Source: Pseudomonadales bacterium
GTDB taxonomy: Bacteria > Pseudomonadota > Gammaproteobacteria > Pseudomonadales > Azotimanducaceae
Assembly: GCA_007131295.1 (NCBI GenBank)
Contig: SLQW01000036.1
Coordinates: 16,766-80,765 of the forward strand
Direction: 5' to 3'
DNA: 64,000 nt
Shown here: piece after piece, positions 1-64,000 of the stretch
How positions within the stretch are numbered: position 1 is the stretch's first letter
How the letters are laid out: each line of letters starts with the position of its first letter
Position numbers and translations under genes: made by a program
The notes under the pieces: generated by a model
Seen by the model: the letters and a program-made list of their open reading frames with translations, nothing else
Told to the model about the DNA's origin: nothing
Databases searched by the model: none

Positions 1-1494
1 GCGCTCGAACGCGTGCCCGAGCGCGAGCACCTCGATGTCGCTGTCCGATCCGGCGGCGAACGACAGGCCGACCGGCAGCCCGTGCAGCGTTCCCATGGGC
101 ACCGTCAGGTGCGGGTAGCCCGCCACCGCGGGAAACGTGCCGAAGCCACCCAGGTAGTGATCGCCGTTCACGAGGTCGATCGGCCACGCCGGACCCACCG
201 ATGGAGCGATGATGGCGTCGAGCCCGTACTCGCCGAGCAGGCGATCGATGCCGTTGCTGCGTGTCGCGGTGCGGATGCGTGCCAGCGCTTCGCGATACTC
301 GGGGGCATCGAGGCCCGAGGTCGCAGCAGCCTTGAGGAAGATCTCCTGCCGGAAGTAGGGCATGGTCTCTTCGACTCGTGCCTCGTTGAAAGCGATCAGT
401 TCATCGAGGTCGGCCACTGCTGCGGGCTCGGGCAGCCCTGCGAGCCAGGCGTTCAGGTCGTGGCGGAACTCGTGCAGCAGGACTTTGAACGTGTCGTTGC
501 TGAAGCCCTCGTAGCGCTCGAAGGCGAGGTCGTCCACCAGTTCCGCACCGGCTCGCCCGAGGGCCGCAATGGCGGCGTCGAACAAGGCGTCGACACCCTC
601 GTGGTAGCCGCTCGCGCCGCGCAGGATGCCGATCCTGCGACCACGGAGTTCGCCGTCCCGCACGGCCTCGAGCAATGCTTCGGGGTCCAGACCGGCCATG
701 ACCGCGAAGCCGAGCGCGGCGTCAGCCACGGTGCCGGCCATGGGCCCGGCGGTGTCCTGAGTGTGCGCGATCGGGATGATGCCGTCGCCCGGCAGGGCGC
801 CGACACTGGGCTTGAAGCCGACGATGCCATTGATGGCAGCCGGGCAGATGATCGAGCCATTGGTCTCGGTGCCGATGGCCAGCGGCACGTAGCCGAGAGC
901 CACGGCGACGGCGCTGCCCGAACTCGATCCGCAGGGGTTACGAGAGTGGTCCACCGCATTGCGGGTCTGGCCGCCGAGTCCGCTCCAGCCGGAGGAGGAC
1001 CGCTCGGAGCGGAAGTTCGCCCACTCGGAGAGATTGGCCTTGCCCAGCATCACGGCGCCCGCATCACGCAAGCGCGCGACCACGGTCGCATCCCGAGCGG
1101 TGCGCAGGTCGGCCAGGGCGTGGGCGCCCGCCGTCGTCGGCATGTCCCGGGTCTCGATGTTGTCCTTGATCAGCACCGGGATGCCGTGCAGCGGGCCGCG
1201 CTGCGCCGGCTCGAGGCGGTCGCGCTCGCTGGCGAGACGCTCGGCCGTCGGGTTGACGTGGAGGACGGCCCGGTACACTTGGTCCGCCGCTTCGATGCGT
1301 GCGAGAGCATCGGCGATGACGCGACTGCTGCCGTCCGGTTCGGCCGTCCTGCCGAGCAGGATCGAAACGTCAGGGGTCATCGTCGTCTCCGTTGGCGGCT
1401 CCGGCGCTTCCGCGAGATCGTCACCAGGACCGCAGCCCACGGCAGTGAACATGGCCGTCAGGCCGACGGCAAGGGCCTTGCAGGCGTGATGCAT
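1..1494 (-). CDS. Amidase (amidase-signature family), predicted secreted lipoprotein; the 3' end runs off the left edge of the window
   Basis: This gene is absent from the ORF track because it has no stop inside the window. Reverse-strand translation from ATG (plus-strand cat 1492-1494) gives MHHACKALAVGLTAMFTAVGC, a lipobox. Further on it reads ...GGQTRNAVDHSRNPCGSSSGSAVAVALGYVPLAIGTETNGSIICPAAINGIVGFKPS, the Gly/Ser-rich amidase signature. An alternative internal ATG lies at 1380. Confidence 0.85.
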   Translation of the reverse strand, partial: MHHACKALAVGLTAMFTAVGCGPGDDLAEAPEPPTETTMTPDVSILLGRTAEPDGSSRVIADALARIEAADQVYRAVLHVNPTAERLASERDRLEPAQRGPLHGIPVLIKDNIETRDMPTTAGAHALADLRTARDATVVARLRDAGAVMLGKANLSEWANFRSERSSSGWSGLGGQTRNAVDHSRNPCGSSSGSAVAVALGYVPLAIGTETNGSIICPAAINGIVGFKPSVGALPGDGIIPIAHTQDTAGPMAGTVADAALGFAVMAGLDPEALLEAVRDGELRGRRIGILRGASGYHEGVDALFDAAIAALGRAGAELVDDLAFERYEGFSNDTFKVLLHEFRHDLNAWLAGLPEPAAVADLDELIAFNEARVEETMPYFRQEIFLKAAATSGLDAPEYREALARIRTATRSNGIDRLLGEYGLDAIIAPSVGPAWPIDLVNGDHYLGGFGTFPAVAGYPHLTVPMGTLHGLPVGLSFAAGSDSDIEVLALGHAFER

Positions 1495-1566
1495 GGTGTA
1501 GCGTTCCGCTCCGGACTGGGCGCACCATGGTGACGCTCGCCGCCGGCGGGCGCCAGCCGGGGGCCT

Positions 1567-3267
1567 TCATTCGCGGGCGAAAGCGATGTTCTGGGCGCGA
1601 CTGGTGGACAGCGTGAAGCCGGTGACCCGTCCGCGCCGATTGCGCTCGAAGTGCAGCAGCAGGTCGCCCGGTTCCCATTCCAGGAACCGGTCGTCGCCGA
1701 TCGGCGTGAAATGGAGGTCGACGCCCCGTGCGCGCTGCGCCACGAGCTCGTCGCCGCTGCGGACGAGTTCGTAGTGGGTATCGAGCGCCGCGCTGAAGTA
1801 GCGGCCCTCGTACTGTCGGAAATCCCAGCCGGACACGGTGGCGCGCTCGAGGCGGCGGGCATGCACGCGGTGGTCGGGCAGCTGCAACGCCATCCGGGTC
1901 ATGCGACCGTTGTTGTCGCCTTCGAACGTGACCGGAATCTCGTCCCCGCCGAGAAGGTAATGACCGGCGTCGGTGGGCTCGAGCTCCTGAAGGCTGCCGC
2001 CCATGATCAGAAACAGGCGCCCTTCCGCTGCTTCCACCCGGAGCAGACGGCCGTTTTCGAGCAGGTAGCGACCCCGGTAGCGCGCGGCTTCTTCCAGGTT
2101 GGCGGTTCGTAGCCCCTCGGTCGGCTGTGCCGCTTCCGCGTTTGCAGGTTCCGGCAGTGGGTTCCCCGCACCGTTCTCGAGACGGTCCGCCACCTCGGTT
2201 GCCAGCGCCCCTGGCCGCAGGCTGTTGACGTTGCCCAGTACCACTACGACCAGGCCGGACTCGGGTACCAGCAGCAGGTGGCTGCGATAGCCGGTGAGCG
2301 CGCCCCCGTGATGCAGGATTCTGGCGTCTCCGATCGATCCCACCTGCAGCCCGAAGCCATAGCCGCTCGCCGAACCGTCGGCCAGCCTTGCCGGTTCGCC
2401 CATGCGAGCAAGCGCCGATGCGTCTTCGGTCCCGGTTGTGAGCAGATGTGCACCCCAGCGCAGCAGGTCCCCTGCTGTGGTCACCAGATTTCCGGAGCCG
2501 TATATGTTCGCCTGCACCGGTGCCCGCTCCAGATGCATATCCCCGCGCACACCATCGCCGCGCCGGCGCAGCTCGTAGGGCGTGGCCAGCCGCTCGATCA
2601 CCTGTTGCGGCGTCGTCTGCACAAGCGTCTCTTCGAGTCCGAGCGGGGCGAACACCTCGCTGACGAGCCAGTCCGGGTAGGGTCGACCCGTGACCGACTC
2701 GATCACGTCCGCCAGCAGAATGTAGCCCGAGTTGCTGTAGCTGAAGCGGGAGCCAGGCTCGAAGTTCAGTCCGTCCTGGCGCATGACCATGCGCCGGGCC
2801 TGAGCATGCGTGCGCACGTCGCTGGATTCCCAGCCGGCAAGGCTCGCCAGCGTCCATTCGTCCTTCAGACCCGCCGTGTGCTGCAGCAGCTGGCGTACGG
2901 TCAACTTCCGGGCAGCGGACGGCAGTCCTTCCAGGTGGCGGCCGAGGGAGTCGTCCAGGTCCAACCGACCCGCTGCCTCCAGTTTCAGGATCGCGTAGGC
3001 CGTGAAGGTCTTGGCGATGGAGCCGGCGTGAAAGCGGCTATCCGCTGTGATCGCAATGCCCAGTTCGATGTGGGCGGCACCGGCGCTGCGCTCGAACAAC
3101 AGCTCGCCGTCTCGGGCCGCGGCCACGACCACACCTGGCCCGGTGTGGTCCTGCCACGGCTCAAGCAGCTCGTCCAGCCAGCTCCCGCCGGGTGCGTCGG
3201 CGGCCGCCGAGGGTGCGCGGGCCAGCACCCAAAGCAGCGCCAGCATCAGCGCAAGGGTGAAGCGCAT
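1567..3267 (-). CDS. Secreted serine hydrolase, beta-lactamase/transpeptidase-like fold (class C beta-lactamase-related)
   Basis: From ORF 1567..3414, trimmed to ATG at 3267, which exposes the signal peptide MRFTLALMLALLWVLARAPSAAA. It has an S-x-x-K motif (GSIAKTF) and a Y-x-N motif (YSNSGY). Confidence 0.85.
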   Translation of the reverse strand: MRFTLALMLALLWVLARAPSAAADAPGGSWLDELLEPWQDHTGPGVVVAAARDGELLFERSAGAAHIELGIAITADSRFHAGSIAKTFTAYAILKLEAAGRLDLDDSLGRHLEGLPSAARKLTVRQLLQHTAGLKDEWTLASLAGWESSDVRTHAQARRMVMRQDGLNFEPGSRFSYSNSGYILLADVIESVTGRPYPDWLVSEVFAPLGLEETLVQTTPQQVIERLATPYELRRRGDGVRGDMHLERAPVQANIYGSGNLVTTAGDLLRWGAHLLTTGTEDASALARMGEPARLADGSASGYGFGLQVGSIGDARILHHGGALTGYRSHLLLVPESGLVVVVLGNVNSLRPGALATEVADRLENGAGNPLPEPANAEAAQPTEGLRTANLEEAARYRGRYLLENGRLLRVEAAEGRLFLIMGGSLQELEPTDAGHYLLGGDEIPVTFEGDNNGRMTRMALQLPDHRVHARRLERATVSGWDFRQYEGRYFSAALDTHYELVRSGDELVAQRARGVDLHFTPIGDDRFLEWEPGDLLLHFERNRRGRVTGFTLSTSRAQNIAFARE

Positions 3268-3561
3268 GTCGTCCCGCCTCCCGGACCCTGCGCCTTGGCG
3301 CCGGTCCGTCTCTCCGGAATCGGGGCATTCGGCCATGCCGCGGAGTCTCCCGGCTCCGCGCCGACCCTGCCGTGCCGCAGGGGGCGTCCTCCCCTGCCGG
3401 CACCAGCCAAGCATGCACCATTAACACCGCCCGCTGCACCTTCAACGTACAGTGCTCCAGCGCTGCTGCGCGTGCGGCCTCGACGAATCCGACGCCAGAT
3501 CTGACTTCGCCGGCGGTTCGTTGCAGAATCCAGGATCGCCCGTCTGCCTGGGGAGGGAAAT

Positions 3562-5088
3562 ATGGCGGAAGTGATTGCGGGGCATCGGCGCCTGCCGGTA
3601 GATCAGCTGCTTGATCGGGCGGCGCGTGCCGCCACCGGTCTGGACACCCTCGGCGTCGGTCACCGGGATGCGGTTGCCCTGATGCTGCGCAACGACTTCG
3701 CATTCTTCGAGGCATCACTGGCAGCAGGACGCCTCGGTGCCTACCCGGTTCCGGTCAACTGGCATTACACCGGCGACGAGGCGGGCTACGTGATCGCCAA
3801 CAGCGGCGCAAAGGTGCTGGTGATCCATGCCGACCTGCTCGCGCCGATAGCGGCGGACATTCCAGCGGGCGTCGAGATCCGCGTGGTGGAGACGCCAGAC
3901 GAGATTCGCGCTGCCTATGGCCTCGCTCCGGAACGCTGCCGTCTGCCCTCGAACTTAGCCCCTTGGGGCACCTGGCTCGAGCGCTACGAACCGCTGCCGC
4001 CGCGCGCGATCGTTCCTCCCGGAACCATGATCTACACCTCGGGTACCACGGGCCGTCCAAAGGGCGTTCGCCGGGCACCTCCGTCCGAGGCGCAGGCCGC
4101 GGCGACGCAAGCGACGCTGCTCACGGTGTTCGGCCTCGAACCAGGTGCGACAACGGTCATCACCGGGCCCATGTACCATTCGGCGCCGAACGCCTACGGC
4201 CTCACCAGCGTCAATCTCGGGTGCAACACGATTCTGCAGGCGCGCTTCGATCCGGAAGAACTGCTCGCGCTGATCGAGCAGGAGCGCGTCACGCATCTGC
4301 ACATGGTTCCGACCATGTTCGTGCGCCTGTTGAAGCTCCCAGATGCGGTGCGCAGTCGCTATGACCTCTCGTCGCTGAAGTTCGTGGTGCATGCGGCAGC
4401 GCCCTGCCCCGTGGACGTGAAGCAGCGCATGATCGAGTGGTGGGGCCCGGTGATCTATGAGTACTACGGATCGACGGAAACCAGTGCCGTGGTCTTCTGC
4501 AATTCGCAGGAGTGGCTGGCGCATCCGGGTACGGTGGGTCGGCCCTTGCCCAACGCTGAAATCCGCATTCTCGATGATGCCGGCCGCCCGCTGCCTGCAG
4601 GGCAGGCGGGGGAGGTGGCGGCGCGCCTGCTCGACACCTCCGACTTCACTTACCATGGCGACGATGCCAAGCGCGCCGAGGCGGATCGCGCCGGACTGGT
4701 GGCGCCTGGTGACATCGGCTATCTGGATGCGGACGGTTTCCTCTACATCTCCGATCGCAAGAAGGACATGGTCATCTCCGGTGGCGTGAACATCTATCCG
4801 GCGGAGATCGAGTCAGTGCTCATCGACATGCCCGGCGTGCACGACTGCGCCGTGTTCGGCGTTCCCGACGAGGAATTCGGCGAGGCGTTGTGCGCGGTGA
4901 TCGAACCCGAGGCGGATGCGGGGCTCGACGCCGCTGCCGTGCGGGCCTGGTTGCGTGAGCGGGTCGCCGGTTACAAGGTGCCGCGGCAGGTGGACTTCAG
5001 GACCGATCTGCCGCGGGAGGATTCAGGCAAGATCTTCAAGCGCAAGCTCAGGGAGCCCTACTGGCAGGAAGCGAAGCGCGCGATCTGA
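3562..5088 (+). CDS. AMP-dependent acyl-CoA synthetase/ligase (fatty-acid--CoA ligase family)
   Basis: AMP-binding motif MIYTSGTTGRPKGV. Also GDIGYLDADGFLYISDRKKDMVISGGVNIYPAEIE and the C-terminal SGKIFKRKLR. SD-like GGGGAGGGA lies just upstream of the ATG. Confidence 0.9.
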   Translation: MAEVIAGHRRLPVDQLLDRAARAATGLDTLGVGHRDAVALMLRNDFAFFEASLAAGRLGAYPVPVNWHYTGDEAGYVIANSGAKVLVIHADLLAPIAADIPAGVEIRVVETPDEIRAAYGLAPERCRLPSNLAPWGTWLERYEPLPPRAIVPPGTMIYTSGTTGRPKGVRRAPPSEAQAAATQATLLTVFGLEPGATTVITGPMYHSAPNAYGLTSVNLGCNTILQARFDPEELLALIEQERVTHLHMVPTMFVRLLKLPDAVRSRYDLSSLKFVVHAAAPCPVDVKQRMIEWWGPVIYEYYGSTETSAVVFCNSQEWLAHPGTVGRPLPNAEIRILDDAGRPLPAGQAGEVAARLLDTSDFTYHGDDAKRAEADRAGLVAPGDIGYLDADGFLYISDRKKDMVISGGVNIYPAEIESVLIDMPGVHDCAVFGVPDEEFGEALCAVIEPEADAGLDAAAVRAWLRERVAGYKVPRQVDFRTDLPREDSGKIFKRKLREPYWQEAKRAI

Positions 5089-5127
5089 AACGGACCCGAT
5101 CCATGACGGCAAGGCACCGTTTCCGGG

Positions 5128-6579
5128 CTAGACGCGGCAGCCGGTCAGGGTGAGGCGCTGGCCAGGACGAATCAGGAAGCGCGGCGCAGCGATGTTGTTG
5201 TCGCGTGCCACCGCGCGGACGCTTGGACACCCGTTCCGGCTGACAATGGTGGAAAGGGTATCCCCCTGCCGGACGACGTAGATCCGGCTCGCCGGGCGGC
5301 GGTCGTCGCGGGATTCGTGCAATACGGCTGCGAGCTGCACGGTCTCGCCCTCGACGCAGCGGCTCTGGTAGACCGGCTCGAGGTTCGCGGGCATGGCGAC
5401 TACGGTGCCGCTCTCCAGGCGTTCGAACGGCTCGAGGCGTGCATTGAGATTGCGCAGCGTACGGAACCAGCCGTTGCGGTTTTCCTGCTGACCTAGGCAG
5501 ATAGCCAGTTCGCCCAGTGTCGCCGGCGTCGCCAGGGCAACCTCGGTCGCTTCGGTGTCGATAACCGGGAATGTCACCCCATAACGCTCGGGGTGAAGGA
5601 AGAGCCAGGCCGCGGCCAGCACGTAGGGGACGTAATCCTGAGTCTCCCGCGGCAGCCGGGCCCGGATCTCGTCGTCCCAGAAGCTGGCATTGGCGTTGCG
5701 TCCTGCCAGCCGCTGTACCCGGTTCTCGCCGCCATTGTAGGCGGCCAGGGCGAGTTCGAGGTTGTCGTTGAGCGCTTCGAAGCGCTCATTGAGGTAAGCG
5801 ACGCTGGCGCGCGCCGACAGGGTCGGATCGAAGCGCTGATCGAAACCGTCGGCGCGCGCAAGACCGAATCGGCGACCCGTGTGCGGCATGAACTGCATCG
5901 GCCCGGCGGCACCGGCGCGGGAGACTGCATGGACGCGGCCGCCGGACTCCTTGGCGAGAATACCGAACAGCAGCGCTTCCGGTAGCCCCGCGCTCTCATA
6001 CTCCGGCCACATCAGATGGCGCATGTACTGATAGTTCTCCCACGCATCCATCAGGTTGGGTCGCATCCAGGTCAGCCAGTCGTGCAGTGCCGCATGGACG
6101 GGTCCGTTGAGCTCGATGATGTCGCTCAGGTCGCGGCCATTGAGCAAATTGACCGAGCGCCTTGCTGAAGGGATCTCGGTAAGCACTACGCTCTCGTCGT
6201 CACCCGCGTACTCGAGCTCGACGAAGTCTTCCATCGCGCCGGTGAGCACCGAGCTGCGAAGGGTCAACAGGTTCGTGAACGCGGACATGAAGCGCTGCGG
6301 TTCGCAGCCCGGAGTCTCTGCGCAGGTGTGACCGGCTCCGGTCAGGTCGGCCACAGCGCCGTCGATGAGCGCTTTGGCTTCGTCGAAGCGACCCGTCGCC
6401 GCCGCTTCGAGTCCGGCCTGATAGTCCAGCACGCTGGTGTCGAGCGCATCGTAAAGTTCGGTGATGGCCGCTTCGTTCGCCGGTGTGGCGGCCTCGTCGC
6501 TGGCATCGCCCTCGGATGTGAGATGGCTGCAGGCGGCGAGGCTGGCAGCGACACAGAGGACGGTGAGCAGGCGCAACAT
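5128..6579 (-). CDS. Lytic murein transglycosylase lipoprotein (SLT domain plus C-terminal LysM), MltD-like
   Basis: From ORF 5128..6735, trimmed to ATG at 6579, giving MLRLLTVLCVAASLAAC (lipobox). SLT core reads LAKESGGRVHAVSRAGAAGPMQFMPHTG ... AYNGG. A LysM-like segment YVVRQGDTLSTIVSRNG lies near the C-terminus. Confidence 0.85.
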   Translation of the reverse strand: MLRLLTVLCVAASLAACSHLTSEGDASDEAATPANEAAITELYDALDTSVLDYQAGLEAAATGRFDEAKALIDGAVADLTGAGHTCAETPGCEPQRFMSAFTNLLTLRSSVLTGAMEDFVELEYAGDDESVVLTEIPSARRSVNLLNGRDLSDIIELNGPVHAALHDWLTWMRPNLMDAWENYQYMRHLMWPEYESAGLPEALLFGILAKESGGRVHAVSRAGAAGPMQFMPHTGRRFGLARADGFDQRFDPTLSARASVAYLNERFEALNDNLELALAAYNGGENRVQRLAGRNANASFWDDEIRARLPRETQDYVPYVLAAAWLFLHPERYGVTFPVIDTEATEVALATPATLGELAICLGQQENRNGWFRTLRNLNARLEPFERLESGTVVAMPANLEPVYQSRCVEGETVQLAAVLHESRDDRRPASRIYVVRQGDTLSTIVSRNGCPSVRAVARDNNIAAPRFLIRPGQRLTLTGCRV

Positions 6580-6844
6580 TTGATCGACTCCGATGGGCGA
6601 CGGCGGGGGCAGGCGGTAGCGACACAAACATGCTCGCCGCTCTCGCGCGTTGCAGTTCCATGCTGTTTCTTCATGCACCAAGGCGCGAAGTGAAGGCAGC
6701 CCCGGCGGGCCACTTACGATACAGGACTCCGGCATCGCAGCGCATCTGCAGTCAGCGGAAGGGCTCGCGTTCCCGCCCCTGCACGCCCAAGCATAGTCCA
6801 GCCGGCCCAGTCGGCGATGCCGCCAGGCGCCCGCAGCGTCGGGT

Positions 6845-7711
6845 TCAGCGGACGACGTCGAAGTAGCTTTCCACCCGCGTCAGGTGACCGTCGACGTCGG
6901 TTTCTTCTGCGTTGTGGGTGGCGAAGGCCAGGTGGGTGCAGCCGAGCGCCCGCCACTTCTCTGCGTGGGTGGCCCAGCGCTCCGGCGTACCGCCCTGGAA
7001 CTGCGCCTGGGCCTGGATGCCGAATCCGTCCATGCTGCGGCCGGCAGCCTCCCGGTGGCGGCGCATGGTTTCGATGCAGTCGCGCGCCTTGTCGTTGGCG
7101 CCCATCAACGGCATCCAGCCGTCGCCATGTTCGGCGCAGCGTTTCAGCAGCGCCGGAGCCGAACCGCCGAACCAGATGGGGATGGGCGCTGACGGCCGCG
7201 GCAGGATGCTGGCCGCGTCGATCCGATGGAACCGACCCTCGAACGTCAGGCTGTCTTCCGACCAGAGCTTGCGCAGCAGTTCGACCTGCTCGGTCTGGCG
7301 GGCACCGCGCTCCGCGAAGGGGATCCCGAGCGCCTCGTACTCGATTCGGTTCCAGCCGGTGCCCACCCCCAGGCGGAGACGATTGCCGGACAGGATCGCC
7401 ACCTGTGCGGCCTGCTTCGCGACCAGTGCAGTCTGTCGCTGCGGCAGGATGAGCACCGTGGTCACGAGCTCGAGGCGCTCGGTGACGGCGGCCAGATAGG
7501 CCAACGTCGTCAGCGGCTCGTGAAACGCCACGTCTTTGTCATAGGGTCCCTTCCAGCCACCCGGCCGATTCGGGTCGGCGCCCAGGACGTGGTCGTAGAT
7601 CAGAAGATGGGTTGCGCCGAGTGCCTCGACGCCCTGGGCATAGGCTTTGATGGCACCGGCATCGGTGCCGATCTCGTTGTGCGGGAAAACCACTCCGAAC
7701 TGCACTGTCAT
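6845..7711 (-). CDS. LLM-class (luciferase-like) flavin/F420-dependent oxidoreductase
   Basis: From ORF 6845..7837, trimmed to ATG at 7711, which is preceded by GGAGGGA. MTVQFGVVFPHNEIGTDAGAIKAYAQGVEALGATHLLIYDHVLGADP... and GVGTGWNRIEYEALGIPFAERG are typical of the luciferase-like monooxygenase fold. Confidence 0.8.
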   Translation of the reverse strand: MTVQFGVVFPHNEIGTDAGAIKAYAQGVEALGATHLLIYDHVLGADPNRPGGWKGPYDKDVAFHEPLTTLAYLAAVTERLELVTTVLILPQRQTALVAKQAAQVAILSGNRLRLGVGTGWNRIEYEALGIPFAERGARQTEQVELLRKLWSEDSLTFEGRFHRIDAASILPRPSAPIPIWFGGSAPALLKRCAEHGDGWMPLMGANDKARDCIETMRRHREAAGRSMDGFGIQAQAQFQGGTPERWATHAEKWRALGCTHLAFATHNAEETDVDGHLTRVESYFDVVR

Positions 7712-7849
7712 CCCTCCGACGGTTACTCTACGGCCAGTATACGCAGCGACCGGGGGAGTCGGGATCGCCGTTTGCTCGCACGCAAGCCGGACCGGGTGCA
7801 CGTGCGCCGTGTGGTAACCTCTGGAAAATTCGATCAAGGAGATTACCGC

Positions 7850-8719
7850 ATGGCTCTTCGGTTACTCGGTCCGCTTCTGCTTGCTTCCCTGCTGATCGCG
7901 TGTGGTCCGGCCGAGCCTCCCGAGCCTGAAGGTCCGACGCCACGACCCGTGCCGGATCGCCCCGAGCCGGTCGACCCGGAGGCCGGATTGCGGGAGGCAG
8001 TGCGCACGGCCATGGCCGGCGCGCACCGCTCGGCAGTGAATCAGGCGCGCGACGATCAGCGCAACCCGGAAGAGACGCTTGCCTTTCTGGGGCTGCAGCG
8101 CAGTCACCGCGCGATCGAGATATGGCCTGGCGCCGGTTGGTACACTGAGATACTCGCACCGGTGCTGCGCGACCACGGCCAGCTGATCGTTGCCAACGGG
8201 CAGCAGGCGCTGATGGACAAGTTCGAGGCGGACCCGGGAGTCTACGATCAGTTGGAGGTCGTTCGGTTTGCGCCGCCGGATGAGGCCCGCCTCGGCGAGG
8301 AGGGCAGTGCCGACTTCGTGCTCCTGTCGCGCCACTTCCACAATCTCGCTGCACGCGGCCTGGAGGATGTCGTGCTCGGCGCTGCCTACGACGTGCTTCG
8401 GTCCGGTGGCATTCTCGGCATCATCCAGCACCGGCTCCCGGACGATCGCGAATTCGATCTCGAGGAACGTACCGGCTACGTGCCCGAGTCCTTCGTGATC
8501 GAGGCAGCTGAGCGTGCGGGGTTCGAACTCGCCGACAGCAGTGAGGTGAACGCGAACCCGCTGGATACCGCCGACCACGAACTCGGCGTATGGACGCTGC
8601 CGCCGACCTTCCGCGCCTGTGCCGATATCGACGACGAGGCGGAACTCGCTGAATGCCGTGAGCGCTACGAAGCGATCGGGGAGTCCGACCGGATGACCCT
8701 GCGTTTCGTTAAGCCCTGA
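7850..8719 (+). CDS. Predicted class I SAM-dependent methyltransferase with lipoprotein-type N-terminus
   Basis: This is the real part of ORF 7226..8719. The ATG at 7850 is preceded by AAGGAGA. The N-terminus is MALRLLGPLLLASLLIAC. Methyltransferase motif-I-like AIEIWPGAGWYTEIL, and later GGILGIIQH. Confidence 0.6.
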   Translation: MALRLLGPLLLASLLIACGPAEPPEPEGPTPRPVPDRPEPVDPEAGLREAVRTAMAGAHRSAVNQARDDQRNPEETLAFLGLQRSHRAIEIWPGAGWYTEILAPVLRDHGQLIVANGQQALMDKFEADPGVYDQLEVVRFAPPDEARLGEEGSADFVLLSRHFHNLAARGLEDVVLGAAYDVLRSGGILGIIQHRLPDDREFDLEERTGYVPESFVIEAAERAGFELADSSEVNANPLDTADHELGVWTLPPTFRACADIDDEAELAECRERYEAIGESDRMTLRFVKP

Positions 8720-8730
8720 AGCTCGCGTTG

Positions 8731-8763
8731 CCGCTGACCGGGGCTTGGCGACCCGGTCAGCGG
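8731..8763 (+). terminator. Perfect 12-bp GC-rich stem-loop starting 12 nt after the methyltransferase stop; possible intrinsic terminator or REP-like element
   Basis: ccgctgaccggg (8731-8742) and cccggtcagcgg (8752-8763) are exact reverse complements around a 9-nt loop. No U-tract follows. Confidence 0.45.
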
Positions 8764-8785
8764 ATCCCATTCCCTGGAGGCGTTC

Positions 8786-9211
8786 ATGGATGCCGCCACC
8801 GCGTGGCTGAAGGGCGCGCACATCGTGACGCTGGCGCTCTGGGCTGGCGGTCTTTTCGCCTTGCCACTGCTGCTGGCGGTTCAGCCTGACCTGTCCGAGC
8901 GCTCGGCCTATCTGCGTTTGCGGGCCATGAGCAGGTTCGCGTACTTGGCGCTCATATCACCCGCGGCCATCCTCGCGATCGTTACCGGCTCGGCTCTGAT
9001 TCCATTGGCGGATATCGAAGGCAGCTGGCTGGCGCTCAAACTCACCGGCGTCGCCGGCATGGCGCTGTTTCACACGCTTTGCGGCCACTTTCTCAGCGAG
9101 CTGAGGTTCGAGCCCGGCGCCTATCGCCCGGGCTTGCTCAAGGCGCTCGTCGTGGTCCCTCTGTTGCTGATTGCAGCCGTGCTCTGGGTCATTCTGGCGC
9201 GACCAGGTTAG
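8786..9211 (+). CDS. HemJ/CopD-like (UPF0093-like) small integral membrane protein
   Basis: GGAGG lies upstream of the ATG. The protein is 141 aa with about 4 TM segments. The N-terminal WLKGAHIVTLALWAGGLFALP resembles the KAxHIxxxxxWxAGLFYLP helix of HemJ-type protoporphyrinogen oxidases. The family assignment is tentative. Confidence 0.5.
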   Translation: MDAATAWLKGAHIVTLALWAGGLFALPLLLAVQPDLSERSAYLRLRAMSRFAYLALISPAAILAIVTGSALIPLADIEGSWLALKLTGVAGMALFHTLCGHFLSELRFEPGAYRPGLLKALVVVPLLLIAAVLWVILARPG

Positions 9212-9759
9212 TGCTTGCGTAGCCGCACCGGTGCGGTTGGCGGTGGTTGCCCCGGCGTCTTCGGGTCGAGCTCGTTTTCGTCCCATATGCCTATCTGGTG
9301 GTGAAAGACCAGCTTGCCCCCAAGCCATCCCGCCAGGGCCGTGAGGAGCGCGCCGAGAGCAGAGAGGTAAACGCCCCAGGGATAGATGGCGACGACGGGG
9401 TCGGGCAGGCGCAGCATCCAGTTGGCGAATGCTACGGAAAGCAGCATCACCGCCAGGACGAAGTGGCTCCAGCTCGTAATGCGCCGTCGGATGCCTTGTA
9501 CCCAGAGCAGCTCGACGGTGCCTATGAGTCCGGCGGCGATACCCGAGAACGTGCCGACGCCGAGCAGCCACAGCGACACCCGCGCCCAGAAGGCATCGTC
9601 GAGCAATAGAAACGCCAGGTCGGCAGGCAGCGCCGCCAGCAGAAAGGCGATCGGAAAGGTCACTGTCATCGGATGCAGAGGGTGTCCGGCCACTGCCATC
9701 CGGCTTGGTGCGCCCTCCAGCTGCGGGTCGGGTGAAGTCTGCTCATCATGGGGCTTCAT
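9208..9759 (-). CDS. DUF2231-family membrane protein
   Basis: From ORF 9208..9918, trimmed to ATG at 9759 (MKPHDEQ...). The motif MAVAGHPLHPMTVTFPIAFLLAALPADLAFLL and four TM segments are typical of DUF2231. Confidence 0.65.
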   Translation of the reverse strand: MKPHDEQTSPDPQLEGAPSRMAVAGHPLHPMTVTFPIAFLLAALPADLAFLLLDDAFWARVSLWLLGVGTFSGIAAGLIGTVELLWVQGIRRRITSWSHFVLAVMLLSVAFANWMLRLPDPVVAIYPWGVYLSALGALLTALAGWLGGKLVFHHQIGIWDENELDPKTPGQPPPTAPVRLRKH

Positions 9760-9851
9760 CCTGGTCTGGCAACCTCGCCTTGCAATCCTCGGCCGGCCCC
9801 GGACCATACAGGCGACGTCCGGCTGCTTGCCAGTCATCGCATTGAGGCTCC

Positions 9852-10826
9852 ATGTTTCTGCACGAAAGCGCGCGCACCCATGCCGCCCCGTTAGCGGCCA
9901 CCGCAGCCGAGCAAACACCTTTTTCTGCCCTCGCTCCCGCGGGCCCGGCGGCCGCGGCCATCGCCGAGGTCTGGTGGTGGATGTTCTGGGGCAGCCTCGT
10001 CGTGCTCGCTTTGGTCTGCGTTCTGGCGCTGCACGCCGTCCTGCGGCGCAGCGACCGCCCGGTTCCCCTCAGTGCCCGCACGCTGATTCTCGGTGGCGGA
10101 ATCGCCCTGCCGCTCAGCGTCATCACGGTCCTGCTCTTTCACGGTGTTCGCAGTGGAGATGCCATGCTGCCGCAGGACGTGGGTGTGGAACCGTTCCGGG
10201 TCGAGGTCACGGCTCGGCAGTGGTGGTGGGAAGTCCGGTATCCGGACGTTGACGGCGCACCGCTCTTTGATGCCAACGAGCTGCTGGTCCCGGCCGGCCG
10301 GCCCATCGACATCGTGCTCGAGGCGGACGACGTGATTCACTCGTTCTGGGTTCCGCGACTCGGCGGCAAGCTCGATGCCATTCCAGGCAAGACCAACGTT
10401 CTGCGCCTCACGGCCGACGAGCCGGGGGTTTATCGGGGGCTTTGTGCCGAGTTCTGTGGCGCTCAGCACGCGCGCATGGGTTTTCACCTGCTTGCGTTCG
10501 AACCTGAAGAGCTCGAAGGCAGGCTGGGCGCGCGGGCCGAGGCAGGTCTCGACAGGGAAGGCGCCGGATCGCAGGCCTTCGCGCAGCACTGCGCCGCTTG
10601 TCACAGCGCCGATGGCCGGATTGGGGAGCCCGCAGCCGGCCCCAATCTGGCTGCGGTGCGCCAACGAAGGCATCTGGTGGCGGGCTGGCTGCAGAACGAG
10701 CCCGGACAGCTGCGGCGTTGGCTGGACGATCATCAGACGATCAAGCCCGGCAACCTGATGAGTGACTTCAGTCATGTCGACCCCGCTGAGCTTGATGCCA
10801 TCGCTGAGTGGCTGGAGGGTCAATGA
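9852..10826 (+). CDS. coxB: Cytochrome c oxidase subunit II with fused C-terminal cytochrome c domain (caa3-type)
   Basis: CuA site HSFWVPRLGGKLDAIPGKTN...GLCAEFCGAQHARM. A C-terminal heme c motif CAACHSADG is present. Confidence 0.92.
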   Translation: MFLHESARTHAAPLAATAAEQTPFSALAPAGPAAAAIAEVWWWMFWGSLVVLALVCVLALHAVLRRSDRPVPLSARTLILGGGIALPLSVITVLLFHGVRSGDAMLPQDVGVEPFRVEVTARQWWWEVRYPDVDGAPLFDANELLVPAGRPIDIVLEADDVIHSFWVPRLGGKLDAIPGKTNVLRLTADEPGVYRGLCAEFCGAQHARMGFHLLAFEPEELEGRLGARAEAGLDREGAGSQAFAQHCAACHSADGRIGEPAAGPNLAAVRQRRHLVAGWLQNEPGQLRRWLDDHQTIKPGNLMSDFSHVDPAELDAIAEWLEGQ

Positions 10827-13315
10827 CTCTCAGTCATATAAATATCGCTGAGCTCGAGCGGGTCTGGGCGAATCCGTCTGGCTGGCGCCGGCTGACGGTT
10901 GTCAACCACAGCGTCATCGGTAAGCGCTTCCTGGTCACGGCGATGTTCTTCTTCGCTGTGGGTGGCGTGCTGGCCATGCTCATCCGTGCGCAGCTCGCGA
11001 CACCGGACTCCGCCTTCCTGGGTCACGCGGCCTACAACCAGGTCTTCACCATGCACGGCACGGTGATGATGTTCCTGTTCGCGATTCCCGCCATCGAGGG
11101 GCTCGCGCTGTACCTGCTGCCGAAGATGCTCGGTGCCCGCGACCTGGCCTTCCCGCGCCTCAGTGCATTCGGCTACTACTGTTATCTCTTCGGCGGGCTG
11201 ATCCTGCTCGGCGCCCTGGTCTTTGGTGTTGCACCAGACAGCGGCTGGTTCATGTACACACCGCTCTCGGGTGCGGTCTTCACGCCGGGGATAAACGCGG
11301 ATGTCTGGCTGCTGGGGATCACCTTCGTCGAGATTTCCGCGATCGCCATCGGCGTCGAACTCTGCGTGTCGATACTCAGGGTGCGTGCGGCGGGCATGTC
11401 GCTTGACCGCATGCCCCTGTTCGGCTGGTACCTGCTGATCACGGCCGGGATGATCATCGTCGGCTTTCCGCCTTTGATTCTCGGCAGCATCCTGCTCGAG
11501 GTGGAGCGCGCCTTCGACTGGCCTTTCTTCGATCCGACGCGTGGGGGAGACCCTCTGCTCTGGCAGCACCTCTTCTGGCTGTTCGGGCACCCAGAGGTCT
11601 ACATCATTTTCCTGCCCGCGGCGGCCATCGTCTCGACTCTGATCCCGGTGTTCGCCCGCCACGCCATCGTCGGCTACACGCTGCTGGTAGTGAGCATCGT
11701 GGCCACCGGGTTCATCAGCTTCGGTCTCTGGGTCCACCACATGTTCACCGTGGGGATTCCGCATCTCGCTTTGGTTTTCTTCTCCGCGGCGAGCATGCTG
11801 GTGGCGCTACCTACGACGGTGCAGGTTTTTGCCTGGATCGCCACGCTGTATGCCGGCAGGCCGCGCCTCAGCGTGCCCATGCTGCACCTCTTCGGATTCC
11901 TGTTCGTGTTCGTCTTCGGTGGCCTGACCGGCGTGATGCTTGCTCTGGTGCCCTTCAACTGGCAGGTCCACGACACTCATTTTGTCGTCGCCCATCTGCA
12001 CTACGTACTCGTGGGCGGTTTCCTGTTCCCGCTGTTCGCTGGTCTGTACTACTGGCTGCCCCACGTCACCGGCCGGATGTCCTCGCAGGGACTCGGCGTG
12101 GCGGCGTTCTGGCTGATCTTCGGAGGGTTCAATCTGACTTTCTTCGGCATGCACTTCACCGGTCTGCTGGGCATGCCGCGCCGCATTTACACCTACCAGA
12201 GCGAACTCGGCTGGGATCTGCTCAATCTGCTGTCGTCGCTGGGCGGTTTCGTCATGACCATCGGGCTCGGTCTGCTCGTGCTCGACGTGGTGATGCACTG
12301 GCGCTTTGGCCGCCGGGTGAAGCGTGACCCCTGGCAGGCTGGGACTCTGGAGTGGGCACAGGCCCTGCCGCCTCCCCTTTACAATTTCGTCAGCCTACCC
12401 GAGGTGGCCGGCAGGGATCCGCTCTGGGACGACCCGGATGTGGCGGCAAAGCTCGAGCGAGGTGAGGGGCGCCTGACCCGGCCGCGGGAGGGCTGGCAGG
12501 AAACCCTGCTGGTGGCGCCCATGAGCGGTCGCCCGGACGGGGTTCTGCGGTTGCCGGGCCCGAGCTGGTGGCCGTTCGTAGCTGCCGTGGGTCTCGCGGG
12601 CTTCTTCGTCGCCTTTCTGTTGGGGGCGTACGCGTATTCGCCGCTGGGCCTGCTGGTGACGCTCTGGGCCTGTCTGCGCTGGGCCTGGGACACTGGATCG
12701 GACGCGGATCCCGATCCGCTGGACTCCGGGGCCGGGGAGTCCCTCACGGTACATGACGTGGCTGGTGCGCAAGCGCCTGGCGCGCTCGGGCTCGTGTTCA
12801 CGCTGGTTGCGAACGGCACGCTGCTGGCGTCGCTGCTGTTCGGCTACGGTTTTCTCTGGACCGTGGGGCCCGATTGGCCCCCCGAGGACTGGATGGAGCT
12901 GTCCGCGCTAGTGGTAGCGGGGCTCGCTGTCCTGCTGCTGCCGGGCTGGTGGGCGGCGCGCCGCGCCCACGCCGTACGCGGCGGCGATGCCGCGTCGCTG
13001 CAGCGCCTGCTGCTCGGCGCGACCCTGGCCGGAGTGCTGGGGGCACTGGGCTTCTTCCTGCTGCCGGTGCTGGCTGAGCTGGCGCCGCGAACGCACGCCT
13101 ATGATGCGATTGCCACCGTCATGGCAGGCTACGCCGGATTCCATGCGGCGCTGGCCGCACTGCTGTCGGGATGGGCAGCGTGGCGTCATCGCTGCGGCCG
13201 TGTTTCGGCGCTGCGAGATCTGGATCTGCGTATCGCCCGTGGATTCTGGACCTACACCCTTGGCACAGGTGCGCTGATTCTCACCGCACTGGCGCTGCCG
13301 GGCATGCTGGCATGA
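10823..13315 (+). CDS. coxA: Cytochrome c oxidase subunit I fused to a subunit III-like C-terminal domain
   Basis: Heme-copper oxidase subunit I motifs are present: FTMHGTVMMFLFAIP, WQHLFWLFGHPEVYIIFLP, HHMFTVG and HFVVAHLHYVL. About 300 extra C-terminal residues carry about 5 more TM helices. The ATG at 10823 overlaps the coxB stop (ATGA) and follows GGAGGG. Confidence 0.92.
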   Translation: MTLSHINIAELERVWANPSGWRRLTVVNHSVIGKRFLVTAMFFFAVGGVLAMLIRAQLATPDSAFLGHAAYNQVFTMHGTVMMFLFAIPAIEGLALYLLPKMLGARDLAFPRLSAFGYYCYLFGGLILLGALVFGVAPDSGWFMYTPLSGAVFTPGINADVWLLGITFVEISAIAIGVELCVSILRVRAAGMSLDRMPLFGWYLLITAGMIIVGFPPLILGSILLEVERAFDWPFFDPTRGGDPLLWQHLFWLFGHPEVYIIFLPAAAIVSTLIPVFARHAIVGYTLLVVSIVATGFISFGLWVHHMFTVGIPHLALVFFSAASMLVALPTTVQVFAWIATLYAGRPRLSVPMLHLFGFLFVFVFGGLTGVMLALVPFNWQVHDTHFVVAHLHYVLVGGFLFPLFAGLYYWLPHVTGRMSSQGLGVAAFWLIFGGFNLTFFGMHFTGLLGMPRRIYTYQSELGWDLLNLLSSLGGFVMTIGLGLLVLDVVMHWRFGRRVKRDPWQAGTLEWAQALPPPLYNFVSLPEVAGRDPLWDDPDVAAKLERGEGRLTRPREGWQETLLVAPMSGRPDGVLRLPGPSWWPFVAAVGLAGFFVAFLLGAYAYSPLGLLVTLWACLRWAWDTGSDADPDPLDSGAGESLTVHDVAGAQAPGALGLVFTLVANGTLLASLLFGYGFLWTVGPDWPPEDWMELSALVVAGLAVLLLPGWWAARRAHAVRGGDAASLQRLLLGATLAGVLGALGFFLLPVLAELAPRTHAYDAIATVMAGYAGFHAALAALLSGWAAWRHRCGRVSALRDLDLRIARGFWTYTLGTGALILTALALPGMLA

Positions 13316-13641
13316 GCGATCCGGGACCGTTTCTCCGCATCTCGGGAGGCCTGTTGCTCTGGGCCAGCGCCTTCGTCTGGCTCTACGCCCTCCTCTCGAT
13401 CGGCTGCGCCGTTTCGTGGCAGCGCGCCCTGCCCGCCGTCCTCGCGGTCATCTGGATACTGCATCTCGTCGCCGGTGTCCTGCTTCACGTCAACAGCTGC
13501 CGTCACCTCAAGGCGCTTCCTTTGGAGACGCCGGAGCCAAGGCGCTTCGTTGCGCATGCCAGCGTCTGGCTGATGGCAGCGGGCTGGGTCGGTATCCTGT
13601 TCGTGGGTTGGCCCGTTCTGCTGCTGGAGCCCTGCCGATGA
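13312..13641 (+). CDS. Small hydrophobic membrane protein, oxidase-cluster associated (function unknown)
   Basis: From ORF 13171..13641, trimmed to the ATG at 13312, which overlaps the coxA stop (ATGA). It encodes 109 aa with three hydrophobic stretches (LLLWASAFVWLYALLSIGCAV, LPAVLAVIWILHLVAGVLL, VWLMAAGWVGILFVGWPVLLL). Confidence 0.6.
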   Translation: MSDPGPFLRISGGLLLWASAFVWLYALLSIGCAVSWQRALPAVLAVIWILHLVAGVLLHVNSCRHLKALPLETPEPRRFVAHASVWLMAAGWVGILFVGWPVLLLEPCR

Positions 13642-14453
13642 CCGTGCCAAGCATCGCGAAATCCTGGTCCTCCTGGAGCATCCTGGGAACAGCCAGCCTG
13701 CTGCTCGCTCTGCTGCCGCTCCCCGGGCTGCTCGCCTCCTGTCTCGGGGCGCATCCGCTGCGGCCTGGCGCAATCTGGACAGGGTGGACGCTGGCGCCGG
13801 AAATGCTCCTGCCCGTGGTCGCGCTCGCCGTCGTCGCGCAGCGGCATCAGCGGGTCACGGCAGCGTGGTGGCCGACATGGGGTGTTCTGGTGATCGCGAC
13901 CGCGCTGTTGAGCCCGCTGTGCCGGCTGGCGGCGACCCTCGTTTCGGTCCATATGCTGCAGTTCATGATCCTGTCCATCGCCGCGCCGATCCTGCTGGCG
14001 CGGCTCGCCGGAGTCCCACGCCTGCCGCCGGGAGCCTGGGCCGTGGCCTACGGCGCGGCGATCTGGGTCTGGCACCTGCCGCCGGTGTACACGGCCATCC
14101 TCGACCACGCCGTGGTGCACCTCGTTGCCGTGTGGTTGCTGCTTGGCATCTCCGTACAGTTCTGGCGCAGCGTCCTGGCAACAGTGGAGGAACGCTCCCT
14201 GGCCGGACTCGCTGCCCTTCTCATGACCATGGCCCACACCGGTATCCTCGGTGCCTGGCTCACCTTCGGCGCTCGCCCGTGGTATCCGTTCCTGGACGAT
14301 TCCGTAGCGCTCTGGGGTCTCACTCTGCTCGAGGATCAGCAGCTTGCGGGTCTGCTGATGTGGGTCGCGGGAGGGCTCGCTTATCTTCTCGCCGCACTTG
14401 TCCTGTGCGCTCGGCTGCTGCGGTCGCAGGGTGAGCATGGGATTGCATCGTGA
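13638..14453 (+). CDS. ctaG: Cytochrome c oxidase assembly factor, CtaG (caa3_CtaG, Bacillus type) family membrane protein
   Basis: From ORF 13416..14453, trimmed to the ATG at 13638, which overlaps the previous stop (ATGA). It is polytopic. VSVHMLQFMILSIAAPILL and LLEDQQLAGLLMWVAGGLAYL resemble the conserved CtaG helices. Confidence 0.7.
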   Translation: MTVPSIAKSWSSWSILGTASLLLALLPLPGLLASCLGAHPLRPGAIWTGWTLAPEMLLPVVALAVVAQRHQRVTAAWWPTWGVLVIATALLSPLCRLAATLVSVHMLQFMILSIAAPILLARLAGVPRLPPGAWAVAYGAAIWVWHLPPVYTAILDHAVVHLVAVWLLLGISVQFWRSVLATVEERSLAGLAALLMTMAHTGILGAWLTFGARPWYPFLDDSVALWGLTLLEDQQLAGLLMWVAGGLAYLLAALVLCARLLRSQGEHGIAS

Positions 14454-14800
14454 CGTTCCGGGTGCCGGCTCGCGCCCCACTGTCGGCCGTGTTGCTCGCG
14501 TGCGTCATCGCGAGCGTAAGCGGCTGCAGCGAGGATGCGGCAACCCGAGTGGACCTCGACGTACTGGTTGCGCAGCAGGAGAGTTTCGACGGCCGGCGGG
14601 TGACAACGGCCGGCGTGCTGCGGGAGTTCGACGATCCGCATCACGTCTGGATCGAGGACGAGGCACTGCATCGAGTGGAGCTGCGTCCGAGCGCCGCCTT
14701 TGCTGGTCGGGCGGGCGAAGCGGTGGAGGTCACCGGTCGTTTCAGCTTCGCGGCCGATCGCGGCCGGCGGATCGAGGTGGACCTGGACCCGCCACCCTAG
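14450..14800 (+). CDS. Hypothetical lipoprotein, last gene of the oxidase cluster
   Basis: The GTG at 14450 overlaps the ctaG stop (GTGA). The lipobox is LLACVIASVSGC. No family recognised. Confidence 0.6.
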   Translation: MTFRVPARAPLSAVLLACVIASVSGCSEDAATRVDLDVLVAQQESFDGRRVTTAGVLREFDDPHHVWIEDEALHRVELRPSAAFAGRAGEAVEVTGRFSFAADRGRRIEVDLDPPP

Positions 14801-14954
14801 TGGGCCGAGTTCTCGTGACGGGCAGCCCCGTTGTTGCTGGCTTTGGTGCGGGTGGTCTAGTCGGGCTGAAGCCTACAGCCCCTGCGGCGCTGCCATGAAA
14901 CGTTCACATTTCCCGTTTAGCCTGCAGCGCTCTTTTTCTGGCCGATCGGGAGCC

Positions 14955-16502
14955 ATGGCCTCACGCTGCGCCAATCTTCTGCTGCTGTTCGCCTTGCTGC
15001 ATGCGGCGAGCGGTCCAGCGATGGCGGGTGCGGAGGTGGTGGATCCCAACGGTCTGCCTGTCGTTCCGGGCTTCCCCAGCCAGCCGATTCGGCTCATCGT
15101 GTATACCAGCCCAGGCGGGCTCATCGACGTTACGGCGCGACGATTCGCGCGGCTGGCGCAGGAGCACTCCGGGCATCCCTTCGCGGTGATCAACCGTCCC
15201 GGGGGTGGCGGCATCGTCGCTTTCGAGGAGGCGCTGCGCGAGCCCGCTGATGGTCACCGCTTCCTGGCGGTGACGCGCTCCAACATTTCCAAGATGGTGG
15301 CGACTGGGCGCGAAGACCTGATCGACCGCCTGCACTGGCATGCCTACATCATGGACAACGCCCACGTGTTGCTCACCAATGCCGTGGAGGGTCCCGGAGA
15401 CTGGGAGGCGCTGCGGTCGTTGCCTGACCGCCAGCTCTGGCTCGGCGTCGACATTGGCGGTGTAAAGCATGTTTCCGGCGTGAAGATCGCCGAGGCCACC
15501 GGCATCGACATGCGCTGGATCCCCTACGGCAGCGGTGGCGAGGCCGTGGCGGCGCTGCTCGGCAATCTCGGGGCGGCCTACCTGGGCAATCCGCGGGATG
15601 CGCTCGTGTCCGAACGCCTGCGTATCGTTGCGGTGGCGGCAGAGGAGCGCTTGCCGGAGTTTCCCGATGCGCCGACGTTTGCCGAGCTCGGCTACGACGG
15701 ACTGGAAGACGAGTTGATCTGGCGCGGTTTCGCGTTCCGAACGGAAGTTCCGGACCCCATCCGCGACTGGTATACCGCGCTCATCAAGCGGGTGCTCGAG
15801 GACCCGCGCTGGTCCGGATCGTGGGCCGACGAGGCGGTCAACCTACGTTACCGCGACGCCGCCGAGTTCGCGCGCATCGTCGAGCGCGACCGGGAAGAGT
15901 TCCGCAGCTATCTCGGCGAGCTCGGCCTGTTGCCCGATACCTACCGTGCTGAAGGGGGGCTCGCCGCGATGGGCCGGGCACCTGGCCTTTATGGCACCAT
16001 GGGTGGCTCTGCGTTGCTGCTTGCCGGCCTCGCGATCTACCTGCCACGCACTCGCTACCGTCGGCGCTCGGGTCAGCTCATGCTGCTCGCTGGTTTCGCT
16101 GGGGTGACGCTCGTCGCCCTGCTGATGACCCTGCACCTGCCGCCGCCGAATCCGGTGGACCCGGTGGGCTCGACCGGTTTGCCCCGGCTCTGGCTCCTGC
16201 TCCTGCTGCCCCTGCTGCTATGGCAGATCGGTTACTGTCTGCGGAACGACACAGAGGCACCGGAGCATGGCGATGCGATGCGTCTTGGCGTCGCGCTCAG
16301 CCTGTTCATCGGTTACCTCTTACTGTTGCCGGTCCTGGGCTACCTGATCTCGACTCTGATCTACATGCCTACGCTCATCTGGTATCTCGGCTACCGGAGC
16401 TGGCCTGTCATCGCGGTGCTCACGGTGGCGTGGCTTCTGTTTTCCGAGTTCGTGTTCCAACGCCTGCTGCTGGTCGACCTGCCTCGAGGCGTACTGTTCT
16501 GA
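14955..16502 (+). CDS. Tripartite tricarboxylate transporter: TctC (Bug-family substrate-binding protein) fused to a TctB-like small membrane subunit
   Basis: From ORF 14700..16502. The ATG at 14955 gives the signal peptide MASRCANLLLLFALLHAASGPAMA; an alternative ATG lies at 14895. TctC motif PIRLIVYTSPGGLIDVTARRFARLAQ. The last ~150 aa carry 4 TM segments ending FQRLLLVDLPRGVLF, which is TctB-like. There is no stop between the two parts. Confidence 0.8.
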   Translation: MASRCANLLLLFALLHAASGPAMAGAEVVDPNGLPVVPGFPSQPIRLIVYTSPGGLIDVTARRFARLAQEHSGHPFAVINRPGGGGIVAFEEALREPADGHRFLAVTRSNISKMVATGREDLIDRLHWHAYIMDNAHVLLTNAVEGPGDWEALRSLPDRQLWLGVDIGGVKHVSGVKIAEATGIDMRWIPYGSGGEAVAALLGNLGAAYLGNPRDALVSERLRIVAVAAEERLPEFPDAPTFAELGYDGLEDELIWRGFAFRTEVPDPIRDWYTALIKRVLEDPRWSGSWADEAVNLRYRDAAEFARIVERDREEFRSYLGELGLLPDTYRAEGGLAAMGRAPGLYGTMGGSALLLAGLAIYLPRTRYRRRSGQLMLLAGFAGVTLVALLMTLHLPPPNPVDPVGSTGLPRLWLLLLLPLLLWQIGYCLRNDTEAPEHGDAMRLGVALSLFIGYLLLLPVLGYLISTLIYMPTLIWYLGYRSWPVIAVLTVAWLLFSEFVFQRLLLVDLPRGVLF

Positions 16503-16526
16503 TGTGGGGCGGGGAGCCACGACGAA

Positions 16527-18032
16527 GTGATTGAGTCGCTTTTCGCAGGCCTCGGCACCGTGTTCGCCATCCTGCCGCTGCTGACCGTCGTCTCTGGCAT
16601 CGTCCTCGGCATTCTGATCGGCGCCATGCCTGGACTGTCGCCGTCCATGGGCGTCGCACTGATGGTGCCCTTCACCTACAGCATGTCGCCGACCCTCGCC
16701 CTGATTCTGCTCGTCGGGATCTACATTGGTTCGAGCTACGGTGGCTCCATCACCGGAATCATGGTGAACGCGCCTGGAACGCCTTCGGCAGTGGTCACGG
16801 CCATCGATGGCTATGCCTTGACGAAAAAGGGCCAGCCTTCGGTGGCGCTGGGGACTTCCATTGTTGCCTCGTCTTTCGGCGGCATGTTCGGCACGCTGAT
16901 TCTGATCTGCTTTTCCGTACCGCTGGCGGCTTTGGCCGTGCGCTTCCATCCGGCCGAGTATTTCGCGTTCGCCCTGTTCGGCATGGCGACGATCGCGACG
17001 CTGGCGGGCGACAATTGGGTGAAGGCTTTCATCGCCATGCTCCTCGGGCTGGTACTGGCCACCGTCGGGACCGATCCTATTTCCGGCGCCGAACGCTTCA
17101 CGTTCGATCTACTGGAATTGTCTGACGGCTTCATGCTGATTCCCGCGCTGATCGGTCTGTTCGCCTTGAGTGAGGTGTTCAGCGGGATCGAGAAGGGGGA
17201 CTTCAGAGTCGTTCGCGCCGGCAGCTTGCACGATCGCTGGCCTCGTTTCGGACACTACTGGAACCTGAAGTGGGTCACGCTTCGTTCGTCGGCCATCGGG
17301 ACGCTGGTGGGTGTATTTCCAGGTGCCGGCGCCACCATCGGCTCCTTCATCAGTTACGGCATGGCGAAGCGCTTCAGCCGTGACAAGGAGTCGTTCGGCC
17401 AGGGCAGTCCCGAAGGTGTGACCGCATCGGAAGCGGCGGATTCCGGATCCGTTGGCGGGGCCATGGTGCCCCTGCTCGCGCTGGGCATTCCGGGAAGCGC
17501 GACCACCGCAGTCTTGATCGGCGCGATGATGATCCACGACCTCACCCCTGGCCCGCAGCTCTTCGTGCGCAATCCTGAGATGATCTACGCGATCTTCGCG
17601 GCCATGCTCGTGGCGCAGTTCGTTTTGCTGTTCGTGGGGCTTGCCGGTGGCCGGCTGTGGGTGCGGGTGGCGGAGATTCCCAAGCAGCTGCTGTTCGTGC
17701 TCATCACCACCATGGCGTTGATCGGAGCGTTCGCGGTTCGCAACGCCATGTTCGACGTCTTCTGCTGCGTCGCGTTCGGGCTGCTGGGCTGGATCATGCG
17801 CCGCTATGGTTTCCCGCTGGCGCCCGTGATCCTCGGTCTCGTGCTCGGCATGATCGCAGAGACTAACTTCAGGCGGGCGATCATGATGGACGGGCCGACG
17901 GTGTTCTTCACCCGCCCGATCACGGCAACGCTGCTGCTGCTGGCGCTGCTCGCCTTCCTCGTGCCCCTGATCAACCGCCTGCGCGAGCGTCGGGCGGAGA
18001 CCGCCTCCGAGGAGAAGCGGCAGGCCGCCTGA
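16527..18032 (+). CDS. tctA: Tripartite tricarboxylate transporter permease, large subunit TctA
   Basis: 501-aa polytopic protein. GILIGAMPGLSPSMGVALMVPFTY..., GVFPGAGATIGSFISYG and LALGIPGSATTAVLIGAMMIHD are typical TctA repeats. The start codon is GTG. Confidence 0.9.
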   Translation: MIESLFAGLGTVFAILPLLTVVSGIVLGILIGAMPGLSPSMGVALMVPFTYSMSPTLALILLVGIYIGSSYGGSITGIMVNAPGTPSAVVTAIDGYALTKKGQPSVALGTSIVASSFGGMFGTLILICFSVPLAALAVRFHPAEYFAFALFGMATIATLAGDNWVKAFIAMLLGLVLATVGTDPISGAERFTFDLLELSDGFMLIPALIGLFALSEVFSGIEKGDFRVVRAGSLHDRWPRFGHYWNLKWVTLRSSAIGTLVGVFPGAGATIGSFISYGMAKRFSRDKESFGQGSPEGVTASEAADSGSVGGAMVPLLALGIPGSATTAVLIGAMMIHDLTPGPQLFVRNPEMIYAIFAAMLVAQFVLLFVGLAGGRLWVRVAEIPKQLLFVLITTMALIGAFAVRNAMFDVFCCVAFGLLGWIMRRYGFPLAPVILGLVLGMIAETNFRRAIMMDGPTVFFTRPITATLLLLALLAFLVPLINRLRERRAETASEEKRQAA

Positions 18033-18038
18033 GGCGCT

Positions 18039-19433
18039 TCACGGCTCGACGACATCGAGGAACTCGTCGAGCCGGGTGAACTTCACCCGCGGGCGCTCCG
18101 CCTCCCGTCCACGTCGGGTCTCTTCCGCATCGATCTTCGACCACTCGCCGTAACTGAACGCGCGCGGGCCTAGGGATGCCACGAAGGCCTCTGCGGCGGC
18201 GGCTGAAGGTCGTGATGGCTCGAGGTGGCGGTCGGCCGCGAGATCCTCGAGCATCGCCGTCACGGTTTCGCGGGCATCCACCTTGTTTGTGCCGATGACG
18301 CCGCGCGGGCCGCGCTTGATCCAGCCGCTCACGTACAGGCCCGACAGGTGCTGGCCCGCCGTGTCGACGATGCGGCCATGCTCGTTCGGGATCACGCCGG
18401 CGCGTTCATCGAAGGGCAGGTCGGGGAGGCCGAGGCCGCGATAGCCGACGGAGCGGAACACGAGCCCTACGGGGAGGGTCTCCTCGCCGCCGGAGGGGCG
18501 CGCCTGAACATGCCCGTCAGGGCCTAGGAACAGCGTGTTGCGCGCCAGGCGCAGTCCCGTGACGCGACCGGCAGCGTCACCGAGGATCGCCAACGGCGTC
18601 AGCAGGAAACGCAGCGCCAGTTGCCGACTCGCCCCGCGCGCAGGCCGGCGGGCGAAGGCTTCGATCCGCTCGACGATCTTCACGGCATCGCGGTCCGGGT
18701 GCACGGCGAGCGACTCTCGGCTCGCGGAATCCAGCAGCGCCTCCTCGGGGCGCACGACGATGTCCGTGTCCTCGAGCTCGCCGAGCTCATCGAGCTCCGG
18801 CGGCGTGAAGGCGGCCTGCGCTGGTCCCCGACGGCCCAGGACGGAAACCTGCCGGACCCTGCTCGCGCGGAGTGCCTCGAGGGCATGGTCCGCGATATCG
18901 GTCCGGCCGAGCGTGGCCAGATCCCGGCAGAGGATGCGGGCCACGTCCAGGGCCACGTTGCCGATGCCGATGACCGCCACGTGCGTGCAGGACAGATCGA
19001 AGGTCCGGTCGACGTAGTCCGGGTGGCCGTTGTACCAGGCGACGAAGTCCGTCGCGGCGTGACTGCCCTCGAGCTCCTCACCGGGAATGCCCAGCGGGCG
19101 GTCGCTCTGGGTGCCGGTGGCAAAGATGACCTGGTGGTAGAAGCGGCGCAGGTCGGACAGGCCCAAATCGGGCCCGTAAGCCACATTGCCACAGAAGCGG
19201 AACCGCGGGTGACGGGCGCTCCTGTCGTAGGCCCGGGTGACGCTCTTGTCCTTCTGATGATCCGGGGCGACGCCGGCCCGGACCAGCCCGAACGGCGTCG
19301 GCAGACGGTCGTACATGTCCACTTCGATCACGGGCTGCGCCTTGAGCAGGGCTGCGGCCGCGTAGAATCCCGCCGGGCCAGCACCGACGATGGCTACGCG
19401 CACAGGGTGCTGCTCGCTGCCCGGTCCGGTCAC
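18039..19433 (-). CDS. Ferredoxin--NADP+ reductase, adrenodoxin-reductase/FprA type
   Basis: FAD-binding VAIVGAGPAGFYAA, NADPH-binding VAVIGIGNVALDVARIL, and the C-terminal GWIKRGPRGVIGTNK. Confidence 0.85.
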   Translation of the reverse strand: MTGPGSEQHPVRVAIVGAGPAGFYAAAALLKAQPVIEVDMYDRLPTPFGLVRAGVAPDHQKDKSVTRAYDRSARHPRFRFCGNVAYGPDLGLSDLRRFYHQVIFATGTQSDRPLGIPGEELEGSHAATDFVAWYNGHPDYVDRTFDLSCTHVAVIGIGNVALDVARILCRDLATLGRTDIADHALEALRASRVRQVSVLGRRGPAQAAFTPPELDELGELEDTDIVVRPEEALLDSASRESLAVHPDRDAVKIVERIEAFARRPARGASRQLALRFLLTPLAILGDAAGRVTGLRLARNTLFLGPDGHVQARPSGGEETLPVGLVFRSVGYRGLGLPDLPFDERAGVIPNEHGRIVDTAGQHLSGLYVSGWIKRGPRGVIGTNKVDARETVTAMLEDLAADRHLEPSRPSAAAAEAFVASLGPRAFSYGEWSKIDAEETRRGREAERPRVKFTRLDEFLDVVEP

Positions 19434-19548
19434 GGTGGGCCTCCGCTGGAACGCTGCCTCGAGTCTGACCCATGGCGTACGCGCCTGTCATCGCCCGATC
19501 GCAGCTTGCGTGCCATGCTGTGACGCGGACGCGCCACCGGAGAGGCAG

Positions 19549-20418
19549 ATGCAGCGCAGCAGTGAAGAGGGAGGTCTGCAGACCGTGCGGGTCAGCTCCT
19601 GGAACGAACTGCAGGAGGAGCTGTTCGCAGATTCCTGGAACGCCAAGATCGGCCGCTTCCGGTCCCACCACGCGTTCCGCGGCCTGTCTGATGCGCGCTA
19701 TCCGCTGGCAACGACGTTGATGCGCCTTGGTGGCCACTTTGCGGAGCTCGAGCGGCACCTGGTGCGTAACTTCCGCAAGTACGCCCACGGCAGCGTGGTC
19801 GAGCAGGATCAGCTCTGGAACTGGGTCTCGGTGGCCCAGCACTACGGACTCCCGACCCGGCTGCTGGACTGGACCAATTCACCCTATGTGGCGCTCCACT
19901 TCGCGACGGCCAACGTCACCCGGTTCGATGTCGACGGCGTCGTCTGGGTGGTGGATTACACCGGCGTGCATCAGCAGCTGCCGCAGACGCTCGAGGCGGC
20001 CCTCGAGCGGGAAGGCGCGACGATCTTCACCGGGGAGATGCTGTCCAGGGAGATCGCGACGTTCGAGGAGATGACGGCCATCTCCGACGAACCCTTCGCA
20101 GTGTTCTTCGAGCCGCCTTCCATCGATCCGCGCATCTATCAGCAGTATGCGTTCTTCTCCGTCGTCTCCGACAACCGCATGGCCTTCGACGACTGGCTGC
20201 GTGCGCATCCGGAGTTCGGCCGCAAGATCGTGATTCCCGCCGAGCTCAAGTGGGAGGTTCGCGACAAGGTGGATCTCGCGAACATCAACGAACGTACCCT
20301 GTTCCCCGGACTCGAGGGCCTGTGCAGCTGGCTGCGCCGCTACTACAGCCCGAGTCCGACGCTGCTCGCATCCGATCCGAGCCTTTCCCCGCCGAACGAC
20401 TACGACCACGGAGCCTGA
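19549..20418 (+). CDS. FRG domain-containing protein (function unknown)
   Basis: From ORF 19390..20418, trimmed to the ATG at 19549 after GGAGAGG. It carries HAFRGLSDARYPLATTL ... WNWVSVAQHYGLPTRLLDWTNSPYVALHFA, the FRG motif followed by the QHYGLPTRLLDWT core of Pfam FRG. Confidence 0.75.
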   Translation: MQRSSEEGGLQTVRVSSWNELQEELFADSWNAKIGRFRSHHAFRGLSDARYPLATTLMRLGGHFAELERHLVRNFRKYAHGSVVEQDQLWNWVSVAQHYGLPTRLLDWTNSPYVALHFATANVTRFDVDGVVWVVDYTGVHQQLPQTLEAALEREGATIFTGEMLSREIATFEEMTAISDEPFAVFFEPPSIDPRIYQQYAFFSVVSDNRMAFDDWLRAHPEFGRKIVIPAELKWEVRDKVDLANINERTLFPGLEGLCSWLRRYYSPSPTLLASDPSLSPPNDYDHGA

Positions 20419-20420
20419 CC

Positions 20421-21254
20421 ATGCCAACGGAAGGCCTGCGCGTGGGATTGGTGCAGTTCACCGCGACCACCTCCATGGCGCGCAACATCGAGCTCACCAT
20501 GGTCGCGACCCGCGCTGCCGCAGCCCAGGGTGCGGAGCTCGTCTGCCTGCCGGAAGTCGCGAACCTGATGCAGCGGCAGCGGCGGGAAGCGGCTAAGGTC
20601 GTCTGTTTCGAGGCGTCCGATCCTGCCTTGGCAGCCTGGCGGGCGCTCGCAGGTGAGCTCGGGATCTGGCTCCACGCGGGATCGCTGGTGCTGCGCAGCG
20701 AGGAAGACGAGCGCTTCGTCAATCGTGGTCTGCTGATTGGCCCTGACGGTGGCATCAGGGCGCGTTACGACAAGATCCACATGTTCGATGTCGATCTCGA
20801 CGGCGGTGAAAGCTACCGGGAGAGCAGCGGTTTCCGGCCGGGGGAGCGGGCCGTGCTCGCACAAACGCCCTGGGGCGGCTATGGCCTGACGATCTGCTAC
20901 GACCTGCGCTTTCCCCATCTCTACCGGCTGCTGGCCCAGGCGGGAGCGCGCATCCTCGCGGTGCCTTCGGCGTTCACGCGGCAGACGGGTGCCGCCCACT
21001 GGCACACCCTGCTCCGTTCCCGGGCCATCGAGACGGGGTGCTTTGTGCTCGCTGCGGCCCAGTGCGGCGACCACGAGGATGGTCGCCAGACTTACGGCCA
21101 TGCCTTGGCAGTGTCGCCCTGGGGTGAAGTGCTCGCTGATGCGGGCGAAACGCCGGGCGTGGTCGTGGTCGACCTCGATCTCGCCGCGGTGGAAGCGGCG
21201 CGCGGCAAGGTGCCTTCCCTGTTCCACGACCGCACGATTGCGCCACCGGCTTGA
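20421..21254 (+). CDS. Carbon-nitrogen hydrolase (nitrilase superfamily, Nit/omega-amidase-like)
   Basis: From ORF 20250..21254, trimmed to the ATG at 20421, 2 nt after the FRG gene stop. The E-K-C triad contexts are LVCLPEVANL, YDKIHMFD and LTICYDLRFP. Confidence 0.85.
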   Translation: MPTEGLRVGLVQFTATTSMARNIELTMVATRAAAAQGAELVCLPEVANLMQRQRREAAKVVCFEASDPALAAWRALAGELGIWLHAGSLVLRSEEDERFVNRGLLIGPDGGIRARYDKIHMFDVDLDGGESYRESSGFRPGERAVLAQTPWGGYGLTICYDLRFPHLYRLLAQAGARILAVPSAFTRQTGAAHWHTLLRSRAIETGCFVLAAAQCGDHEDGRQTYGHALAVSPWGEVLADAGETPGVVVVDLDLAAVEAARGKVPSLFHDRTIAPPA

Positions 21255-21264
21255 GCCTTTCTGT

Positions 21265-22152
21265 TCAGCGCTCGGCGGCTGCGGCCTCGTTAGCGTAACC
21301 CCGCAGCAGCGCGTGCAGCGTTTCCGACGCAAGGCCGTGCAGAACGAGGCGGAAGCCGGCTCGCAGCGTGCTCAGAGGCACCAGCGGGTGGCGGTTGTTG
21401 ACCTGAGCCAGATACCGGTGCCCGTTCAGCAGATCGGCGCAGTAGCTGCCGATGGTCTCATCGAGCTGCAGCGAGTTGGTGGCGCGCCAGAAATCATCGT
21501 CGGAGAGGAAGATCTGGTAGACGGGCGTGAAGAGCTCGATTGCCGTTTGCAGATCCAGCACGTTGGTCCAGCGGTTCGGCATGTCCTCGAGGCGCACCGG
21601 CGGCTCTGACAGATCGCTGAAGTTGACCCGCTCTGGTGGCGTCAGCCGCAGATCGAGGTCCTTGAGCTGTCGGTTTAGCGCGATCACGAAGTTGAACAGG
21701 TTGAGATCGTGGCGCACGAACACATGGTCGCGCAGGTCGGCGATGGCCAACGGCCGCAGGGGATCCGTCGCCACCTCGACGCCCTGCGGCGCGTTGCGGG
21801 CGATGAAGGCCAGGATGTCGCTACCGATGTGAAAGTGGCGCAGGATCAGCCAGTTCGCTTCCGGTCGCACGAAGCGCGTCAGGCCCCAGACCAGCAGCGC
21901 GTGCAGTGCGCCGGAAGCGCGTGCGTTGCGGGGCATGACGATTTTCACGAGCTGGAACAGGATGATCAGCAGCCGCGCCAGCGGCCGAACCAGCGGCAGG
22001 AAGTACTGCCTGGATGCCGAACTCGAGTCCGCCAGCCATGCCTGTTTGACGTGATCCCCGAGCGGCGTGCTGCGATCCAGGTACAGCGCCAGCCAGGGGT
22101 TCGGATCCGACGTATCGTGGGCCAGGGTTTCAAAGTCGGGAGCATGCTTCAT
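21265..22152 (-). CDS. Hypothetical protein, no family recognised; translationally coupled to the KAS III-HDO fusion gene
   Basis: 295-aa ORF with strong third-position GC bias and a balanced amino-acid composition. It has one hydrophobic stretch, YFLPLVRPLARLLIILFQLVKIV. Its ATG overlaps the upstream gene's stop (ATGA at 22149-22152). Confidence 0.7.
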   Translation of the reverse strand: MKHAPDFETLAHDTSDPNPWLALYLDRSTPLGDHVKQAWLADSSSASRQYFLPLVRPLARLLIILFQLVKIVMPRNARASGALHALLVWGLTRFVRPEANWLILRHFHIGSDILAFIARNAPQGVEVATDPLRPLAIADLRDHVFVRHDLNLFNFVIALNRQLKDLDLRLTPPERVNFSDLSEPPVRLEDMPNRWTNVLDLQTAIELFTPVYQIFLSDDDFWRATNSLQLDETIGSYCADLLNGHRYLAQVNNRHPLVPLSTLRAGFRLVLHGLASETLHALLRGYANEAAAAER

Positions 22153-24098
22153 GCCGCATCCTCGAGCTGCATGAGGTAGAGCTCGGCCGTGCGACGCGCG
22201 GTGTCGACGATATCTGCCGTCACGACATTGCGGTCCGGGGCCCGATCGAGCACCAGCTCCACGGCGCGCAGCCAGCGCGCAAGGTGCGCCATGTCGTTCT
22301 CGCCGTGATAGTGCAAGAACCTGAACACCGGCCCCAGTTCCTTCAGCTGGCGCCGAATCAGCGGCAGCAGCGCCGGGATCAGGCGCTGGCCGGAACCCTC
22401 GATGATGTAGATCGCCCCGAGCAGCCCGACGGCATCAGCTTGCGCGGCACGGGCGTGCAGGTAGGCATTCAACGCCTCGCCCCCGGGGTTGCGGCGCAAG
22501 GCTTCCAGGTCGCTGATGGCGCCTCCGGCCCGGCGATAGTCCTCGAACAGGATCCGGAAGTCGTTCTGTTCCTCGGCTGCGTGGCCCTCGATCAGCGTGC
22601 GCAAGGCGTCGTATCGGTCGGAGAGATTCGCGACTGCCGTGCGCATCCAGCGCGTACCCTCGCGGACCTGAGGAATCCAGTCGCCCATCCACCTGAGGTA
22701 GTCCTCCCGGGTGAACGTATGGGTGACGATGCGGCGCACCGGGCCGCTGCGCCAGGCCCGAGAGCGGAAGTCGCTCCAGACCGCGGCGAGGTCGAGCAGA
22801 AGTTGCGCGAGCTCAGGTTGCCTGGCTGCATCGACGGCTCCTGGGTCGTGCGGCGGCGGTGCTGCCAGCTCAGGTTCCGGATCCAGGACGGATTCGCGAA
22901 TCCCCGGAGCAGTGCGCAGGGGCTTGCGCCCGCCGGCATCAGGGCCGACCACTTCGAGCATGGCAAAAGCGACGGTGAAGCGACCCGACTCGGGAACGAA
23001 CAGCAGGATGCGTTCACCGGGTGCTGGTGAACGCTCGCGCAGGAAGTCGTCGAGCATGACGAAGATCGAGGCCGCGCCCGTGTTACCGCGGGTGCTCAGA
23101 TTCGTATACCAGCGCTCCTCAGGAATCGCGAGTTCCGCTTTCTCCAGGCAATCCTTTACGACCTGACGGAAGCGTTCGGAAGAGTAGTGACAGAGAAAGT
23201 GGTCGATGCCTGCGGGATCTACCGCGTTGCCTCGCACCAGATCCGCATAGGCATGAATGCCGACGTCGAACAGGTGCGGCAGCAGGCGGATGTCCTGCCG
23301 CAGCAGCAGGGCGCCGGAGCGTTCCGCTGCCGCCGCGTTCGCATGATCCAGCCAGCCCATGGCACCTTGCCTGGGCAGCCCCATTTGCATGCACAGCGGG
23401 TAGTCACCGGCGTGGCTGACGCTGTGCACGAAGTGCAGCCGGAGGCTGTTTCGGCCAGGCGGCGGCGCGGCGCTCAGGCGCCAGGCGCCCGCGGCATCGG
23501 AAAGCATCCAGCGGAGAAAGTGGGCATCGAAATCGAGATCGTAGTCGTCCGGCGCGAACCGGCTGCACTTGAACAGGCGTGACGGCGCTTCGCTTGCAAC
23601 CACCATGGCGGAGTCGTGCTCGCCGCGATCCACCGCGCGGGCCGCATCCGCAAGTGCCTGCATGCCCGAGGCGCAGACGCCGTGATGACTCGTCGTAGCC
23701 AGCGGCGCCCAGCCGAGCTCCGCCTGTACCTGATTCGCCAATCCCGGTAACAGGAGATCGCCGCCGGAAGTCGCGCTGGCGAGCAGCCCCACCTGTTCGT
23801 CACTCGTTTCCGCCGCACAGGCTCGTACCGCCGCGGCAGCCATGGCGGTGACGCTGAAACGGGTGCTGCCCTGCTCATCGATCGCGTAGTGACGGGTCCG
23901 GATGCCGTTCTCCTTCAGGATGCGGCGCTTGATGCGGTCGGACATCCTGTTCACGGGTGCAACGAAGCGGTCGATAGCCGAGTTGTCGACGGCGGGTCCA
24001 GGCAGGAAGCTTCCTGTCCCGTCGATGTAGACGCTTGCGAAGGGCACCACGCGATCCATGACCTGTTGCTCGAAGAAACCACTCGTTAGGGTCAGCAT
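22149..24098 (-). CDS. Fusion protein: N-terminal 3-oxoacyl-ACP synthase III (FabH/KAS III)-like condensing enzyme plus C-terminal heme-oxygenase-like (iron-containing redox enzyme family) domain
   Basis: The N-terminal ~385 aa carry candidate triad residues Cys142 (HHGVCASGMQAL), His304 (IDHFLCHYSSERF) and Asn339 (TRGNTGAASIF). A Pro-rich linker reads PEPELAAPPPHDPG. The C-terminal ~220 aa are helical and contain IEGHAAEE, IIEGSG and FLHYHGENDMAH (H-x3-D-x2-H). Confidence 0.8.
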   Translation of the reverse strand: MLTLTSGFFEQQVMDRVVPFASVYIDGTGSFLPGPAVDNSAIDRFVAPVNRMSDRIKRRILKENGIRTRHYAIDEQGSTRFSVTAMAAAAVRACAAETSDEQVGLLASATSGGDLLLPGLANQVQAELGWAPLATTSHHGVCASGMQALADAARAVDRGEHDSAMVVASEAPSRLFKCSRFAPDDYDLDFDAHFLRWMLSDAAGAWRLSAAPPPGRNSLRLHFVHSVSHAGDYPLCMQMGLPRQGAMGWLDHANAAAAERSGALLLRQDIRLLPHLFDVGIHAYADLVRGNAVDPAGIDHFLCHYSSERFRQVVKDCLEKAELAIPEERWYTNLSTRGNTGAASIFVMLDDFLRERSPAPGERILLFVPESGRFTVAFAMLEVVGPDAGGRKPLRTAPGIRESVLDPEPELAAPPPHDPGAVDAARQPELAQLLLDLAAVWSDFRSRAWRSGPVRRIVTHTFTREDYLRWMGDWIPQVREGTRWMRTAVANLSDRYDALRTLIEGHAAEEQNDFRILFEDYRRAGGAISDLEALRRNPGGEALNAYLHARAAQADAVGLLGAIYIIEGSGQRLIPALLPLIRRQLKELGPVFRFLHYHGENDMAHLARWLRAVELVLDRAPDRNVVTADIVDTARRTAELYLMQLEDAA

Positions 24099-24134
24099 AG
24101 GTCATGGAGTGCCAGCCGGGGGATGTTCGGAATC

Positions 24135-25463
24135 TCAGTCGTCCCCGTACCAGTGCATGCCCGCGAAGCGCATGTGCACCCGGCGCCCATGCGGGCGGTA
24201 TTCGAAACGGAACCGGAACACATCCGGTTCCGTTTCGTCGACGAAAGTGCGCTCCCCCACGTGGCGCAGGCGCCCGCCCGGCAGGGGATCAGGCATGCGC
24301 ACATGGAGCGCGCCGTCCTCACGGACAAAGCTGGCGCTGAAGGCGCCGAAGTCGTAGTCGCCGGTCCAGGCATCGATATCGATGGCCGCGATGGGCAATT
24401 CCGTGTAGCTGGGCGGTGGCTTCAGAAAGATCCGCCGGGCCAGTTCCCGCTCCACTGCGTCCATCGCCACGTCGCCGAGGTTGCCGAGCACGACGATGAC
24501 GAGCTCGTCATACGGGTAGAGCGCTGCACTGGCGGAGAATCCACGGTTGCTGCCGAGATGGCCGAACTTGGCGCGTTCGCCGAACGGGATCAGGGAGAAG
24601 CCGTTGGCGTAGTCGAGGCGGGTGCCGTCGGCGAGCGTGCGCCGCTGCCAGAGCCGCTCCACAGCCCGCTCCGAGAGGACTTCGCCGTTGGCCAGAGCCC
24701 GGAGCCAGCGCGCCAAGTCGCGTGCGCTGCCGCAAAGTGCGCCCCCGCCGCGGAGCCAATCCATGTTCAGAAGCGGTGCCGGTTCGAGCCCGTCAGGTCC
24801 GATCTGGTAGCCGCGTGCCGTCTCCGGTAGGTCTGTCCGTGATGAGCAGTGATGGAGACTGGTCAAACCCAGCGGTTCGAAGAAACGTTCCTCCAGAGCT
24901 TGCTCGTAGGGCATGCCGGTCATCCATTCGACCAGCTGCGCCAGCAGCAGGTAGTTGGCGCTGCTGTACGACCAGTGTGTTCCGGGCGGAAAGTCGCTGG
25001 GCAACCGGCGCAGCAGGCCGAGCATCTCGGCGCTGCTGCGATCGGGATCCATGATTCCGGCGACGAACTCCGGCTCGAACAGCGGATCGCGGATGCCGCT
25101 CGTGTGATCGAGCAGATCGTGCAGCCGCAGCTCCGCCGGCAGGCGGTCGAAGTCGGGAAGATAGCGTCGCAGCGGCGCATCGAGCGACAGTCTGCCGGCA
25201 TCTGCAAGGTCTACCACGAGAGCGGCGAGGAATTGCTTGCCGATCGAGGCAAGCTGGAAGACGGTATCCGGCGTTATTGGCGTGCCCGACTCGAGGTCGG
25301 TGACCCCGAAACCCTCGGCGTACACGACACGGTCCCCATCCATGACCACCACGGCCATGCCCGGTAACTCGCGGTCGGCGGCAATGGCCTCGACGCGAGC
25401 GGCGAACGTCGAATCGACTGCTCCAGCCGTGGCGAACAGCAACCCGAGAGTCAGACCAAGCAT
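24135..25463 (-). CDS. Serine hydrolase, beta-lactamase/transpeptidase-like fold
   Basis: S-x-x-K motif (ASIGKQF) and Y-x-N motif (YSSANY). A hydrophobic N-terminus, MLGLTLGLLFATAGAV. GGAG lies upstream of the ATG. The stop is 36 bp upstream of the KAS III-HDO gene on the same strand. Confidence 0.85.
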   Translation of the reverse strand: MLGLTLGLLFATAGAVDSTFAARVEAIAADRELPGMAVVVMDGDRVVYAEGFGVTDLESGTPITPDTVFQLASIGKQFLAALVVDLADAGRLSLDAPLRRYLPDFDRLPAELRLHDLLDHTSGIRDPLFEPEFVAGIMDPDRSSAEMLGLLRRLPSDFPPGTHWSYSSANYLLLAQLVEWMTGMPYEQALEERFFEPLGLTSLHHCSSRTDLPETARGYQIGPDGLEPAPLLNMDWLRGGGALCGSARDLARWLRALANGEVLSERAVERLWQRRTLADGTRLDYANGFSLIPFGERAKFGHLGSNRGFSASAALYPYDELVIVVLGNLGDVAMDAVERELARRIFLKPPPSYTELPIAAIDIDAWTGDYDFGAFSASFVREDGALHVRMPDPLPGGRLRHVGERTFVDETEPDVFRFRFEYRPHGRRVHMRFAGMHWYGDD

Positions 25464-25607
25464 CGCTAGGCTCCTATGCTGTCAGGGCGGCGATGCTGCG
25501 CGGCGCGCGCCCGAACCGCAAGGACGGGCAGGCGAAGGCTTCCTGGCGGCTTGTTCTGCGGTCCCCGGTTGGTAATCTGGCGCGCCGATTCGAGGACGCC
25601 GGAGACG

Positions 25608-26219
25608 ATGGCACGCAGATCCTACCGCCGGGCCAACGGCCTGATGCTGCTCGAGGCGCGAGATCCGCGCATGCGCGCGCTGAAACGGTCCGGCCACGTG
25701 GCCGAGATCCATGGCGACCGGGTCTGGGACTCGAGCTTCCTGCTCATGCGGCAGCTGCAGCATGAGCCGCTCGAACGCCGGGCTCGGGTGCTCGAGATCG
25801 GCTGCGGCTGGGGCCTGCTCGGGCAGTTCTGCGCGAAGCGCTTCGGTGCCCGGGTCCACGGTATCGATGCCGACCCGAACGTCCTGCCCTATCTCGATCT
25901 GCATGCGGCGGTGAACGGGGTTCGCATGACCGCGGAGCGGCGCCGCTTCGAGCAGCTTACGACCGCTTTCCTAAGTGATTTCGACGTGGTGCTCGGGGCC
26001 GACATCTGCTTCTGGGATTCGCTGACCAGGCCGCTTTTCAATCTGATCCGACGCGCCCGCCGCGCCGGCGTCGGGCGCATCCTGATCGCCGATCCCGGAC
26101 GCGCGCCGTTTCAGGCTCTGGCTTCACGCTGCGAACGGCAGCTCGATGCGGTCTCGCGCGTCGCATTGGAAATCCGGCGGCCGGTGCATGCAGCGGGCGA
26201 CGTGCTCGCCATCGGCTGA
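25608..26219 (+). CDS. Class I SAM-dependent methyltransferase (lysine-methyltransferase-like, Methyltransf_16-type)
   Basis: From ORF 25476..26219, trimmed to the ATG at 25608 after GGAGA. VWDSSFLLMRQL...RVLEIGCGWGLLG is the motif I region, followed by VLGADICFW. Confidence 0.65.
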   Translation: MARRSYRRANGLMLLEARDPRMRALKRSGHVAEIHGDRVWDSSFLLMRQLQHEPLERRARVLEIGCGWGLLGQFCAKRFGARVHGIDADPNVLPYLDLHAAVNGVRMTAERRRFEQLTTAFLSDFDVVLGADICFWDSLTRPLFNLIRRARRAGVGRILIADPGRAPFQALASRCERQLDAVSRVALEIRRPVHAAGDVLAIG

Positions 26220-26357
26220 GATCCGGCAGCCAGCGGACCGGTCGGCTGGACGCCCACGTGTTGGGCATCGACCTCAGCCCGTGGCAGGGTAGCGTCGCCG
26301 CGAGGGACGGGGTTCCCTTTGCAGGCGGACGCTACTGCAATAACGGACGGATCGGTG

Positions 26358-27968
26358 ATGTTCCAGAGAGATCAGCTCGGCTGGGTGTTCTACGCATCGC
26401 TCGGGCTGTTGACGGCCTTCGTGATCGTCGGTGTGGGTTGGCCGGTGCAGCTCGCAGCTGGGGCCGGCGCTGCGCTTGCGTTCACGACCGCCCACTTCGG
26501 TTGGCTCTACCTGTTCGCGACCACGGGGTTTCTGGTCTTCTGTGTGGGCGTTGCCGTCAGTGACTACGGCCGGATACGACTTGGCGCCGATGGCGAAACG
26601 CCCGAATTCTCCTATGGCGCCTGGCTCGGCATGATCTTCTCGGCGGGCATGGGCGTCGGCCTCGTGTTCTGGGGCATCGCCGAACCGCTGACGCACTACA
26701 TCGATCCACCGCTTGCGCAGGCGGAGCCGCAGACGCCGGCAGCGGCAGGCCTCGCGCTGCGCTATTCGCTGTTTCATTGGGGTTTCCACCAGTGGGCGAA
26801 TTTCGCCGTGGTCGGCCTGGCCATCGCCTACGTGCGCTTTCGCCAGCAGCGCCCCGGCATGATCAGCGAGGCGTTCCGGGCTTCGCTGGGTGATCGGGTC
26901 GATGGGGGCCTGGGTCATGGCATCAACGTGCTCGCCGTGGTCTCGACGATCTTCGGTGTGGCGACCACCGTCGGCCTAGGTGTCATCCAGATCAACAGCG
27001 GCCTGACGGCTGTCGCCGGGCTGCCGTTCGGGCTGACGCCGCAGCTCTTGATTCTCGTCGGCATCAGCATCGTCTTTCTGCTGTGTGCGCTCGCGCCGCT
27101 GGAGAGCGGCATCCGTTACGTCAGCGACGCGAACATGGTGCTGGCCGGCGGGCTGCTCGCATTCGTGTTCTTTCTCGGGCCGACAGACTTCATCACAGCC
27201 GCCATGACCAACGCCATCGGCGAGTACTTCGCTAACGTCATCGGCATGAGCCTGGTGATGACCCCCTACACCGGCGAGGACTGGGTGGAGCGCTGGACCA
27301 TCTTCTACTGGGCCTGGGGCCTGTCCTGGGCGCCCTTCGTCGGCAGTTTCATCGCTCGCATCTCCCGGGGCCGGACCATCCGTGAGTTCGTGCTCGGCGT
27401 CATCGGCATGCCGGTGCTGCTGAGTACGGTGTGGTTCGCTACCTTCGGTGGTTCGGCGCTCTACTTCGAGATGTTCCGGGATGCGGGGATTGCGTCGGCG
27501 GTGCAAACGGAGATCAGCTCCGGGCTGTTCGCGACGCTCTCCGAGCTGCCGCTGGCCTCCGTGATCGTGCCGCTGATGCTGCTGCTGGTGGTCCTGTTCG
27601 TGATCACTTCGGCGAACTCGGCCACCTTCGTTCTCGGCATGTTCACCAGCAAGGGCGTGCTGACGCCGGCGCGGTCTACCCGGGTGATCTGGGGCGTGGT
27701 CCAGGTCCTGGTGGTGGCCGTGCTGCTGCTCAGCGGCGGCCTGGCCGCCCTGCAGACCATTTCCATCGTCGCGGCATTTCCGTTCATGGTGCTGATGGTG
27801 TTCATGGCGGGTGCGCTGCTGCGTTCGCTGCGCAACGAACGTCGACAGATGGAACTGCACGAGGCGCTCTTGCGCGAGCGGCTGCAGCGCCTGATCGACG
27901 AGCATGAGCCGCCGGCGGCAGAGGATCCCCTCTCGGAAATCGCGACCGAGCAGCAGCCGCACCCTTGA
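26358..27968 (+). CDS. BCCT family (betaine/carnitine/choline) transporter
   Basis: BCCT signature WTIFYWAWGLSWAPFVGSFIARISRGRTIREFV in a 12-TM-type protein. The start is ambiguous: ATG at 26358 or the upstream ORF start at 26319. Confidence 0.88.
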   Translation: MFQRDQLGWVFYASLGLLTAFVIVGVGWPVQLAAGAGAALAFTTAHFGWLYLFATTGFLVFCVGVAVSDYGRIRLGADGETPEFSYGAWLGMIFSAGMGVGLVFWGIAEPLTHYIDPPLAQAEPQTPAAAGLALRYSLFHWGFHQWANFAVVGLAIAYVRFRQQRPGMISEAFRASLGDRVDGGLGHGINVLAVVSTIFGVATTVGLGVIQINSGLTAVAGLPFGLTPQLLILVGISIVFLLCALAPLESGIRYVSDANMVLAGGLLAFVFFLGPTDFITAAMTNAIGEYFANVIGMSLVMTPYTGEDWVERWTIFYWAWGLSWAPFVGSFIARISRGRTIREFVLGVIGMPVLLSTVWFATFGGSALYFEMFRDAGIASAVQTEISSGLFATLSELPLASVIVPLMLLLVVLFVITSANSATFVLGMFTSKGVLTPARSTRVIWGVVQVLVVAVLLLSGGLAALQTISIVAAFPFMVLMVFMAGALLRSLRNERRQMELHEALLRERLQRLIDEHEPPAAEDPLSEIATEQQPHP

Positions 27969-27998
27969 AGAGTGGTGGCCTCGCCTGCAGCGCGGTCA

Positions 27999-28538
27999 TC
28001 AGGCGCTGTTGACCGCCGCAATGCGCTGCCGGATACCAGGTTTAGGTTCTTCGTCGTAGCCGTGCTCGTAGGCGCGGACCAGTAGGCGGCCTCGCACCGC
28101 TTCAAGCAGTTCGCCCGGTTCGAGCAGGTAGGCCGGCCGCGCCGGATGGCCGTAGGCTTCGTTGCCGCGAGCGAAGGTCTCGTAGATCAGCACTCCGCCC
28201 GGCGCCACTGCATCGACGATGGCGCCGAGGAGCGGTCGATGCAGATAACAGGTCACGATCACCGCGCCAAAACGGCGCTCGCCGAGGGGCCAGGGGGCGC
28301 CGGTCTCCAGATCGATCTCCAGGCATTCCGCCTCATCGGCGAGGTCGGCGACGCCGGAAGTGTCCTTGTCGACAAAGGTGACCGGGTGGCCCCGTTCCAG
28401 GAACAGGCGGCCGTGGCGGCCGCTGCCGCAGGCCAGGTCTAGGACGGGTGCACCGGCAGGCACGACGTCCGTCCAGCGCAGCACCCAGGGGCTCGGTGCG
28501 CGAAAGCCGTCTCGCCGGCTGGTCCAGTGCTCCGCCAT
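27999..28538 (-). CDS. Class I SAM-dependent methyltransferase (small, TehB-like)
   Basis: This is the real part of ORF 27999..29078, starting at the ATG at 28538 (MAEHWTS...). Motif I is VLDLACGSGRHGRLFLERGH, then VIVTCYLHRP. The start overlaps the MAPEG gene stop by 1 nt (TGATG). Confidence 0.75.
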   Translation of the reverse strand: MAEHWTSRRDGFRAPSPWVLRWTDVVPAGAPVLDLACGSGRHGRLFLERGHPVTFVDKDTSGVADLADEAECLEIDLETGAPWPLGERRFGAVIVTCYLHRPLLGAIVDAVAPGGVLIYETFARGNEAYGHPARPAYLLEPGELLEAVRGRLLVRAYEHGYDEEPKPGIRQRIAAVNSA

Positions 28539-28948
28539 CACCCGGCCATGAGCGCACGCACGGCGATCACCAGCAGCAGCACGACCTGCGCCAGGAAGAA
28601 CGCGAAGCGCGTGAACACGGCCGGAACGCTGGTGGAAGCCAGATGGATGAGGGATTGGGCGATCCGCGCGGCGAGGATCCACATGGCCAGCGGATCGGAG
28701 ATCGCTCCGAGTCCAGCGACTTCCACCGCGAGCAGGATCGCAGCGACGATCGGAAGATTCTCGAAGCAGTTGGCATGGGTGCGGGCCAGGCGCTGGCTGA
28801 AGCCGCCGATATCCGATCCGTCCGGAGCGAACGTGTTGGGCGCCTTGCCGGTGGTCTGCGCAACGTAGGCGCGGGTGATTCCGATGCAGGCCGTCAACAG
28901 CAGCGTCCAGAGTGCGAAGCCCGTGAGGGCAGTCAGGGTCGGCGTCAT
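28538..28948 (-). CDS. MAPEG family membrane protein (glutathione-transferase-like)
   Basis: From ORF 28538..29011, trimmed to the ATG at 28948 (MTPTLTALTGFALWTLLL). The protein is 136 aa with 3-4 TM segments. RLARTHANCFENLPIVAAILL resembles the MAPEG conserved region. Confidence 0.65.
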   Translation of the reverse strand: MTPTLTALTGFALWTLLLTACIGITRAYVAQTTGKAPNTFAPDGSDIGGFSQRLARTHANCFENLPIVAAILLAVEVAGLGAISDPLAMWILAARIAQSLIHLASTSVPAVFTRFAFFLAQVVLLLVIAVRALMAG

Positions 28949-29067
28949 GGTGGTGATCCCCGGCGATTGAATGCGTGCAACGGAGTATGCCGCGGCCGCT
29001 GCAGCTGGCAATGACGTCTCTGGTACTCTGCCGCCTCCTGACTGCTTTCCGATCCGGAGTCGCCGCC

Positions 29068-30144
29068 ATGACGCGCATGAACGAACTCGCCTTCTACACG
29101 CTCGCCGGAGCGCCGAAGAGCCCGCACGATCTGATCGATGAGATCCGTCACGGCGAGCGTCTCGGCATCGGCAGCGCTTTCATCTCGGAACGCTTCAACA
29201 TCAAGGAAGCGGCGACCCTCTCCGGGGCAGTGGGTGCAGTTTCTTCGGAAATCGGCATCGCCACCGCGGCTACCAACCACAACACCCGTCATCCCATGGT
29301 GACGGCAGCTTATGCGATGACGATGCATCGACTCACTGGCGGGCGTTTCTCCCTCGGGCTCGGGCGTGGTGTCGACCGCGCCTTCGATGCCTTCGGCCTG
29401 CCGCGGATCAAAACGGCGCAGGTGGAGGACTTCGTTGGCCTCATGCGGCGGATCTGGCGTGGTGAAGCGGTGATGGGTCATGACGGTCCGGCGGGCAAGT
29501 ACCCCTACCTCGGCATGGGGCCCGAGTACGACGAGCACATCCCCATGACCTGGGTCGCGTTCGGGCCGAACTCGCTGGCGCTCGGCGGACGCGCCTTCGA
29601 TGCGGTGGTGCTGCACACGTTCTTCACCGACGAGACCACGGTCCGCTGCGTCGAAACGGTCAAGCGCGCAGCGGAGGAGGCAGGACGTGATCCGGCGTCC
29701 GTGCGGGTTTGGTCCTGTTTCGCGACCATTGGAGATCATCTGCCGGAACCCATCCGGCTGAAGAAGCTGGTCGGGCGCATGGCCACCTATCTGCAGGCTT
29801 ATGGCGATCTGATGGTGCGCACCAACGACTGGGATCCGAAGGTGCTCGAGCGCTTCCGCGCCGATCCCTTCGTCGCCAACTTCAAGGGTGCCATCGACGA
29901 TCTGGCGACGACGGAGGAGCTGGAGCATGTGGCGACCCTGATTCCGGAAGCCTGGCTCGAGGCGGCCGCCACCGGCTCGCCGGAACAGTGTGTGGCCGCC
30001 ATCAACCATCAGTTCGATCTCGGATGCGACGGCGTGATCCTGCATGGGGCGACGCCGACCCAGATCGAGCCCATCGTCGAGGCCTATAGCGCCCAGCGCC
30101 CGGCAGGCCGCTTCGATCACCTGGCCGCGAATCCCGCGGGCTGA
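29068..30144 (+). CDS. LLM-class (luciferase-like) flavin/F420-dependent oxidoreductase
   Basis: From ORF 28975..30144, trimmed to the ATG at 29068. ELAFYTLAGAPKSPHDLIDEIRHGERLGIGSAFISERFNIKEA and GGRFSLGLGRG are typical of LLM family members. Confidence 0.8.
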   Translation: MTRMNELAFYTLAGAPKSPHDLIDEIRHGERLGIGSAFISERFNIKEAATLSGAVGAVSSEIGIATAATNHNTRHPMVTAAYAMTMHRLTGGRFSLGLGRGVDRAFDAFGLPRIKTAQVEDFVGLMRRIWRGEAVMGHDGPAGKYPYLGMGPEYDEHIPMTWVAFGPNSLALGGRAFDAVVLHTFFTDETTVRCVETVKRAAEEAGRDPASVRVWSCFATIGDHLPEPIRLKKLVGRMATYLQAYGDLMVRTNDWDPKVLERFRADPFVANFKGAIDDLATTEELEHVATLIPEAWLEAAATGSPEQCVAAINHQFDLGCDGVILHGATPTQIEPIVEAYSAQRPAGRFDHLAANPAG

Positions 30145-30172
30145 GCATCTATCGTCTCTATCGATGCAATAG

Positions 30173-32476
<2,304 letters not shown>

Positions 32477-32491
32477 TCAAAACCTGACCGG

Positions 32492-32528
32492 CCCGGGGAC
32501 TGCTGACCGTTCAGTCCCCGGGTTGTCT
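32492..32528 (+). terminator. Rho-independent terminator of katG
   Basis: An 11-bp perfect stem, cccggggactg (32492-32502) with cagtccccggg (32512-32522), around a 9-nt loop. It is followed by ttgtct and starts 16 nt after the katG stop. Confidence 0.7.
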
Positions 32529-32603
32529 GAGAGGCGCAGTAGCCGTGGCGTGCTGTAGCGCTTCATATTATAACGGCCATAAGAAAAAACTGGGGAGACA
32601 TGC

Positions 32604-33215
32604 GTGCCGAAGCAGGTCGATGCAGAATTGCGTCGCGGCGAGCTGGCCGCGGCCACTCGGCGCGTGATTCTGCGGCGAGGGCTCGAAGGCACGACCCTGC
32701 GCGAAGTGGCGCGAGAAGCCGGGTGGAGTATCGGCGTGCTTGCCCACTACTTCGAGACCAAGGACGACCTTCTGCGTTATTCGCTGGCTGATCCGACCTG
32801 GGTCATGAACCGTTTCGACAGCACCGAGCCGGACGGCCTCGCCTCTGTCCGGCGCATCCTCGAGCGGCTGCTACCGGCCAACGCCGAGATGCGTGACATG
32901 TGGCAGGTCTGGATGACGTTCTGGGTGTCCTGGCCCGGTGACGCTTCATGGGACCGTGAGCGACGGTTCCGGCAGCGCAAGTTCCGCCGCTTCTGCCGCA
33001 ACCTGGTGCGGCACGCTTGTGACCGGGGTGAGCTCATGGCACTGCGTGATCCTGACTTGGATGGCGACGACCTCGCTACGCTGCTCTACGGGCTTGGGGT
33101 GCAGGCTGTAATGGATCCGCGATCCTGGCCGCAACGCCGGCAACTCGGCGAACTGGATACCTTCATCGCTATGCGGCTGCCGCAGCGCGGCCTGGAGGAA
33201 GCGGCATGTGGTTGA
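32604..33215 (+). CDS. TetR/AcrR family transcriptional regulator
   Basis: GTG start. The N-terminal HTH reads RRGLEGTTLREVAREAGWSIGVLAHYFETKDDLL. It overlaps the start of the downstream efflux adaptor gene by 10 nt. Confidence 0.88.
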   Translation: MPKQVDAELRRGELAAATRRVILRRGLEGTTLREVAREAGWSIGVLAHYFETKDDLLRYSLADPTWVMNRFDSTEPDGLASVRRILERLLPANAEMRDMWQVWMTFWVSWPGDASWDRERRFRQRKFRRFCRNLVRHACDRGELMALRDPDLDGDDLATLLYGLGVQAVMDPRSWPQRRQLGELDTFIAMRLPQRGLEEAACG

Positions 33216-34306
33216 GAGGACTCATCGTCACGCTGTTGCTCGCGCTGCTGTTCGGCGGCATCGGCTGGCACAAGTACGGTCAGTATCAGCACTTCCAGGC
33301 CATGATGGCGGCAGAGCGGCCCGCGGTGGTGGTGTCTTCCGCCGCCGTCGAGGCAGAGCAGTGGCCAGTTGAAATCAGGGCGCTGGGCACGTTCACCGCC
33401 GATCAGGGTGTGCATGTCGCCACCGAGGTGCCGGGGCGCGTTCAGAGCATCCGTTTCCGTTCGGGCCAGTCGGTCGAGGCCGGTCAGGTCCTGGTCGAAC
33501 TCGACGCTTCGGCAGAGCGAGCAGAGCTGCGTGCGCTGGAGGCTGATCTGGAACTGGCGGTGCTCGACCTCCGGCGAGCGGAGGATCTGCGGCAGACCCA
33601 GGCAGTCTCACAGTCGCAGCTCGATCGCGCGGCGACTCTGGTGCGGAGTCTGGAGGCGCGGGCCGAACAGCACCGGGTCGTGATCGAACGCAAGACCATT
33701 CGCGCACCCTTCAGCGGCGAACTCGGTATCCGGATGGTGCATCTCGGGCAGTATCTGTCGCCCGGCGACACGGTGGTGACCCTGCAGTCCCTGGATCCGA
33801 TTCATCTCGACTTCACGCTGCCGGAGCGGCACCTTGGCGAACTGGCGCTAGGGCAGCGCGTCCAGGCCCCGGTGGCTGCCTGGCCACAGGTCGCCTTCGA
33901 GGGCCAGATCACCGCCATCAGTCCGGAGCTTGAGCGGGCCAGCCGTACGATCCACCTGCAGGCGACCCTGCCGAATTCGGAGGCACGCCTGCGCCCCGGG
34001 ATGTTTTCTCAGGCCACTGTGCTCGTGGGTGAGGCGCGCCCCGTACTCACCCTGCCGCGCACCGCCATCGCCTATCAGGCTTTCGGCGAGACCGTCTTCG
34101 TCCTCGAGGAAGATGCGGAGGGTCGGCTCACGGCTGAACAACGCCCCGTGCGCGTCGGCCAGACGCGTAACGGGCGCGTGGAAATCGTCGACGGTGTGCG
34201 CCCTGGCATGGAGGTGGTCGCGACCGGGCAGATGAAGCTGCGTTCCGGGCAACGCGTGCGCATCGACAACAGCCTCGAACTGCCTTCCGACGTGGCGCAG
34301 CGCTGA
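33206..34306 (+). CDS. Efflux RND transporter periplasmic adaptor subunit (membrane fusion protein)
   Basis: An N-terminal anchor LIVTLLLALLFGGIG, a coiled-coil region (AELRALEADLELAVLDLRRAEDL), IRAPFSGELG and a beta-barrel C-terminus. Confidence 0.88.
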   Translation: MWLRGLIVTLLLALLFGGIGWHKYGQYQHFQAMMAAERPAVVVSSAAVEAEQWPVEIRALGTFTADQGVHVATEVPGRVQSIRFRSGQSVEAGQVLVELDASAERAELRALEADLELAVLDLRRAEDLRQTQAVSQSQLDRAATLVRSLEARAEQHRVVIERKTIRAPFSGELGIRMVHLGQYLSPGDTVVTLQSLDPIHLDFTLPERHLGELALGQRVQAPVAAWPQVAFEGQITAISPELERASRTIHLQATLPNSEARLRPGMFSQATVLVGEARPVLTLPRTAIAYQAFGETVFVLEEDAEGRLTAEQRPVRVGQTRNGRVEIVDGVRPGMEVVATGQMKLRSGQRVRIDNSLELPSDVAQR

Positions 34307-37300
34307 TGTTCACCGACGTCTTCGTGCGTCGGCCGGTCCTGGCCACGGTACTGAGTCTGCTCATCCTGCTGCTCGGCCTGCGCGCCATCGGCATGCTCGA
34401 ACTGCGTGAGTATCCCCGCACTGAACGCGCCGTAGTCACGGTCATGACGGCCTATCCCGGTGCCGATGCGGATCTCGTCCAGAGCTTCATCACCGCACCG
34501 CTGCAGCGGGCGATTTCCGAGGCCAACGGACTCGACTACGTCCAGTCCGACTCCCGGATGGGCGTCTCCATCATCGAGGCGGTGATGGAGCTCAACTACG
34601 ACGGCAATGCCGCGGTAGCGGAAATCCAGGCCAAGGTCGCGAGCCAGCGCAACCAGATTCCGAGCGAAGCGCTCGATCCGGTGATCGATGTGCGCACGGA
34701 GCAGGGCTGGGCCCTGATGTACATCGGATTCTCCAGCGAAACCATGCGTGCGTCGGAGATTACCGACTACCTGATGCGCGGCGTGATCCCGCGCATGCAG
34801 GCTATTCCTGGCGTGGCCAAAGCCGATGTCATGGGCGACCAGCAGCTCGCCATGCGCATCTGGCTCGACCCCCGCCGAATGGCGGCCCAGGACGTGACGG
34901 CCCTGGACGTCCGCGCTGCTCTCCGCAGGGAAAACGTCCAGGCGGGCATCGGTCGGACCCAGGACGACCTCTTGCAGGTGAACCTGTCCGCTGCCACGGA
35001 GATGTCCAGCGTTGCCGAGTTCGAGCAGCTGATCGTCCGCTCCAACGGCACTACCCTGGTGCGCTTGAGCGACGTCGCCGAAATCGAGCTCGATGCGCGC
35101 AACCTTGATCAGGTGAGCTGGTATTCCGGTGAGCCGTCCACGCTGGTGGGGATCGAGACCGGTCCTGGCGCGAACCCCATCGAGGTCTCCCGAGCGATCC
35201 GGGAGCTTCTGCCCGACATCGAACGGCAGTTGCCGCCGGATCTCAGCATGGCGCTGACCCATGATGGTAGCGAGTACATCGAGGCATCCATCGCCGAGGT
35301 CTACCGGACGCTGTTCGAGGCGGTGGCCATCGTACTGCTGCTGATCTTCCTGGCGCTGGGATCGGCGCGAGCGGCTATCGTGCCGGCGATCTCGGTGCCG
35401 CTCTCCCTTATCGGCGCCACCTTCATCATGCTGCTGCTGGGCTTTTCCCTGAATCTGCTGACGCTGCTCGCGATGCTGTTGGCCATCGGCCTGGTGGTGG
35501 ATGACGCCATCATCGTGGTGGAGAACGTTCACCGGCACATGACGTCCGGCAAGGGACGGCTCGAGGCGGCACTCACCGGAGCTCGTGAACTGGCGTTGCC
35601 CATCATCGCGATGACCACGACGCTGCTGGCGGTCTATGCACCGATCGGTTTCATGGGCGGTCTGGTCGGCATCGTCTTCACCGAGTTCGCCTTCTCGCTG
35701 GCCGGGGCGGTGCTCATTTCGGGGATAGTGGCCCTTACGTTCTCGCCGATGCTGTCGTCGCTGGTGCTGAAGACCAGCGCCGAGCAGGGACGGTTCGAGC
35801 AGGCGGTGGAGCGCTTCTTCGAGCGCCTCGCGGCACTCTACCGCCGGTGGCTGCATCGCAGCCTTGATTACCGGCCGGTGACGTTCTATTTCTCCGCCGT
35901 CATGCTGCTCGGCATCTACTTCATGTTCGTCACCAGTCAGACGGAATTCGCGCCGGTTGAAGACCGCGAGGCCATCAACGTCCAGATGACTGCACCTCAT
36001 ACGGCGACATTGCAGTACACCGAGGCCCACACTCGGCGCATGGTGGAACTTTTCGAGACTGTTCCGGAGTACGCCCGCAGCTTCCTCATGTTGGGTGGTG
36101 GCGGAACACCCGCAACCACGTTCGGTGGCTTCCGTCTGGTTCCGATAGCCGATCGTGACCGCAGTCAGATGGAGATCCAGCCGGAGTTGCAGCGTCTGGT
36201 TCATGGCATCCCCGGCGTTCAGGTCGGCGTGTTTTCCTTCCCGGCTCTGCCCGGTGCTGCAGCTGGTCCGCCAGTGCAGTTCGTGGTCTCTGGTGACCAG
36301 GACTATCAGGAACTGGACCGACTGGCGGGAGATCTCGTCGCAGCGGCCATGGGCAGCGGTCGGTTCCTGTTCGCGAATAAGTCGAGCGAAATGGCTCTGC
36401 CGCAGGTCCGCGTCCACATTGACCGCGATCGCGCCGGGGATCTCGGTATCGACATGGAGGCAATCGGCTTCACGCTTGCCACGCTGCTGGGCGACGGCCA
36501 CGTCAATCGATTCAGTCAGGCCGGCCGCAGCTACGAAGTGATTCCCCAGGTGGCGCGACGCTATCGCGCGAATGAGCAGGCGCTGGAGGATTACCACGTC
36601 CGCACCCGAAGCGGCGAGCTGATACCCCTCTCCGCGGTCGTCAGCTTCGAGCGTCGCATTGAGCCGACCCGGAGGATGGAACTGCAGCAGCTGAACGCGA
36701 TCATCGTCAATGCGGTGCCCTACCCCGGCGTCTCGCTCGGTGAGGCACTCGAATTTTTCGAGACTCTGGCGAGCGAGACCTTTCCCCGCGAAGTGGGCTA
36801 CGACTATCTTGGTGAGTCGAGGCAGTTCCGGCAGCAGGGCGAGGCCCTGGTGCTGACGTTCTTCCTGTCGCTGCTGGTGATCTATCTCGTGTTGGCTGCC
36901 CAATTCGAGAGCTGGCGCGATCCGCTCATCATCCTGATGTCCGTGCCCATGACCATCGCCGGTGCGCTGGTGTTCGTCACCCTGGGCTTCGCTACGATCA
37001 ATCTGTATACCCAGGTCGGACTGATCACGCTGATCGGGCTAGTGGCCAAGAACGGCATTCTCATCGTCGACTTCGCCAACAGGATGCGGGATCACGAGGG
37101 CATGGCCCTGCGCGAGGCCGTAGAGGCGGCCGCCGCCGTGCGCCTGCGCCCCATTCTCATGACCACGGTGGCCATGCTCGTGGCGATGGTTCCGCTGCTC
37201 CTGGCTACGGGCCCTGGCGCCGTGAGTCGCTTCCACATCGGGCTCGTGGTGTTTACCGGGCTCGGCATCGGCACGCTGTTCACGCTTTTCGTTGTACCGG

Positions 37301-37371
37301 CGTTTTATGTCCTGCTGGCGCAACGCGAGCGCCGTACTGCAGTGGTCCGTGAGGCACCCGCGCAGACATAG
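34306..37371 (+). CDS. RND family efflux permease (AcrB/MdtB-like)
   Basis: 1021 aa. MFTDVFVRRPVLATVLSLLILLLG, GLVVDDAIIVVENVHRH and LVAKNGILIVDFAN. The ATG overlaps the MFP stop (TGATG). Confidence 0.93.
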   Translation: MFTDVFVRRPVLATVLSLLILLLGLRAIGMLELREYPRTERAVVTVMTAYPGADADLVQSFITAPLQRAISEANGLDYVQSDSRMGVSIIEAVMELNYDGNAAVAEIQAKVASQRNQIPSEALDPVIDVRTEQGWALMYIGFSSETMRASEITDYLMRGVIPRMQAIPGVAKADVMGDQQLAMRIWLDPRRMAAQDVTALDVRAALRRENVQAGIGRTQDDLLQVNLSAATEMSSVAEFEQLIVRSNGTTLVRLSDVAEIELDARNLDQVSWYSGEPSTLVGIETGPGANPIEVSRAIRELLPDIERQLPPDLSMALTHDGSEYIEASIAEVYRTLFEAVAIVLLLIFLALGSARAAIVPAISVPLSLIGATFIMLLLGFSLNLLTLLAMLLAIGLVVDDAIIVVENVHRHMTSGKGRLEAALTGARELALPIIAMTTTLLAVYAPIGFMGGLVGIVFTEFAFSLAGAVLISGIVALTFSPMLSSLVLKTSAEQGRFEQAVERFFERLAALYRRWLHRSLDYRPVTFYFSAVMLLGIYFMFVTSQTEFAPVEDREAINVQMTAPHTATLQYTEAHTRRMVELFETVPEYARSFLMLGGGGTPATTFGGFRLVPIADRDRSQMEIQPELQRLVHGIPGVQVGVFSFPALPGAAAGPPVQFVVSGDQDYQELDRLAGDLVAAAMGSGRFLFANKSSEMALPQVRVHIDRDRAGDLGIDMEAIGFTLATLLGDGHVNRFSQAGRSYEVIPQVARRYRANEQALEDYHVRTRSGELIPLSAVVSFERRIEPTRRMELQQLNAIIVNAVPYPGVSLGEALEFFETLASETFPREVGYDYLGESRQFRQQGEALVLTFFLSLLVIYLVLAAQFESWRDPLIILMSVPMTIAGALVFVTLGFATINLYTQVGLITLIGLVAKNGILIVDFANRMRDHEGMALREAVEAAAAVRLRPILMTTVAMLVAMVPLLLATGPGAVSRFHIGLVVFTGLGIGTLFTLFVVPAFYVLLAQRERRTAVVREAPAQT

Positions 37372-37416
37372 CGCTACCATGCGTCTCCCTTCGAGGTGCG
37401 ACAGGAGACCCTGCAC

Positions 37417-38412
37417 ATGAGCGACAGCTTCCGGGCGATCGTGGCCCGAGCCGGTGACGATGGCAAAGCCAGCGCGGCCATGGAAACCTTGCAGACTTCG
37501 GAATTGCCGGATGAGGCGGTGCTGGTGGAGGTGGAGTACTCCACCGTCAACTACAAGGACGGACTCGCCGTCACCGGGGCTGCGCCCATCTGCCAGAAGT
37601 TGCCCATGGTCTGCGGAATCGATCTTGCCGGGACCGTCAGCGAGTCGAGAAGCGATGCCTGGAAGCCGGGCGATCGCGTGCTCGTCAACGGCTACGGGCT
37701 GTCCGAACGGCATTGGGGCGGCTATAGCCAGCGCGCACGGGTGAAGCCTGAGTTTCTGCTCCGGATTCCCGACGCCTTCAGCAGCGAACAGGCGATGGCG
37801 ATCGGCACGGCGGGCTACACGGCCATGCTGGCGGTGAACGCAATCCGTGATCACGGTGTGACGCCCGACGATGGTCCCGTGCTGGTCACTGGTGCGGCCG
37901 GTGGCGTGGGCTCCTTCGCGGTCCTGCTGCTTACGGCGCTCGGCTTCGAAGTGGCTGCGAGTACGGGTCGGCCTGAGACGGCGGACTATCTGAAATCGCT
38001 CGGTGCCGGCAGCATCGTCGGACGTGCAGATCTGGCGCGGCAGTCGAAACCCCTCGAGAAGGAGTCCTGGGCCGCAGCCGTGGACAGCGTCGGGTCGACC
38101 ACGCTCGCGACTACCCTGGCACAGCTGCGTTACAACGGCATCGTCTCAGCCTGCGGCCTCGCTGCCGGTGCCGATCTGCCAGCTACCGTACTGCCATTCC
38201 TGTTGCGCAACGTTCGGCTGCAGGGTATCGATTCGGTGATGGCGCCTATGGCGCTCCGGGAGCGGGCCTGGGCCGATCTCGCTGCCCTGCTCGATCCCGA
38301 CCGCTTCGCTGCCGTGCATCAGCTCGCGCCCCTCGCGCAGGTGCCGGACCTCTGTGCCGCCATCCTGGCCGGCAAGATCCGTGGCCGGGTGGTCATCGAC
38401 GTCAACGCCTGA
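37417..38412 (+). CDS. yhdH: YhdH/AcuI-family NADPH-dependent quinone oxidoreductase / acrylyl-CoA reductase
   Basis: It can be aligned along its length with E. coli YhdH as I recall it: VEYSTVNYKDGLA, GIDLAGTV, HWGGYSQRARVK, VTGAAGGVGS and PFLLRNVRLQGIDSV. The ATG at 37417 follows AGGAGA. Confidence 0.85.
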   Translation: MSDSFRAIVARAGDDGKASAAMETLQTSELPDEAVLVEVEYSTVNYKDGLAVTGAAPICQKLPMVCGIDLAGTVSESRSDAWKPGDRVLVNGYGLSERHWGGYSQRARVKPEFLLRIPDAFSSEQAMAIGTAGYTAMLAVNAIRDHGVTPDDGPVLVTGAAGGVGSFAVLLLTALGFEVAASTGRPETADYLKSLGAGSIVGRADLARQSKPLEKESWAAAVDSVGSTTLATTLAQLRYNGIVSACGLAAGADLPATVLPFLLRNVRLQGIDSVMAPMALRERAWADLAALLDPDRFAAVHQLAPLAQVPDLCAAILAGKIRGRVVIDVNA

Positions 38413-38427
38413 GTGGGTCGCGGGTAG

Positions 38428-40029
38428 TCAGGAAGGGAAGTAGGTGGGCGCGCCCGGGCCCACGGGCAGCCCGAGCCCGAATACATAAATGTAGAACCAG
38501 GCGATCCAGCCTACAGCTAGCGCGACGCTGTAGGGCAGCATGGTGGCGATCAGGGTGCCGATGCCAAGATTGCGTACGTAGCGCGTCGCGAACGCCAGGA
38601 TCAGACCGAAGTAGCTCATCATCGGGGTGATGATATTGGTGGTGGAATCGCCGATCCGGTAGGCGGCCTGGATCACTTCGGGGCTGTAGCCGGTGAGCAT
38701 CAACATCGGCACGAAGATCGGGGCGGTCACGGCCCACTGCGCGGAGGCGGAACCGAGCGAGAGGTTCACCAGCATGCACATGGCGATGAACAGCAGGAAA
38801 ACGGCAGGCCCTGTCAGGTTGATGTCCTGAAGGAATTGGGCTCCGACCACTGCGGTGATCTGGCCGAGCTGCGTCCAGCCGAAAAAAGCCACGAACTGCG
38901 CGGCGAAAAACACCAGGACAATGTACAGGCCGAGGCTGCTCATCGCGCGGGCCATCGCATCGATGACGTCACGATCGGTACGCATCACACCGGTCACGCG
39001 ACCGTAGACGAAGCCGGGAACCAGAAAAAACACGAACACCAGCGCGACAATGCCGCGCAGGAATGGTGTGATGGCGGCGATCGTTTCCTCGACGCCGGGC
39101 TCCCGTAGCGCGCCCCAGCTCGGTACCACCATAAGTGCGATCAGCGCCCCGATGAGCACTGCGGCCGCGCCCGCCGCCCACAGTCCCCGGCGCTCGAGCG
39201 CGGTCAGGGGCGCCAGCCGGTCGCTGTCGTCGAGGTCTTCGGAAGCGATCGCCGGGTCGTAGCGACCGAGCCGAGGCTCGACGATCGCGGTCGTTACCCA
39301 GGTGCCGATGCCCGTGACGAGAAATGTGCTCGTGATCATGAAGTACCAGTTCACCGCCGGGTGGACGAAGTAGCCTGGCTCGATGATCTGCGCTGCCGCC
39401 TCGGTGATGCCGGAGAGCAGCGGGTCGACCGTACCGAGCAACAGGTTGGCCGAGTAACCGCCGGAAACGCCCGCGAAGGCGGCCGCCAGTCCTGCCAAAG
39501 GGTGTCGACCGAGGGCATAGAAGATTGCCGCTGCTAGCGGAATCATCACCACGTAGCCCATTTCCGATGCCGTGTTGGAGAGCACGGATGCGAACACGAT
39601 AACGGCGGTGACGAGTCTCGGGTGGGCACCGAGCACCATGGCACGGATCGCAGCGGAAAGCAGGCCTGAGCGCTCCGCGACACCGACTCCCAGCATGGCC
39701 ACGAGGACGGTGCCGAGGGGAACGAAGCCGGCGAAGTTGCCGACCAGGTTCTCGACGATGCGCCGCAGCCCCTCCGCATTGACCAGGCTCACCACCTCGA
39801 TCAGGCCGTCGGGCGCGCGTCCCGGAGCGCCTTCCGGTCGCGGATCGGTCACGGCAACGCCGAGCCAGGCGAGAACGCCCGATAGAAGCACGATGAATAC
39901 GGAAAGCAACGCGAACAGCGTCACGGGGTGCGGCAGCGCGTTGCCGAGCCACTCAACGCCGTTCAGAAAGCGGTTGAACCACGATGATCGTACGGGCGCA
40001 TCGGGCCCGTCGTGTCCGGCGTCGGGCAA
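38428..40029 (-). CDS. AbgT family transporter (p-aminobenzoyl-glutamate transporter family)
   Basis: Strong resemblance to E. coli AbgT throughout: NGVEWLGNALPHPVTLF, FAGFVPLGTVLVAMLGVGVAERSGL and SAQWAVTAPIFVPMLMLTGYSPE. Confidence 0.88.
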   Translation of the reverse strand: MPDAGHDGPDAPVRSSWFNRFLNGVEWLGNALPHPVTLFALLSVFIVLLSGVLAWLGVAVTDPRPEGAPGRAPDGLIEVVSLVNAEGLRRIVENLVGNFAGFVPLGTVLVAMLGVGVAERSGLLSAAIRAMVLGAHPRLVTAVIVFASVLSNTASEMGYVVMIPLAAAIFYALGRHPLAGLAAAFAGVSGGYSANLLLGTVDPLLSGITEAAAQIIEPGYFVHPAVNWYFMITSTFLVTGIGTWVTTAIVEPRLGRYDPAIASEDLDDSDRLAPLTALERRGLWAAGAAAVLIGALIALMVVPSWGALREPGVEETIAAITPFLRGIVALVFVFFLVPGFVYGRVTGVMRTDRDVIDAMARAMSSLGLYIVLVFFAAQFVAFFGWTQLGQITAVVGAQFLQDINLTGPAVFLLFIAMCMLVNLSLGSASAQWAVTAPIFVPMLMLTGYSPEVIQAAYRIGDSTTNIITPMMSYFGLILAFATRYVRNLGIGTLIATMLPYSVALAVGWIAWFYIYVFGLGLPVGPGAPTYFPS

Positions 40030-40090
40030 GGTGGGTCATCCCCAGGCAGTTCAGGCTGCCATGGTACCGGGGAACGTCAGGTGGGAGTAC

Positions 40091-40117
40091 GCCTGCCCGG
40101 CATGGCGCCGGGCAGGC
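40091..40117 (-). terminator. Perfect 11-bp GC stem-loop 18 nt downstream of the OMP gene stop; likely terminator without U-tract
   Basis: gcctgcccggc (40091-40101) and gccgggcaggc (40107-40117) are exact reverse complements around a 5-nt loop. Confidence 0.5.
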
Positions 40118-40135
40118 GATGGCAGGCTCGCAGTA

Positions 40136-40684
40136 TTAGAAGTTGTAGCGGAGTCCGAGCTGCCAGGTCTCGAGGTTGCTCGAGTAGGTGTAGCCGAGTA
40201 CGACGCCGAAGTCGGGCGAGAAGTTGTAAACGGCGCCGACGTCGAAGCTGACCTTGCTTTCGACATCGTCGTAGCTCAAGAACGCGTTCAGCTCGAGTTC
40301 CGGCGTGACCATGCCGCGGACGCCGGCCTGGCCGAAGATGCCGTCATCCGAGTTGCTTCCGACGTTGCTGACGCTGGCCTTGGCGAAGGACCAACCGAGC
40401 CGGGCGACGAAATCGGTGCGCTCGTTGACCGGCATGTTGTAGCCGGCGGCAATGCGGTTGCGCCGCAACGTGACGGGGCTGTCCTTGACCCGGAAGAAGT
40501 CCGCCATCAGGTGGATGTCCTCTTGCAGGGCGAAGGAGCCTTCGAGACCGAAGCCGTGGAGGCTGCTGCCGCCATCGGGCTCAGCGCCGACATAGCCCGC
40601 ACCGACGTAGGTGTAAGAGGGGCTGGCGGCGGCCGCGAGCGGCAGGCTGGCGGCCAGAGCGGTGGCAAGGGCAAATTTGCGCAT
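40136..40684 (-). CDS. Small outer-membrane beta-barrel protein (OmpA-like transmembrane / OmpX/OmpW-type porin family)
   Basis: Signal peptide MRKFALATALAASLPLAAAAS, alternating amphipathic strands, and a C-terminal ...WQLGLRYNF ending in an aromatic residue. Confidence 0.8.
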   Translation of the reverse strand: MRKFALATALAASLPLAAAASPSYTYVGAGYVGAEPDGGSSLHGFGLEGSFALQEDIHLMADFFRVKDSPVTLRRNRIAAGYNMPVNERTDFVARLGWSFAKASVSNVGSNSDDGIFGQAGVRGMVTPELELNAFLSYDDVESKVSFDVGAVYNFSPDFGVVLGYTYSSNLETWQLGLRYNF

Positions 40685-40900
40685 GGCAGGTTTCCTTTGA
40701 GTGGTGTCCCGGGGACCCGGGAAGCACGTAACAGAATTGCAACATCATGTAACGGCGGCGCATCCTACGCATTGTCGGGCTGGGGGAAAAGAGGGAAGCT
40801 GTCGCGGTAGAGTACCGTTGGTCACCAGATCACTACCGCTTATCGCCAGAGTTCACCGCTGGCAGTTTGGCGACTGCCTCTTGAATGGATCGCCCCGCCC

Positions 40901-41227
40901 ATGACCGAGCTCACCGATTCGCTGCATGACGTATTCGCCGGCCTGGGTTCGATTCAGATTCGACCCATGTTCGGCGGTCACGGGGTGTTTCACGAAGGCG
41001 TGATGTTCGCGCTGGTAGCCGACGACGTGGTCTACCTGAAGTCGGACGCCGGGATCGCCGCGCGCGCAGAGGCGGATGGCCTGCAGGCGTTTCGCTATCG
41101 CAAGGGTAACCGCGAGGTGGTGATGTCCTATCACCAGGCACCGGAGGCGATCTTCGAGGATCCGGAGTTCGCCGCCGAACTCGGCCGCGAGGCCTTCGCG
41201 GTCGCCTGGCGTCGGCGCAAGCGGTGA
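40901..41227 (+). CDS. TfoX/Sxy N-terminal domain protein
   Basis: The protein is 108 aa. IRPMFGGHGVFHEGVMFALVADDVVYLKSD matches the TfoX_N core. Confidence 0.75.
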   Translation: MTELTDSLHDVFAGLGSIQIRPMFGGHGVFHEGVMFALVADDVVYLKSDAGIAARAEADGLQAFRYRKGNREVVMSYHQAPEAIFEDPEFAAELGREAFAVAWRRRKR

Positions 41228-41237
41228 CGACCCGGCT

Positions 41238-43145
<1,908 letters not shown>

Positions 43146-43272
43146 GGTCGCGTCGGCGATGGCAGCGCGGAGGGGCGCACGCTAATCGCGACCCCGGCGC
43201 GGGTCAAGGCGGATCACGCCCGTGTCATGACCTGTTGTGACAATTGCACGTTTGGCTACGAGGGGTTGCGCG

Positions 43273-44871
43273 ATGAGTCGCATCTTACCGGGATTGCTGG
43301 TCGCGCTGGTTCTGGTCGCCTGCAGCGGGGACGCCGAGCACGAGGCGCTCGCCCCGGCTCGTGTCGAACTCTCCGAGTCGCGCCCTGCGCCCCTGCTCCT
43401 GATTTCCATCGACGGCTTCCGTCATGACTACCGGGAGCGTACGGATACACCGAACCTGGACCGATTGGCACAGGAGGGTGTTGCGGCCGCGGGTGTCGTG
43501 CACGTCTTCCCGACCAAGACCTTCCCCACCCACTGGTCGATGGTCACCGGGCTGTACACCGAGCATCATGGTGTCGTCGCCAACAACATGTGGGATCCCG
43601 AGCGTCAGCGGAGTTTCAGCCTCCGTAACCGGGATGCGGTCATGGACCCGAACTGGTACGACGGCGAACCGATCTGGCGCACCGCAGAGCGCCAGGGTCT
43701 GACTGCCGCTACGTTCTTCTGGCCTGGATCCGAGGCGCCTGTTGGCGGTGCCCATGCGACGTATTGGAAGGCCTACGATGCATCCATTCCCCATGCACAG
43801 CGGATTGATCAGGTGCTGGCGTGGCTGGATCTCCCCGACGAGGAACGTCCCGATTTCATCACGCTTTACTTCAGCCGCGTCGATTCGCTGGGCCATCGCT
43901 ACGGTCCGGAATCAGCAGAAGTCACCGCCGCGATTGCTGACATCGATGCAGACCTCGGCCGGTTGCTCCGCGGGCTTGAAGACCGTGGCCTGTTGGGCGC
44001 CATGAATCTTCTCGTCGCTTCCGATCATGGTATGAGCGACATCGATCCGGAACGCTACATTTGGCTGGATGACTATCTGTCTCTGGGTGACGTGCATGTC
44101 TCGGACTGGGGGCCTGCAGCGCAGATCTGGGCGGGCGACCAGTCTGCTGACGACATCGCCGAAGCGCTCGAAGGCGCTCATCCCCGTATGCGGGTCTGGA
44201 AGCGTGAGGACACGCCGGAGCATTACCGCTTCGCCGACCACCCCCGAATCGCTGATGTGCTTGCCGAAGCGGATCACGGCTGGATGATCGCGAGCCGGCG
44301 CAATCGCGGGGCCATCCTCATGCGACCGACCCGAGGTATGCATGGCTGGGACCCCCTGCACCGGGAAATGCACGGCATCTTCATCGGGCATGGGCCGGCC
44401 TTCGACTCGGGCGCGCGCCTGCCTGCGGTACGCAGCATCCACCTGCATGAACTGATGGCGCACCTGCTCGGTATCGAAGCGGCCCCCAACGATGGTGATC
44501 TCGCGACCTTCGGGCCGGCGCTGACTGCGCCGCCTCCTGGACTGGGCGCGCCGCCGCCCGCGCTGCCGGTGGTTTACGGCGATCGCATGCCCGACCGGCA
44601 CGTTGCGGTTCCGCTGGCTGGCGCCGATCTGGCGCCCGGTTCCGAGCGCGTGATCCTGAGCGGGACCCTCGCAGGCGGCTGCGACGCTCCGGGCGACTGC
44701 GAACTCATGCTCGAGGATGGCGAGCGACGTCTCGCGGTCGCGATCACGTCTCTCGCCAATCGGCCCGCGGGCAATGTGCGGGAGGCCGCAGTCGTGAGCG
44801 GTCGCCTGCAACGCCATGGTGATGTCCTGCTTCTGGAAGCGGACCGCCTGCTCCTGGGCCAATCGCGCTGA
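43273..44871 (+). CDS. Ectonucleotide pyrophosphatase/phosphodiesterase (alkaline-phosphatase superfamily) lipoprotein with a ~110-aa C-terminal extension
   Basis: From ORF 43237..44871, trimmed to the ATG at 43273 (MSRILPGLLVALVLVAC). It carries LLLISIDGFRHDY, FPTKTFPTHWSMVTGLY (catalytic Thr), VASDHGM and GMHGWDP. Confidence 0.85.
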   Translation: MSRILPGLLVALVLVACSGDAEHEALAPARVELSESRPAPLLLISIDGFRHDYRERTDTPNLDRLAQEGVAAAGVVHVFPTKTFPTHWSMVTGLYTEHHGVVANNMWDPERQRSFSLRNRDAVMDPNWYDGEPIWRTAERQGLTAATFFWPGSEAPVGGAHATYWKAYDASIPHAQRIDQVLAWLDLPDEERPDFITLYFSRVDSLGHRYGPESAEVTAAIADIDADLGRLLRGLEDRGLLGAMNLLVASDHGMSDIDPERYIWLDDYLSLGDVHVSDWGPAAQIWAGDQSADDIAEALEGAHPRMRVWKREDTPEHYRFADHPRIADVLAEADHGWMIASRRNRGAILMRPTRGMHGWDPLHREMHGIFIGHGPAFDSGARLPAVRSIHLHELMAHLLGIEAAPNDGDLATFGPALTAPPPGLGAPPPALPVVYGDRMPDRHVAVPLAGADLAPGSERVILSGTLAGGCDAPGDCELMLEDGERRLAVAITSLANRPAGNVREAAVVSGRLQRHGDVLLLEADRLLLGQSR

Positions 44872-45218
44872 TCTGTCTGCACCAGAGCGGTGCGGGCGCG
44901 GCTCCGTAACGGCGTCCGGCCCGTCGAGGTGAACAGCTCGTGACGACACTGACAGCTTTCGGCCATTTCTGTAGCTGAAGCTTCACGCCCGTTTGATCCC
45001 ACCGTCATCGCCCAGCCGTTAACTGTGCGCGTCGCGGAAGGTGGCCGCGCACGCGCAGAAGCGTGCAGGCGATGCGCTTCGAGCAGTCTTCCGCGACGCA
45101 AAAGGGGTTCACCAACACCATTCCCAGCACTTCGGACGCGGGTCATCGGACGGTCGCCAGCCGACGCCGCAAGGCTCCCGACTTCCCGCTCCGCCTTCTC
45201 GAGACAAGGCAGACAATC

Positions 45219-48200
45219 ATGAACCAACGCATCGTTCTGACTTTACTGCTTGCGATGGCGCTCACCGTGCTCGGTGTCGCCACGGCGCACGCGCAGGTGA
45301 CCGCGGCAGCCGCCGCCGGTCGCGTCGTCGACAGCCGCGGCGTCGGCATCGCCGATGCCACCGTCGAACTCGTGCATGAACCTTCCGGCACACGGAGCAC
45401 TACGAGGACCGACGCCGAAGGCCGGTACTCAGTGCGCGGCCTGCGGGTCGGCGGCCCCTACCGCGTGGTCGTGCGTCGCGACGGCTATCGGCCGAGCGTG
45501 CGCTCCGATCAGTTTCTGCAACTTGCGGACACCGCGGCCATCGACGTGACCATGGAGGAATCCCGGGTTATGGAGGAGATGGTGGTCACCGGTACACGGG
45601 TGGGTGGCGTGTTCGACCCTTCGCGCACCGGCACCGGGACCATTGTCGATCGGGATCGCATCGAGGGTCTGCCGTCGATCTCCCGCAACATCCAGGATTA
45701 CGTGCGCACCGACCCGCGCATCTCGCAGGTGGACAAGGAGCGCGGTGAGATCTCCGCCGGTGGTCAGAACACCCGCTTCAACAACATCCGTATCGACGGC
45801 GTGTCCACGAACGATGCCTTCGGTCTCGAAAGCAACAACCTCCCCACCGATCGCCAGCCGATCTCCATCGACTCCATCGAGGCCATCAACATCTCGCTGG
45901 TGAACTACGACGTGGCGCTAGCCGGCTACACCGGCGCGAGCATCGACGCCGTGACCCGATCCGGGACCAACGAGTTCGAGGGGTCCGTCTACTACATCTA
46001 TCGGGACAGCGACTGGACCGGCAAACGCGACGGCAACCGCTTCACGGGTTTCGAGGACGAGAGCACCTGGGGCGTCACGTTCGGCGGCCCGATCATTCGC
46101 GACACGCTGTTCTTCTTCGGCAGCTACGAGCGTTTCACGCGTTCCTCCGCCTCGCCGATCTTCGGACCGGCCGGCTCGGGCGCGGGCCAGGAAGTGACCG
46201 GCATCTCGGTAGCCGACATCAACGAGGCGCAGGAGATCGCCCAGAACGTGTGGGGCTTCGATGCCGGCTCCTTCGATCCGCCCGGGAGCCTCGATTCCGA
46301 CATCAAGGACCTGATGCTGAAGCTGGATTGGAACATCAACGACTTCCACCGCGCCAGCCTGCGTTACAACCGCACGCAGCAGGACGACCCCTTCCTGCGC
46401 AACATCGGCGCCCGCAGTCTGTCGCTGTCGAGCTTCTGGCAGGTCAGCAACAAGGAGTACTCGTCCATCGTCGGTCAGGTCTACAGCGATTGGACCGAGA
46501 ACCTCTCCACTGAGATGAAGCTCAGCTACGCGGAACAGGAGGCACTGTGGGACATCGGTGATCCGCGTCCTTCCGTGCGCATCTGCCTCAACAGCACGAG
46601 CGACAATTGCTCCGGTGCCGACAGCATCTGGCTCGGATCGGAGCGCTTCCGGCACGTGAACGTGCTGGAAACGGAAACCTGGAACTTCAACCTCGCGGCC
46701 ACCTACGTCACCGGTAACCACGAGCTGAAGTTCGGCTTCGACTACCAGAGTCAGGAAGTCTTCAACCTGTTCGGTCGCGATCAGTTCGGCTACTACGAGT
46801 TCTTCGGCATGGACGCGTTCCGCGACGGTACGCCGGGCCAGTACACCCTGTTCTATCCGACGCAGGGCGGCGTGGAAACCCGGGCGGCGAGCTGGACGCT
46901 CGACAACCTCGGTCTGTTCCTGCAGAACACCTGGCAGGCCCGCGACAACCTGACCATGACGTTCGGGGTACGCGTCGACGTGCCCATTGCCCGCGACGAT
47001 CCGCCCTTCAACGAGGCGGCGTCGGAGTTCTTCGGCGTCCGCAACGATTCCACCATCGATCGCAACGAGCTGGTGCAGCCGCGCTTCGCTTTCAACTACG
47101 CACCTGAGTTCGAGCGCGCGACGCAGATCCGCGGCGGCGTGGGCCTGTTCCAGGGAGCGGCCGCCAACGTCTGGCTGTCGAACCCCTACACCAACAACAA
47201 TGTCATTCAGGGTGCGATTTTCGATGATGACCCGGCGGCTGCAGGAATCATCTTCAGCCCTGATCCGAACAACCAGCCTGGCGAACGTCCGCCCCCGGGA
47301 CTCGGCGGCAACATCGACATCGTCGATCCGTCCATGAGCCAGCCCTCGGTATGGAAGGCGAACCTCGCCGTCGACCACGAGCTGCCGTTCTTCGGCATGA
47401 TCGCCAGCGCCGAGATGGTATTCACCGAGGTTTCCGAGGCGATCTACTACATCAAGCCCAATCTGGGTGCGGCCACGGGCGTCGCACCGGACGGGCGGCC
47501 GATCTACTGGGCCGATCCGGCCACCGGTTCCGGCCGTGGTGCCGACAACCGCAATCCGGATTTCGGCGTCAACAGCACCATCGCGTTGCCCACCAGCAAG
47601 GGTAGGGGCCGGCAGCTGACGCTGAGCCTGCAGGGTCCTCCGGATCCGAACTGGTTCTGGAACGTCGCCTACACGCGGACCACGGCCACCGAGGTGAATC
47701 CGCTCACCAGCTCGCAGGCAGCTTCAAACTGGAACAACTCCATACGCGCCGACCGCAATGCGAACATCGCGGAGAATTCCATCTACGCCATTCGCGATCG
47801 TTTCACCGCGTCCATCAACTACCAGCGTGCGTTCTTCGGTGATCTGCGCACCTCGTTGGGCGTGTTCTACGAGGGCCGTTCGGGACGTCCGTTCACCTAC
47901 ACGTTCACCAACGACGCCAACGGCGACCTGCGGTCGGGGGTGGATCCGTTCTATGTTCCGGCCGGTCCGGGCGACGTGCTGTTCACCGGCGGCGCGGAAA
48001 TGGAAGCGGCGTTCTTCGACTTCCTCGATCGCACTAGCGGCCTGCGCAACCAGCAGGGCCAGATCGCCGGCATCAACCGTAACCGCTCCTCTTTCGTCCA
48101 TCAGGTGGATCTGCGCCTGGCTCAGGAGATTCCGGGGATCATGCGTGGCCGGGGCGAGATCTGGCTCGACATCCTCAACTTCGGCAACCTGCTCAACTCG

Positions 48201-48389
48201 AGCTGGGGCCGGATCGAGGAAATCGCCTTCCCCTACGGCGCTGGTGTCGCTGCGTTCGCGGGCATTGACGAGGAGAGCGGTCGCTACATCTACAACTTCG
48301 ACGAGTCCAACGTCCGTGACGAGATCATCCGTGATGACCGCGGCGAGTCGCGCTGGGCGCTGCAGCTCGGTATCCGCTACAAGTTCTGA
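45219..48389 (+). CDS. TonB-dependent receptor with N-terminal carboxypeptidase-regulatory-like domain (Oar-like)
   Basis: From ORF 45063..48389, trimmed to the ATG at 45219 (signal peptide MNQRIVLTLLLAMALTVLGVATAHA). CarboxypepD_reg-like GRVVDSRGVGIADATVELVH...DAEGRYSVRGL, a plug region, and a C-terminal LQLGIRYKF. Confidence 0.9.
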   Translation: MNQRIVLTLLLAMALTVLGVATAHAQVTAAAAAGRVVDSRGVGIADATVELVHEPSGTRSTTRTDAEGRYSVRGLRVGGPYRVVVRRDGYRPSVRSDQFLQLADTAAIDVTMEESRVMEEMVVTGTRVGGVFDPSRTGTGTIVDRDRIEGLPSISRNIQDYVRTDPRISQVDKERGEISAGGQNTRFNNIRIDGVSTNDAFGLESNNLPTDRQPISIDSIEAINISLVNYDVALAGYTGASIDAVTRSGTNEFEGSVYYIYRDSDWTGKRDGNRFTGFEDESTWGVTFGGPIIRDTLFFFGSYERFTRSSASPIFGPAGSGAGQEVTGISVADINEAQEIAQNVWGFDAGSFDPPGSLDSDIKDLMLKLDWNINDFHRASLRYNRTQQDDPFLRNIGARSLSLSSFWQVSNKEYSSIVGQVYSDWTENLSTEMKLSYAEQEALWDIGDPRPSVRICLNSTSDNCSGADSIWLGSERFRHVNVLETETWNFNLAATYVTGNHELKFGFDYQSQEVFNLFGRDQFGYYEFFGMDAFRDGTPGQYTLFYPTQGGVETRAASWTLDNLGLFLQNTWQARDNLTMTFGVRVDVPIARDDPPFNEAASEFFGVRNDSTIDRNELVQPRFAFNYAPEFERATQIRGGVGLFQGAAANVWLSNPYTNNNVIQGAIFDDDPAAAGIIFSPDPNNQPGERPPPGLGGNIDIVDPSMSQPSVWKANLAVDHELPFFGMIASAEMVFTEVSEAIYYIKPNLGAATGVAPDGRPIYWADPATGSGRGADNRNPDFGVNSTIALPTSKGRGRQLTLSLQGPPDPNWFWNVAYTRTTATEVNPLTSSQAASNWNNSIRADRNANIAENSIYAIRDRFTASINYQRAFFGDLRTSLGVFYEGRSGRPFTYTFTNDANGDLRSGVDPFYVPAGPGDVLFTGGAEMEAAFFDFLDRTSGLRNQQGQIAGINRNRSSFVHQVDLRLAQEIPGIMRGRGEIWLDILNFGNLLNSSWGRIEEIAFPYGAGVAAFAGIDEESGRYIYNFDESNVRDEIIRDDRGESRWALQLGIRYKF

Positions 48390-48431
48390 AGTTGCGTGAG
48401 TTCGCGCCGGGAAGGATCCTGGCGCTACACG

Positions 48432-48464
48432 ACGGCCGGCAGGGATGCCGGCCGTTTTCTTTCC
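48432..48464 (+). terminator. Rho-independent terminator of the TonB-dependent receptor gene
   Basis: A 10-bp perfect stem, acggccggca (48432-48441) with tgccggccgt (48446-48455), around the loop ggga. It is followed by tttctttcc. Confidence 0.85.
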
Positions 48465-48629
48465 GGCGTCAGGGTCGGCGCGGGCGTGGATCGTCACCCG
48501 CGCCTGTCCCTTTGCGCAGTTTCAAAGCGAATGGATCGCCGAGTTCGGTGATGGCGGCGTGGCCTCGGGGCCCTCTAGCGCCAGTCTGTTAGACTGCGCA
48601 CAAATTGCGCTGCTGGGGAGCCCCGCACC

Positions 48630-49535
48630 ATGACCAGAATGCCCGCTGTCAGTCTTGCCGCCGTGCCTGGGCGCCGTCGCGCTACGCTCGCTGCAGCGAC
48701 CGAAATCGAGCGCAGGGGCTTCAGCGGCATCTACTGTCCGAGTCTCGGTGACGTCATGGCGCTGTGCGAGGCCATCGCGCTGGTGACCAACGAGATTCCT
48801 TTTGGCACCAGCATCCAGCCCATTTACGCCCGGCGCGTCGAGGATCTCGCAGCCGGCGCGAGCTTCATCCACGAAGTTTCCGAGGGCCGTTTTCGCTTTG
48901 GAGTCGGAGTCAGTCATGGCCCGGTTTTGAAGCGGCTTGGTGTGCAGGCCGGCAAGCCTCTTACGGACATGCGTAACTTCGTCGACGAGCTGCGCGCCGT
49001 GCCGCGGGTGGGCGAACTGCCACCAGTGGTGCTGGCGACGCTGCGACCGAAGATGATCGGGCTGGCCGCAGAGATTGGCGACGGCATGGTGTTCGCGAAC
49101 GGTGCCCGCTCCCACATGGCGACCTCACTCGCGGCGCTACCGGCGGAAACGAAGGCGGACGAAGGCTTCTTCATCGGCAATATGGTCCCCACCTGCATAA
49201 GCGATGATGAAGAGGCGGCGAAGGCAGTGAACCGGCGCACGTTGACGAGCTACGCGACCTTGCCGAACTACCGCAACTACTGGAAGGACGCTGGCTACGT
49301 CGAGGAGATGGAAGCGGTGGAGAAGGCCATCGCGGCCAAGGACTTCGACCGCATTCCCGACGCGCTTTCGGATCGCTGGCTGGCGGACACAACCCTGTTC
49401 GGGTCCGTTTCGAAGGTGCGCGAGGGTGTTGAAGCCTGGTTCGATGCGGGCGTGCATACGCCGATTCTGGTGCCTTCATCGGCGGCAGGGAACCAGATGA
49501 AGGCGATCGAGGAACTGTTCGCCGCGTTCGAGTGA
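48630..49535 (+). CDS. LLM-class (luciferase-like) flavin/F420-dependent oxidoreductase
   Basis: RRGFSGIYCPSLGDVMALCEAIALVTNEIPFGTSIQPIY, GRFRFGVGVSHGP and a C-terminal helical bundle are typical of LLM family members. Confidence 0.78.
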   Translation: MTRMPAVSLAAVPGRRRATLAAATEIERRGFSGIYCPSLGDVMALCEAIALVTNEIPFGTSIQPIYARRVEDLAAGASFIHEVSEGRFRFGVGVSHGPVLKRLGVQAGKPLTDMRNFVDELRAVPRVGELPPVVLATLRPKMIGLAAEIGDGMVFANGARSHMATSLAALPAETKADEGFFIGNMVPTCISDDEEAAKAVNRRTLTSYATLPNYRNYWKDAGYVEEMEAVEKAIAAKDFDRIPDALSDRWLADTTLFGSVSKVREGVEAWFDAGVHTPILVPSSAAGNQMKAIEELFAAFE

Positions 49536-49549
49536 TTGAGGAGTTGTTC

Positions 49550-50062
49550 ATGGCCACGAGTCGTTCGTACATGATCCTTACGATTGCAGCAGTGAGCGTT
49601 CTGCTCAGTGGATGCAACGAGGCAGAAGTCGAGCGGGCGGGCGAGGAGCCCGTTTCGGACGGCTGGATCGGTAGTCTCGACAGCGACGCAGAACGCTTCC
49701 GCGCGATAGAGTCGTATTTGGGCGGGTTTTCGTCGGCCATGTGGGAGGTGGGTGAGCGCTACCGACATCTCCACCAGGCCCTGGAAGATGACAACCTCGA
49801 ACTTGCCTCCTACCACTTCGAAAAGATCGGTGATGCGATCCGCAATGGCTACCGCAAGCGGCCAGGCCGGCGCGCGAATGCGGAGGCGTTGTTCATGGAT
49901 ACGGTATTCGAGCCTGCGGCAGCGGTTTTCGCGGACGGTGATGCGTCTGCGGCCTGGGAGACCTTCGAGGAGGTGCGCGCGGCCTGCGTCGCCTGTCATG
50001 CCGCCGAGGACGTACCGTTCATGAACGATCAGCCCATGCTGCGCGACTTGCGAGCACCCTGA
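49550..50062 (+). CDS. Lipoprotein with a single C-terminal CxxCH heme c motif; class II (cytochrome c'-like four-helix) cytochrome candidate
   Basis: The ATG at 49550 follows GAGGAG. The lipobox is LLSGC. The body is predicted helical. CVACH is encoded at 49985-49999, about 20 aa from the C-terminus, as in cytochromes c'. Confidence 0.5.
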   Translation: MATSRSYMILTIAAVSVLLSGCNEAEVERAGEEPVSDGWIGSLDSDAERFRAIESYLGGFSSAMWEVGERYRHLHQALEDDNLELASYHFEKIGDAIRNGYRKRPGRRANAEALFMDTVFEPAAAVFADGDASAAWETFEEVRAACVACHAAEDVPFMNDQPMLRDLRAP

Positions 50063-50076
50063 GGCCCCGCGGCAGC

Positions 50077-51405
50077 ATGGCCGAGGCGCCGCGCCAACGG
50101 GCGCCGAAGCGGGAAATCCTGGGCTGGGCGATGTTCGACTTCGCCAACCAGGCTTATACGCTGCTCATCATCACCGTCGTCTTCGGCGATCTCTTCACAC
50201 GCGTCATTGTTGGCGATGGGCCTGACTATCGCCTCGGCAATTTCCTCTGGAGTCTCGCGCTCTCCATCAGTTACCTGATGGTGGTCGCGACCGCGCCCGT
50301 GGTTGGTGCGGTGGTTGACCGCACGGCACGGCGCAAGCAGTTTCTGTTCGCAACCTACCTGCTTTGCGTGGTCACCACGGCCATGCTCTGGCTGGTGGAG
50401 CCAGGACTGATCCTGCTCGGTGTCGTGCTCCTGGTGATCTCCAATTTCGCATACGCGCTCGGTGAGACGCTCATTGCGAGCTTCCTGCCGAGCCTCGGAC
50501 CGCCGGAAGATCTCGGTAAGATTTCCGGTTTCGGTTGGTCGCTCGGCTACGTTGGTGGGATGTTCTCGGCGATCTTCGTGCTGCTGGTTCTCGGGGACGT
50601 CAGCGCCGAGAACTACGAGCGCATCCGCTGGGTGGGTCCCTGGGCTGCTTTCTTCTTTTTCATCGCTGCAATTCCGACCTTCGTGTGGGTGCGTGAACCT
50701 TGGGTCCCGGCGTCACGGCTTGCCAGCGGCAGCTATCTGCGCGCCGGCATGAGGCAGGTGCGGTCGACGCTCACCCACCTCGAAGCGCATCGTGACCTGG
50801 CCGTGCTCATGCTCTCGGTGTTTTTCGCCATGAGCGGCATCAACATCATCATCGCCTATTCATTCATCTATGGATCGCAGGTGATCGGCTGGGACGAACA
50901 GGTACGCACCCTGATGTTCGTGATCGTACAGATCACCGCCGCAGTCGGCGCAGTGAGTTTCGGGCTGCTGCAGGATCGCCTTGGCGCGGTGCGGACTTAT
51001 CGCATCACCCTCACGCTTTGGATGCTCGCCATCGCGCTGATCTGGGCTACGCCGCTTCTGGTCGACGGCCTTGCGCGCTTCGCGGGCGTTCATTGGGAGG
51101 CACAGTACGTCTTCTTAGTGGTGGGCTCCGTAGCCGGCATGAGCCTCGGGTCCTGTCAGTCCGCTGCCCGCACGCTGGTCGGCTTGTTCTCGCCCTTGGC
51201 GCGCACAGCCGAGTTCTTCGGCTTCTGGGGACTCTCGGTGCGTCTCGCCAGCGTCTTCGGCCTGCTCGCCATCGGCCTGCTGCAGACTCTGGTCGGCCTG
51301 CACATGGCGATCCTGTTCTGTCTGCTGCTGTTCGCGGCGGCCTGGCGGATTGCGGCCCGGATCGACGAGCGGCGTGGTCGTCTCGCCGCCGGGGCCGTCA
51401 GCTGA
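50077..51405 (+). CDS. MFS transporter, UMF1/Atg22-like family
   Basis: 12-TM-type protein. The N-terminal ILGWAMFDFANQAYTLLIITVVF is characteristic of the UMF1/Atg22 group. Confidence 0.8.
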   Translation: MAEAPRQRAPKREILGWAMFDFANQAYTLLIITVVFGDLFTRVIVGDGPDYRLGNFLWSLALSISYLMVVATAPVVGAVVDRTARRKQFLFATYLLCVVTTAMLWLVEPGLILLGVVLLVISNFAYALGETLIASFLPSLGPPEDLGKISGFGWSLGYVGGMFSAIFVLLVLGDVSAENYERIRWVGPWAAFFFFIAAIPTFVWVREPWVPASRLASGSYLRAGMRQVRSTLTHLEAHRDLAVLMLSVFFAMSGINIIIAYSFIYGSQVIGWDEQVRTLMFVIVQITAAVGAVSFGLLQDRLGAVRTYRITLTLWMLAIALIWATPLLVDGLARFAGVHWEAQYVFLVVGSVAGMSLGSCQSAARTLVGLFSPLARTAEFFGFWGLSVRLASVFGLLAIGLLQTLVGLHMAILFCLLLFAAAWRIAARIDERRGRLAAGAVS

Positions 51406-52177
51406 CGGACGGGCCCAGACTGTCGGACGCTGTGGTTCCGCGGGCGCCTCGCCATCTGTCCGTTGCTTCGACCCACGTCAGCAGGCGGGTGAACGCTTCC
51501 CACTCCTGCTGGTCTCTACCGCGGGGCAGCTCGAACAGGCCGTCGCCTACTTCCGCCGCACGCACATAGCCCTGCAGATCGCGGAAGGTAGCGACGAAGG
51601 GAATGCGCAGTGAGCGCAGGAAGCGCTCGAGTTTCTGGAACACGACGGTGTTGCGGCGTACCCGATTCGCCACTACCGCCAGCGGAATGGGGCGCTGGCG
51701 ATACTGTCGATCTAGCAACAGGTCGCCAATGAAGCGGGCGCCGGCCTTGATGTCGATGGAAGACGGCAGCACGGGAATCAGAATCCGATCGGCCTCACCG
51801 AGCCAGCGCCCGAAGTCGGATGCGGACAGGGCTGCGGGCGTATCGATCACCACGCGACGGGCCGAGAACGCCAGGCGCATCTGGAAGGTCCGCGTGGTGT
51901 GCCCGGCGCTGGCCTCCTTCCAGGGAGCGATGCCCTGAATGGCAGGGCGCGATTCGTCGCGCGCCTTCAGCCATTGGCTCGACGAGCCCTGGGGATCGTG
52001 ATCAACGAGTGCCGTATCCACCGCCATGGACGCATACAGTGCGGCCAGGTTGGTGGCGAGCGTGGTCTTGCCGCAGCCGCCCTTGGCGTTCACCACCAGG
52101 ATGCGGCGCTGTTCCGGCGCCAGGTCCGGAAGGCTGCGAGGCGATGCCCTGGCACCCGCGTCCCCTATCGGTTTCAT
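51398..52177 (-). CDS. ParA/MinD-family P-loop ATPase (orphan, no ParB seen)
   Basis: From ORF 51398..52297, trimmed to the ATG at 52177, which overlaps the dsbB stop (ATGA). It carries the deviant Walker A VVNAKGGCGKTTLATNLA, then DHDPQGS, then VIDTPA. Confidence 0.8.
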   Translation of the reverse strand: MKPIGDAGARASPRSLPDLAPEQRRILVVNAKGGCGKTTLATNLAALYASMAVDTALVDHDPQGSSSQWLKARDESRPAIQGIAPWKEASAGHTTRTFQMRLAFSARRVVIDTPAALSASDFGRWLGEADRILIPVLPSSIDIKAGARFIGDLLLDRQYRQRPIPLAVVANRVRRNTVVFQKLERFLRSLRIPFVATFRDLQGYVRAAEVGDGLFELPRGRDQQEWEAFTRLLTWVEATDRWRGARGTTASDSLGPSVS

Positions 52178-52671
52178 CCGGCTCGACCCGCGCCCGCCCC
52201 CCTGAACGCGAGCACGGCGGCGACGACGAACGCGACGAAGGCGGCCAGGACCCAGGCGGGAATGGAGAGACCCAAAACAGGATGCACTTCCGCGCAATCA
52301 CCGGTCCCGACGGTCATGGCGTGAAGGACGTCTCTGAAGGGAAATACCTCCAGCATGTAGTACAGGTCAGGTCCGCAGGCGGGAACCTGGTCTTCAGGTA
52401 GGCTCTGCAGCCAGAGCTGACGTATGGAGAAGCCGCTGCCCACGAGCGCAGCCACCGTCACAAGGCCTGCCCATATTCGATAGCCGCTGCCCTGAATCGC
52501 TGCAGCCAAAGCGAGCAGGCCGGCGACGCCCACCCAGATCCGTTGCATCATGCACAGCGGACAAGGCACCAGGCCCATGCGATGTTCCAGAAAGAACGCT
52601 GCGGCGAGCAGCACTGCCGCGGCAACCGCCATGGCGGTGAACAGCGTGCGTGGCGCCAGCAGATTTTCCAT
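52174..52671 (-). CDS. dsbB: Disulfide bond formation protein B
   Basis: Four TM segments. The first periplasmic loop carries CPLC (LVPCPLCMMQR). The second cysteine pair is in PACGPD and GDCAEV, as in E. coli DsbB. Confidence 0.88.
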   Translation of the reverse strand: MENLLAPRTLFTAMAVAAAVLLAAAFFLEHRMGLVPCPLCMMQRIWVGVAGLLALAAAIQGSGYRIWAGLVTVAALVGSGFSIRQLWLQSLPEDQVPACGPDLYYMLEVFPFRDVLHAMTVGTGDCAEVHPVLGLSIPAWVLAAFVAFVVAAVLAFRGAGAGRAG

Positions 52672-52674
52672 AGC

Positions 52675-53658
52675 TCAGTCCTCCGCGACCCGAACCACGA
52701 CCTTGCCGATGGCCTGGCGTTCCGTGAGACAGCGAAGCGCCGATGCGTATTCCTCTAAGGCATACACGCGGGATACCTTCGGGTGAATCTTGCCGGCCGT
52801 GAACATGGCGCGCAGCTCCTCCCAGTTGCGAGTATTCTCGTCTGGCTCGCGAGTTGCGAAGGAACCGTAGAATACACCGACCACCTGGCAGCCCTTGAGC
52901 AGGATAAGGTTGGTCGGGACCTTCGGGATGTCTCCGCCGACGAAGCCGACGATCAGTACCCGGCCCTTCCAGTTGATGCAGCGCATACACTGGTCGAACA
53001 GCGGGCCGCCGACGGGATCATAGATGACATCGGCACCGTTACCGTCGGTGAGTGCCTTGACCTTTTCCTTGAGTTCACCGTCGCTGTAGTCGATGCACTG
53101 ATCTGCACCCGCTGCCTGCGCGGCATCGAGTTTCTCTCTCGAGCTTGCGGCGGCGATCACACGTGCGCCCATGGCGTGGCCGAGTTCCACTGCTGCGAGG
53201 CCGACCCCGCCGCCGGCGCCCAGAACGAGGAGGGTCTCGCCCGGCGCGAGCTCAGCGCGCTGTTTGAGTGCGTGGTAGCTCGTACCGTAGGTCGTGCCCC
53301 AGGCCGCAGCCGTCACCATGTCCATTCCGTCAGGAATGGGTCGCAGACCCGTAGCGGGCAGGACGATCTGCTCGGCCAAGCCGCCATGGCCGCCGCCGCC
53401 GCTGACGCGGTCGCCCACCGCGACGCCGGTCACACCGCTTCCCACTTCGAGTACCGTTCCCGAGAGTTCTCCTCCGGGTGAGAAGGGAAACTCGGGTTTG
53501 AACTGGTACTTGCCCTCGATCATCAGACAGTCGGGAAAGTTGATACCTACGGCCTGCACACCGATGCGGACCTGACCCGGACCGCAAGCAGGTTCAGGAA
53601 CTTCTTCAAGGACTAGTGACTCGGGTGGTCCGTAGGCCTTACAAAGGACGGCTTTCAT
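52675..53658 (-). CDS. NADPH:quinone oxidoreductase (zeta-crystallin/MDR family)
   Basis: From ORF 52675..53745, trimmed to the ATG at 53658 (MKAVLCKAYGPPESLVLEEVPEP). It carries GINFPDCLMIEGKY and the nucleotide site VLGAGGGVGLAAVELG. Confidence 0.85.
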   Translation of the reverse strand: MKAVLCKAYGPPESLVLEEVPEPACGPGQVRIGVQAVGINFPDCLMIEGKYQFKPEFPFSPGGELSGTVLEVGSGVTGVAVGDRVSGGGGHGGLAEQIVLPATGLRPIPDGMDMVTAAAWGTTYGTSYHALKQRAELAPGETLLVLGAGGGVGLAAVELGHAMGARVIAAASSREKLDAAQAAGADQCIDYSDGELKEKVKALTDGNGADVIYDPVGGPLFDQCMRCINWKGRVLIVGFVGGDIPKVPTNLILLKGCQVVGVFYGSFATREPDENTRNWEELRAMFTAGKIHPKVSRVYALEEYASALRCLTERQAIGKVVVRVAED

Positions 53659-53689
53659 TGCTGCTCCAGTAAGTGGCGTTAGCCGGAGT

Positions 53690-54301
53690 CTATCCTGACC
53701 GGCGATCCGACTCACGGTCTGCCGCCTGCCGCCAGGCACGCGCATTCGCCTCTAGCATGGGTAAGAGCTCCCTGAACGCCTCTCCCAGGGGCCTCTCGAG
53801 CCGGTAAAGCGTCGGCGCCATTTCAGCGAGAGGGTTGGCGCGGCGTGCGCGCCTGGACAGATGCGTCAGCGTCCGCTCGATCGTCGCCCTATCCGCGTAT
53901 GCCGCCAGCAAATTCACTTCCGTCATGCGGTCGAGGAAGCGCTCTGCTGGATTGGTGAAGTGGGCCCGGCGGGCGTCGAGCTGGCGATAGCAACGTTCTG
54001 CGAACGGTGTCAGGGCTTCGCCCTGCCAGTGATCGAAATCCAAGGCCAGATAGTGGTCGAACAGGACATCGAGGGCGACTGGTGCCCAGCGCCGCCATGG
54101 CCGTGGAAACAGGCTCACCGCGGCGCGCATGGGCTCGGCTCGGTCGCTCGTTGCGTCGATGTGCCGGTGCAGGGCGATGCCGGCTTCGATCCGCTCGGGT
54201 CGCTTGCCTTCGAGCGGCCCGCGAACGAAGTCACCGAGGAAGCCGCCCGTCCTCAGGTCCGCATCCGAGCCGGACAGGAACAGGTGGGCGAGAAAGTTCA
54301 T
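53690..54301 (-). CDS. acpH: Acyl carrier protein phosphodiesterase
   Basis: MNFLAHLFLSGSDADLRTGGFLGDFVRGPL is the hallmark AcpH (DUF479) N-terminus. The start overlaps the gshA stop (ATGA). Confidence 0.8.
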   Translation of the reverse strand: MNFLAHLFLSGSDADLRTGGFLGDFVRGPLEGKRPERIEAGIALHRHIDATSDRAEPMRAAVSLFPRPWRRWAPVALDVLFDHYLALDFDHWQGEALTPFAERCYRQLDARRAHFTNPAERFLDRMTEVNLLAAYADRATIERTLTHLSRRARRANPLAEMAPTLYRLERPLGEAFRELLPMLEANARAWRQAADRESDRRSG

Positions 54302-55893
54302 GCTGCTGGCGGTGCGCGGCCGGGAAGCAGTTCCTGATCGATGTAGCGACGGCGATAGGTCGCGAAGTCGACTTCGTCCGCGGCTTCGATCTCGACCTGA
54401 GCGCGTAATGATGCCGAGCAGGCATCCTCCATACTGGCCATTACTGCGGCATCGAGCGGTCGAGCTCGGAAGTGCTCGGCATGCCGCTCCGACGCCGACA
54501 TCGCGAATCGGAAGAAGGGAATACCGCTTGAACGCATGGTCTCGAGAATGCGCGCGCTCGGTGTCCGCCCCGGGTCTGCTACGCGTGCAAGCTGCTCGGT
54601 CACGGCGTCGCTGCAGGCGGATCCGCCTCTGGCCGCGTCCAGCGCACCGGCGGTCTTGCGGCAGGCTTCGAGGATTTCGCGCGCCCAGTCGTCGCGTGCC
54701 CGCAGCCGACCACCATCCTCGAGTTCGAGGCCCGGCTGGCGGCCGCGATTGACGATCCGGCTCTGGTTGCGTCGCAGTGCCAGAAGCTCCTCGGGGCTGT
54801 CGGGTGGGCTGTCGCTAAGGAGACAGTGAAGCAGGAAAGCATCGAGAAAGCGGATGCTCGTGGCATCGATTCCGAGCGGCAGGAAAGGATCGAGGTCCAT
54901 GCAGCGAACTTCGACGTATTCCACGCCGCGCTCGCCGAGCGCATGCAGCGGACGCTCGCCGGGGCGGATGCTGCGCTTGGGGCGGATCGTGCCGTAGAAC
55001 TCGTTTTCGATCTGCAGCAGGCTGGTCGAGAGCTGCTGGAACTCACCGTCGACTTCGAGGCCGATCCGTTCGTAGGCCGGATACGAGCGCGTCAGGGCAT
55101 CGCGCAGGGTCAGCGCATACTCCTCCAGGCCGTTGTAGCTCACCTGCAGCTCAGACTGGGCGTCGCTCTGGTAGCCGAGTCCGCCCATGCGCAGGCTGGT
55201 GGCGTAGGGCAAGTAGAGACTGCCTTCGTCGAAGGACTCGAGGTCATGATCGCGGCCCGCCAGAAAGGACTTGCATACGGCGGGCGATGCGCCGAACAGA
55301 TACAGGAGCAGCCAGGAGTGGCGGCGGAAATTGCGGATCAGGGCGAAGTAGGCTTCCGTGCGTAGCGCCTGATTGTCGCCGCCGCGCCCGGTGGTCTCGG
55401 CATACCAGGGCCAGAAGTCTTCTGGTAGCGAAAAGTTGTAGTGGATGCCGGAAATCGTCTGCATCAGGCGGCCGTAGCGGTGGCCGAGCCCACGCCGATA
55501 GACCGTCTTGGCCATACCGACGTTGGAGCTGCCGAAACTGGCAATAGGAATACCCGCATCGGCTCTCAGTACGCATGGCATGCTGGCCGCCCAGAGAATT
55601 TCATCGCCGATGACGGCGTAAATGAAACGGTGAATCTCGTCGAGCTGTTCGAGGCACGCTTCGGTGGTGTCGAACACGCCGGTGATCAGTTCGAGCTGCG
55701 CTTCACTGAAGTCGGTGGTGATGTGCGGATGCGTCAGTGCTGAGCCGAGGGCGCGCGGATGTGGGGTCTGCGCGAGCGCGCCGTCCGGCGCGACGCGCAG
55801 GCTCTCCTTCTCGATGCCGCGGCGCATGCCGCGAACGGCCGCCGCGCCTGCGTCGGTCGCGAGTGCTTGATAGAGCGCCGAGGATGGTTTCAC
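54298..55893 (-). CDS. gshA: Glutamate--cysteine ligase (gamma-proteobacterial type)
   Basis: MRRGIEKESLRV, SGIHYNFSLP and ENEFYGTIRPKR. The start was chosen at GTG 55893, 11 nt after AAGGAG. The longest ORF starts at GTG 55935. Confidence 0.9.
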   Translation of the reverse strand: MKPSSALYQALATDAGAAAVRGMRRGIEKESLRVAPDGALAQTPHPRALGSALTHPHITTDFSEAQLELITGVFDTTEACLEQLDEIHRFIYAVIGDEILWAASMPCVLRADAGIPIASFGSSNVGMAKTVYRRGLGHRYGRLMQTISGIHYNFSLPEDFWPWYAETTGRGGDNQALRTEAYFALIRNFRRHSWLLLYLFGASPAVCKSFLAGRDHDLESFDEGSLYLPYATSLRMGGLGYQSDAQSELQVSYNGLEEYALTLRDALTRSYPAYERIGLEVDGEFQQLSTSLLQIENEFYGTIRPKRSIRPGERPLHALGERGVEYVEVRCMDLDPFLPLGIDATSIRFLDAFLLHCLLSDSPPDSPEELLALRRNQSRIVNRGRQPGLELEDGGRLRARDDWAREILEACRKTAGALDAARGGSACSDAVTEQLARVADPGRTPSARILETMRSSGIPFFRFAMSASERHAEHFRARPLDAAVMASMEDACSASLRAQVEIEAADEVDFATYRRRYIDQELLPGRAPPAA

Positions 55894-56019
55894 GAGCGCA
55901 GGCACTCCTTCGGACAATCGCCTTCTGTCAGGCACAAGGCCTGCAGTTGGGGGGAGATTATCAGGAAGCCCGAGATGGCGTCAGCGGCGGACGGGCGCAT
56001 GCGGCGCCCGCTGCGGCCG

Positions 56020-57582
56020 TCAGTCGCTTCGCGGACCCGCTGCGGCGATCTCCGGTGCTACGTCGAAGCGCTCGAAGTTGGCCACGAACTTTTCGGCCAG
56101 CTTGCGTGCCGCGTCGTCGTAGGCGCTCTTGTCGCTCCAGGCCTCGCGCGGATCGAGGTAGGATGAATCTACACCCGGCACCGCGGTCGGAATCTCGAGT
56201 CCGAAGCGCTCGAGGGTCCGGGTTTCGACACCCTCCAGAGCCCCGGACTGAATGGCACTGACGACGGCCCGCGTGACCGGGATCGGGAAACGCTTGCCGA
56301 CACCGTGGCCACCACCCGTCCACCCGGTATTGACCAGATACACCTTCGAGCCGAAGGCCTCCATGCGTTTCATCAGGAGGTCGGCATAGACGCCCGCCGG
56401 GCGCGGAAAGAACGGTGCGCCGAAACAGGTGGAGAATGTCGCTCGGTAGGGTTCGGTAGAGCCGACCTCGGTGGAGCCGACGGCGGCCGTGTACCCGGAC
56501 AGGAAGTGGTAGGCCGCTGCTTCCTTGGTAAGGATGGAAACCGGCGGCAGCACCCCGGAAACGTCGCAGGTCAGGAAGATGATGGCGCGCGGTTCGCCGG
56601 CACGGTTTTCCTCTGCGCGCAGGGTGATGTGCTCGCGCGGATAGCAGGCGCGGGTGTTTTCGGTAAGTGAGCTGTCGGCGTAGTCGGGCTCACGCGTATC
56701 CGGGTCGATGACCACGTTCTCGACGATGCTGCCGAAGCGGATCGCGTCCCAGATCACCGGTTCGTTCTCTTGGCTGAGATCGATGCACTTGGCGTAGCAG
56801 CCGCCTTCGATGTTGAAGACAGAGCCGGGCCCCCAGCCGTGCTCGTCGTCACCGATGAGCAGCCGGTTCGGATCCGCCGACAGCGTCGTCTTGCCAGTCC
56901 CGGACAGACCGAAGAACAGGCAGACGTCACCGTCCTCGCCGACGTTCGCGGCACAGTGCATAGGCAGAACGTCTTTTTCCGGGAGCAGAAAGTTCTGCAC
57001 CGCGAACATGGACTTCTTCATTTCTCCGGCGTAGCGCATGCCCGCGAGCAGGACCTTGCGCTCGGCAAAGTTCAGCATCACGGTGCCGTCGCTGCGGGTG
57101 CCATCGCGCTCGGGGTCGCAGACGAATCCCGGGGCGCTGAGAATCTGCCAGCTTTCGCGCGCGGACGGATTGAAGCTCTCCGGGCGGATGAACAGCAGGC
57201 GTGCAAACATGTTGTGCCATGCCGTCTCGGTGGTGACCGTGATAGGCAGGTAGTGCTCGGGGTCGGCGCCCACGTGCAGCGAAGAGACGAAGTTGTCGCG
57301 CTCGGCCATGTAGGCCTCGACCCGCTGCCACAGGGCGCTGAACACTTCAGGGCTGACCGGGCGGTTGACGGCACCCCAGTCGATGGCGGCGCTCGACCCC
57401 GGCTCGTCGACCACGAAACGATCCATCGGCGATCGCCCGGTGCGCTTGCCGGTACGGACCACGAGGGCGCCGTTACTGGCGAACTCGCCCTCACCACGGA
57501 GAATGGCCAGTTCCGCCAGATGAGCCACGGCCAGGTCCTGATAGACCGTCCGACGCGGGCGCTTGTCGATGTCCAATGCCAT
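56020..57582 (-). CDS. pckA: Phosphoenolpyruvate carboxykinase (ATP)
   Basis: Kinase-1a loop [13 protein letters not shown], plus [17 protein letters not shown] and [10 protein letters not shown]. The start was chosen at ATG 57582. The ORF in the track begins at an upstream TTG at 57603. Confidence 0.92.
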
Positions 57583-57793
57583 GTTCGATGTCCGTCCCTT
57601 CAATGCCCGGGAGAAAACCTCCGGGGCGGTTGCAACCTAACACGGGCCTGCCGAAGAACACACCGCGCGAGGCGTGGATGCAGGTGCTGCTCCGACAAGC
57701 GTTTCGCGACTCGAGGCAGGCGGTCTGCGCGCAGGAGTGCGCCCGCAAAAGGGCCGCGAATTATGCCAGACCGAACACACCCGCGCGACCGGA

Positions 57794-58726
57794 TCAATGC
57801 ACCTGATCGTCACCCGGAGCCGCTGCGGCGTGCACGGCGGCCACGTCGACTCGATCGAATCGATATACGCTATGGCAGAACTGGCACTCCATGCGGATTT
57901 CCCCCTGCTCATCGAGGATGTCCTCGAGCTCGGTGAGCGGCATGGCACGCAGCGCCTCGCGGGTGCGGTCACGGCTGCAGGAGCATGCGAACTCCAGACT
58001 CTGCGGGCGCTGCAAGGCCACTGTTTCTTCGAAGAAAAGGCGGCTCAGCAGGCGCTCCCCGGGAAGGTTCCGGAGTTCGGTTTCGCTTACAGTGTCCGCC
58101 AGCAGCGTGATGCGCCCGAAGTCTTCCTCCCGCCGTCGTTCACCGTGGTCATGGTGAGCGAGCTCCGGTGGCAGGGCCTGAATCAGCATGCCGGCGCTGC
58201 GATCGCCCTCGGTGGACAGCCAGATCCGGGTGGGAATCTGCTCGCTCTGGGCGAAGTAACCCTCGAGCGCCTCGGCGATGCTGCTGCCATCGAGCGGCAC
58301 GATGCCCTGGTACGGCTCACCGATCCGGTCGCCGAGCTCGGGCCGGATGGTGATGGTAACGAGGCCCTTGCCGAGGATGCCCGTGCCCGGCGCTGCCTCG
58401 AGGGCTTCCGCGTCGCGGATGCGGGCGATACCACGGAGCTGTGAACGGTCACGGCATTCGGCCATGACGGCGGCCAGCGGTCCGTCGCCCGTGGCCTGAA
58501 CGGTTATCGTCCCCTGGACCTTGACGATGCTGGCGAGCAGCGCGGTGGCGGTGAGCAGCTCGCCGAGCAGGCGCTCGACCGGCTCGGGATAGCGATGCGC
58601 ACTGCGTACCGAGGCCCAGGCAGAATCGAGTCGTGCCAGCGCGCCGCGGATGTCGAGCTCCTCGAACAGGAAGCGCTGCAGACGGTCCTCATCGGCGTTG
58701 GCGGGTGGCGAAGTTGCAGGGTTCAT
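57794..58726 (-). CDS. hslO: Hsp33 family redox-regulated chaperone
   Basis: LQRFLFEELDIRGALARL at the N-terminus. The C-terminal zinc/redox switch cysteines are FACSCSRDR ... CQFCHSVYRF. Confidence 0.92.
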   Translation of the reverse strand: MNPATSPPANADEDRLQRFLFEELDIRGALARLDSAWASVRSAHRYPEPVERLLGELLTATALLASIVKVQGTITVQATGDGPLAAVMAECRDRSQLRGIARIRDAEALEAAPGTGILGKGLVTITIRPELGDRIGEPYQGIVPLDGSSIAEALEGYFAQSEQIPTRIWLSTEGDRSAGMLIQALPPELAHHDHGERRREEDFGRITLLADTVSETELRNLPGERLLSRLFFEETVALQRPQSLEFACSCSRDRTREALRAMPLTELEDILDEQGEIRMECQFCHSVYRFDRVDVAAVHAAAAPGDDQVH

Positions 58727-58787
58727 GATGCGTTCGGGTGTCCTTTCCGGAGATGATCGAAGAGCCAGCCGTGCCGCGGGTGGCCGC

Positions 58788-58850
58788 GCTAGCCGCCGCG
58801 CTAGCCGCCGCGCTAGCCGCCGCGCTAGGCGCCCCGCTAGCCGCCGCGCT
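58788..58850. repeat. 12-bp tandem repeat (gctagccgccgc, about 5 copies, one degenerate) spanning the hslR stop codon and part of the hslR-hslO spacer
   Basis: Units lie at 58788-58799, 58800-58811, 58812-58823, 58824-58835 (gctaggcgcccc) and 58836-47, with a partial sixth unit. Each perfect unit contains the palindrome GCTAGC. The hslR TAG stop lies in the fifth unit. Confidence 0.9.
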
Positions 58851-59238
58851 TTACACGCTCGAGGGCGCGGCGGTCGCGACGGTCGGGTCGCTGCTGCGGC
58901 AATTGCATGGCCTCACGCTGGGCTCGGCGACGGGCTGCCGCTTCAGTGCGTGCCGTCAGGCTGGCTTCGGTTTCCCGATACAAGCCGGCAGCCTCGGGCG
59001 CGCCGCGGCGTTCCTCCGAAAGGGCAATGACTTCCAGGGTGAATTCGTCGTCACCGCGCCTCACTCGGAGCATGCTGCCCACGCCGATTTCTTTCGCTGG
59101 CTTCGCCCGCTGCCCGTCCGCCTGCACCTTGCCGCCAACGATTGCGGCCTTGGCCTTGGCGCGGGTGCGGAAGAGGCGCGCGGCCCATAGCCACTTATCC
59201 AAGCGCACCCGCTCCAGCGTTGCCGTCTCGGAGCCCAT
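58837..59238 (-). CDS. hslR: Ribosome-associated heat shock protein Hsp15 (S4 RNA-binding domain)
   Basis: VRLDKWLWAARLFRTRAKAKAAIVGGKVQADGQRAKPAKEI and a basic C-terminal tail. The start overlaps the yrfG stop by 1 nt. Confidence 0.9.
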   Translation of the reverse strand: MGSETATLERVRLDKWLWAARLFRTRAKAKAAIVGGKVQADGQRAKPAKEIGVGSMLRVRRGDDEFTLEVIALSEERRGAPEAAGLYRETEASLTARTEAAARRRAQREAMQLPQQRPDRRDRRALERVKRGG

Positions 59239-59915
59239 CAGCAGGCCTCGCGCGCCAGCGGCGCGATGGGCTGCAGCAGGGCGAAATCCTCCAGTGCGCG
59301 GTACCGCGCGCTTTCCAAGCGCTCGCCGCCGGAGTCGGGCTCGGCAACGGCGAGGAGGTGCGCGATGCCGAATGCTTCGGCCGCAGTCAGCGCATCGATG
59401 TTGTCGTCCACCAGCAGGGTCTTCGCAGGATCGAACCGGAGCCGTTGGTGAACCGTGGACCAGAACCGCTCTTCCTCCTTCGGCAGGCGGTGATCGTGCG
59501 CACTTTCGACCGCATCCACGAGATCGATGATGCCCGTGTGGCGATGTTTGAGATCCAGGCTGGCGCGATGGGCGTTCGTCACGATGACCGCACGGCGCCC
59601 GGACTGCCGCACTGCGGCAAGAAATTCGCGAGCATTCCGGCGGTACTCGATCAGGTGGACCAGATCATCCTTCAAGCGCACGATGTCGAGACCTGTCTGC
59701 TCGCTCCACCAGTCGAGACAGTAGAACTCGAGCTTGCGCCGGCTGACGTCGAACAGCGCCTCGAGCCTCGCCTGCGCCACGGTAGGTTCAAGGCCGTGGT
59801 GGGCGGCGAAGTGCGTTGGCAGATGCTTGAGCCAGAATTGCGAGTCGAAGCGCAGATCGAGCAGCGTGCCGTCCATGTCCAGCAGGACGGTCTCGATCCG
59901 GTGCCAGTCCAGCAT
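59238..59915 (-). CDS. yrfG: HAD-superfamily hydrolase, YrfG-like GMP/IMP nucleotidase
   Basis: HAD motif I is VLLDMDGTLLDL. TNAHR and DDNIDAL are the later motifs. Its position directly upstream of hslR-hslO matches E. coli. Confidence 0.75.
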   Translation of the reverse strand: MLDWHRIETVLLDMDGTLLDLRFDSQFWLKHLPTHFAAHHGLEPTVAQARLEALFDVSRRKLEFYCLDWWSEQTGLDIVRLKDDLVHLIEYRRNAREFLAAVRQSGRRAVIVTNAHRASLDLKHRHTGIIDLVDAVESAHDHRLPKEEERFWSTVHQRLRFDPAKTLLVDDNIDALTAAEAFGIAHLLAVAEPDSGGERLESARYRALEDFALLQPIAPLAREAC

Positions 59916-59987
59916 GAAGCCATCCGGGCGTTGCGGTATCAGCTACTCCTTATAATGGCCACCTCGACCGGCTTCAAGGAGGGATGG

Positions 59988-60557
59988 ATGAACGGAGAGG
60001 ACGAGCAGGATCCGCGGCCGCAGATCCTGGCGCGGCGCGAGGTGGCGAGGAGCCGGCTGTTCCGTATCGAGGAGCTCGACCTGCGCTTCCGCAACGGAGT
60101 CGAACGCACCTACGAGCGGCTGCCGGGAACCGGCCACCGTGCCGTGATGGTCGTGGCCGTCGACGAGGCTGGGGAGGTTCTGCTGATCCGTGAATACATG
60201 GCCGGATTTCATACCTACCAGCTCACCCTGCCCAAGGGGGCTGCGGACCCCGGGGAGAGCCTGGAGGAAGCCGCGAACCGCGAGCTCAAGGAGGAGGCTG
60301 GCTTTGGTGCGCGTCGCATCGAACTGCTCAAGGAGCTGTCGGTGGCGCCTGGCCACATGGGTTTCACCCAGACCGTCGCGCTGGCGACGGATCTCTATCC
60401 CGAGCGCCTGCCTGGTGACGAGCCCGAGCCGCTCGAGGTTCAGAGCTGGCCTCTGGCGCGGATCGATGCGCTGTTCCAGCGCGAGGACTTCAGCGAGGCG
60501 CGCGCCATTGCTGCACTGCATCTGGCGCGCATGCGGCTTGGGTCGACGCCGGCATGA
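59988..60557 (+). CDS. nudE: Nudix hydrolase, NudE-like ADP compounds hydrolase
   Basis: This is the real part of ORF 59142..60557. The Nudix box is GAADPGESLEEAANRELKEEAGF. The ATG at 59988 follows AAGGAGGG; an alternative in-frame ATG lies at 59955. The gene is divergent from yrfG, as in E. coli. Confidence 0.8.
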   Translation: MNGEDEQDPRPQILARREVARSRLFRIEELDLRFRNGVERTYERLPGTGHRAVMVVAVDEAGEVLLIREYMAGFHTYQLTLPKGAADPGESLEEAANRELKEEAGFGARRIELLKELSVAPGHMGFTQTVALATDLYPERLPGDEPEPLEVQSWPLARIDALFQREDFSEARAIAALHLARMRLGSTPA

Positions 60558-61402
60558 CTGCTGAGCGCGAAACGCTCGATCTTCTCGCGGTTGCCGAGGA
60601 CGCGGCAGCTGCAGCCTGTTCGGTGATCATGCAGTGGTATCAAGCCGCGGATCCCGGCGCGCGCAGCAAGGCCGATGCCTCCCCTCTTACCGAAGCGGAT
60701 CTTGCCGCCCACGAGCTCATCTCCTCGAGGCTGCGCGCGGCGACGCCGGAGATTCCGCTGCTATCCGAGGAAGGGCGCCACGCTCCGGCGTCGGAGCGGC
60801 GGCTCTGGCGGCGCTGCTGGCTGGTGGACCCGCTGGACGGGACGCGCGAATTCCTCGCGAGGAACGATGAGTTCACGGTAAACATCGCGCTGATCGAGGG
60901 CGGTCGCCCGCTGCTGGGCGTCGTCGCTGTTCCGGCCCGCGGGGAGGTGCACAGCGGCGTGGTGCCGGCGCAGCGGGCCGAGACCTGGCGCCTCGACGAC
61001 GGGGAGCGCCGACCGCTGCGCTGTCGTCCGTTTGTGGCCGAGCAGGCGGTCATCGTTGCCTCTCGCAGCCACCGTGGCCCTGAGCAGGAGGCGATCGTCA
61101 CGGACCTCAAAACGCGCTTTCCGGACCTCAAGGAACGTCCAGCCGGGAGTGCCCTGAAGCTGGTCGAAGTGGCGGCGGGGCGGGCGGATGGCTACCCGCG
61201 CCACGGGCCCACTTCGGAATGGGACATCGCGGCTGGTGAGGCAGTGGTTCTGGCGGCCGGCGGGGCTTTGTGTACCTGGAGCGGCGCACCGCTGCGCTAT
61301 AACAAGCCTGACACGCTCATGAACCCGGACTTCTTTGCAGTCGCGGATCCGAACGGTGCGCTCGCGCAGGCGCTCCGGGAGCTCGGCGCCGGGACACCCT
61401 GA
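60554..61402 (+). CDS. cysQ: 3'(2'),5'-bisphosphate nucleotidase
   Basis: Inositol-monophosphatase-fold motifs [16 protein letters not shown] and [10 protein letters not shown]. The ATG overlaps the nudE stop (ATGA). Confidence 0.88.
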
Positions 61403-61491
61403 ACTGTCGCCTACCCCGCTTGCCCGGCGTTCGGCCGGGTCGGATACTGGTTGGGGCGACCAGATGTCGGCGACCCGGTTCGGAGGTTGAT

Positions 61492-62958
61492 GTGCCACCC
61501 GTCCCTGACAGCGCCACGAGCGCAACCGGCGTGCTGCCGCGCTACCTTGCAGAGGTGGCTCGGGATCGGCTGCTGAGCGCGACCGAGGAGCGGGCCCTGG
61601 CTGCGGAGCTGGATGCGGCCCGCGCGGCCTGGGCGCGCCGCGTGGCGGCGATTCCTGGAGGCCTGGAGACGATTCTCGGTGAAGTGGAGCGACGGCTTGC
61701 TGGAGGTGGTCGCCTCGGCGAATTCGTCGACGGGGTCTGCACCGGGGATGCAGAGGACGGGCTAGCCCATCAGGACGCTGACGGACTCGACGAGCGCGCG
61801 CTGACCCGGCTTCTGGCGTGGGAGCAGCGTGCCCGGCAGGCGCGTGGTGCGGACCGGATCCGTGCCCGCGAAGGCGTCCTGCGGCAATTCGAGGCTCTGC
61901 GCTGGCGTCCCGCGGCGACGCGGGGTGTCGTGCTGCCGTTTCTGGCGGGCGTCACCGAACTGCGTGACATCGATCGCTCCCTGCGTCAGCTCTGCCGCTT
62001 TGGTGGCGGCCTCGGTGCGCAGCGACTGGAGGCGGTTGCGCCCGGAGGTATCACCCGCAGTCGGTTCTCGCAGTGGCAGCAGGCGGGTTTGCTTGACGAC
62101 GAGCTCGCGCGGGGACTCACCGGCCAGCTCGACCGCTTCTGGCTGCGCAGCGATGCGCTGACGGAGACGCTCGGCGTCGATGCGGAGGCAGCTTGCGCGC
62201 TCGGTGCCGAGCTCGAAGCGAGTCGTGGGCGCATGCGGCGGCTGAGCGAGCGCATGGTACGGGCCAATTTGCGCCTGGTAATTTTCATTGCCAGGGACTA
62301 TCAGCGCCGCGGCGTTGCGCTCGAGGATCTCATTCAGGAGGGGAACCTGGGCCTGCTGCGGGCAGTGGACCGATTCGATCATCGTCGCGGCCATCGCTTC
62401 TCCACCTACGCGACATGGTGGATTCGCCAGGCTGTCGTTCGCGCGGTGGCGGATCAGGGGCGCACGATCCGCTTGCCGCTAGCGCTGGCTGCGCTGGTGG
62501 CCCGGGTGCGGGGTGTTACCGGTCGTTTCCTTACCCAGCACGGCAGGGAGCCGACCCTGGATGAGCTGCTGGCGTTCGAGCTGGCGGCGCCTGAACGCGT
62601 GCGTGAGGCGCTCGAGTGGGTCCCGGAGCCGCTGGCCTTCGATGCTCCGGTTTCGGGGGACGGCGATGCGGTGTTGCTCGACCTCACGCCGGGTCCGGCG
62701 CTGCGCCAACCGGAGGAGCAGGCGATGGCAGGGCAGCTCCGGCGCGCTGCCGTGCGCGCCCTCGATCGACTCGAACCGCGTGCAGCAACCGTGCTCCGGA
62801 TGCGCTTCGGTATTGACACCGGGCGCGAGCACACGCTCGCGGAAGTGGGCGCCGCGCTCGGCGTTTCAGGTGAGCGCGTGCGGCAGATCGAACGGTCGGC
62901 GCTTGCCGACCTGCGCACGGTCATCGCTGATCCGCAAGCGCTGTTCGATCCCGATTGA
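61492..62958 (+). CDS. Sigma-70 family RNA polymerase sigma factor, RpoD-like architecture with a long non-conserved insert, not the housekeeping locus
   Basis: The GTG at 61492 lies 6 nt after GGAGG. Region 1.2-like [23 protein letters not shown], region 2 [56 protein letters not shown], and region 4 [25 protein letters not shown]. Confidence 0.85.
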
Positions 62959-62973
62959 GGCGTCCGCGACGGG

Positions 62974-63402
62974 TCAGACGATCTCGACCAGTTCGATCTC
63001 AAAAGTCAGGTCGCGTCCGGCCAGGGGGTGGTTGGCATCCAGCTTGACCGAATCATCCGCCAGTGCCGCCACGTGGACGACGAAGGGCTGATCGTTCTCA
63101 TCCTTGACCTGCAGCGCCTGGCCCACCTGCAGATCGAGGTCACCCGGCAGCTGGGTGCGATCTACGTCCACGACCAGCTCGTCACGGCGCGGCCCATAAG
63201 CTTCGGCTGCCACGATCGTGGTTGTCGTAGCATCCCCTACCGTCATACCGACGACGGCGCTCTCAAAGCCCGGAATGACTTGCCCCGAGCCGACTTGGAA
63301 TTCCAGTGGGTCGCGGTCTCGTGAAGAGTCGAACTCCGTACCATCGTCCAGCTGTCCGGAATAATGCACCCGAACCGTGTCACCCTGTTTGGCTTCTGTC
63401 AT
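62974..63402 (-). CDS. FKBP-type peptidyl-prolyl cis-trans isomerase with insert-in-flap domain (SlyD/SlpA-like)
   Basis: VRVHYSGQLDDGTEFDSSRDRDPLEFQVGSGQVIPGFESAVVGM and the C-terminal NHPLAGRDLTFEIELVEI. Confidence 0.9.
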   Translation of the reverse strand: MTEAKQGDTVRVHYSGQLDDGTEFDSSRDRDPLEFQVGSGQVIPGFESAVVGMTVGDATTTTIVAAEAYGPRRDELVVDVDRTQLPGDLDLQVGQALQVKDENDQPFVVHVAALADDSVKLDANHPLAGRDLTFEIELVEIV

Positions 63403-63523
63403 GGATCATGATCTCCTGAAAGCATTCGCAAGAGTGTCGCACGCGATGACCAAGATCCTCAAAGTGGGTGCCTGGCGACAGGGCGCGCTATGATGCGCAT
63501 GCGGGCGCCAGCAAGGATCGGTC

Positions 63524-64000
63524 ATGAACGCTAACGTCGACGATAGCGGGCCCGCAGCAGCTCTCTCCGCCTTTCTCCGCCAGCATCCGAAGCTGCTGCT
63601 CCTGACCGGCGCGGGCTGCAGCACCGAATCCGGAATCCCTGATTACCGCGATGTCGATGGTGCCTGGAAACGTCCCCAGCCCGTGCAGTTCCAGGATTTC
63701 ATGCGCAGCGAACATGCGCGCAGACGCTATTGGGCTCGCAGCATGCTCGGTTATCCGCTGATGGCCGCAGCGCAGCCGAACGCCGCGCACCGTTGGCTTG
63801 CCGATCTCGAGCGGCAGGGCCGCGTGGAACTGCTGATCACCCAGAACGTTGATGGGCTGCACCAGCAGGCTGGACAGCGCGCTGTCGTCGATCTCCACGG
63901 GCGTATCGCTCAGGTGTTGTGTACGGCTTGCGGCGTGCGTCTGTCGCGGGACCTGCTCCAGACCCGTGTGGAGTCGTTGAATCCCTGGATCCGTGAACTC
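63524..64000 (+). CDS. Sir2-family NAD-dependent protein deacylase (sirtuin); the 3' end runs off the window
   Basis: This gene is not in the ORF track because it has no stop in the window. The ATG at 63524 follows AAGGA. The translation gives LLLLTGAGCSTESGIPDYRD, QNVDGLHQQAG and DLHG. Confidence 0.85.
   Translation, partial: MNANVDDSGPAAALSAFLRQHPKLLLLTGAGCSTESGIPDYRDVDGAWKRPQPVQFQDFMRSEHARRRYWARSMLGYPLMAAAQPNAAHRWLADLERQGRVELLITQNVDGLHQQAGQRAVVDLHGRIAQVLCTACGVRLSRDLLQTRVESLNPWIREL

Follow-up and report, generated by a model that had tools for sequence, protein, structure and literature searches.

A widespread fusion of a StlD/DarB-like ketosynthase with a heme-oxygenase-like domain, and its DUF6999 partner gene

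Ketosynthases of the DarB/StlD type give rise to dialkylresorcinols, cyclohexanediones and stilbenes, which serve as antibiotics, membrane lipids and cell-cell signals. From a beta-keto and a 2-enoyl thioester, DarB and StlD form carboxy-cyclohexanediones (carboxy-CHDs), whose aromatisation includes a decarboxylation (PMC6836626). The same review flags DarB homologues without DarA as enzymes without known product, and cautions that carboxy-CHDs may not be what they make (PMC6836626).

The other family concerned here is that of the heme-oxygenase-like di-metal oxidases (HDOs; PF14518), among them UndA, BesC, SznF, RohS and CADD. UndA and BesC act by oxidative decarboxylation or fragmentation. 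Both are counted as HDO desaturase/lyases (PMC7848743), and the same source gives N-oxygenation, C-C fragmentation and desaturation as HDO reactions. That an HDO can be joined covalently to another catalytic domain of its pathway is known from SznF (PMC7848743); unlike the protein described below, SznF has a cupin rather than a ketosynthase as partner, its substrate class is N-methylarginine, and it belongs to another HDO clade.

The fusion gene and its distribution

We analysed a 64,000-nucleotide stretch of DNA (the window) in which one gene encodes a ketosynthase (KS) domain followed by an HDO domain (Table 1). Its reading frame is free of interruption across 649 aa in both the ORF list and the translation. 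The earlier note had described a single ORF, and the motifs and residue numbers that it quoted are all correct, as is its placing of codons 598-605 at 22284-22307: HHGVCASGMQAL (aa 138-149) contains Cys142, IDHFLCHYSSERF (aa 298-310) contains His304 and TRGNTGAASIF (aa 336-346) contains Asn339; PEPELAAPPPHDPG, from the linker, is aa 407-420, IEGHAAEE and IIEGSG are aa 503-510 and 565-570, and FLHYHGENDMAH is aa 594-605. Close homologues begin at Met14 (MDRVVPF), so translation may in fact begin at the ATG of that codon (24059) and not at the annotated 24098.

The protein search found 2653 homologues; the 120 of these that were listed are 54-100% identical, every one with query coverage of at least 96%. 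At least 564 genome loci match the fusion, and the best 80 all span approximately residues 5-649 and carry the fused gene (80/80). An identical copy of the 649-aa protein occurs on 9 contigs (sources listed as NCBI, Logan and ENA), which together with the near-full-length homologues argues that the frame is no assembly or frameshift artefact, and no stop or frameshift splitting it into two genes was found. That two neighbouring genes were merged by sequencing or assembly error has a negligible probability and is effectively refuted: the window does derive from a metagenome-assembled genome, and split KS and HDO genes are known in other organisms, but besides the 9 identical copies many cultured strains with complete genomes carry full-length fused homologues (Bordetella bronchiseptica, Variovorax paradoxus, Dokdonella and Alcaligenes, among others). 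The fusion is kept across hundreds of bacterial species, Bordetella and Achromobacter among them, and is real and old. Our literature search found no paper describing a KS-HDO fusion, in line with the earlier note, which knew of no characterised enzyme of such architecture.

Table 1. Features of the fusion locus, with positions in the window.
Feature	Position	Strand	Basis or remark
DUF6999 gene, 295 aa	21265..22152	-	PF22523; ATG overlaps fusion TGA (ATGA, 22149-22152)
KS-HDO fusion gene, complete	22149..24098	-	ORF list and translation; 649 aa from annotated start; stop codon 22149-22151
Putative HDO domain (heme-oxygenase-like di-metal oxidase), aa 416-649	22152..22853	-	PF14518, 3dde profile, AF2, Foldseek
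Predicted third ligand helix, His598-x3-Asp602-x2-His605	22284..22307	-	Invariant in fused set; alignment to 3dde and BesC 7twa
Predicted second ligand helix, Glu567 (IIEG motif)	22398..22400	-	Aligns to Glu of 3dde and BesC
Predicted first ligand helix, His506 and Glu510 (H-x3-E)	22569..22583	-	Invariant in fused set; aligns to HHAHEE of 3dde
Interdomain linker, Pro/Ala-rich, aa 385-415	22854..22946	-	AF2, alignment
Putative StlD/DarB-clade ketosynthase-cyclase domain, aa 23-384	22947..24032	-	NF005293, PDB profile, Foldseek, AF2
Asn339 codon	23082..23084	-	StlD Asn337; invariant
His304 codon	23187..23189	-	StlD His302 (mutated in PDB 5gk2); invariant
Catalytic Cys142 codon	23673..23675	-	StlD Cys126; invariant in 26/26 sequences
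Beta-lactamase-fold serine hydrolase gene	24135..25463	-	36 bp upstream of fusion; PF00144, 239 bits

Two predicted catalytic domains

The protein is genuinely bifunctional in architecture, consisting of KS domain, disordered linker of about 30 residues and HDO domain. AF2 pLDDT falls below 50 at linker residues 391-411, where alignment columns are gap-rich and unconserved and homologues differ in both length and sequence. The model of the whole protein has pTM 0.59, with no confidence in the interdomain geometry.

The KS domain appears to belong to the StlD/DarB ketosynthase-cyclase clade and not to be a generic FabH. It scores 313 bits over aa 23-384 on NCBIfam NF005293 (StlD/DarB family beta-ketosynthase), short of the curated cut-off of 450, and 255 bits on the DarB model NF053539, short of the curated cut-off of 550; the comparison point for these models is a bona fide plasmid DarB that scores 600 bits. 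In the PDB profile search Photorhabdus StlD (5gk0) matched with E 2.9e-90, its 307 bits standing against at most 66 for any FabH or OleA. Foldseek likewise placed StlD 5gk0 (E 6e-27, TM 0.84, 34% identity) and 5gk2 above every FabH, OleA and PqsD entry, and AF2 pLDDT is mostly 85-95 across the domain. As the earlier note had proposed from Cys142, His304 and Asn339, the fold is that of thiolases and KAS III enzymes, with a Cys-His-Asn triad that aligns to its StlD counterparts (Foldseek and alignment) and is invariant in all 26 homologues in the alignment of the fused set. Also shared with StlD are the motifs FLRWMLSD(A/G)AGA and SE-x-PS, Glu170 of the latter aligning to StlD Glu154. In a rough tree the domain falls outside the canonical DarB/StlD clade, in a separate branch with other HDO-associated KSs; given this and the scores under the StlD/DarB cut-offs, its product is not necessarily a carboxy-CHD.

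The description of the domain as a FabH-like condensing enzyme stands for the KAS III fold and triad and fails for the family. A malonyl-elongating FabH identity was rejected, the TIGR00747 (fabH) score being 70 bits where the cut-off is 292. Since members of the StlD/DarB clade join two thioesters of fatty-acyl origin head-to-head and cyclise them, the premise of an acyl-CoA and malonyl thioester condensation probably does not hold, and the product is more likely to fall in the cyclohexanedione or resorcinol class than to be a 1-alkene.

The C-terminal domain matches PF14518 (Haem_oxygenas_2) at 27.2 bits (E 3.8e-6) across practically the whole profile (3-176 of 177), just under the gathering score of 28.9; the scores of six distant relatives range from 28.6 to 41.8 bits and exceed it in five cases, and a precomputed PF14518 match is present on most of the 120 listed homologues. 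AF2 models the domain as all helices with pLDDT 82-97, and Foldseek matches it to a viral heme oxygenase and to heme-oxygenase-like models with probability 0.99-1.00 and TM 0.59-0.63, so structure prediction bears out the fold at both ends of the protein. The closest solved structure is 3dde of Shewanella denitrificans, a structural-genomics entry named 'TENA/THI-4 protein, DUF with heme-oxygenase-like fold', which the domain profile matches with E 1e-13, all three ligand motifs (HHAHEE, E and H-x3-D-x2-H in 3dde) being aligned. Unlike the fused domain, 3dde stands alone (238 aa), in an operon of the order hypothetical - HDO - DUF3419 ... that is without KS or DUF6999.

The domain is heme-oxygenase-like with a predicted 3-His/3-carboxylate ligand set, and the earlier note's reading of H-x3-D-x2-H as the last ligand helix holds up: 3dde has the same motif at the aligned place, and BesC 7twa has H-x3-E-x2-H there. 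His506, Glu510, Glu567, His598, Asp602 and His605 are invariant in the 26 fused sequences (55-86% identity), Glu567 also in 24/24 sequences of alignment A3; all six ligand-type residues have a conservation of 90% or more across the wider clade and are kept in the split stand-alone versions. This invariance, and its persistence in the split versions, argues for a functional metal site.

With its helical fold and ligand pattern the domain resembles the HDOs named above, and its borderline PF14518 match runs over the full profile; it differs from the characterised ones in its fusion to a ketosynthase, in the H-x3-E motif of the first helix and in forming a small, distinct clade (181 representatives in 1.84 billion proteins). 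In a profile search no characterised HDO was significantly similar to it by sequence, BesC being the best at E 0.3. The likeness to decarboxylating BesC is only marginal, and 3dde, the solved structure nearest to the domain, has no characterised function and belongs to another operon type; both observations count against the chemistry that we favour below.

The DUF6999 gene, split versions and other neighbors

The fusion has an almost constant partner, missed in the earlier note. The adjoining gene, translationally coupled to the fusion through overlapping stop and start codons, matches PF22523 (DUF6999) at 408.9 bits (profile 1-272 of 275; gathering score 27). The survey of distribution and neighborhood that the earlier note had called for found the fused form widespread and, in 79 of 82 loci, followed immediately on the same strand by DUF6999 (median distance 0). 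The AF2 model of the DUF6999 protein (pTM 0.86) is all helices, with no fold match in the PDB, and its alignment shows numerous invariant His, Asp and Glu positions. Candidate roles for the protein are tailoring, delivery of substrate and scaffolding; it could also itself be the aromatase or decarboxylase, leaving the HDO domain another task.

Split KS, HDO and DUF6999 operons, with the same gene order as the fused form, were found on one metagenome contig and in Pseudoalteromonas; the trio thus exists in a fused form and as three genes side by side. For the KS of a split system the StlD/DarB model gives 424 bits.

Canonical darABC/stlCDE operons for dialkylresorcinols and stilbenes differ in gene content. 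A darABC-like operon of a B. pseudomallei plasmid supplied two queries: its putative darA product, which is without family assignment, and its ACP. The darA query had no tblastn match in the window or any other fetched locus, DUF6999 adjoining here in place of a DarA/StlC aromatase, and the ACP query revealed no dedicated ACP gene (DarC/StlE) in the window, nor in the fused and split loci that were fetched. DUF6999 is unrelated to the putative darA product (hhalign probability 0.2%).

The serine hydrolase gene upstream of the fusion may be co-transcribed with it here, no promoter-like or terminator-like site being found in the gap between them; just 4 of the 83 clustered loci have its ORF cluster, and the gene is lineage-specific and outside the conserved module. 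Many other genomes have a membrane FA_hydroxylase/FA_desaturase pair directly upstream of the fusion (approximately 50 of 82 loci), and an MMPL gene comes next downstream at one split locus and after about 0.5 kb at one fused locus. These three genes are absent from the window; elsewhere, the upstream pair and the downstream MMPL exporter suggest that the product is a lipid or signal which is decorated and exported.

Proposed chemistry, alternatives and implications

From homology we infer the chemistry of each domain, and from their tethering that the KS condensation product is handed over to the oxidase domain. Our main reading, to which we give a probability of about 0.4, is a two-gene lipid or small-molecule biosynthetic module in which the KS makes a carboxy-CHD and the HDO oxidises it. 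Like DarB and StlD, the KS domain would take beta-ketoacyl and 2-enoyl thioesters from primary fatty-acid metabolism and join them head-to-head, by Michael addition and Claisen condensation, into a 2,5-dialkyl-carboxy-cyclohexanedione. The HDO domain would bind the free carboxylate of this intermediate at an O2-activating di-iron site and oxidise it. The most economical chemistry would be an aromatising decarboxylation, in which beta-hydrogen abstraction of the UndA/BesC type with loss of CO2 leaves a ring double bond; the product would tautomerise to a dialkylresorcinol, the HDO domain standing in for DarA.

The strongest alternative, although unlikely, retains the carboxy-CHD/CHD chemistry of the KS and makes the HDO domain a hydroxylase or oxygenase of the ring or alkyl chain, or a cleaver of the beta-diketone, while DUF6999 or spontaneous chemistry decarboxylates and aromatises, yielding an oxygenated CHD or quinone-like lipid. 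Such a role fits the N-oxygenation and C-C fragmentation that PMC7848743 attributes to HDOs, the isolation of this small clade (181 representatives) from any characterised HDO and the enzyme-like invariant His, Asp and Glu residues of DUF6999, and an oxygenated lipid is suggested by the membrane hydroxylase and desaturase genes of many loci. The data nevertheless give hydroxylation no preference over decarboxylation, and with a DarA-like gene absent at every examined locus aromatisation would then need the HDO domain or DUF6999.

Distinctly less probable is the scheme of the earlier note, restated with a non-cyclising KS (OleA-, pyrone- or FabH-like) whose beta-keto acid the HDO domain would oxidatively decarboxylate or desaturate to an olefin, enone or ketone. 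Linear acids are indeed the substrates of UndA-type chemistry, and the KS scores below the StlD/DarB trusted cut-offs, stands apart from canonical DarB/StlD in the rough tree, and may share in the doubt whether DarA-less DarB homologues yield carboxy-CHDs (PMC6836626). StlD is however by far its closest relative (307 bits, against no more than 66 for FabH or OleA), its 313 bits on the StlD/DarB model compare with 70 on the fabH model TIGR00747, it has FLRWMLSD(A/G)AGA and SE-x-PS (with the Glu170/Glu154 correspondence) in common with StlD, and the KS of the split system reaches 424 bits.

It is improbable that the HDO domain acts upstream, for example by making or modifying a KS substrate, or that it has lost catalysis and serves in structure, regulation or lipid binding. 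In one fused subclade (P0155, P0158) two of the ligand positions are gone, with Gly for Glu510 and Asn or Gln for His605, so the KS-HDO architecture can persist without a complete di-metal site, and the interdomain geometry is not confidently modelled (pTM 0.59); against this, the clade of the window keeps the six ligands in 26 of 26 sequences, as do the split versions. At the P0155 locus a GH3 gene follows the fusion in place of DUF6999.

Returning to the main reading, one large group of the DarA-less DarB homologues travels with an HDO, fused or adjacent, and with DUF6999 of orphan fold, and the HDO is a concrete, testable candidate substitute for the missing aromatase. For HDO enzymology the fusion brings a new clade, a new fused architecture and possibly a new reaction type, with a substrate that can be guessed from the attached KS domain. 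The two- to four-gene module is found in hundreds of species; since these include opportunistic pathogens that can be grown and genetically manipulated, its product and role may be within reach of simple genetics and lipidomics. More tentatively, and with less confidence than the main reading, KS-HDO and DUF6999 may make an unrecognised and widespread proteobacterial lipid or signal, through an HDO reaction new to the superfamily (an oxidative decarboxylation that aromatises a carbocyclic beta-keto acid passed on by a tethered KS) and with DUF6999 as an enzyme of new fold. If that is true, a novel lipid or signal would be made by Bordetella bronchiseptica, Achromobacter xylosoxidans, Alcaligenes, Variovorax, Lysobacter and other genera.

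The fused gene and its distribution

The earlier note had described a single polypeptide that joins a condensing enzyme to a heme-oxygenase-like di-metal oxidase (HDO) domain. We found its reading frame uninterrupted over all 649 codons, with the seven quoted sequence motifs at the residues given for them and codons 598–605 where they had been placed. The 13 residues after the annotated start (ATG at 24098) are missing in close homologs, which begin at Met14 (MDRVVPF), so judging from these sequences the real start may be the ATG at 24059. The G+C content is flat at ~0.66 across the region and thus does not suggest foreign DNA; a promoter and terminator scan of 20800–26000 gave nothing informative. 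The identical 649-aa protein was found on nine contigs (sources NCBI, Logan and ENA), and contig PWIV01000131.1 of the gammaproteobacterial metagenome-assembled genome (MAG) GCA_003560295.1 matches the window.

The full-length query yielded 2653 homologs at E ≤ 1e-5. Each of the 120 homologs listed aligns over 96% or more of the query, and nearly all are 614–676 aa long. When one genome per GTDB species was scanned, at least 564 loci matched, and the best 80 of these all match over roughly residues 5–649; the fusion is conserved. Hosts among these best 80 include Bordetella bronchiseptica and other Bordetella, Achromobacter xylosoxidans and many other Achromobacter, Alcaligenes, Variovorax paradoxus, Lysobacter antibioticus, Luteimonas, Marilutibacter, Dokdonella, Steroidobacter and Chitinimonas.

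Two further occurrences are less regular. Nostoc flagelliforme plasmid pNFSY08 has a cyanobacterial version of the fusion (~41% identity) that falls into two ORFs, of 482 and 167 aa, and for which PLSDB's table lists no gene; it is probably a pseudogene. The MAG coassembly_bin.6 (JAFIFJ01) has a fused gene on each of two contigs (L005 and L006), their products being 80 and 79% identical to that of the window, which could reflect duplication or strain mixing in the bin.

Features of the window, family-model scores of the ketosynthase (KS) domain, and compared loci (locus coordinates are those of each fetched locus)
Feature	Position	Strand	Remark
FRG-domain gene	19549-20418	+	convergent to DUF6999 gene
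CN_hydrolase (nitrilase-superfamily) gene	20421-21254	+	convergent to DUF6999 gene
DUF6999 gene	21265-22152	-	295 aa
ATGA overlap	22149-22152		DUF6999 ATG on fusion gene TGA
KS-HDO fusion gene	22149-24098	-	649 aa
Fusion gene codons 598-605	22284-22307	-	last HDO ligand motif
Beta-lactamase-fold serine hydrolase gene	24135-25463		upstream of fusion gene
NCBIfam StlD/DarB family beta-ketosynthase	aa 23-384		313 bits; curated cut-off 450
NCBIfam DarB model	fusion protein's KS		255 bits; curated cut-off 550
NCBIfam FabH (TIGR00747)	fusion protein's KS		70 bits; curated cut-off 292
L085, P0160 locus	4054-7073		868 aa
L086, P0155	8001-9902	+	KS-HDO-like fusion
L086, GH3 acyl-acid amido synthetase gene	9928-11394	+	in place of DUF6999
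L091, 3dde family	7001-7717		operon with DUF3419
L092, 3dde family	7001-7750		operon with DUF3419
L093, split fused gene	5995-7858		Nostoc flagelliforme plasmid pNFSY08
L094, KS cluster	5718-13042		Streptomyces sp. NBC_00008 plasmid

The ketosynthase and oxidase domains

The sole Pfam domain recognized in the N-terminal part is the generic ACP_syn_III_C. The profile of 26 homologs matched StlD (crystal structure 5gk0) with an E of 2.9e-90, versus about 1e-17 for the best FabH entry. StlD was also the best superposition for the AlphaFold2 model of the fusion protein (Foldseek E 6e-27, TM 0.84, 34% identity), in which mean pLDDT is 81 and the KS core is mostly at 85–95. Pairwise alignment places Cys142, His304 and Asn339 on StlD Cys126, His302 and Asn337; PDB entry 5gk2 is StlD mutated at His302. 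The two proteins have in common the motifs FLRWMLSD(A/G)AGA and SE-x-PS (Glu170 on StlD Glu154), and these residues, like the triad, are invariant in the 26-sequence alignment. From these profile, fold, triad and motif matches, the KS domain is a member of the StlD/DarB ketosynthase-cyclase clade and not an elongating KAS III. Of the proposed FabH-like condensing enzyme, the Cys-His-Asn triad thus stands and the FabH membership does not (313 bits for StlD/DarB against 70 for TIGR00747). Within its clade the domain is a divergent branch: a rough neighbor-joining tree sets the HDO-associated KSs, fused and split, apart from Burkholderia pseudomallei DarB, StlD and a Prevotella DarB-family protein. 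A KS 40% identical to that of the window occurs on a Streptomyces sp. NBC_00008 plasmid, in a cluster with ACP, a hypothetical protein, FAD monooxygenase, SCP2 protein, FabF and P450 genes and without HDO or DUF6999.

The C-terminal part scores 27.2 bits on PF14518 (Haem_oxygenas_2; aa 470–641), a little short of the 28.9-bit gathering score, with nearly the whole profile covered. Six distant relatives score 28.6–41.8 bits, five of them over the gathering score, and most of the 120 homologs listed have a precomputed PF14518 match. A profile from an alignment (A3) of fused and stand-alone HDO members matched PDB 3dde, a structural-genomics protein from Shewanella denitrificans described with a heme-oxygenase-like fold, at E 1e-13. 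The ligand motifs are in register: H506-x3-E510 falls on HHAHEE, E567 on Glu and H598-x3-D602-x2-H605 on H-x3-D-x2-H of 3dde. BesC (7twa), which with UndA is among the HDO desaturase/lyases (PMC7848743), aligned weakly (E 0.3), Glu on Glu and its H-x3-E-x2-H on the last helix. None of the six putative ligands varies among the 26 fused sequences, and most of the wider clade keeps them too.

The AlphaFold2 model has residues 391–411 disordered between KS and HDO, followed by an all-helical region (pLDDT 82–97). Foldseek of the full-length model against PDB returned only KS matches among the 50 listed, which is uninformative for the C-terminal fold. A viral structure library was therefore chosen, as ketosynthases are rare there; viral heme oxygenase and heme-oxygenase-like proteins matched the C-terminal domain at probability 0.99–1.00 and TM 0.59–0.63. 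The heme-oxygenase-like assignment is accordingly upheld. Searched exhaustively on its own against 1.84 billion proteins, the domain gave 181 cluster representatives at E ≤ 1e-3; judged by sequence, the fusion protein's HDO domain is a small, distinct HDO clade.

3dde itself was rejected as part of the same system. The conserved operon of its family consists of a hypothetical gene of ~190 aa, HDO and DUF3419, without KS; in Shewanella, ACR_tran/MMPL-family transporter and AMP-binding enzyme genes come next. It looks like a further uncharacterized HDO lipid-type cluster. Another multi-domain architecture is seen in the distant HDO relatives P0262 (750 aa) and P0269 (711 aa), which have an AMP-binding (adenylation) domain fused at the N-terminus and score 80–101 bits on PF14518.

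The DUF6999 partner, split versions and missing genes

We clustered the ORFs of 83 loci to survey the neighborhood. In 79 of 82 loci the next gene downstream, in the same orientation, encodes a DUF6999 protein of ~300 aa, with a median spacing of 0; the three others end at contig boundaries. DUF6999 is thus the obligate partner of the KS-HDO gene. FA_hydroxylase-family and FA_desaturase-family genes lie directly upstream in about 50 of the 82, and had no tblastn match anywhere in the 64-kb window. The hydrolase gene upstream of the window's fusion gene was rejected as a member of the conserved module, its ORF cluster occurring in 4 of the 83 clustered loci. The FRG and CN_hydrolase pair occurs near the module only in the closest relatives (L002, L004 and L005).

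Split versions exist. P0143, a stand-alone HDO of 248 aa, is flanked by a KS of 385 aa, which scores 424 bits on the StlD/DarB model, and by a DUF6999 gene, after which come MMPL transporter and acetyltransferase genes; Pseudoalteromonas sp. THAF3 has KS, HDO and DUF6999 as three adjacent genes. That these components are found fused or separate argues that they act together. P0160, in which KS and HDO run on into the first half of DUF6999, was left out of this evidence as a triple fusion (Rosetta stone); the rest of DUF6999 is in the next ORF, and P0160 is probably a frameshift artefact, most likely from two frameshifts in a MAG gene. Upstream in its locus are genes with Condensation and PapA_C domains, and downstream is an MMPL gene. 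The DUF6999-replacing GH3 gene follows P0155; this protein and its relative P0158 have replacements at two of the six ligand positions (E510 to G, H605 to N or Q).

A darABC-like operon on a B. pseudomallei plasmid encodes a 318-aa putative DarA together with an ACP and a bona fide DarB, the latter scoring 600 bits. This putative DarA has a flavodoxin-like N-terminus and no family assignment of its own. It and the ACP had no tblastn match in the window or any other fetched locus, and no ACP or ligase gene was found near the fusion gene.

The window's DUF6999 protein scores 409 bits on PF22523. Its 3882 homologs are all labeled hypothetical or DUF6999; mean column identity is 68%, and numerous His, Asp and Glu positions are invariant. 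The AlphaFold2 model is all-helical (pLDDT 84.5, pTM 0.86), and neither its fold (Foldseek best E 0.77, TM < 0.2) nor its sequence matched anything in PDB. With this and an hhalign probability of 0.3% to the HDO domain, a second HDO/di-iron domain is unsupported. A divergent DarA aromatase was rejected, the model being all-helical versus the flavodoxin-like N-terminus of the putative DarA, with an hhalign probability of 0.2%.

A proposed pathway

DarB/StlD enzymes join a beta-ketoacyl and a 2-enoyl thioester into a carboxy-cyclohexanedione by Michael addition and Claisen condensation, which the aromatase DarA/StlC converts to a resorcinol with decarboxylation (PMC6836626; bioRxiv 10.1101/2022.10.20.513026). 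By analogy, the KS domain would most probably make a carboxy-cyclohexanedione from fatty-acid intermediates, and the tethered HDO domain would oxidize it. UndA and BesC oxidatively decarboxylate or fragment free acids. A UndA-like abstraction of the beta-hydrogen with loss of CO2 would introduce a ring double bond, and tautomerization would give a dialkylresorcinol, the HDO domain serving as a functional DarA substitute. Three alternatives to this route are live: that the HDO domain hydroxylates or cleaves instead, that the KS product is non-cyclized, and that DUF6999 holds the aromatase role.

The earlier reading is supported overall, with the ketosynthase moved from FabH to the StlD/DarB clade and DUF6999 added as obligate partner. 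No description of the KS-HDO architecture was found in an incomplete coverage of the literature (DUF6999, StlD/DarB with HDO, PF14518, HDO sequence-similarity networks, and diiron with ketosynthase and resorcinol), and characterization in a subscription journal is possible. In a 2021 survey of HDOs the only fusion mentioned is that of the SznF cluster with a cupin-type domain (PMC7848743), and a 2019 review notes DarA-less DarB homologs with unknown products in cyanobacteria (PMC6836626). We rate the module as a DarB/StlD-type pathway in which the fused HDO and an orphan-fold partner would replace aromatase and ACP. It is widespread, occurs in tractable and clinically relevant bacteria, and gives a clear biochemical hypothesis.

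Follow-up and report, generated by a model that had tools for sequence, protein, structure and literature searches.

Three genes that lie together on the minus strand raise the question of whether they form one biosynthetic pathway, as the original prediction proposed, or whether fewer of them belong together. They lie in a 64,000-nt stretch of Pseudomonadales DNA, the whole of which we refer to as the window. The predicted anatomy is all present in the sequence. The open reading frames at 24135-25463 (442 aa), 22149-24098 (649 aa) and 21265-22152 (295 aa) are all read from the minus strand. The first two are separated by a 36-bp gap, as read from the sequence, and the stop codon of the second overlaps the start codon of the third in an ATGA (22149-22152), with a GAGGA ∼8 nt upstream of that start. 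On the downstream side lies a convergent Nit/CN-hydrolase gene, whose end at 21254 leaves 10 bp to the stop codon of the third gene, and on the other side a SAM-methyltransferase gene (25608-26219, plus strand) is divergent to the three-gene set. The locus is situated among core-type genes, and no compositional anomaly was found there. Its features are the following:

24135-25463, minus strand: S12-family beta-lactamase-fold serine hydrolase, 442 aa (PF00144, 1.3e-70); a lineage-specific neighbor
24099-24134, minus strand: spacer of 36 bp from the hydrolase stop codon to the annotated fusion start (sequence read); synteny breakpoint relative to congeners
22941-24098, minus strand: StlD/DarB-type KAS III ketosynthase domain, residues 1-386 (NF005293, 5gk0, Foldseek, triad)
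22839-22940, minus strand: variable, low-confidence linker, residues about 387-420 (pLDDT, alignment gaps)
22149-22838, minus strand: heme-oxygenase-like (HDO) domain, residues about 421-649 plus stop codon (PF14518, 3dde, model, candidate ligands)
21265-22152, minus strand: DUF6999 protein, 295 aa (PF22523, 1e-122); overlaps the fusion stop codon

The fusion and DUF6999 form a widespread two-gene module

We compared 80 fetched loci encoding relatives of the ketosynthase–HDO fusion, about 77 of which contained enough downstream DNA to score DUF6999. In all ∼77 scorable loci DUF6999 lies directly downstream of the fusion and on the same strand, offset from it by anything between 0 and about 250 bp. 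Relatives of the fusion are encoded in at least 574 species (genome_contigs), and across orders the fusion is 53-60% identical and DUF6999 54-67%. Fusion and DUF6999 are a widespread, tightly coupled two-gene module. The prediction was therefore borne out for the condensing-enzyme/oxidase gene and the third gene, which make up a genuine, co-conserved, translationally coupled unit with predicted lipid-type chemistry. The distribution of the pair is patchy: of 400 genomes sampled from the phylum, 5 had it, as did 1 of 20 genera of its own family. Taxa that carry it include the opportunistic pathogens Achromobacter and Bordetella, plant-associated Variovorax, and Lysobacter. The genome of the model organism Caulobacter vibrioides, included as a control, gave matches to the DUF6999 and also to the StlD/DarB models, and the pair is probably present in this species.

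The genes around the pair frequently encode membrane lipid-modifying enzymes. FA_hydroxylase (PF04116) genes are located near it in 53 of the 80 loci and FA_desaturase (PF00487) genes in about 48, and about 57 loci have one or both immediately upstream in the same orientation. Neither type of gene adjoins the pair in the window. In another class of loci the ketosynthase, HDO and DUF6999 proteins are encoded by separate genes, which are followed by a gene for an LplT/PlsC/acyl-ACP-synthetase-like fusion.

Domains of the fusion and the DUF6999 protein

The fusion matches the Pfam families ACP_syn_III_C and Haem_oxygenas_2. Its ketosynthase domain aligned with positions 1-378 of the NCBIfam StlD/DarB model NF005293 at 313 bits (E 2.5e-93), below the 450-bit cut-off, and scored 255 bits against the resorcinol_DarB model NF053539, below the 550-bit cut-off; therefore, its reaction may differ from that of StlD/DarB. 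The closest solved structure is that of StlD (PDB 5gk0), which was matched end to end with E values of 3e-89 (profile) and 7e-56 (single sequence). Foldseek superimposed the ketosynthase model on StlD with a TM score of 0.85 at 32-34% identity, and the FLRWMLSDGAGA region is common to both proteins. The triad Cys142-His304-Asn339 is unchanged across 12 aligned sequences, and H304 of the fusion aligns with His302 of StlD. OleA (1e-9 to 1e-10), CorB (7e-5) and AbyA1 are further structural neighbors.

The linker that follows, of which residues 389-416 have pLDDT values below 50, corresponds to a gapped, variable stretch of the alignment. The window fusion scored 27.2 bits (3.8e-06) against PF14518, for which the gathering cut-off is 28.9; a separately encoded HDO homolog (locus L114) scored 41.2 bits, and precomputed PF14518 matches cover most members of the fusion family. 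The only significant solved relative of the HDO domain is PDB 3dde, an uncharacterized structural-genomics protein, to which the domain profile aligned over about 200 residues (1.8e-05) with the H..E, E and H-x3-D-x2-H positions in register. The candidate metal ligands H506, E510, E567, H598, D602 and H605 are all invariant in our alignments, and the domain is modeled as a helical bundle with pLDDT values of 80-95. As judged from alignment and model, the HDO domain carries an intact candidate ligand set of three His and three carboxylates on this predicted bundle. In its predicted helical bundle, which PF14518 matches slightly short of the gathering score, and its invariant three His and three carboxylates, the domain resembles the heme-oxygenase-like dimetal oxidases and oxygenases UndA, CADD, SznF, BesC, AetD and PolF. 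It differs from them in its fusion to a ketosynthase and in its first-helix motif, H-x3-E, which is unlike the E-x(n)-H order of CADD and SznF. Neither a 2026 HDO review nor text searches of the literature yielded any mention of a ketosynthase–HDO fusion.

The third gene, previously listed as encoding an unknown protein, is recognizable as DUF6999: its product matches PF22523 over model positions 1-272 of 275 (1e-122, 408.9 bits, gathering score reached). The earlier description still holds for its function, in that no relative with an assigned function was detectable. The AF2 model is all-alpha (pLDDT 89.5, pTM 0.88) and found no fold match in the PDB or BFVD (best E values of 0.47 and 0.21, respectively; TM scores of 0.21 or less). 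Invariant residues in the alignment include R105, H106, H148, D149, D200, D231, H255, R268, H272 and E277. The membrane-targeting role suggested for this protein is unsupported; with a compact helical model and many invariant His, Asp, Glu and Arg residues, it looks more enzyme-like.

Proposed chemistry of the module

The window system shares full-length StlD homology and the Cys-His-Asn triad with the DarAB(C)/StlCD pathways for dialkylresorcinols, cyclohexanediones and bacterial stilbenes in Pseudomonas, Chitinophaga and Photorhabdus. Unlike in those pathways, the ketosynthase carries a fused HDO domain, is always paired with DUF6999 and scores under the curated cut-offs, the accessory genes of the fusion loci encode membrane FA-hydroxylase and FA-desaturase enzymes, and no DarA/StlC-type aromatase was detected. 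Near-canonical DarB genes are preceded by a conserved gene for a 311-aa protein in six of six loci. The product of this gene, presumed to be DarA by position only and without a Pfam or NCBIfam match, has no homolog in the genome that the window comes from, nor in any of the 80 fusion loci (best E 0.5). It had been expected that genome-mining tools would miss the cassette. This is probably wrong: antiSMASH “resorcinol” regions exist in two species whose sole StlD/DarB-like gene is the ketosynthase–HDO fusion, and the core gene of such a region in Achromobacter mucicolens is named DarB. antiSMASH thus probably labels fusion loci “resorcinol” already, and the label appears to rest purely on the DarB match.

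We infer the chemistry of the module throughout from homology, and the best reading is that it represents an O2-dependent variant of the dialkylresorcinol/cyclohexanedione route that does without DarA. Like StlD and DarB, the ketosynthase would build a carboxy-cyclohexanedione-type ring by head-to-head joining of two fatty-acyl thioesters, and the fused HDO domain would finish the ring with O2, most simply by an UndA-like oxidative decarboxylation that aromatizes or desaturates it. DUF6999 would, at a guess, be a further catalytic or accessory subunit, probably metal-dependent. The product would be an oxidized dialkyl-resorcinol or quinol-type lipid, which the membrane FA-hydroxylase and FA-desaturase may tailor further in most other lineages. 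On balance, we consider it likely that a conserved ketosynthase–HDO and DUF6999 module makes a ring-type oxidized lipid here, beside a hydrolase that is an unrelated neighbor.

A product that is not cyclized, or is cyclized otherwise, is unlikely. It would arise from an OleA-like head-to-head Claisen condensation or a PpyS/CorB-like pyrone-forming reaction, with the HDO domain oxidatively decarboxylating a beta-keto acid to a ketone or olefin, or hydroxylating it. The scores under both curated cut-offs and the structural kinship with OleA, CorB and AbyA1 are consistent with such a reaction. There is also precedent: UndA, the founding HDO, converts fatty acids to 1-alkenes by decarboxylation, and so does UndB, which belongs to the FA-desaturase family, a frequent source of neighbors of the pair. 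However, the match to StlD, over the full length and with the shared region noted above, is far better by E value than those to OleA and CorB, and OleBCD-like genes were absent from the neighborhoods examined.

The serine hydrolase and the limits of the pathway

The identification of the first gene as a beta-lactamase-fold serine hydrolase stood, the match to PF00144 (1.3e-70, 238.7 bits) covering core residues 20-343, with about 100 residues beyond the core. The motifs S73-x-x-K76, Y166 and H302-x-G304 never vary within the family. The YSSANY quoted as a hallmark is in fact atypical: Ser replaces the canonical Asn of Y-x-N, which is otherwise family-invariant, so that the window copy reads YSS/HLG against YSN/H[NGSTV]G in the family, and all 16 aligned homologs have YSNxNY. 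The PF00144 fold, the S-x-x-K, the Tyr and the H-x-G are shared with the S12 hydrolases (DAP D-aminopeptidase, R61 DD-peptidase, Pab87, and family VIII esterases such as EstB and IS11), from which the window copy differs by having YSS for YSN; the peptidase and esterase branches are not assignable from sequence alone. By sequence, the solved structure nearest to it is 7spn “IS11”, a family VIII carboxylesterase, and nothing linked it to LovD-type acyltransferases.

The hydrolase adjoins the fusion only in the window genome and in one sister species, with 86% identity between the two fusions; two independent samples of the sister species keep the arrangement. It was next to the pair in none of the 80 related loci. 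Two congeners have a hydrolase ortholog (76-77% identity) on another contig, by a Tle1-like phospholipase gene, and three keep the pair with the hydrolase missing. A PanE/ApbA reductase gene replaces the hydrolase upstream of the fusion in congeners, and the spacer is a synteny breakpoint relative to them. Homologs at 41-46% identity occupy unrelated gene contexts. Membership of the hydrolase in the pathway finds no support in these comparisons, which include its unlinked or missing state in five congeners. By the prediction's own terms the three-gene cassette fails as a conserved pathway, since the hydrolase is not co-conserved with the pair. By the same comparisons, the hydrolase is a recent, lineage-specific neighbor with no evolutionary link to the pair. 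A rearrangement in a recent ancestor of the window species and the sister species would have brought it there, and its transcription may read through into the pair.

It is quite improbable that the trio functions as a cassette in the window lineage, with the hydrolase serving as a recruited esterase, thioesterase or acyltransferase for acyl loading or release and co-transcribed with the pair. Homologs of the fusion start at the equivalent of window residue 14 (MDRVVPF); if translation really begins at the ATG at 24059, as it may, the spacer measures 75 bp. The hydrolase gene thus lies 36-75 bp upstream on the same strand, and neither a terminator-like nor a sigma-70-like site was found in the spacer (24099-24134). 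This proximity, the retention of the arrangement in the sister species and a carboxylesterase as closest solved relative would fit recruitment. Against it stand the synteny data, the loss of the invariant Asn and the existence of 8 paralogs in the genome, of which the hydrolase is one. Moreover, N-termini in the hydrolase family are mostly signal- or lipobox-like, and such export-type termini are a poor fit with cytoplasmic acyl-thioester work. The hydrolase should stay outside the pathway in annotation of the window, which is a useful negative result.

For the pair itself, a housekeeping or stress function (a membrane redox lipid, a cofactor-like molecule or an envelope lipid modification, with no diffusible secondary metabolite or signal) would suit the unusually high identity across orders, the core-type surroundings without compositional anomaly, and the partnership with enzymes that modify membrane lipids and with an LplT/Aas-like phospholipid-recycling protein, but the spread is patchier than a core function would lead one to expect, no phenotype data came to light for the pair, and we regard this as very improbable.

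Within the favored reading of a ring-forming module, a more far-reaching version is possible, if doubtful. In it, the HDO domain would be a decarboxylative aromatase acting on the ketosynthase-bound or freshly released carboxy-cyclohexanedione, an undescribed, DarA-free and O2-dependent way of finishing the ring, and DUF6999 would found a metalloenzyme family with a new fold. The product would then be an unrecognized class of redox-active dialkyl-quinol or resorcinol membrane lipids in Achromobacter, Bordetella, Variovorax, Lysobacter and related genera, and probably Caulobacter. The literature searched held no description of the pair's product, enzyme activity or structure. If its chemistry were solved, the HDO superfamily would gain a reaction type in which the HDO domain works in cis with a ketosynthase, DUF6999 would gain a function and a fold, and a new bacterial membrane or signaling lipid could come to light.

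Gene layout and domain assignments

The original prediction described a biosynthetic cassette of three genes, encoding a serine hydrolase, a KAS III fusion to a heme-oxygenase-like domain (HDO) and a third protein. The layout that it gave is accurate, as judged from the ORFs and the sequence. The genes are:

24135-25463, minus strand: hydrolase, 442 aa; PF00144 beta-lactamase fold (1.3e-70)
22149-24098, minus strand: fusion, 649 aa; NF005293 StlD/DarB-family ketosynthase with a C-terminal PF14518 Haem_oxygenas_2 domain
21265-22152, minus strand: DUF6999 protein, 295 aa; PF22523 (1e-122)

The hydrolase and fusion genes are separated by a 36-bp gap, and the fusion and DUF6999 genes share an ATGA overlap; a Shine-Dalgarno-like element, GAGGA, lies close upstream. 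A Nit-type CN-hydrolase gene converges on the DUF6999 gene at a distance of 10 bp, and the upstream side is bounded by a divergent SAM-methyltransferase gene. The G+C content (0.65-0.68) is uniform over the three genes and their flanks. Homologues of the fusion start at residue 14 of the annotated protein (MDRVVPF); translation may really begin at the ATG at 24059, in which case the spacer would be 75 bp long. A scan of the spacer, uninformative at 65% G+C, found no sigma-70-like or terminator-like site, and its sole terminator-like match lay within the hydrolase gene. Transcription may read through from the hydrolase gene into the fusion and DUF6999 genes (hereafter the pair).

The fusion matches NF005293 with an E value of 2.5e-93 and 313 bits, under the 450-bit NCBIfam cut-off, and its C terminus matches PF14518 with 27.2 bits, slightly under the Pfam cut-off of 28.9 bits. 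The ketosynthase domain matches StlD (5gk0) from end to end (E 3e-89 in the profile search and 7e-56 with the single sequence), superimposes on it with a Foldseek TM score of 0.85 and has the FLRWMLSDGAGA region in common with it. The Cys142-His304-Asn339 triad is invariant, with H304 aligned to StlD His302. A low-confidence linker (residues ~387-420) leads to the helical bundle of the HDO domain, which was modelled at pLDDT 80-95. In this domain H506, E510, E567, H598, D602 and H605 are invariant, and all six align with the matching positions of 3dde (E 1.8e-5), an uncharacterised HO-like structural-genomics protein. The H-x3-D-x2-H motif occurs in CADD and SznF. A ketosynthase-HDO fusion was not described in the literature searched on DarB, StlD, HDO and KAS III fusions, and a 2026 HDO review mentions neither a ketosynthase nor a fusion.

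The DUF6999 protein was modelled confidently as all-alpha (pLDDT 89.5, pTM 0.88). Its fold had no significant match in PDB or BFVD (best E 0.47 and 0.21; TM ≤0.21), its sequence had no match in PDB, and the searched literature contained nothing on the family by name. PolF, TenA and CmlI appeared only at E > 0.9 and TM ~0.13, which is meaningless, and the idea that DUF6999 is a diverged HDO was rejected, as there was no profile similarity to the HDO domain (hhalign probability 0.2%). The family is compact, with 491 clusters at 50% identity among 1.84 billion representatives, nearly all of whose members are ~290-310 aa or fragments. Its invariant residues include R105, H106, H148, D149, D200, D231, H255, R268, H272 and E277. 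From sequence conservation, this His/Asp/Glu/Arg set looks like an active or metal site and not a membrane anchor; the membrane-targeting role once suggested for the third protein has no support, and a catalytic or metal-binding role is more likely.

Conservation of the pair and origin of the hydrolase adjacency

The fusion belongs to a large family, with more than 2,500 matching proteins, the best 120 of which all have the same length and architecture. When one genome was scanned for each species, at least 574 species encoded a fusion relative. Carriers at 53-60% identity include Lysobacter, Luteimonas, Pseudoxanthomonas, Dokdonella, Achromobacter, Bordetella, Alcaligenes, Variovorax, Chitinimonas and Steroidobacter, and MAGs closer to the window encode fusions of 76-80% identity. 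The distribution of the pair is patchy: of 400 genomes sampled across the phylum, 5 had a DUF6999 match, and within the window's family only 1 genus out of 20 had one.

We compared the window proteins by tblastn with 80 fetched loci that carry fusion relatives. Wherever a locus extends far enough beyond the fusion (~77 loci), DUF6999 lies directly 3' of it, in the same orientation. A hydrolase homologue adjoined the fusion in none of the 80; the only two hydrolase-like matches (28-30% identity) are on the opposite strand, 4-6 kb away. The original prediction had made co-conservation of the trio a test of the cassette, and this comparison was negative: only the pair is conserved. Since the hydrolase is absent beside the fusion and is unlinked or missing in congeners, it is by that measure not a cassette member. 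We consider it highly probable that the pair is a functional module of which the hydrolase is not a conserved member.

The congeners, five genomes of the window's genus, all keep the pair, together with the downstream synteny DUF6999-Nit-FRG...TctA. The FRG-domain and Nit-type CN-hydrolase genes (window 19549-21254) are adjacent, downstream of DUF6999, in all congeners examined. One congener locus (L098 6665-8553, on G004:C162) has its fusion in two overlapping tblastn pieces (6665-7252 and 7228-8553), which suggests a frameshift, possibly from a pseudogene or a MAG assembly error.

Hydrolase orthologues (76-77% identity) were found in only two congeners, G002 and G005, on other contigs than the pair, where they lie beside one gene for a Tle1-like phospholipase and another that weakly matches alpha/beta-hydrolases; none was detected at E < 1e-40 in the other three (G001, G003 and G004). 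Upstream of the fusion, G002 instead encodes a PanE/ApbA reductase, an enolase-superfamily protein and a TonB receptor. The window arrangement is common only to one sister species (fusion 86% identical; two independent samples), which also has the 36-bp gap and the upstream block luciferase-like monooxygenase/MAPEG/MT/BCCT/MT. This restriction to the window and a sister species indicates that the hydrolase adjacency arose by recent rearrangement, the breakpoint of which is the spacer at 24099-24134.

The best solved relatives of the hydrolase are S12-family proteins of both peptidase and esterase kinds (IS11, D-aminopeptidase, Pab87, alkaline D-peptidase and R61), and the window genome encodes eight paralogues of the fold. 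Distant homologues (41-46% identity) are found in unrelated neighbourhoods, and most of them have longer signal- or lipobox-like N termini. The N terminus of the window hydrolase is a short, uncharged, hydrophobic stretch. At two canonical motifs the window protein departs from its family: it reads YSS and HLG, against YSN and H[NGSTV]G in all 16 homologues aligned, among which the sister-species orthologue counts for the first motif. These departures in motif and N terminus could reflect altered or relaxed function. Overall, the original prediction is supported in part: the pair is a real unit, and the S12-family hydrolase that it included is an unrelated neighbour upstream.

Accompanying genes and the absence of DarA

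Clustering of all ORFs from the 80 loci revealed two recurrent same-strand upstream genes, encoding an FA_hydroxylase-family (PF04116, ~258 aa) and an FA_desaturase-family (PF00487, ~324 aa) membrane protein.

Gene orders at the fusion loci
Hydroxylase - desaturase - fusion - DUF6999: 45 loci, plus one with a duplicated hydroxylase match
Hydroxylase - fusion - DUF6999: 8 loci
Desaturase - fusion - DUF6999: a few loci
Pair alone, with ≥2.2 kb of upstream DNA present: 13 loci

The window locus is of the pair-alone type; its genome has no FA_desaturase homologue and, elsewhere, one FA_hydroxylase homologue of only 30% identity. Pair-alone loci showed no further conserved partner, only sporadic SDR, HTH regulator, OmpA and GumN genes. 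An SDR gene directly follows DUF6999 in a Burkholderiales MAG (L037 7316-8074), with its ORF cluster in 6 loci, and in 3-4 loci a gene for a Cro/C1-type HTH regulator diverges from the pair on its upstream side (for example, L032 6102-6878). In a genome of another class (G509:C6, L114 4697-11029), the module consists of three consecutive genes, one each for the ketosynthase (398 aa), the HDO (248 aa) and DUF6999. The next gene on that strand encodes a 1,133-aa MFS, PlsC-acyltransferase and AMP-binding protein of the LplT/Aas type. The hydroxylase and desaturase partners, together with the LplT/Aas-like and sporadic neighbours, point to a hydrophobic, fatty-acid-derived product.

DarA was represented by a proxy, defined from six gammaproteobacterial genomes whose DarB is near-canonical (480-537 bits) as the conserved protein encoded upstream of it. 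A 311-aa protein, 42-60% identical among copies, lies immediately upstream in all six loci (L100-L105) and is presumed from this position to be DarA; it matches no Pfam or NCBIfam model. The protein (e.g., L100 525-1460) has a flavodoxin-like N terminus and a hydrophobic C terminus. No homologue of it was found in the window genome or the 80 fusion loci (best E 0.5). The DarAB and StlCD pathways include the aromatase DarA or StlC; in the fusion loci examined, the ketosynthase is fused to an HDO domain and no homologue of the presumed DarA was found.

Proposed chemistry and wider occurrence

By homology with StlD/DarB, the ketosynthase would join a beta-ketoacyl thioester to a second acyl thioester through a Michael addition followed by a Claisen condensation, giving a carboxy-cyclohexanedione. 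In known pathways this ring is aromatised by DarA or StlC. Here the covalently attached, O2-activating HDO domain would substitute for them, and UndA-type oxidative decarboxylation of the ring carboxylate could yield the resorcinol directly. A further step, oxidative or essential in some other way, would fall to DUF6999, and the membrane hydroxylase and desaturase, where present, would tailor the ring or chains. That the product is a ring of resorcinol or cyclohexanedione type is a tentative assignment, which we put somewhat short of an even chance; the product may alternatively be acyclic (a ketone or an olefin), a pyrone, or an envelope lipid with a housekeeping role.

The expectation that genome-mining tools would miss the locus is probably wrong. 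Achromobacter mucicolens, Luteimonas salinilitoris, Bordetella bronchiseptica and the window genome have no StlD/DarB-like gene other than the fusion, and such loci are visible to antiSMASH: published analyses report 'resorcinol' regions in A. mucicolens IA, with DarB named as the core gene (PMC9045304), and in L. salinilitoris C3-2-a3 (PMC12281983). The label on such loci is a homology call.

At the window locus a widespread DarA-less variant of the DarB/StlD pathway is present in its minimal form, as the pair alone. A control genome, Caulobacter vibrioides, matches both DUF6999 (above cut-off) and the StlD/DarB model, and so probably carries the cassette; a literature search on Caulobacter with resorcinol or DarB returned nothing relevant. 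C. vibrioides would offer a tractable laboratory host for genetics of the cassette.
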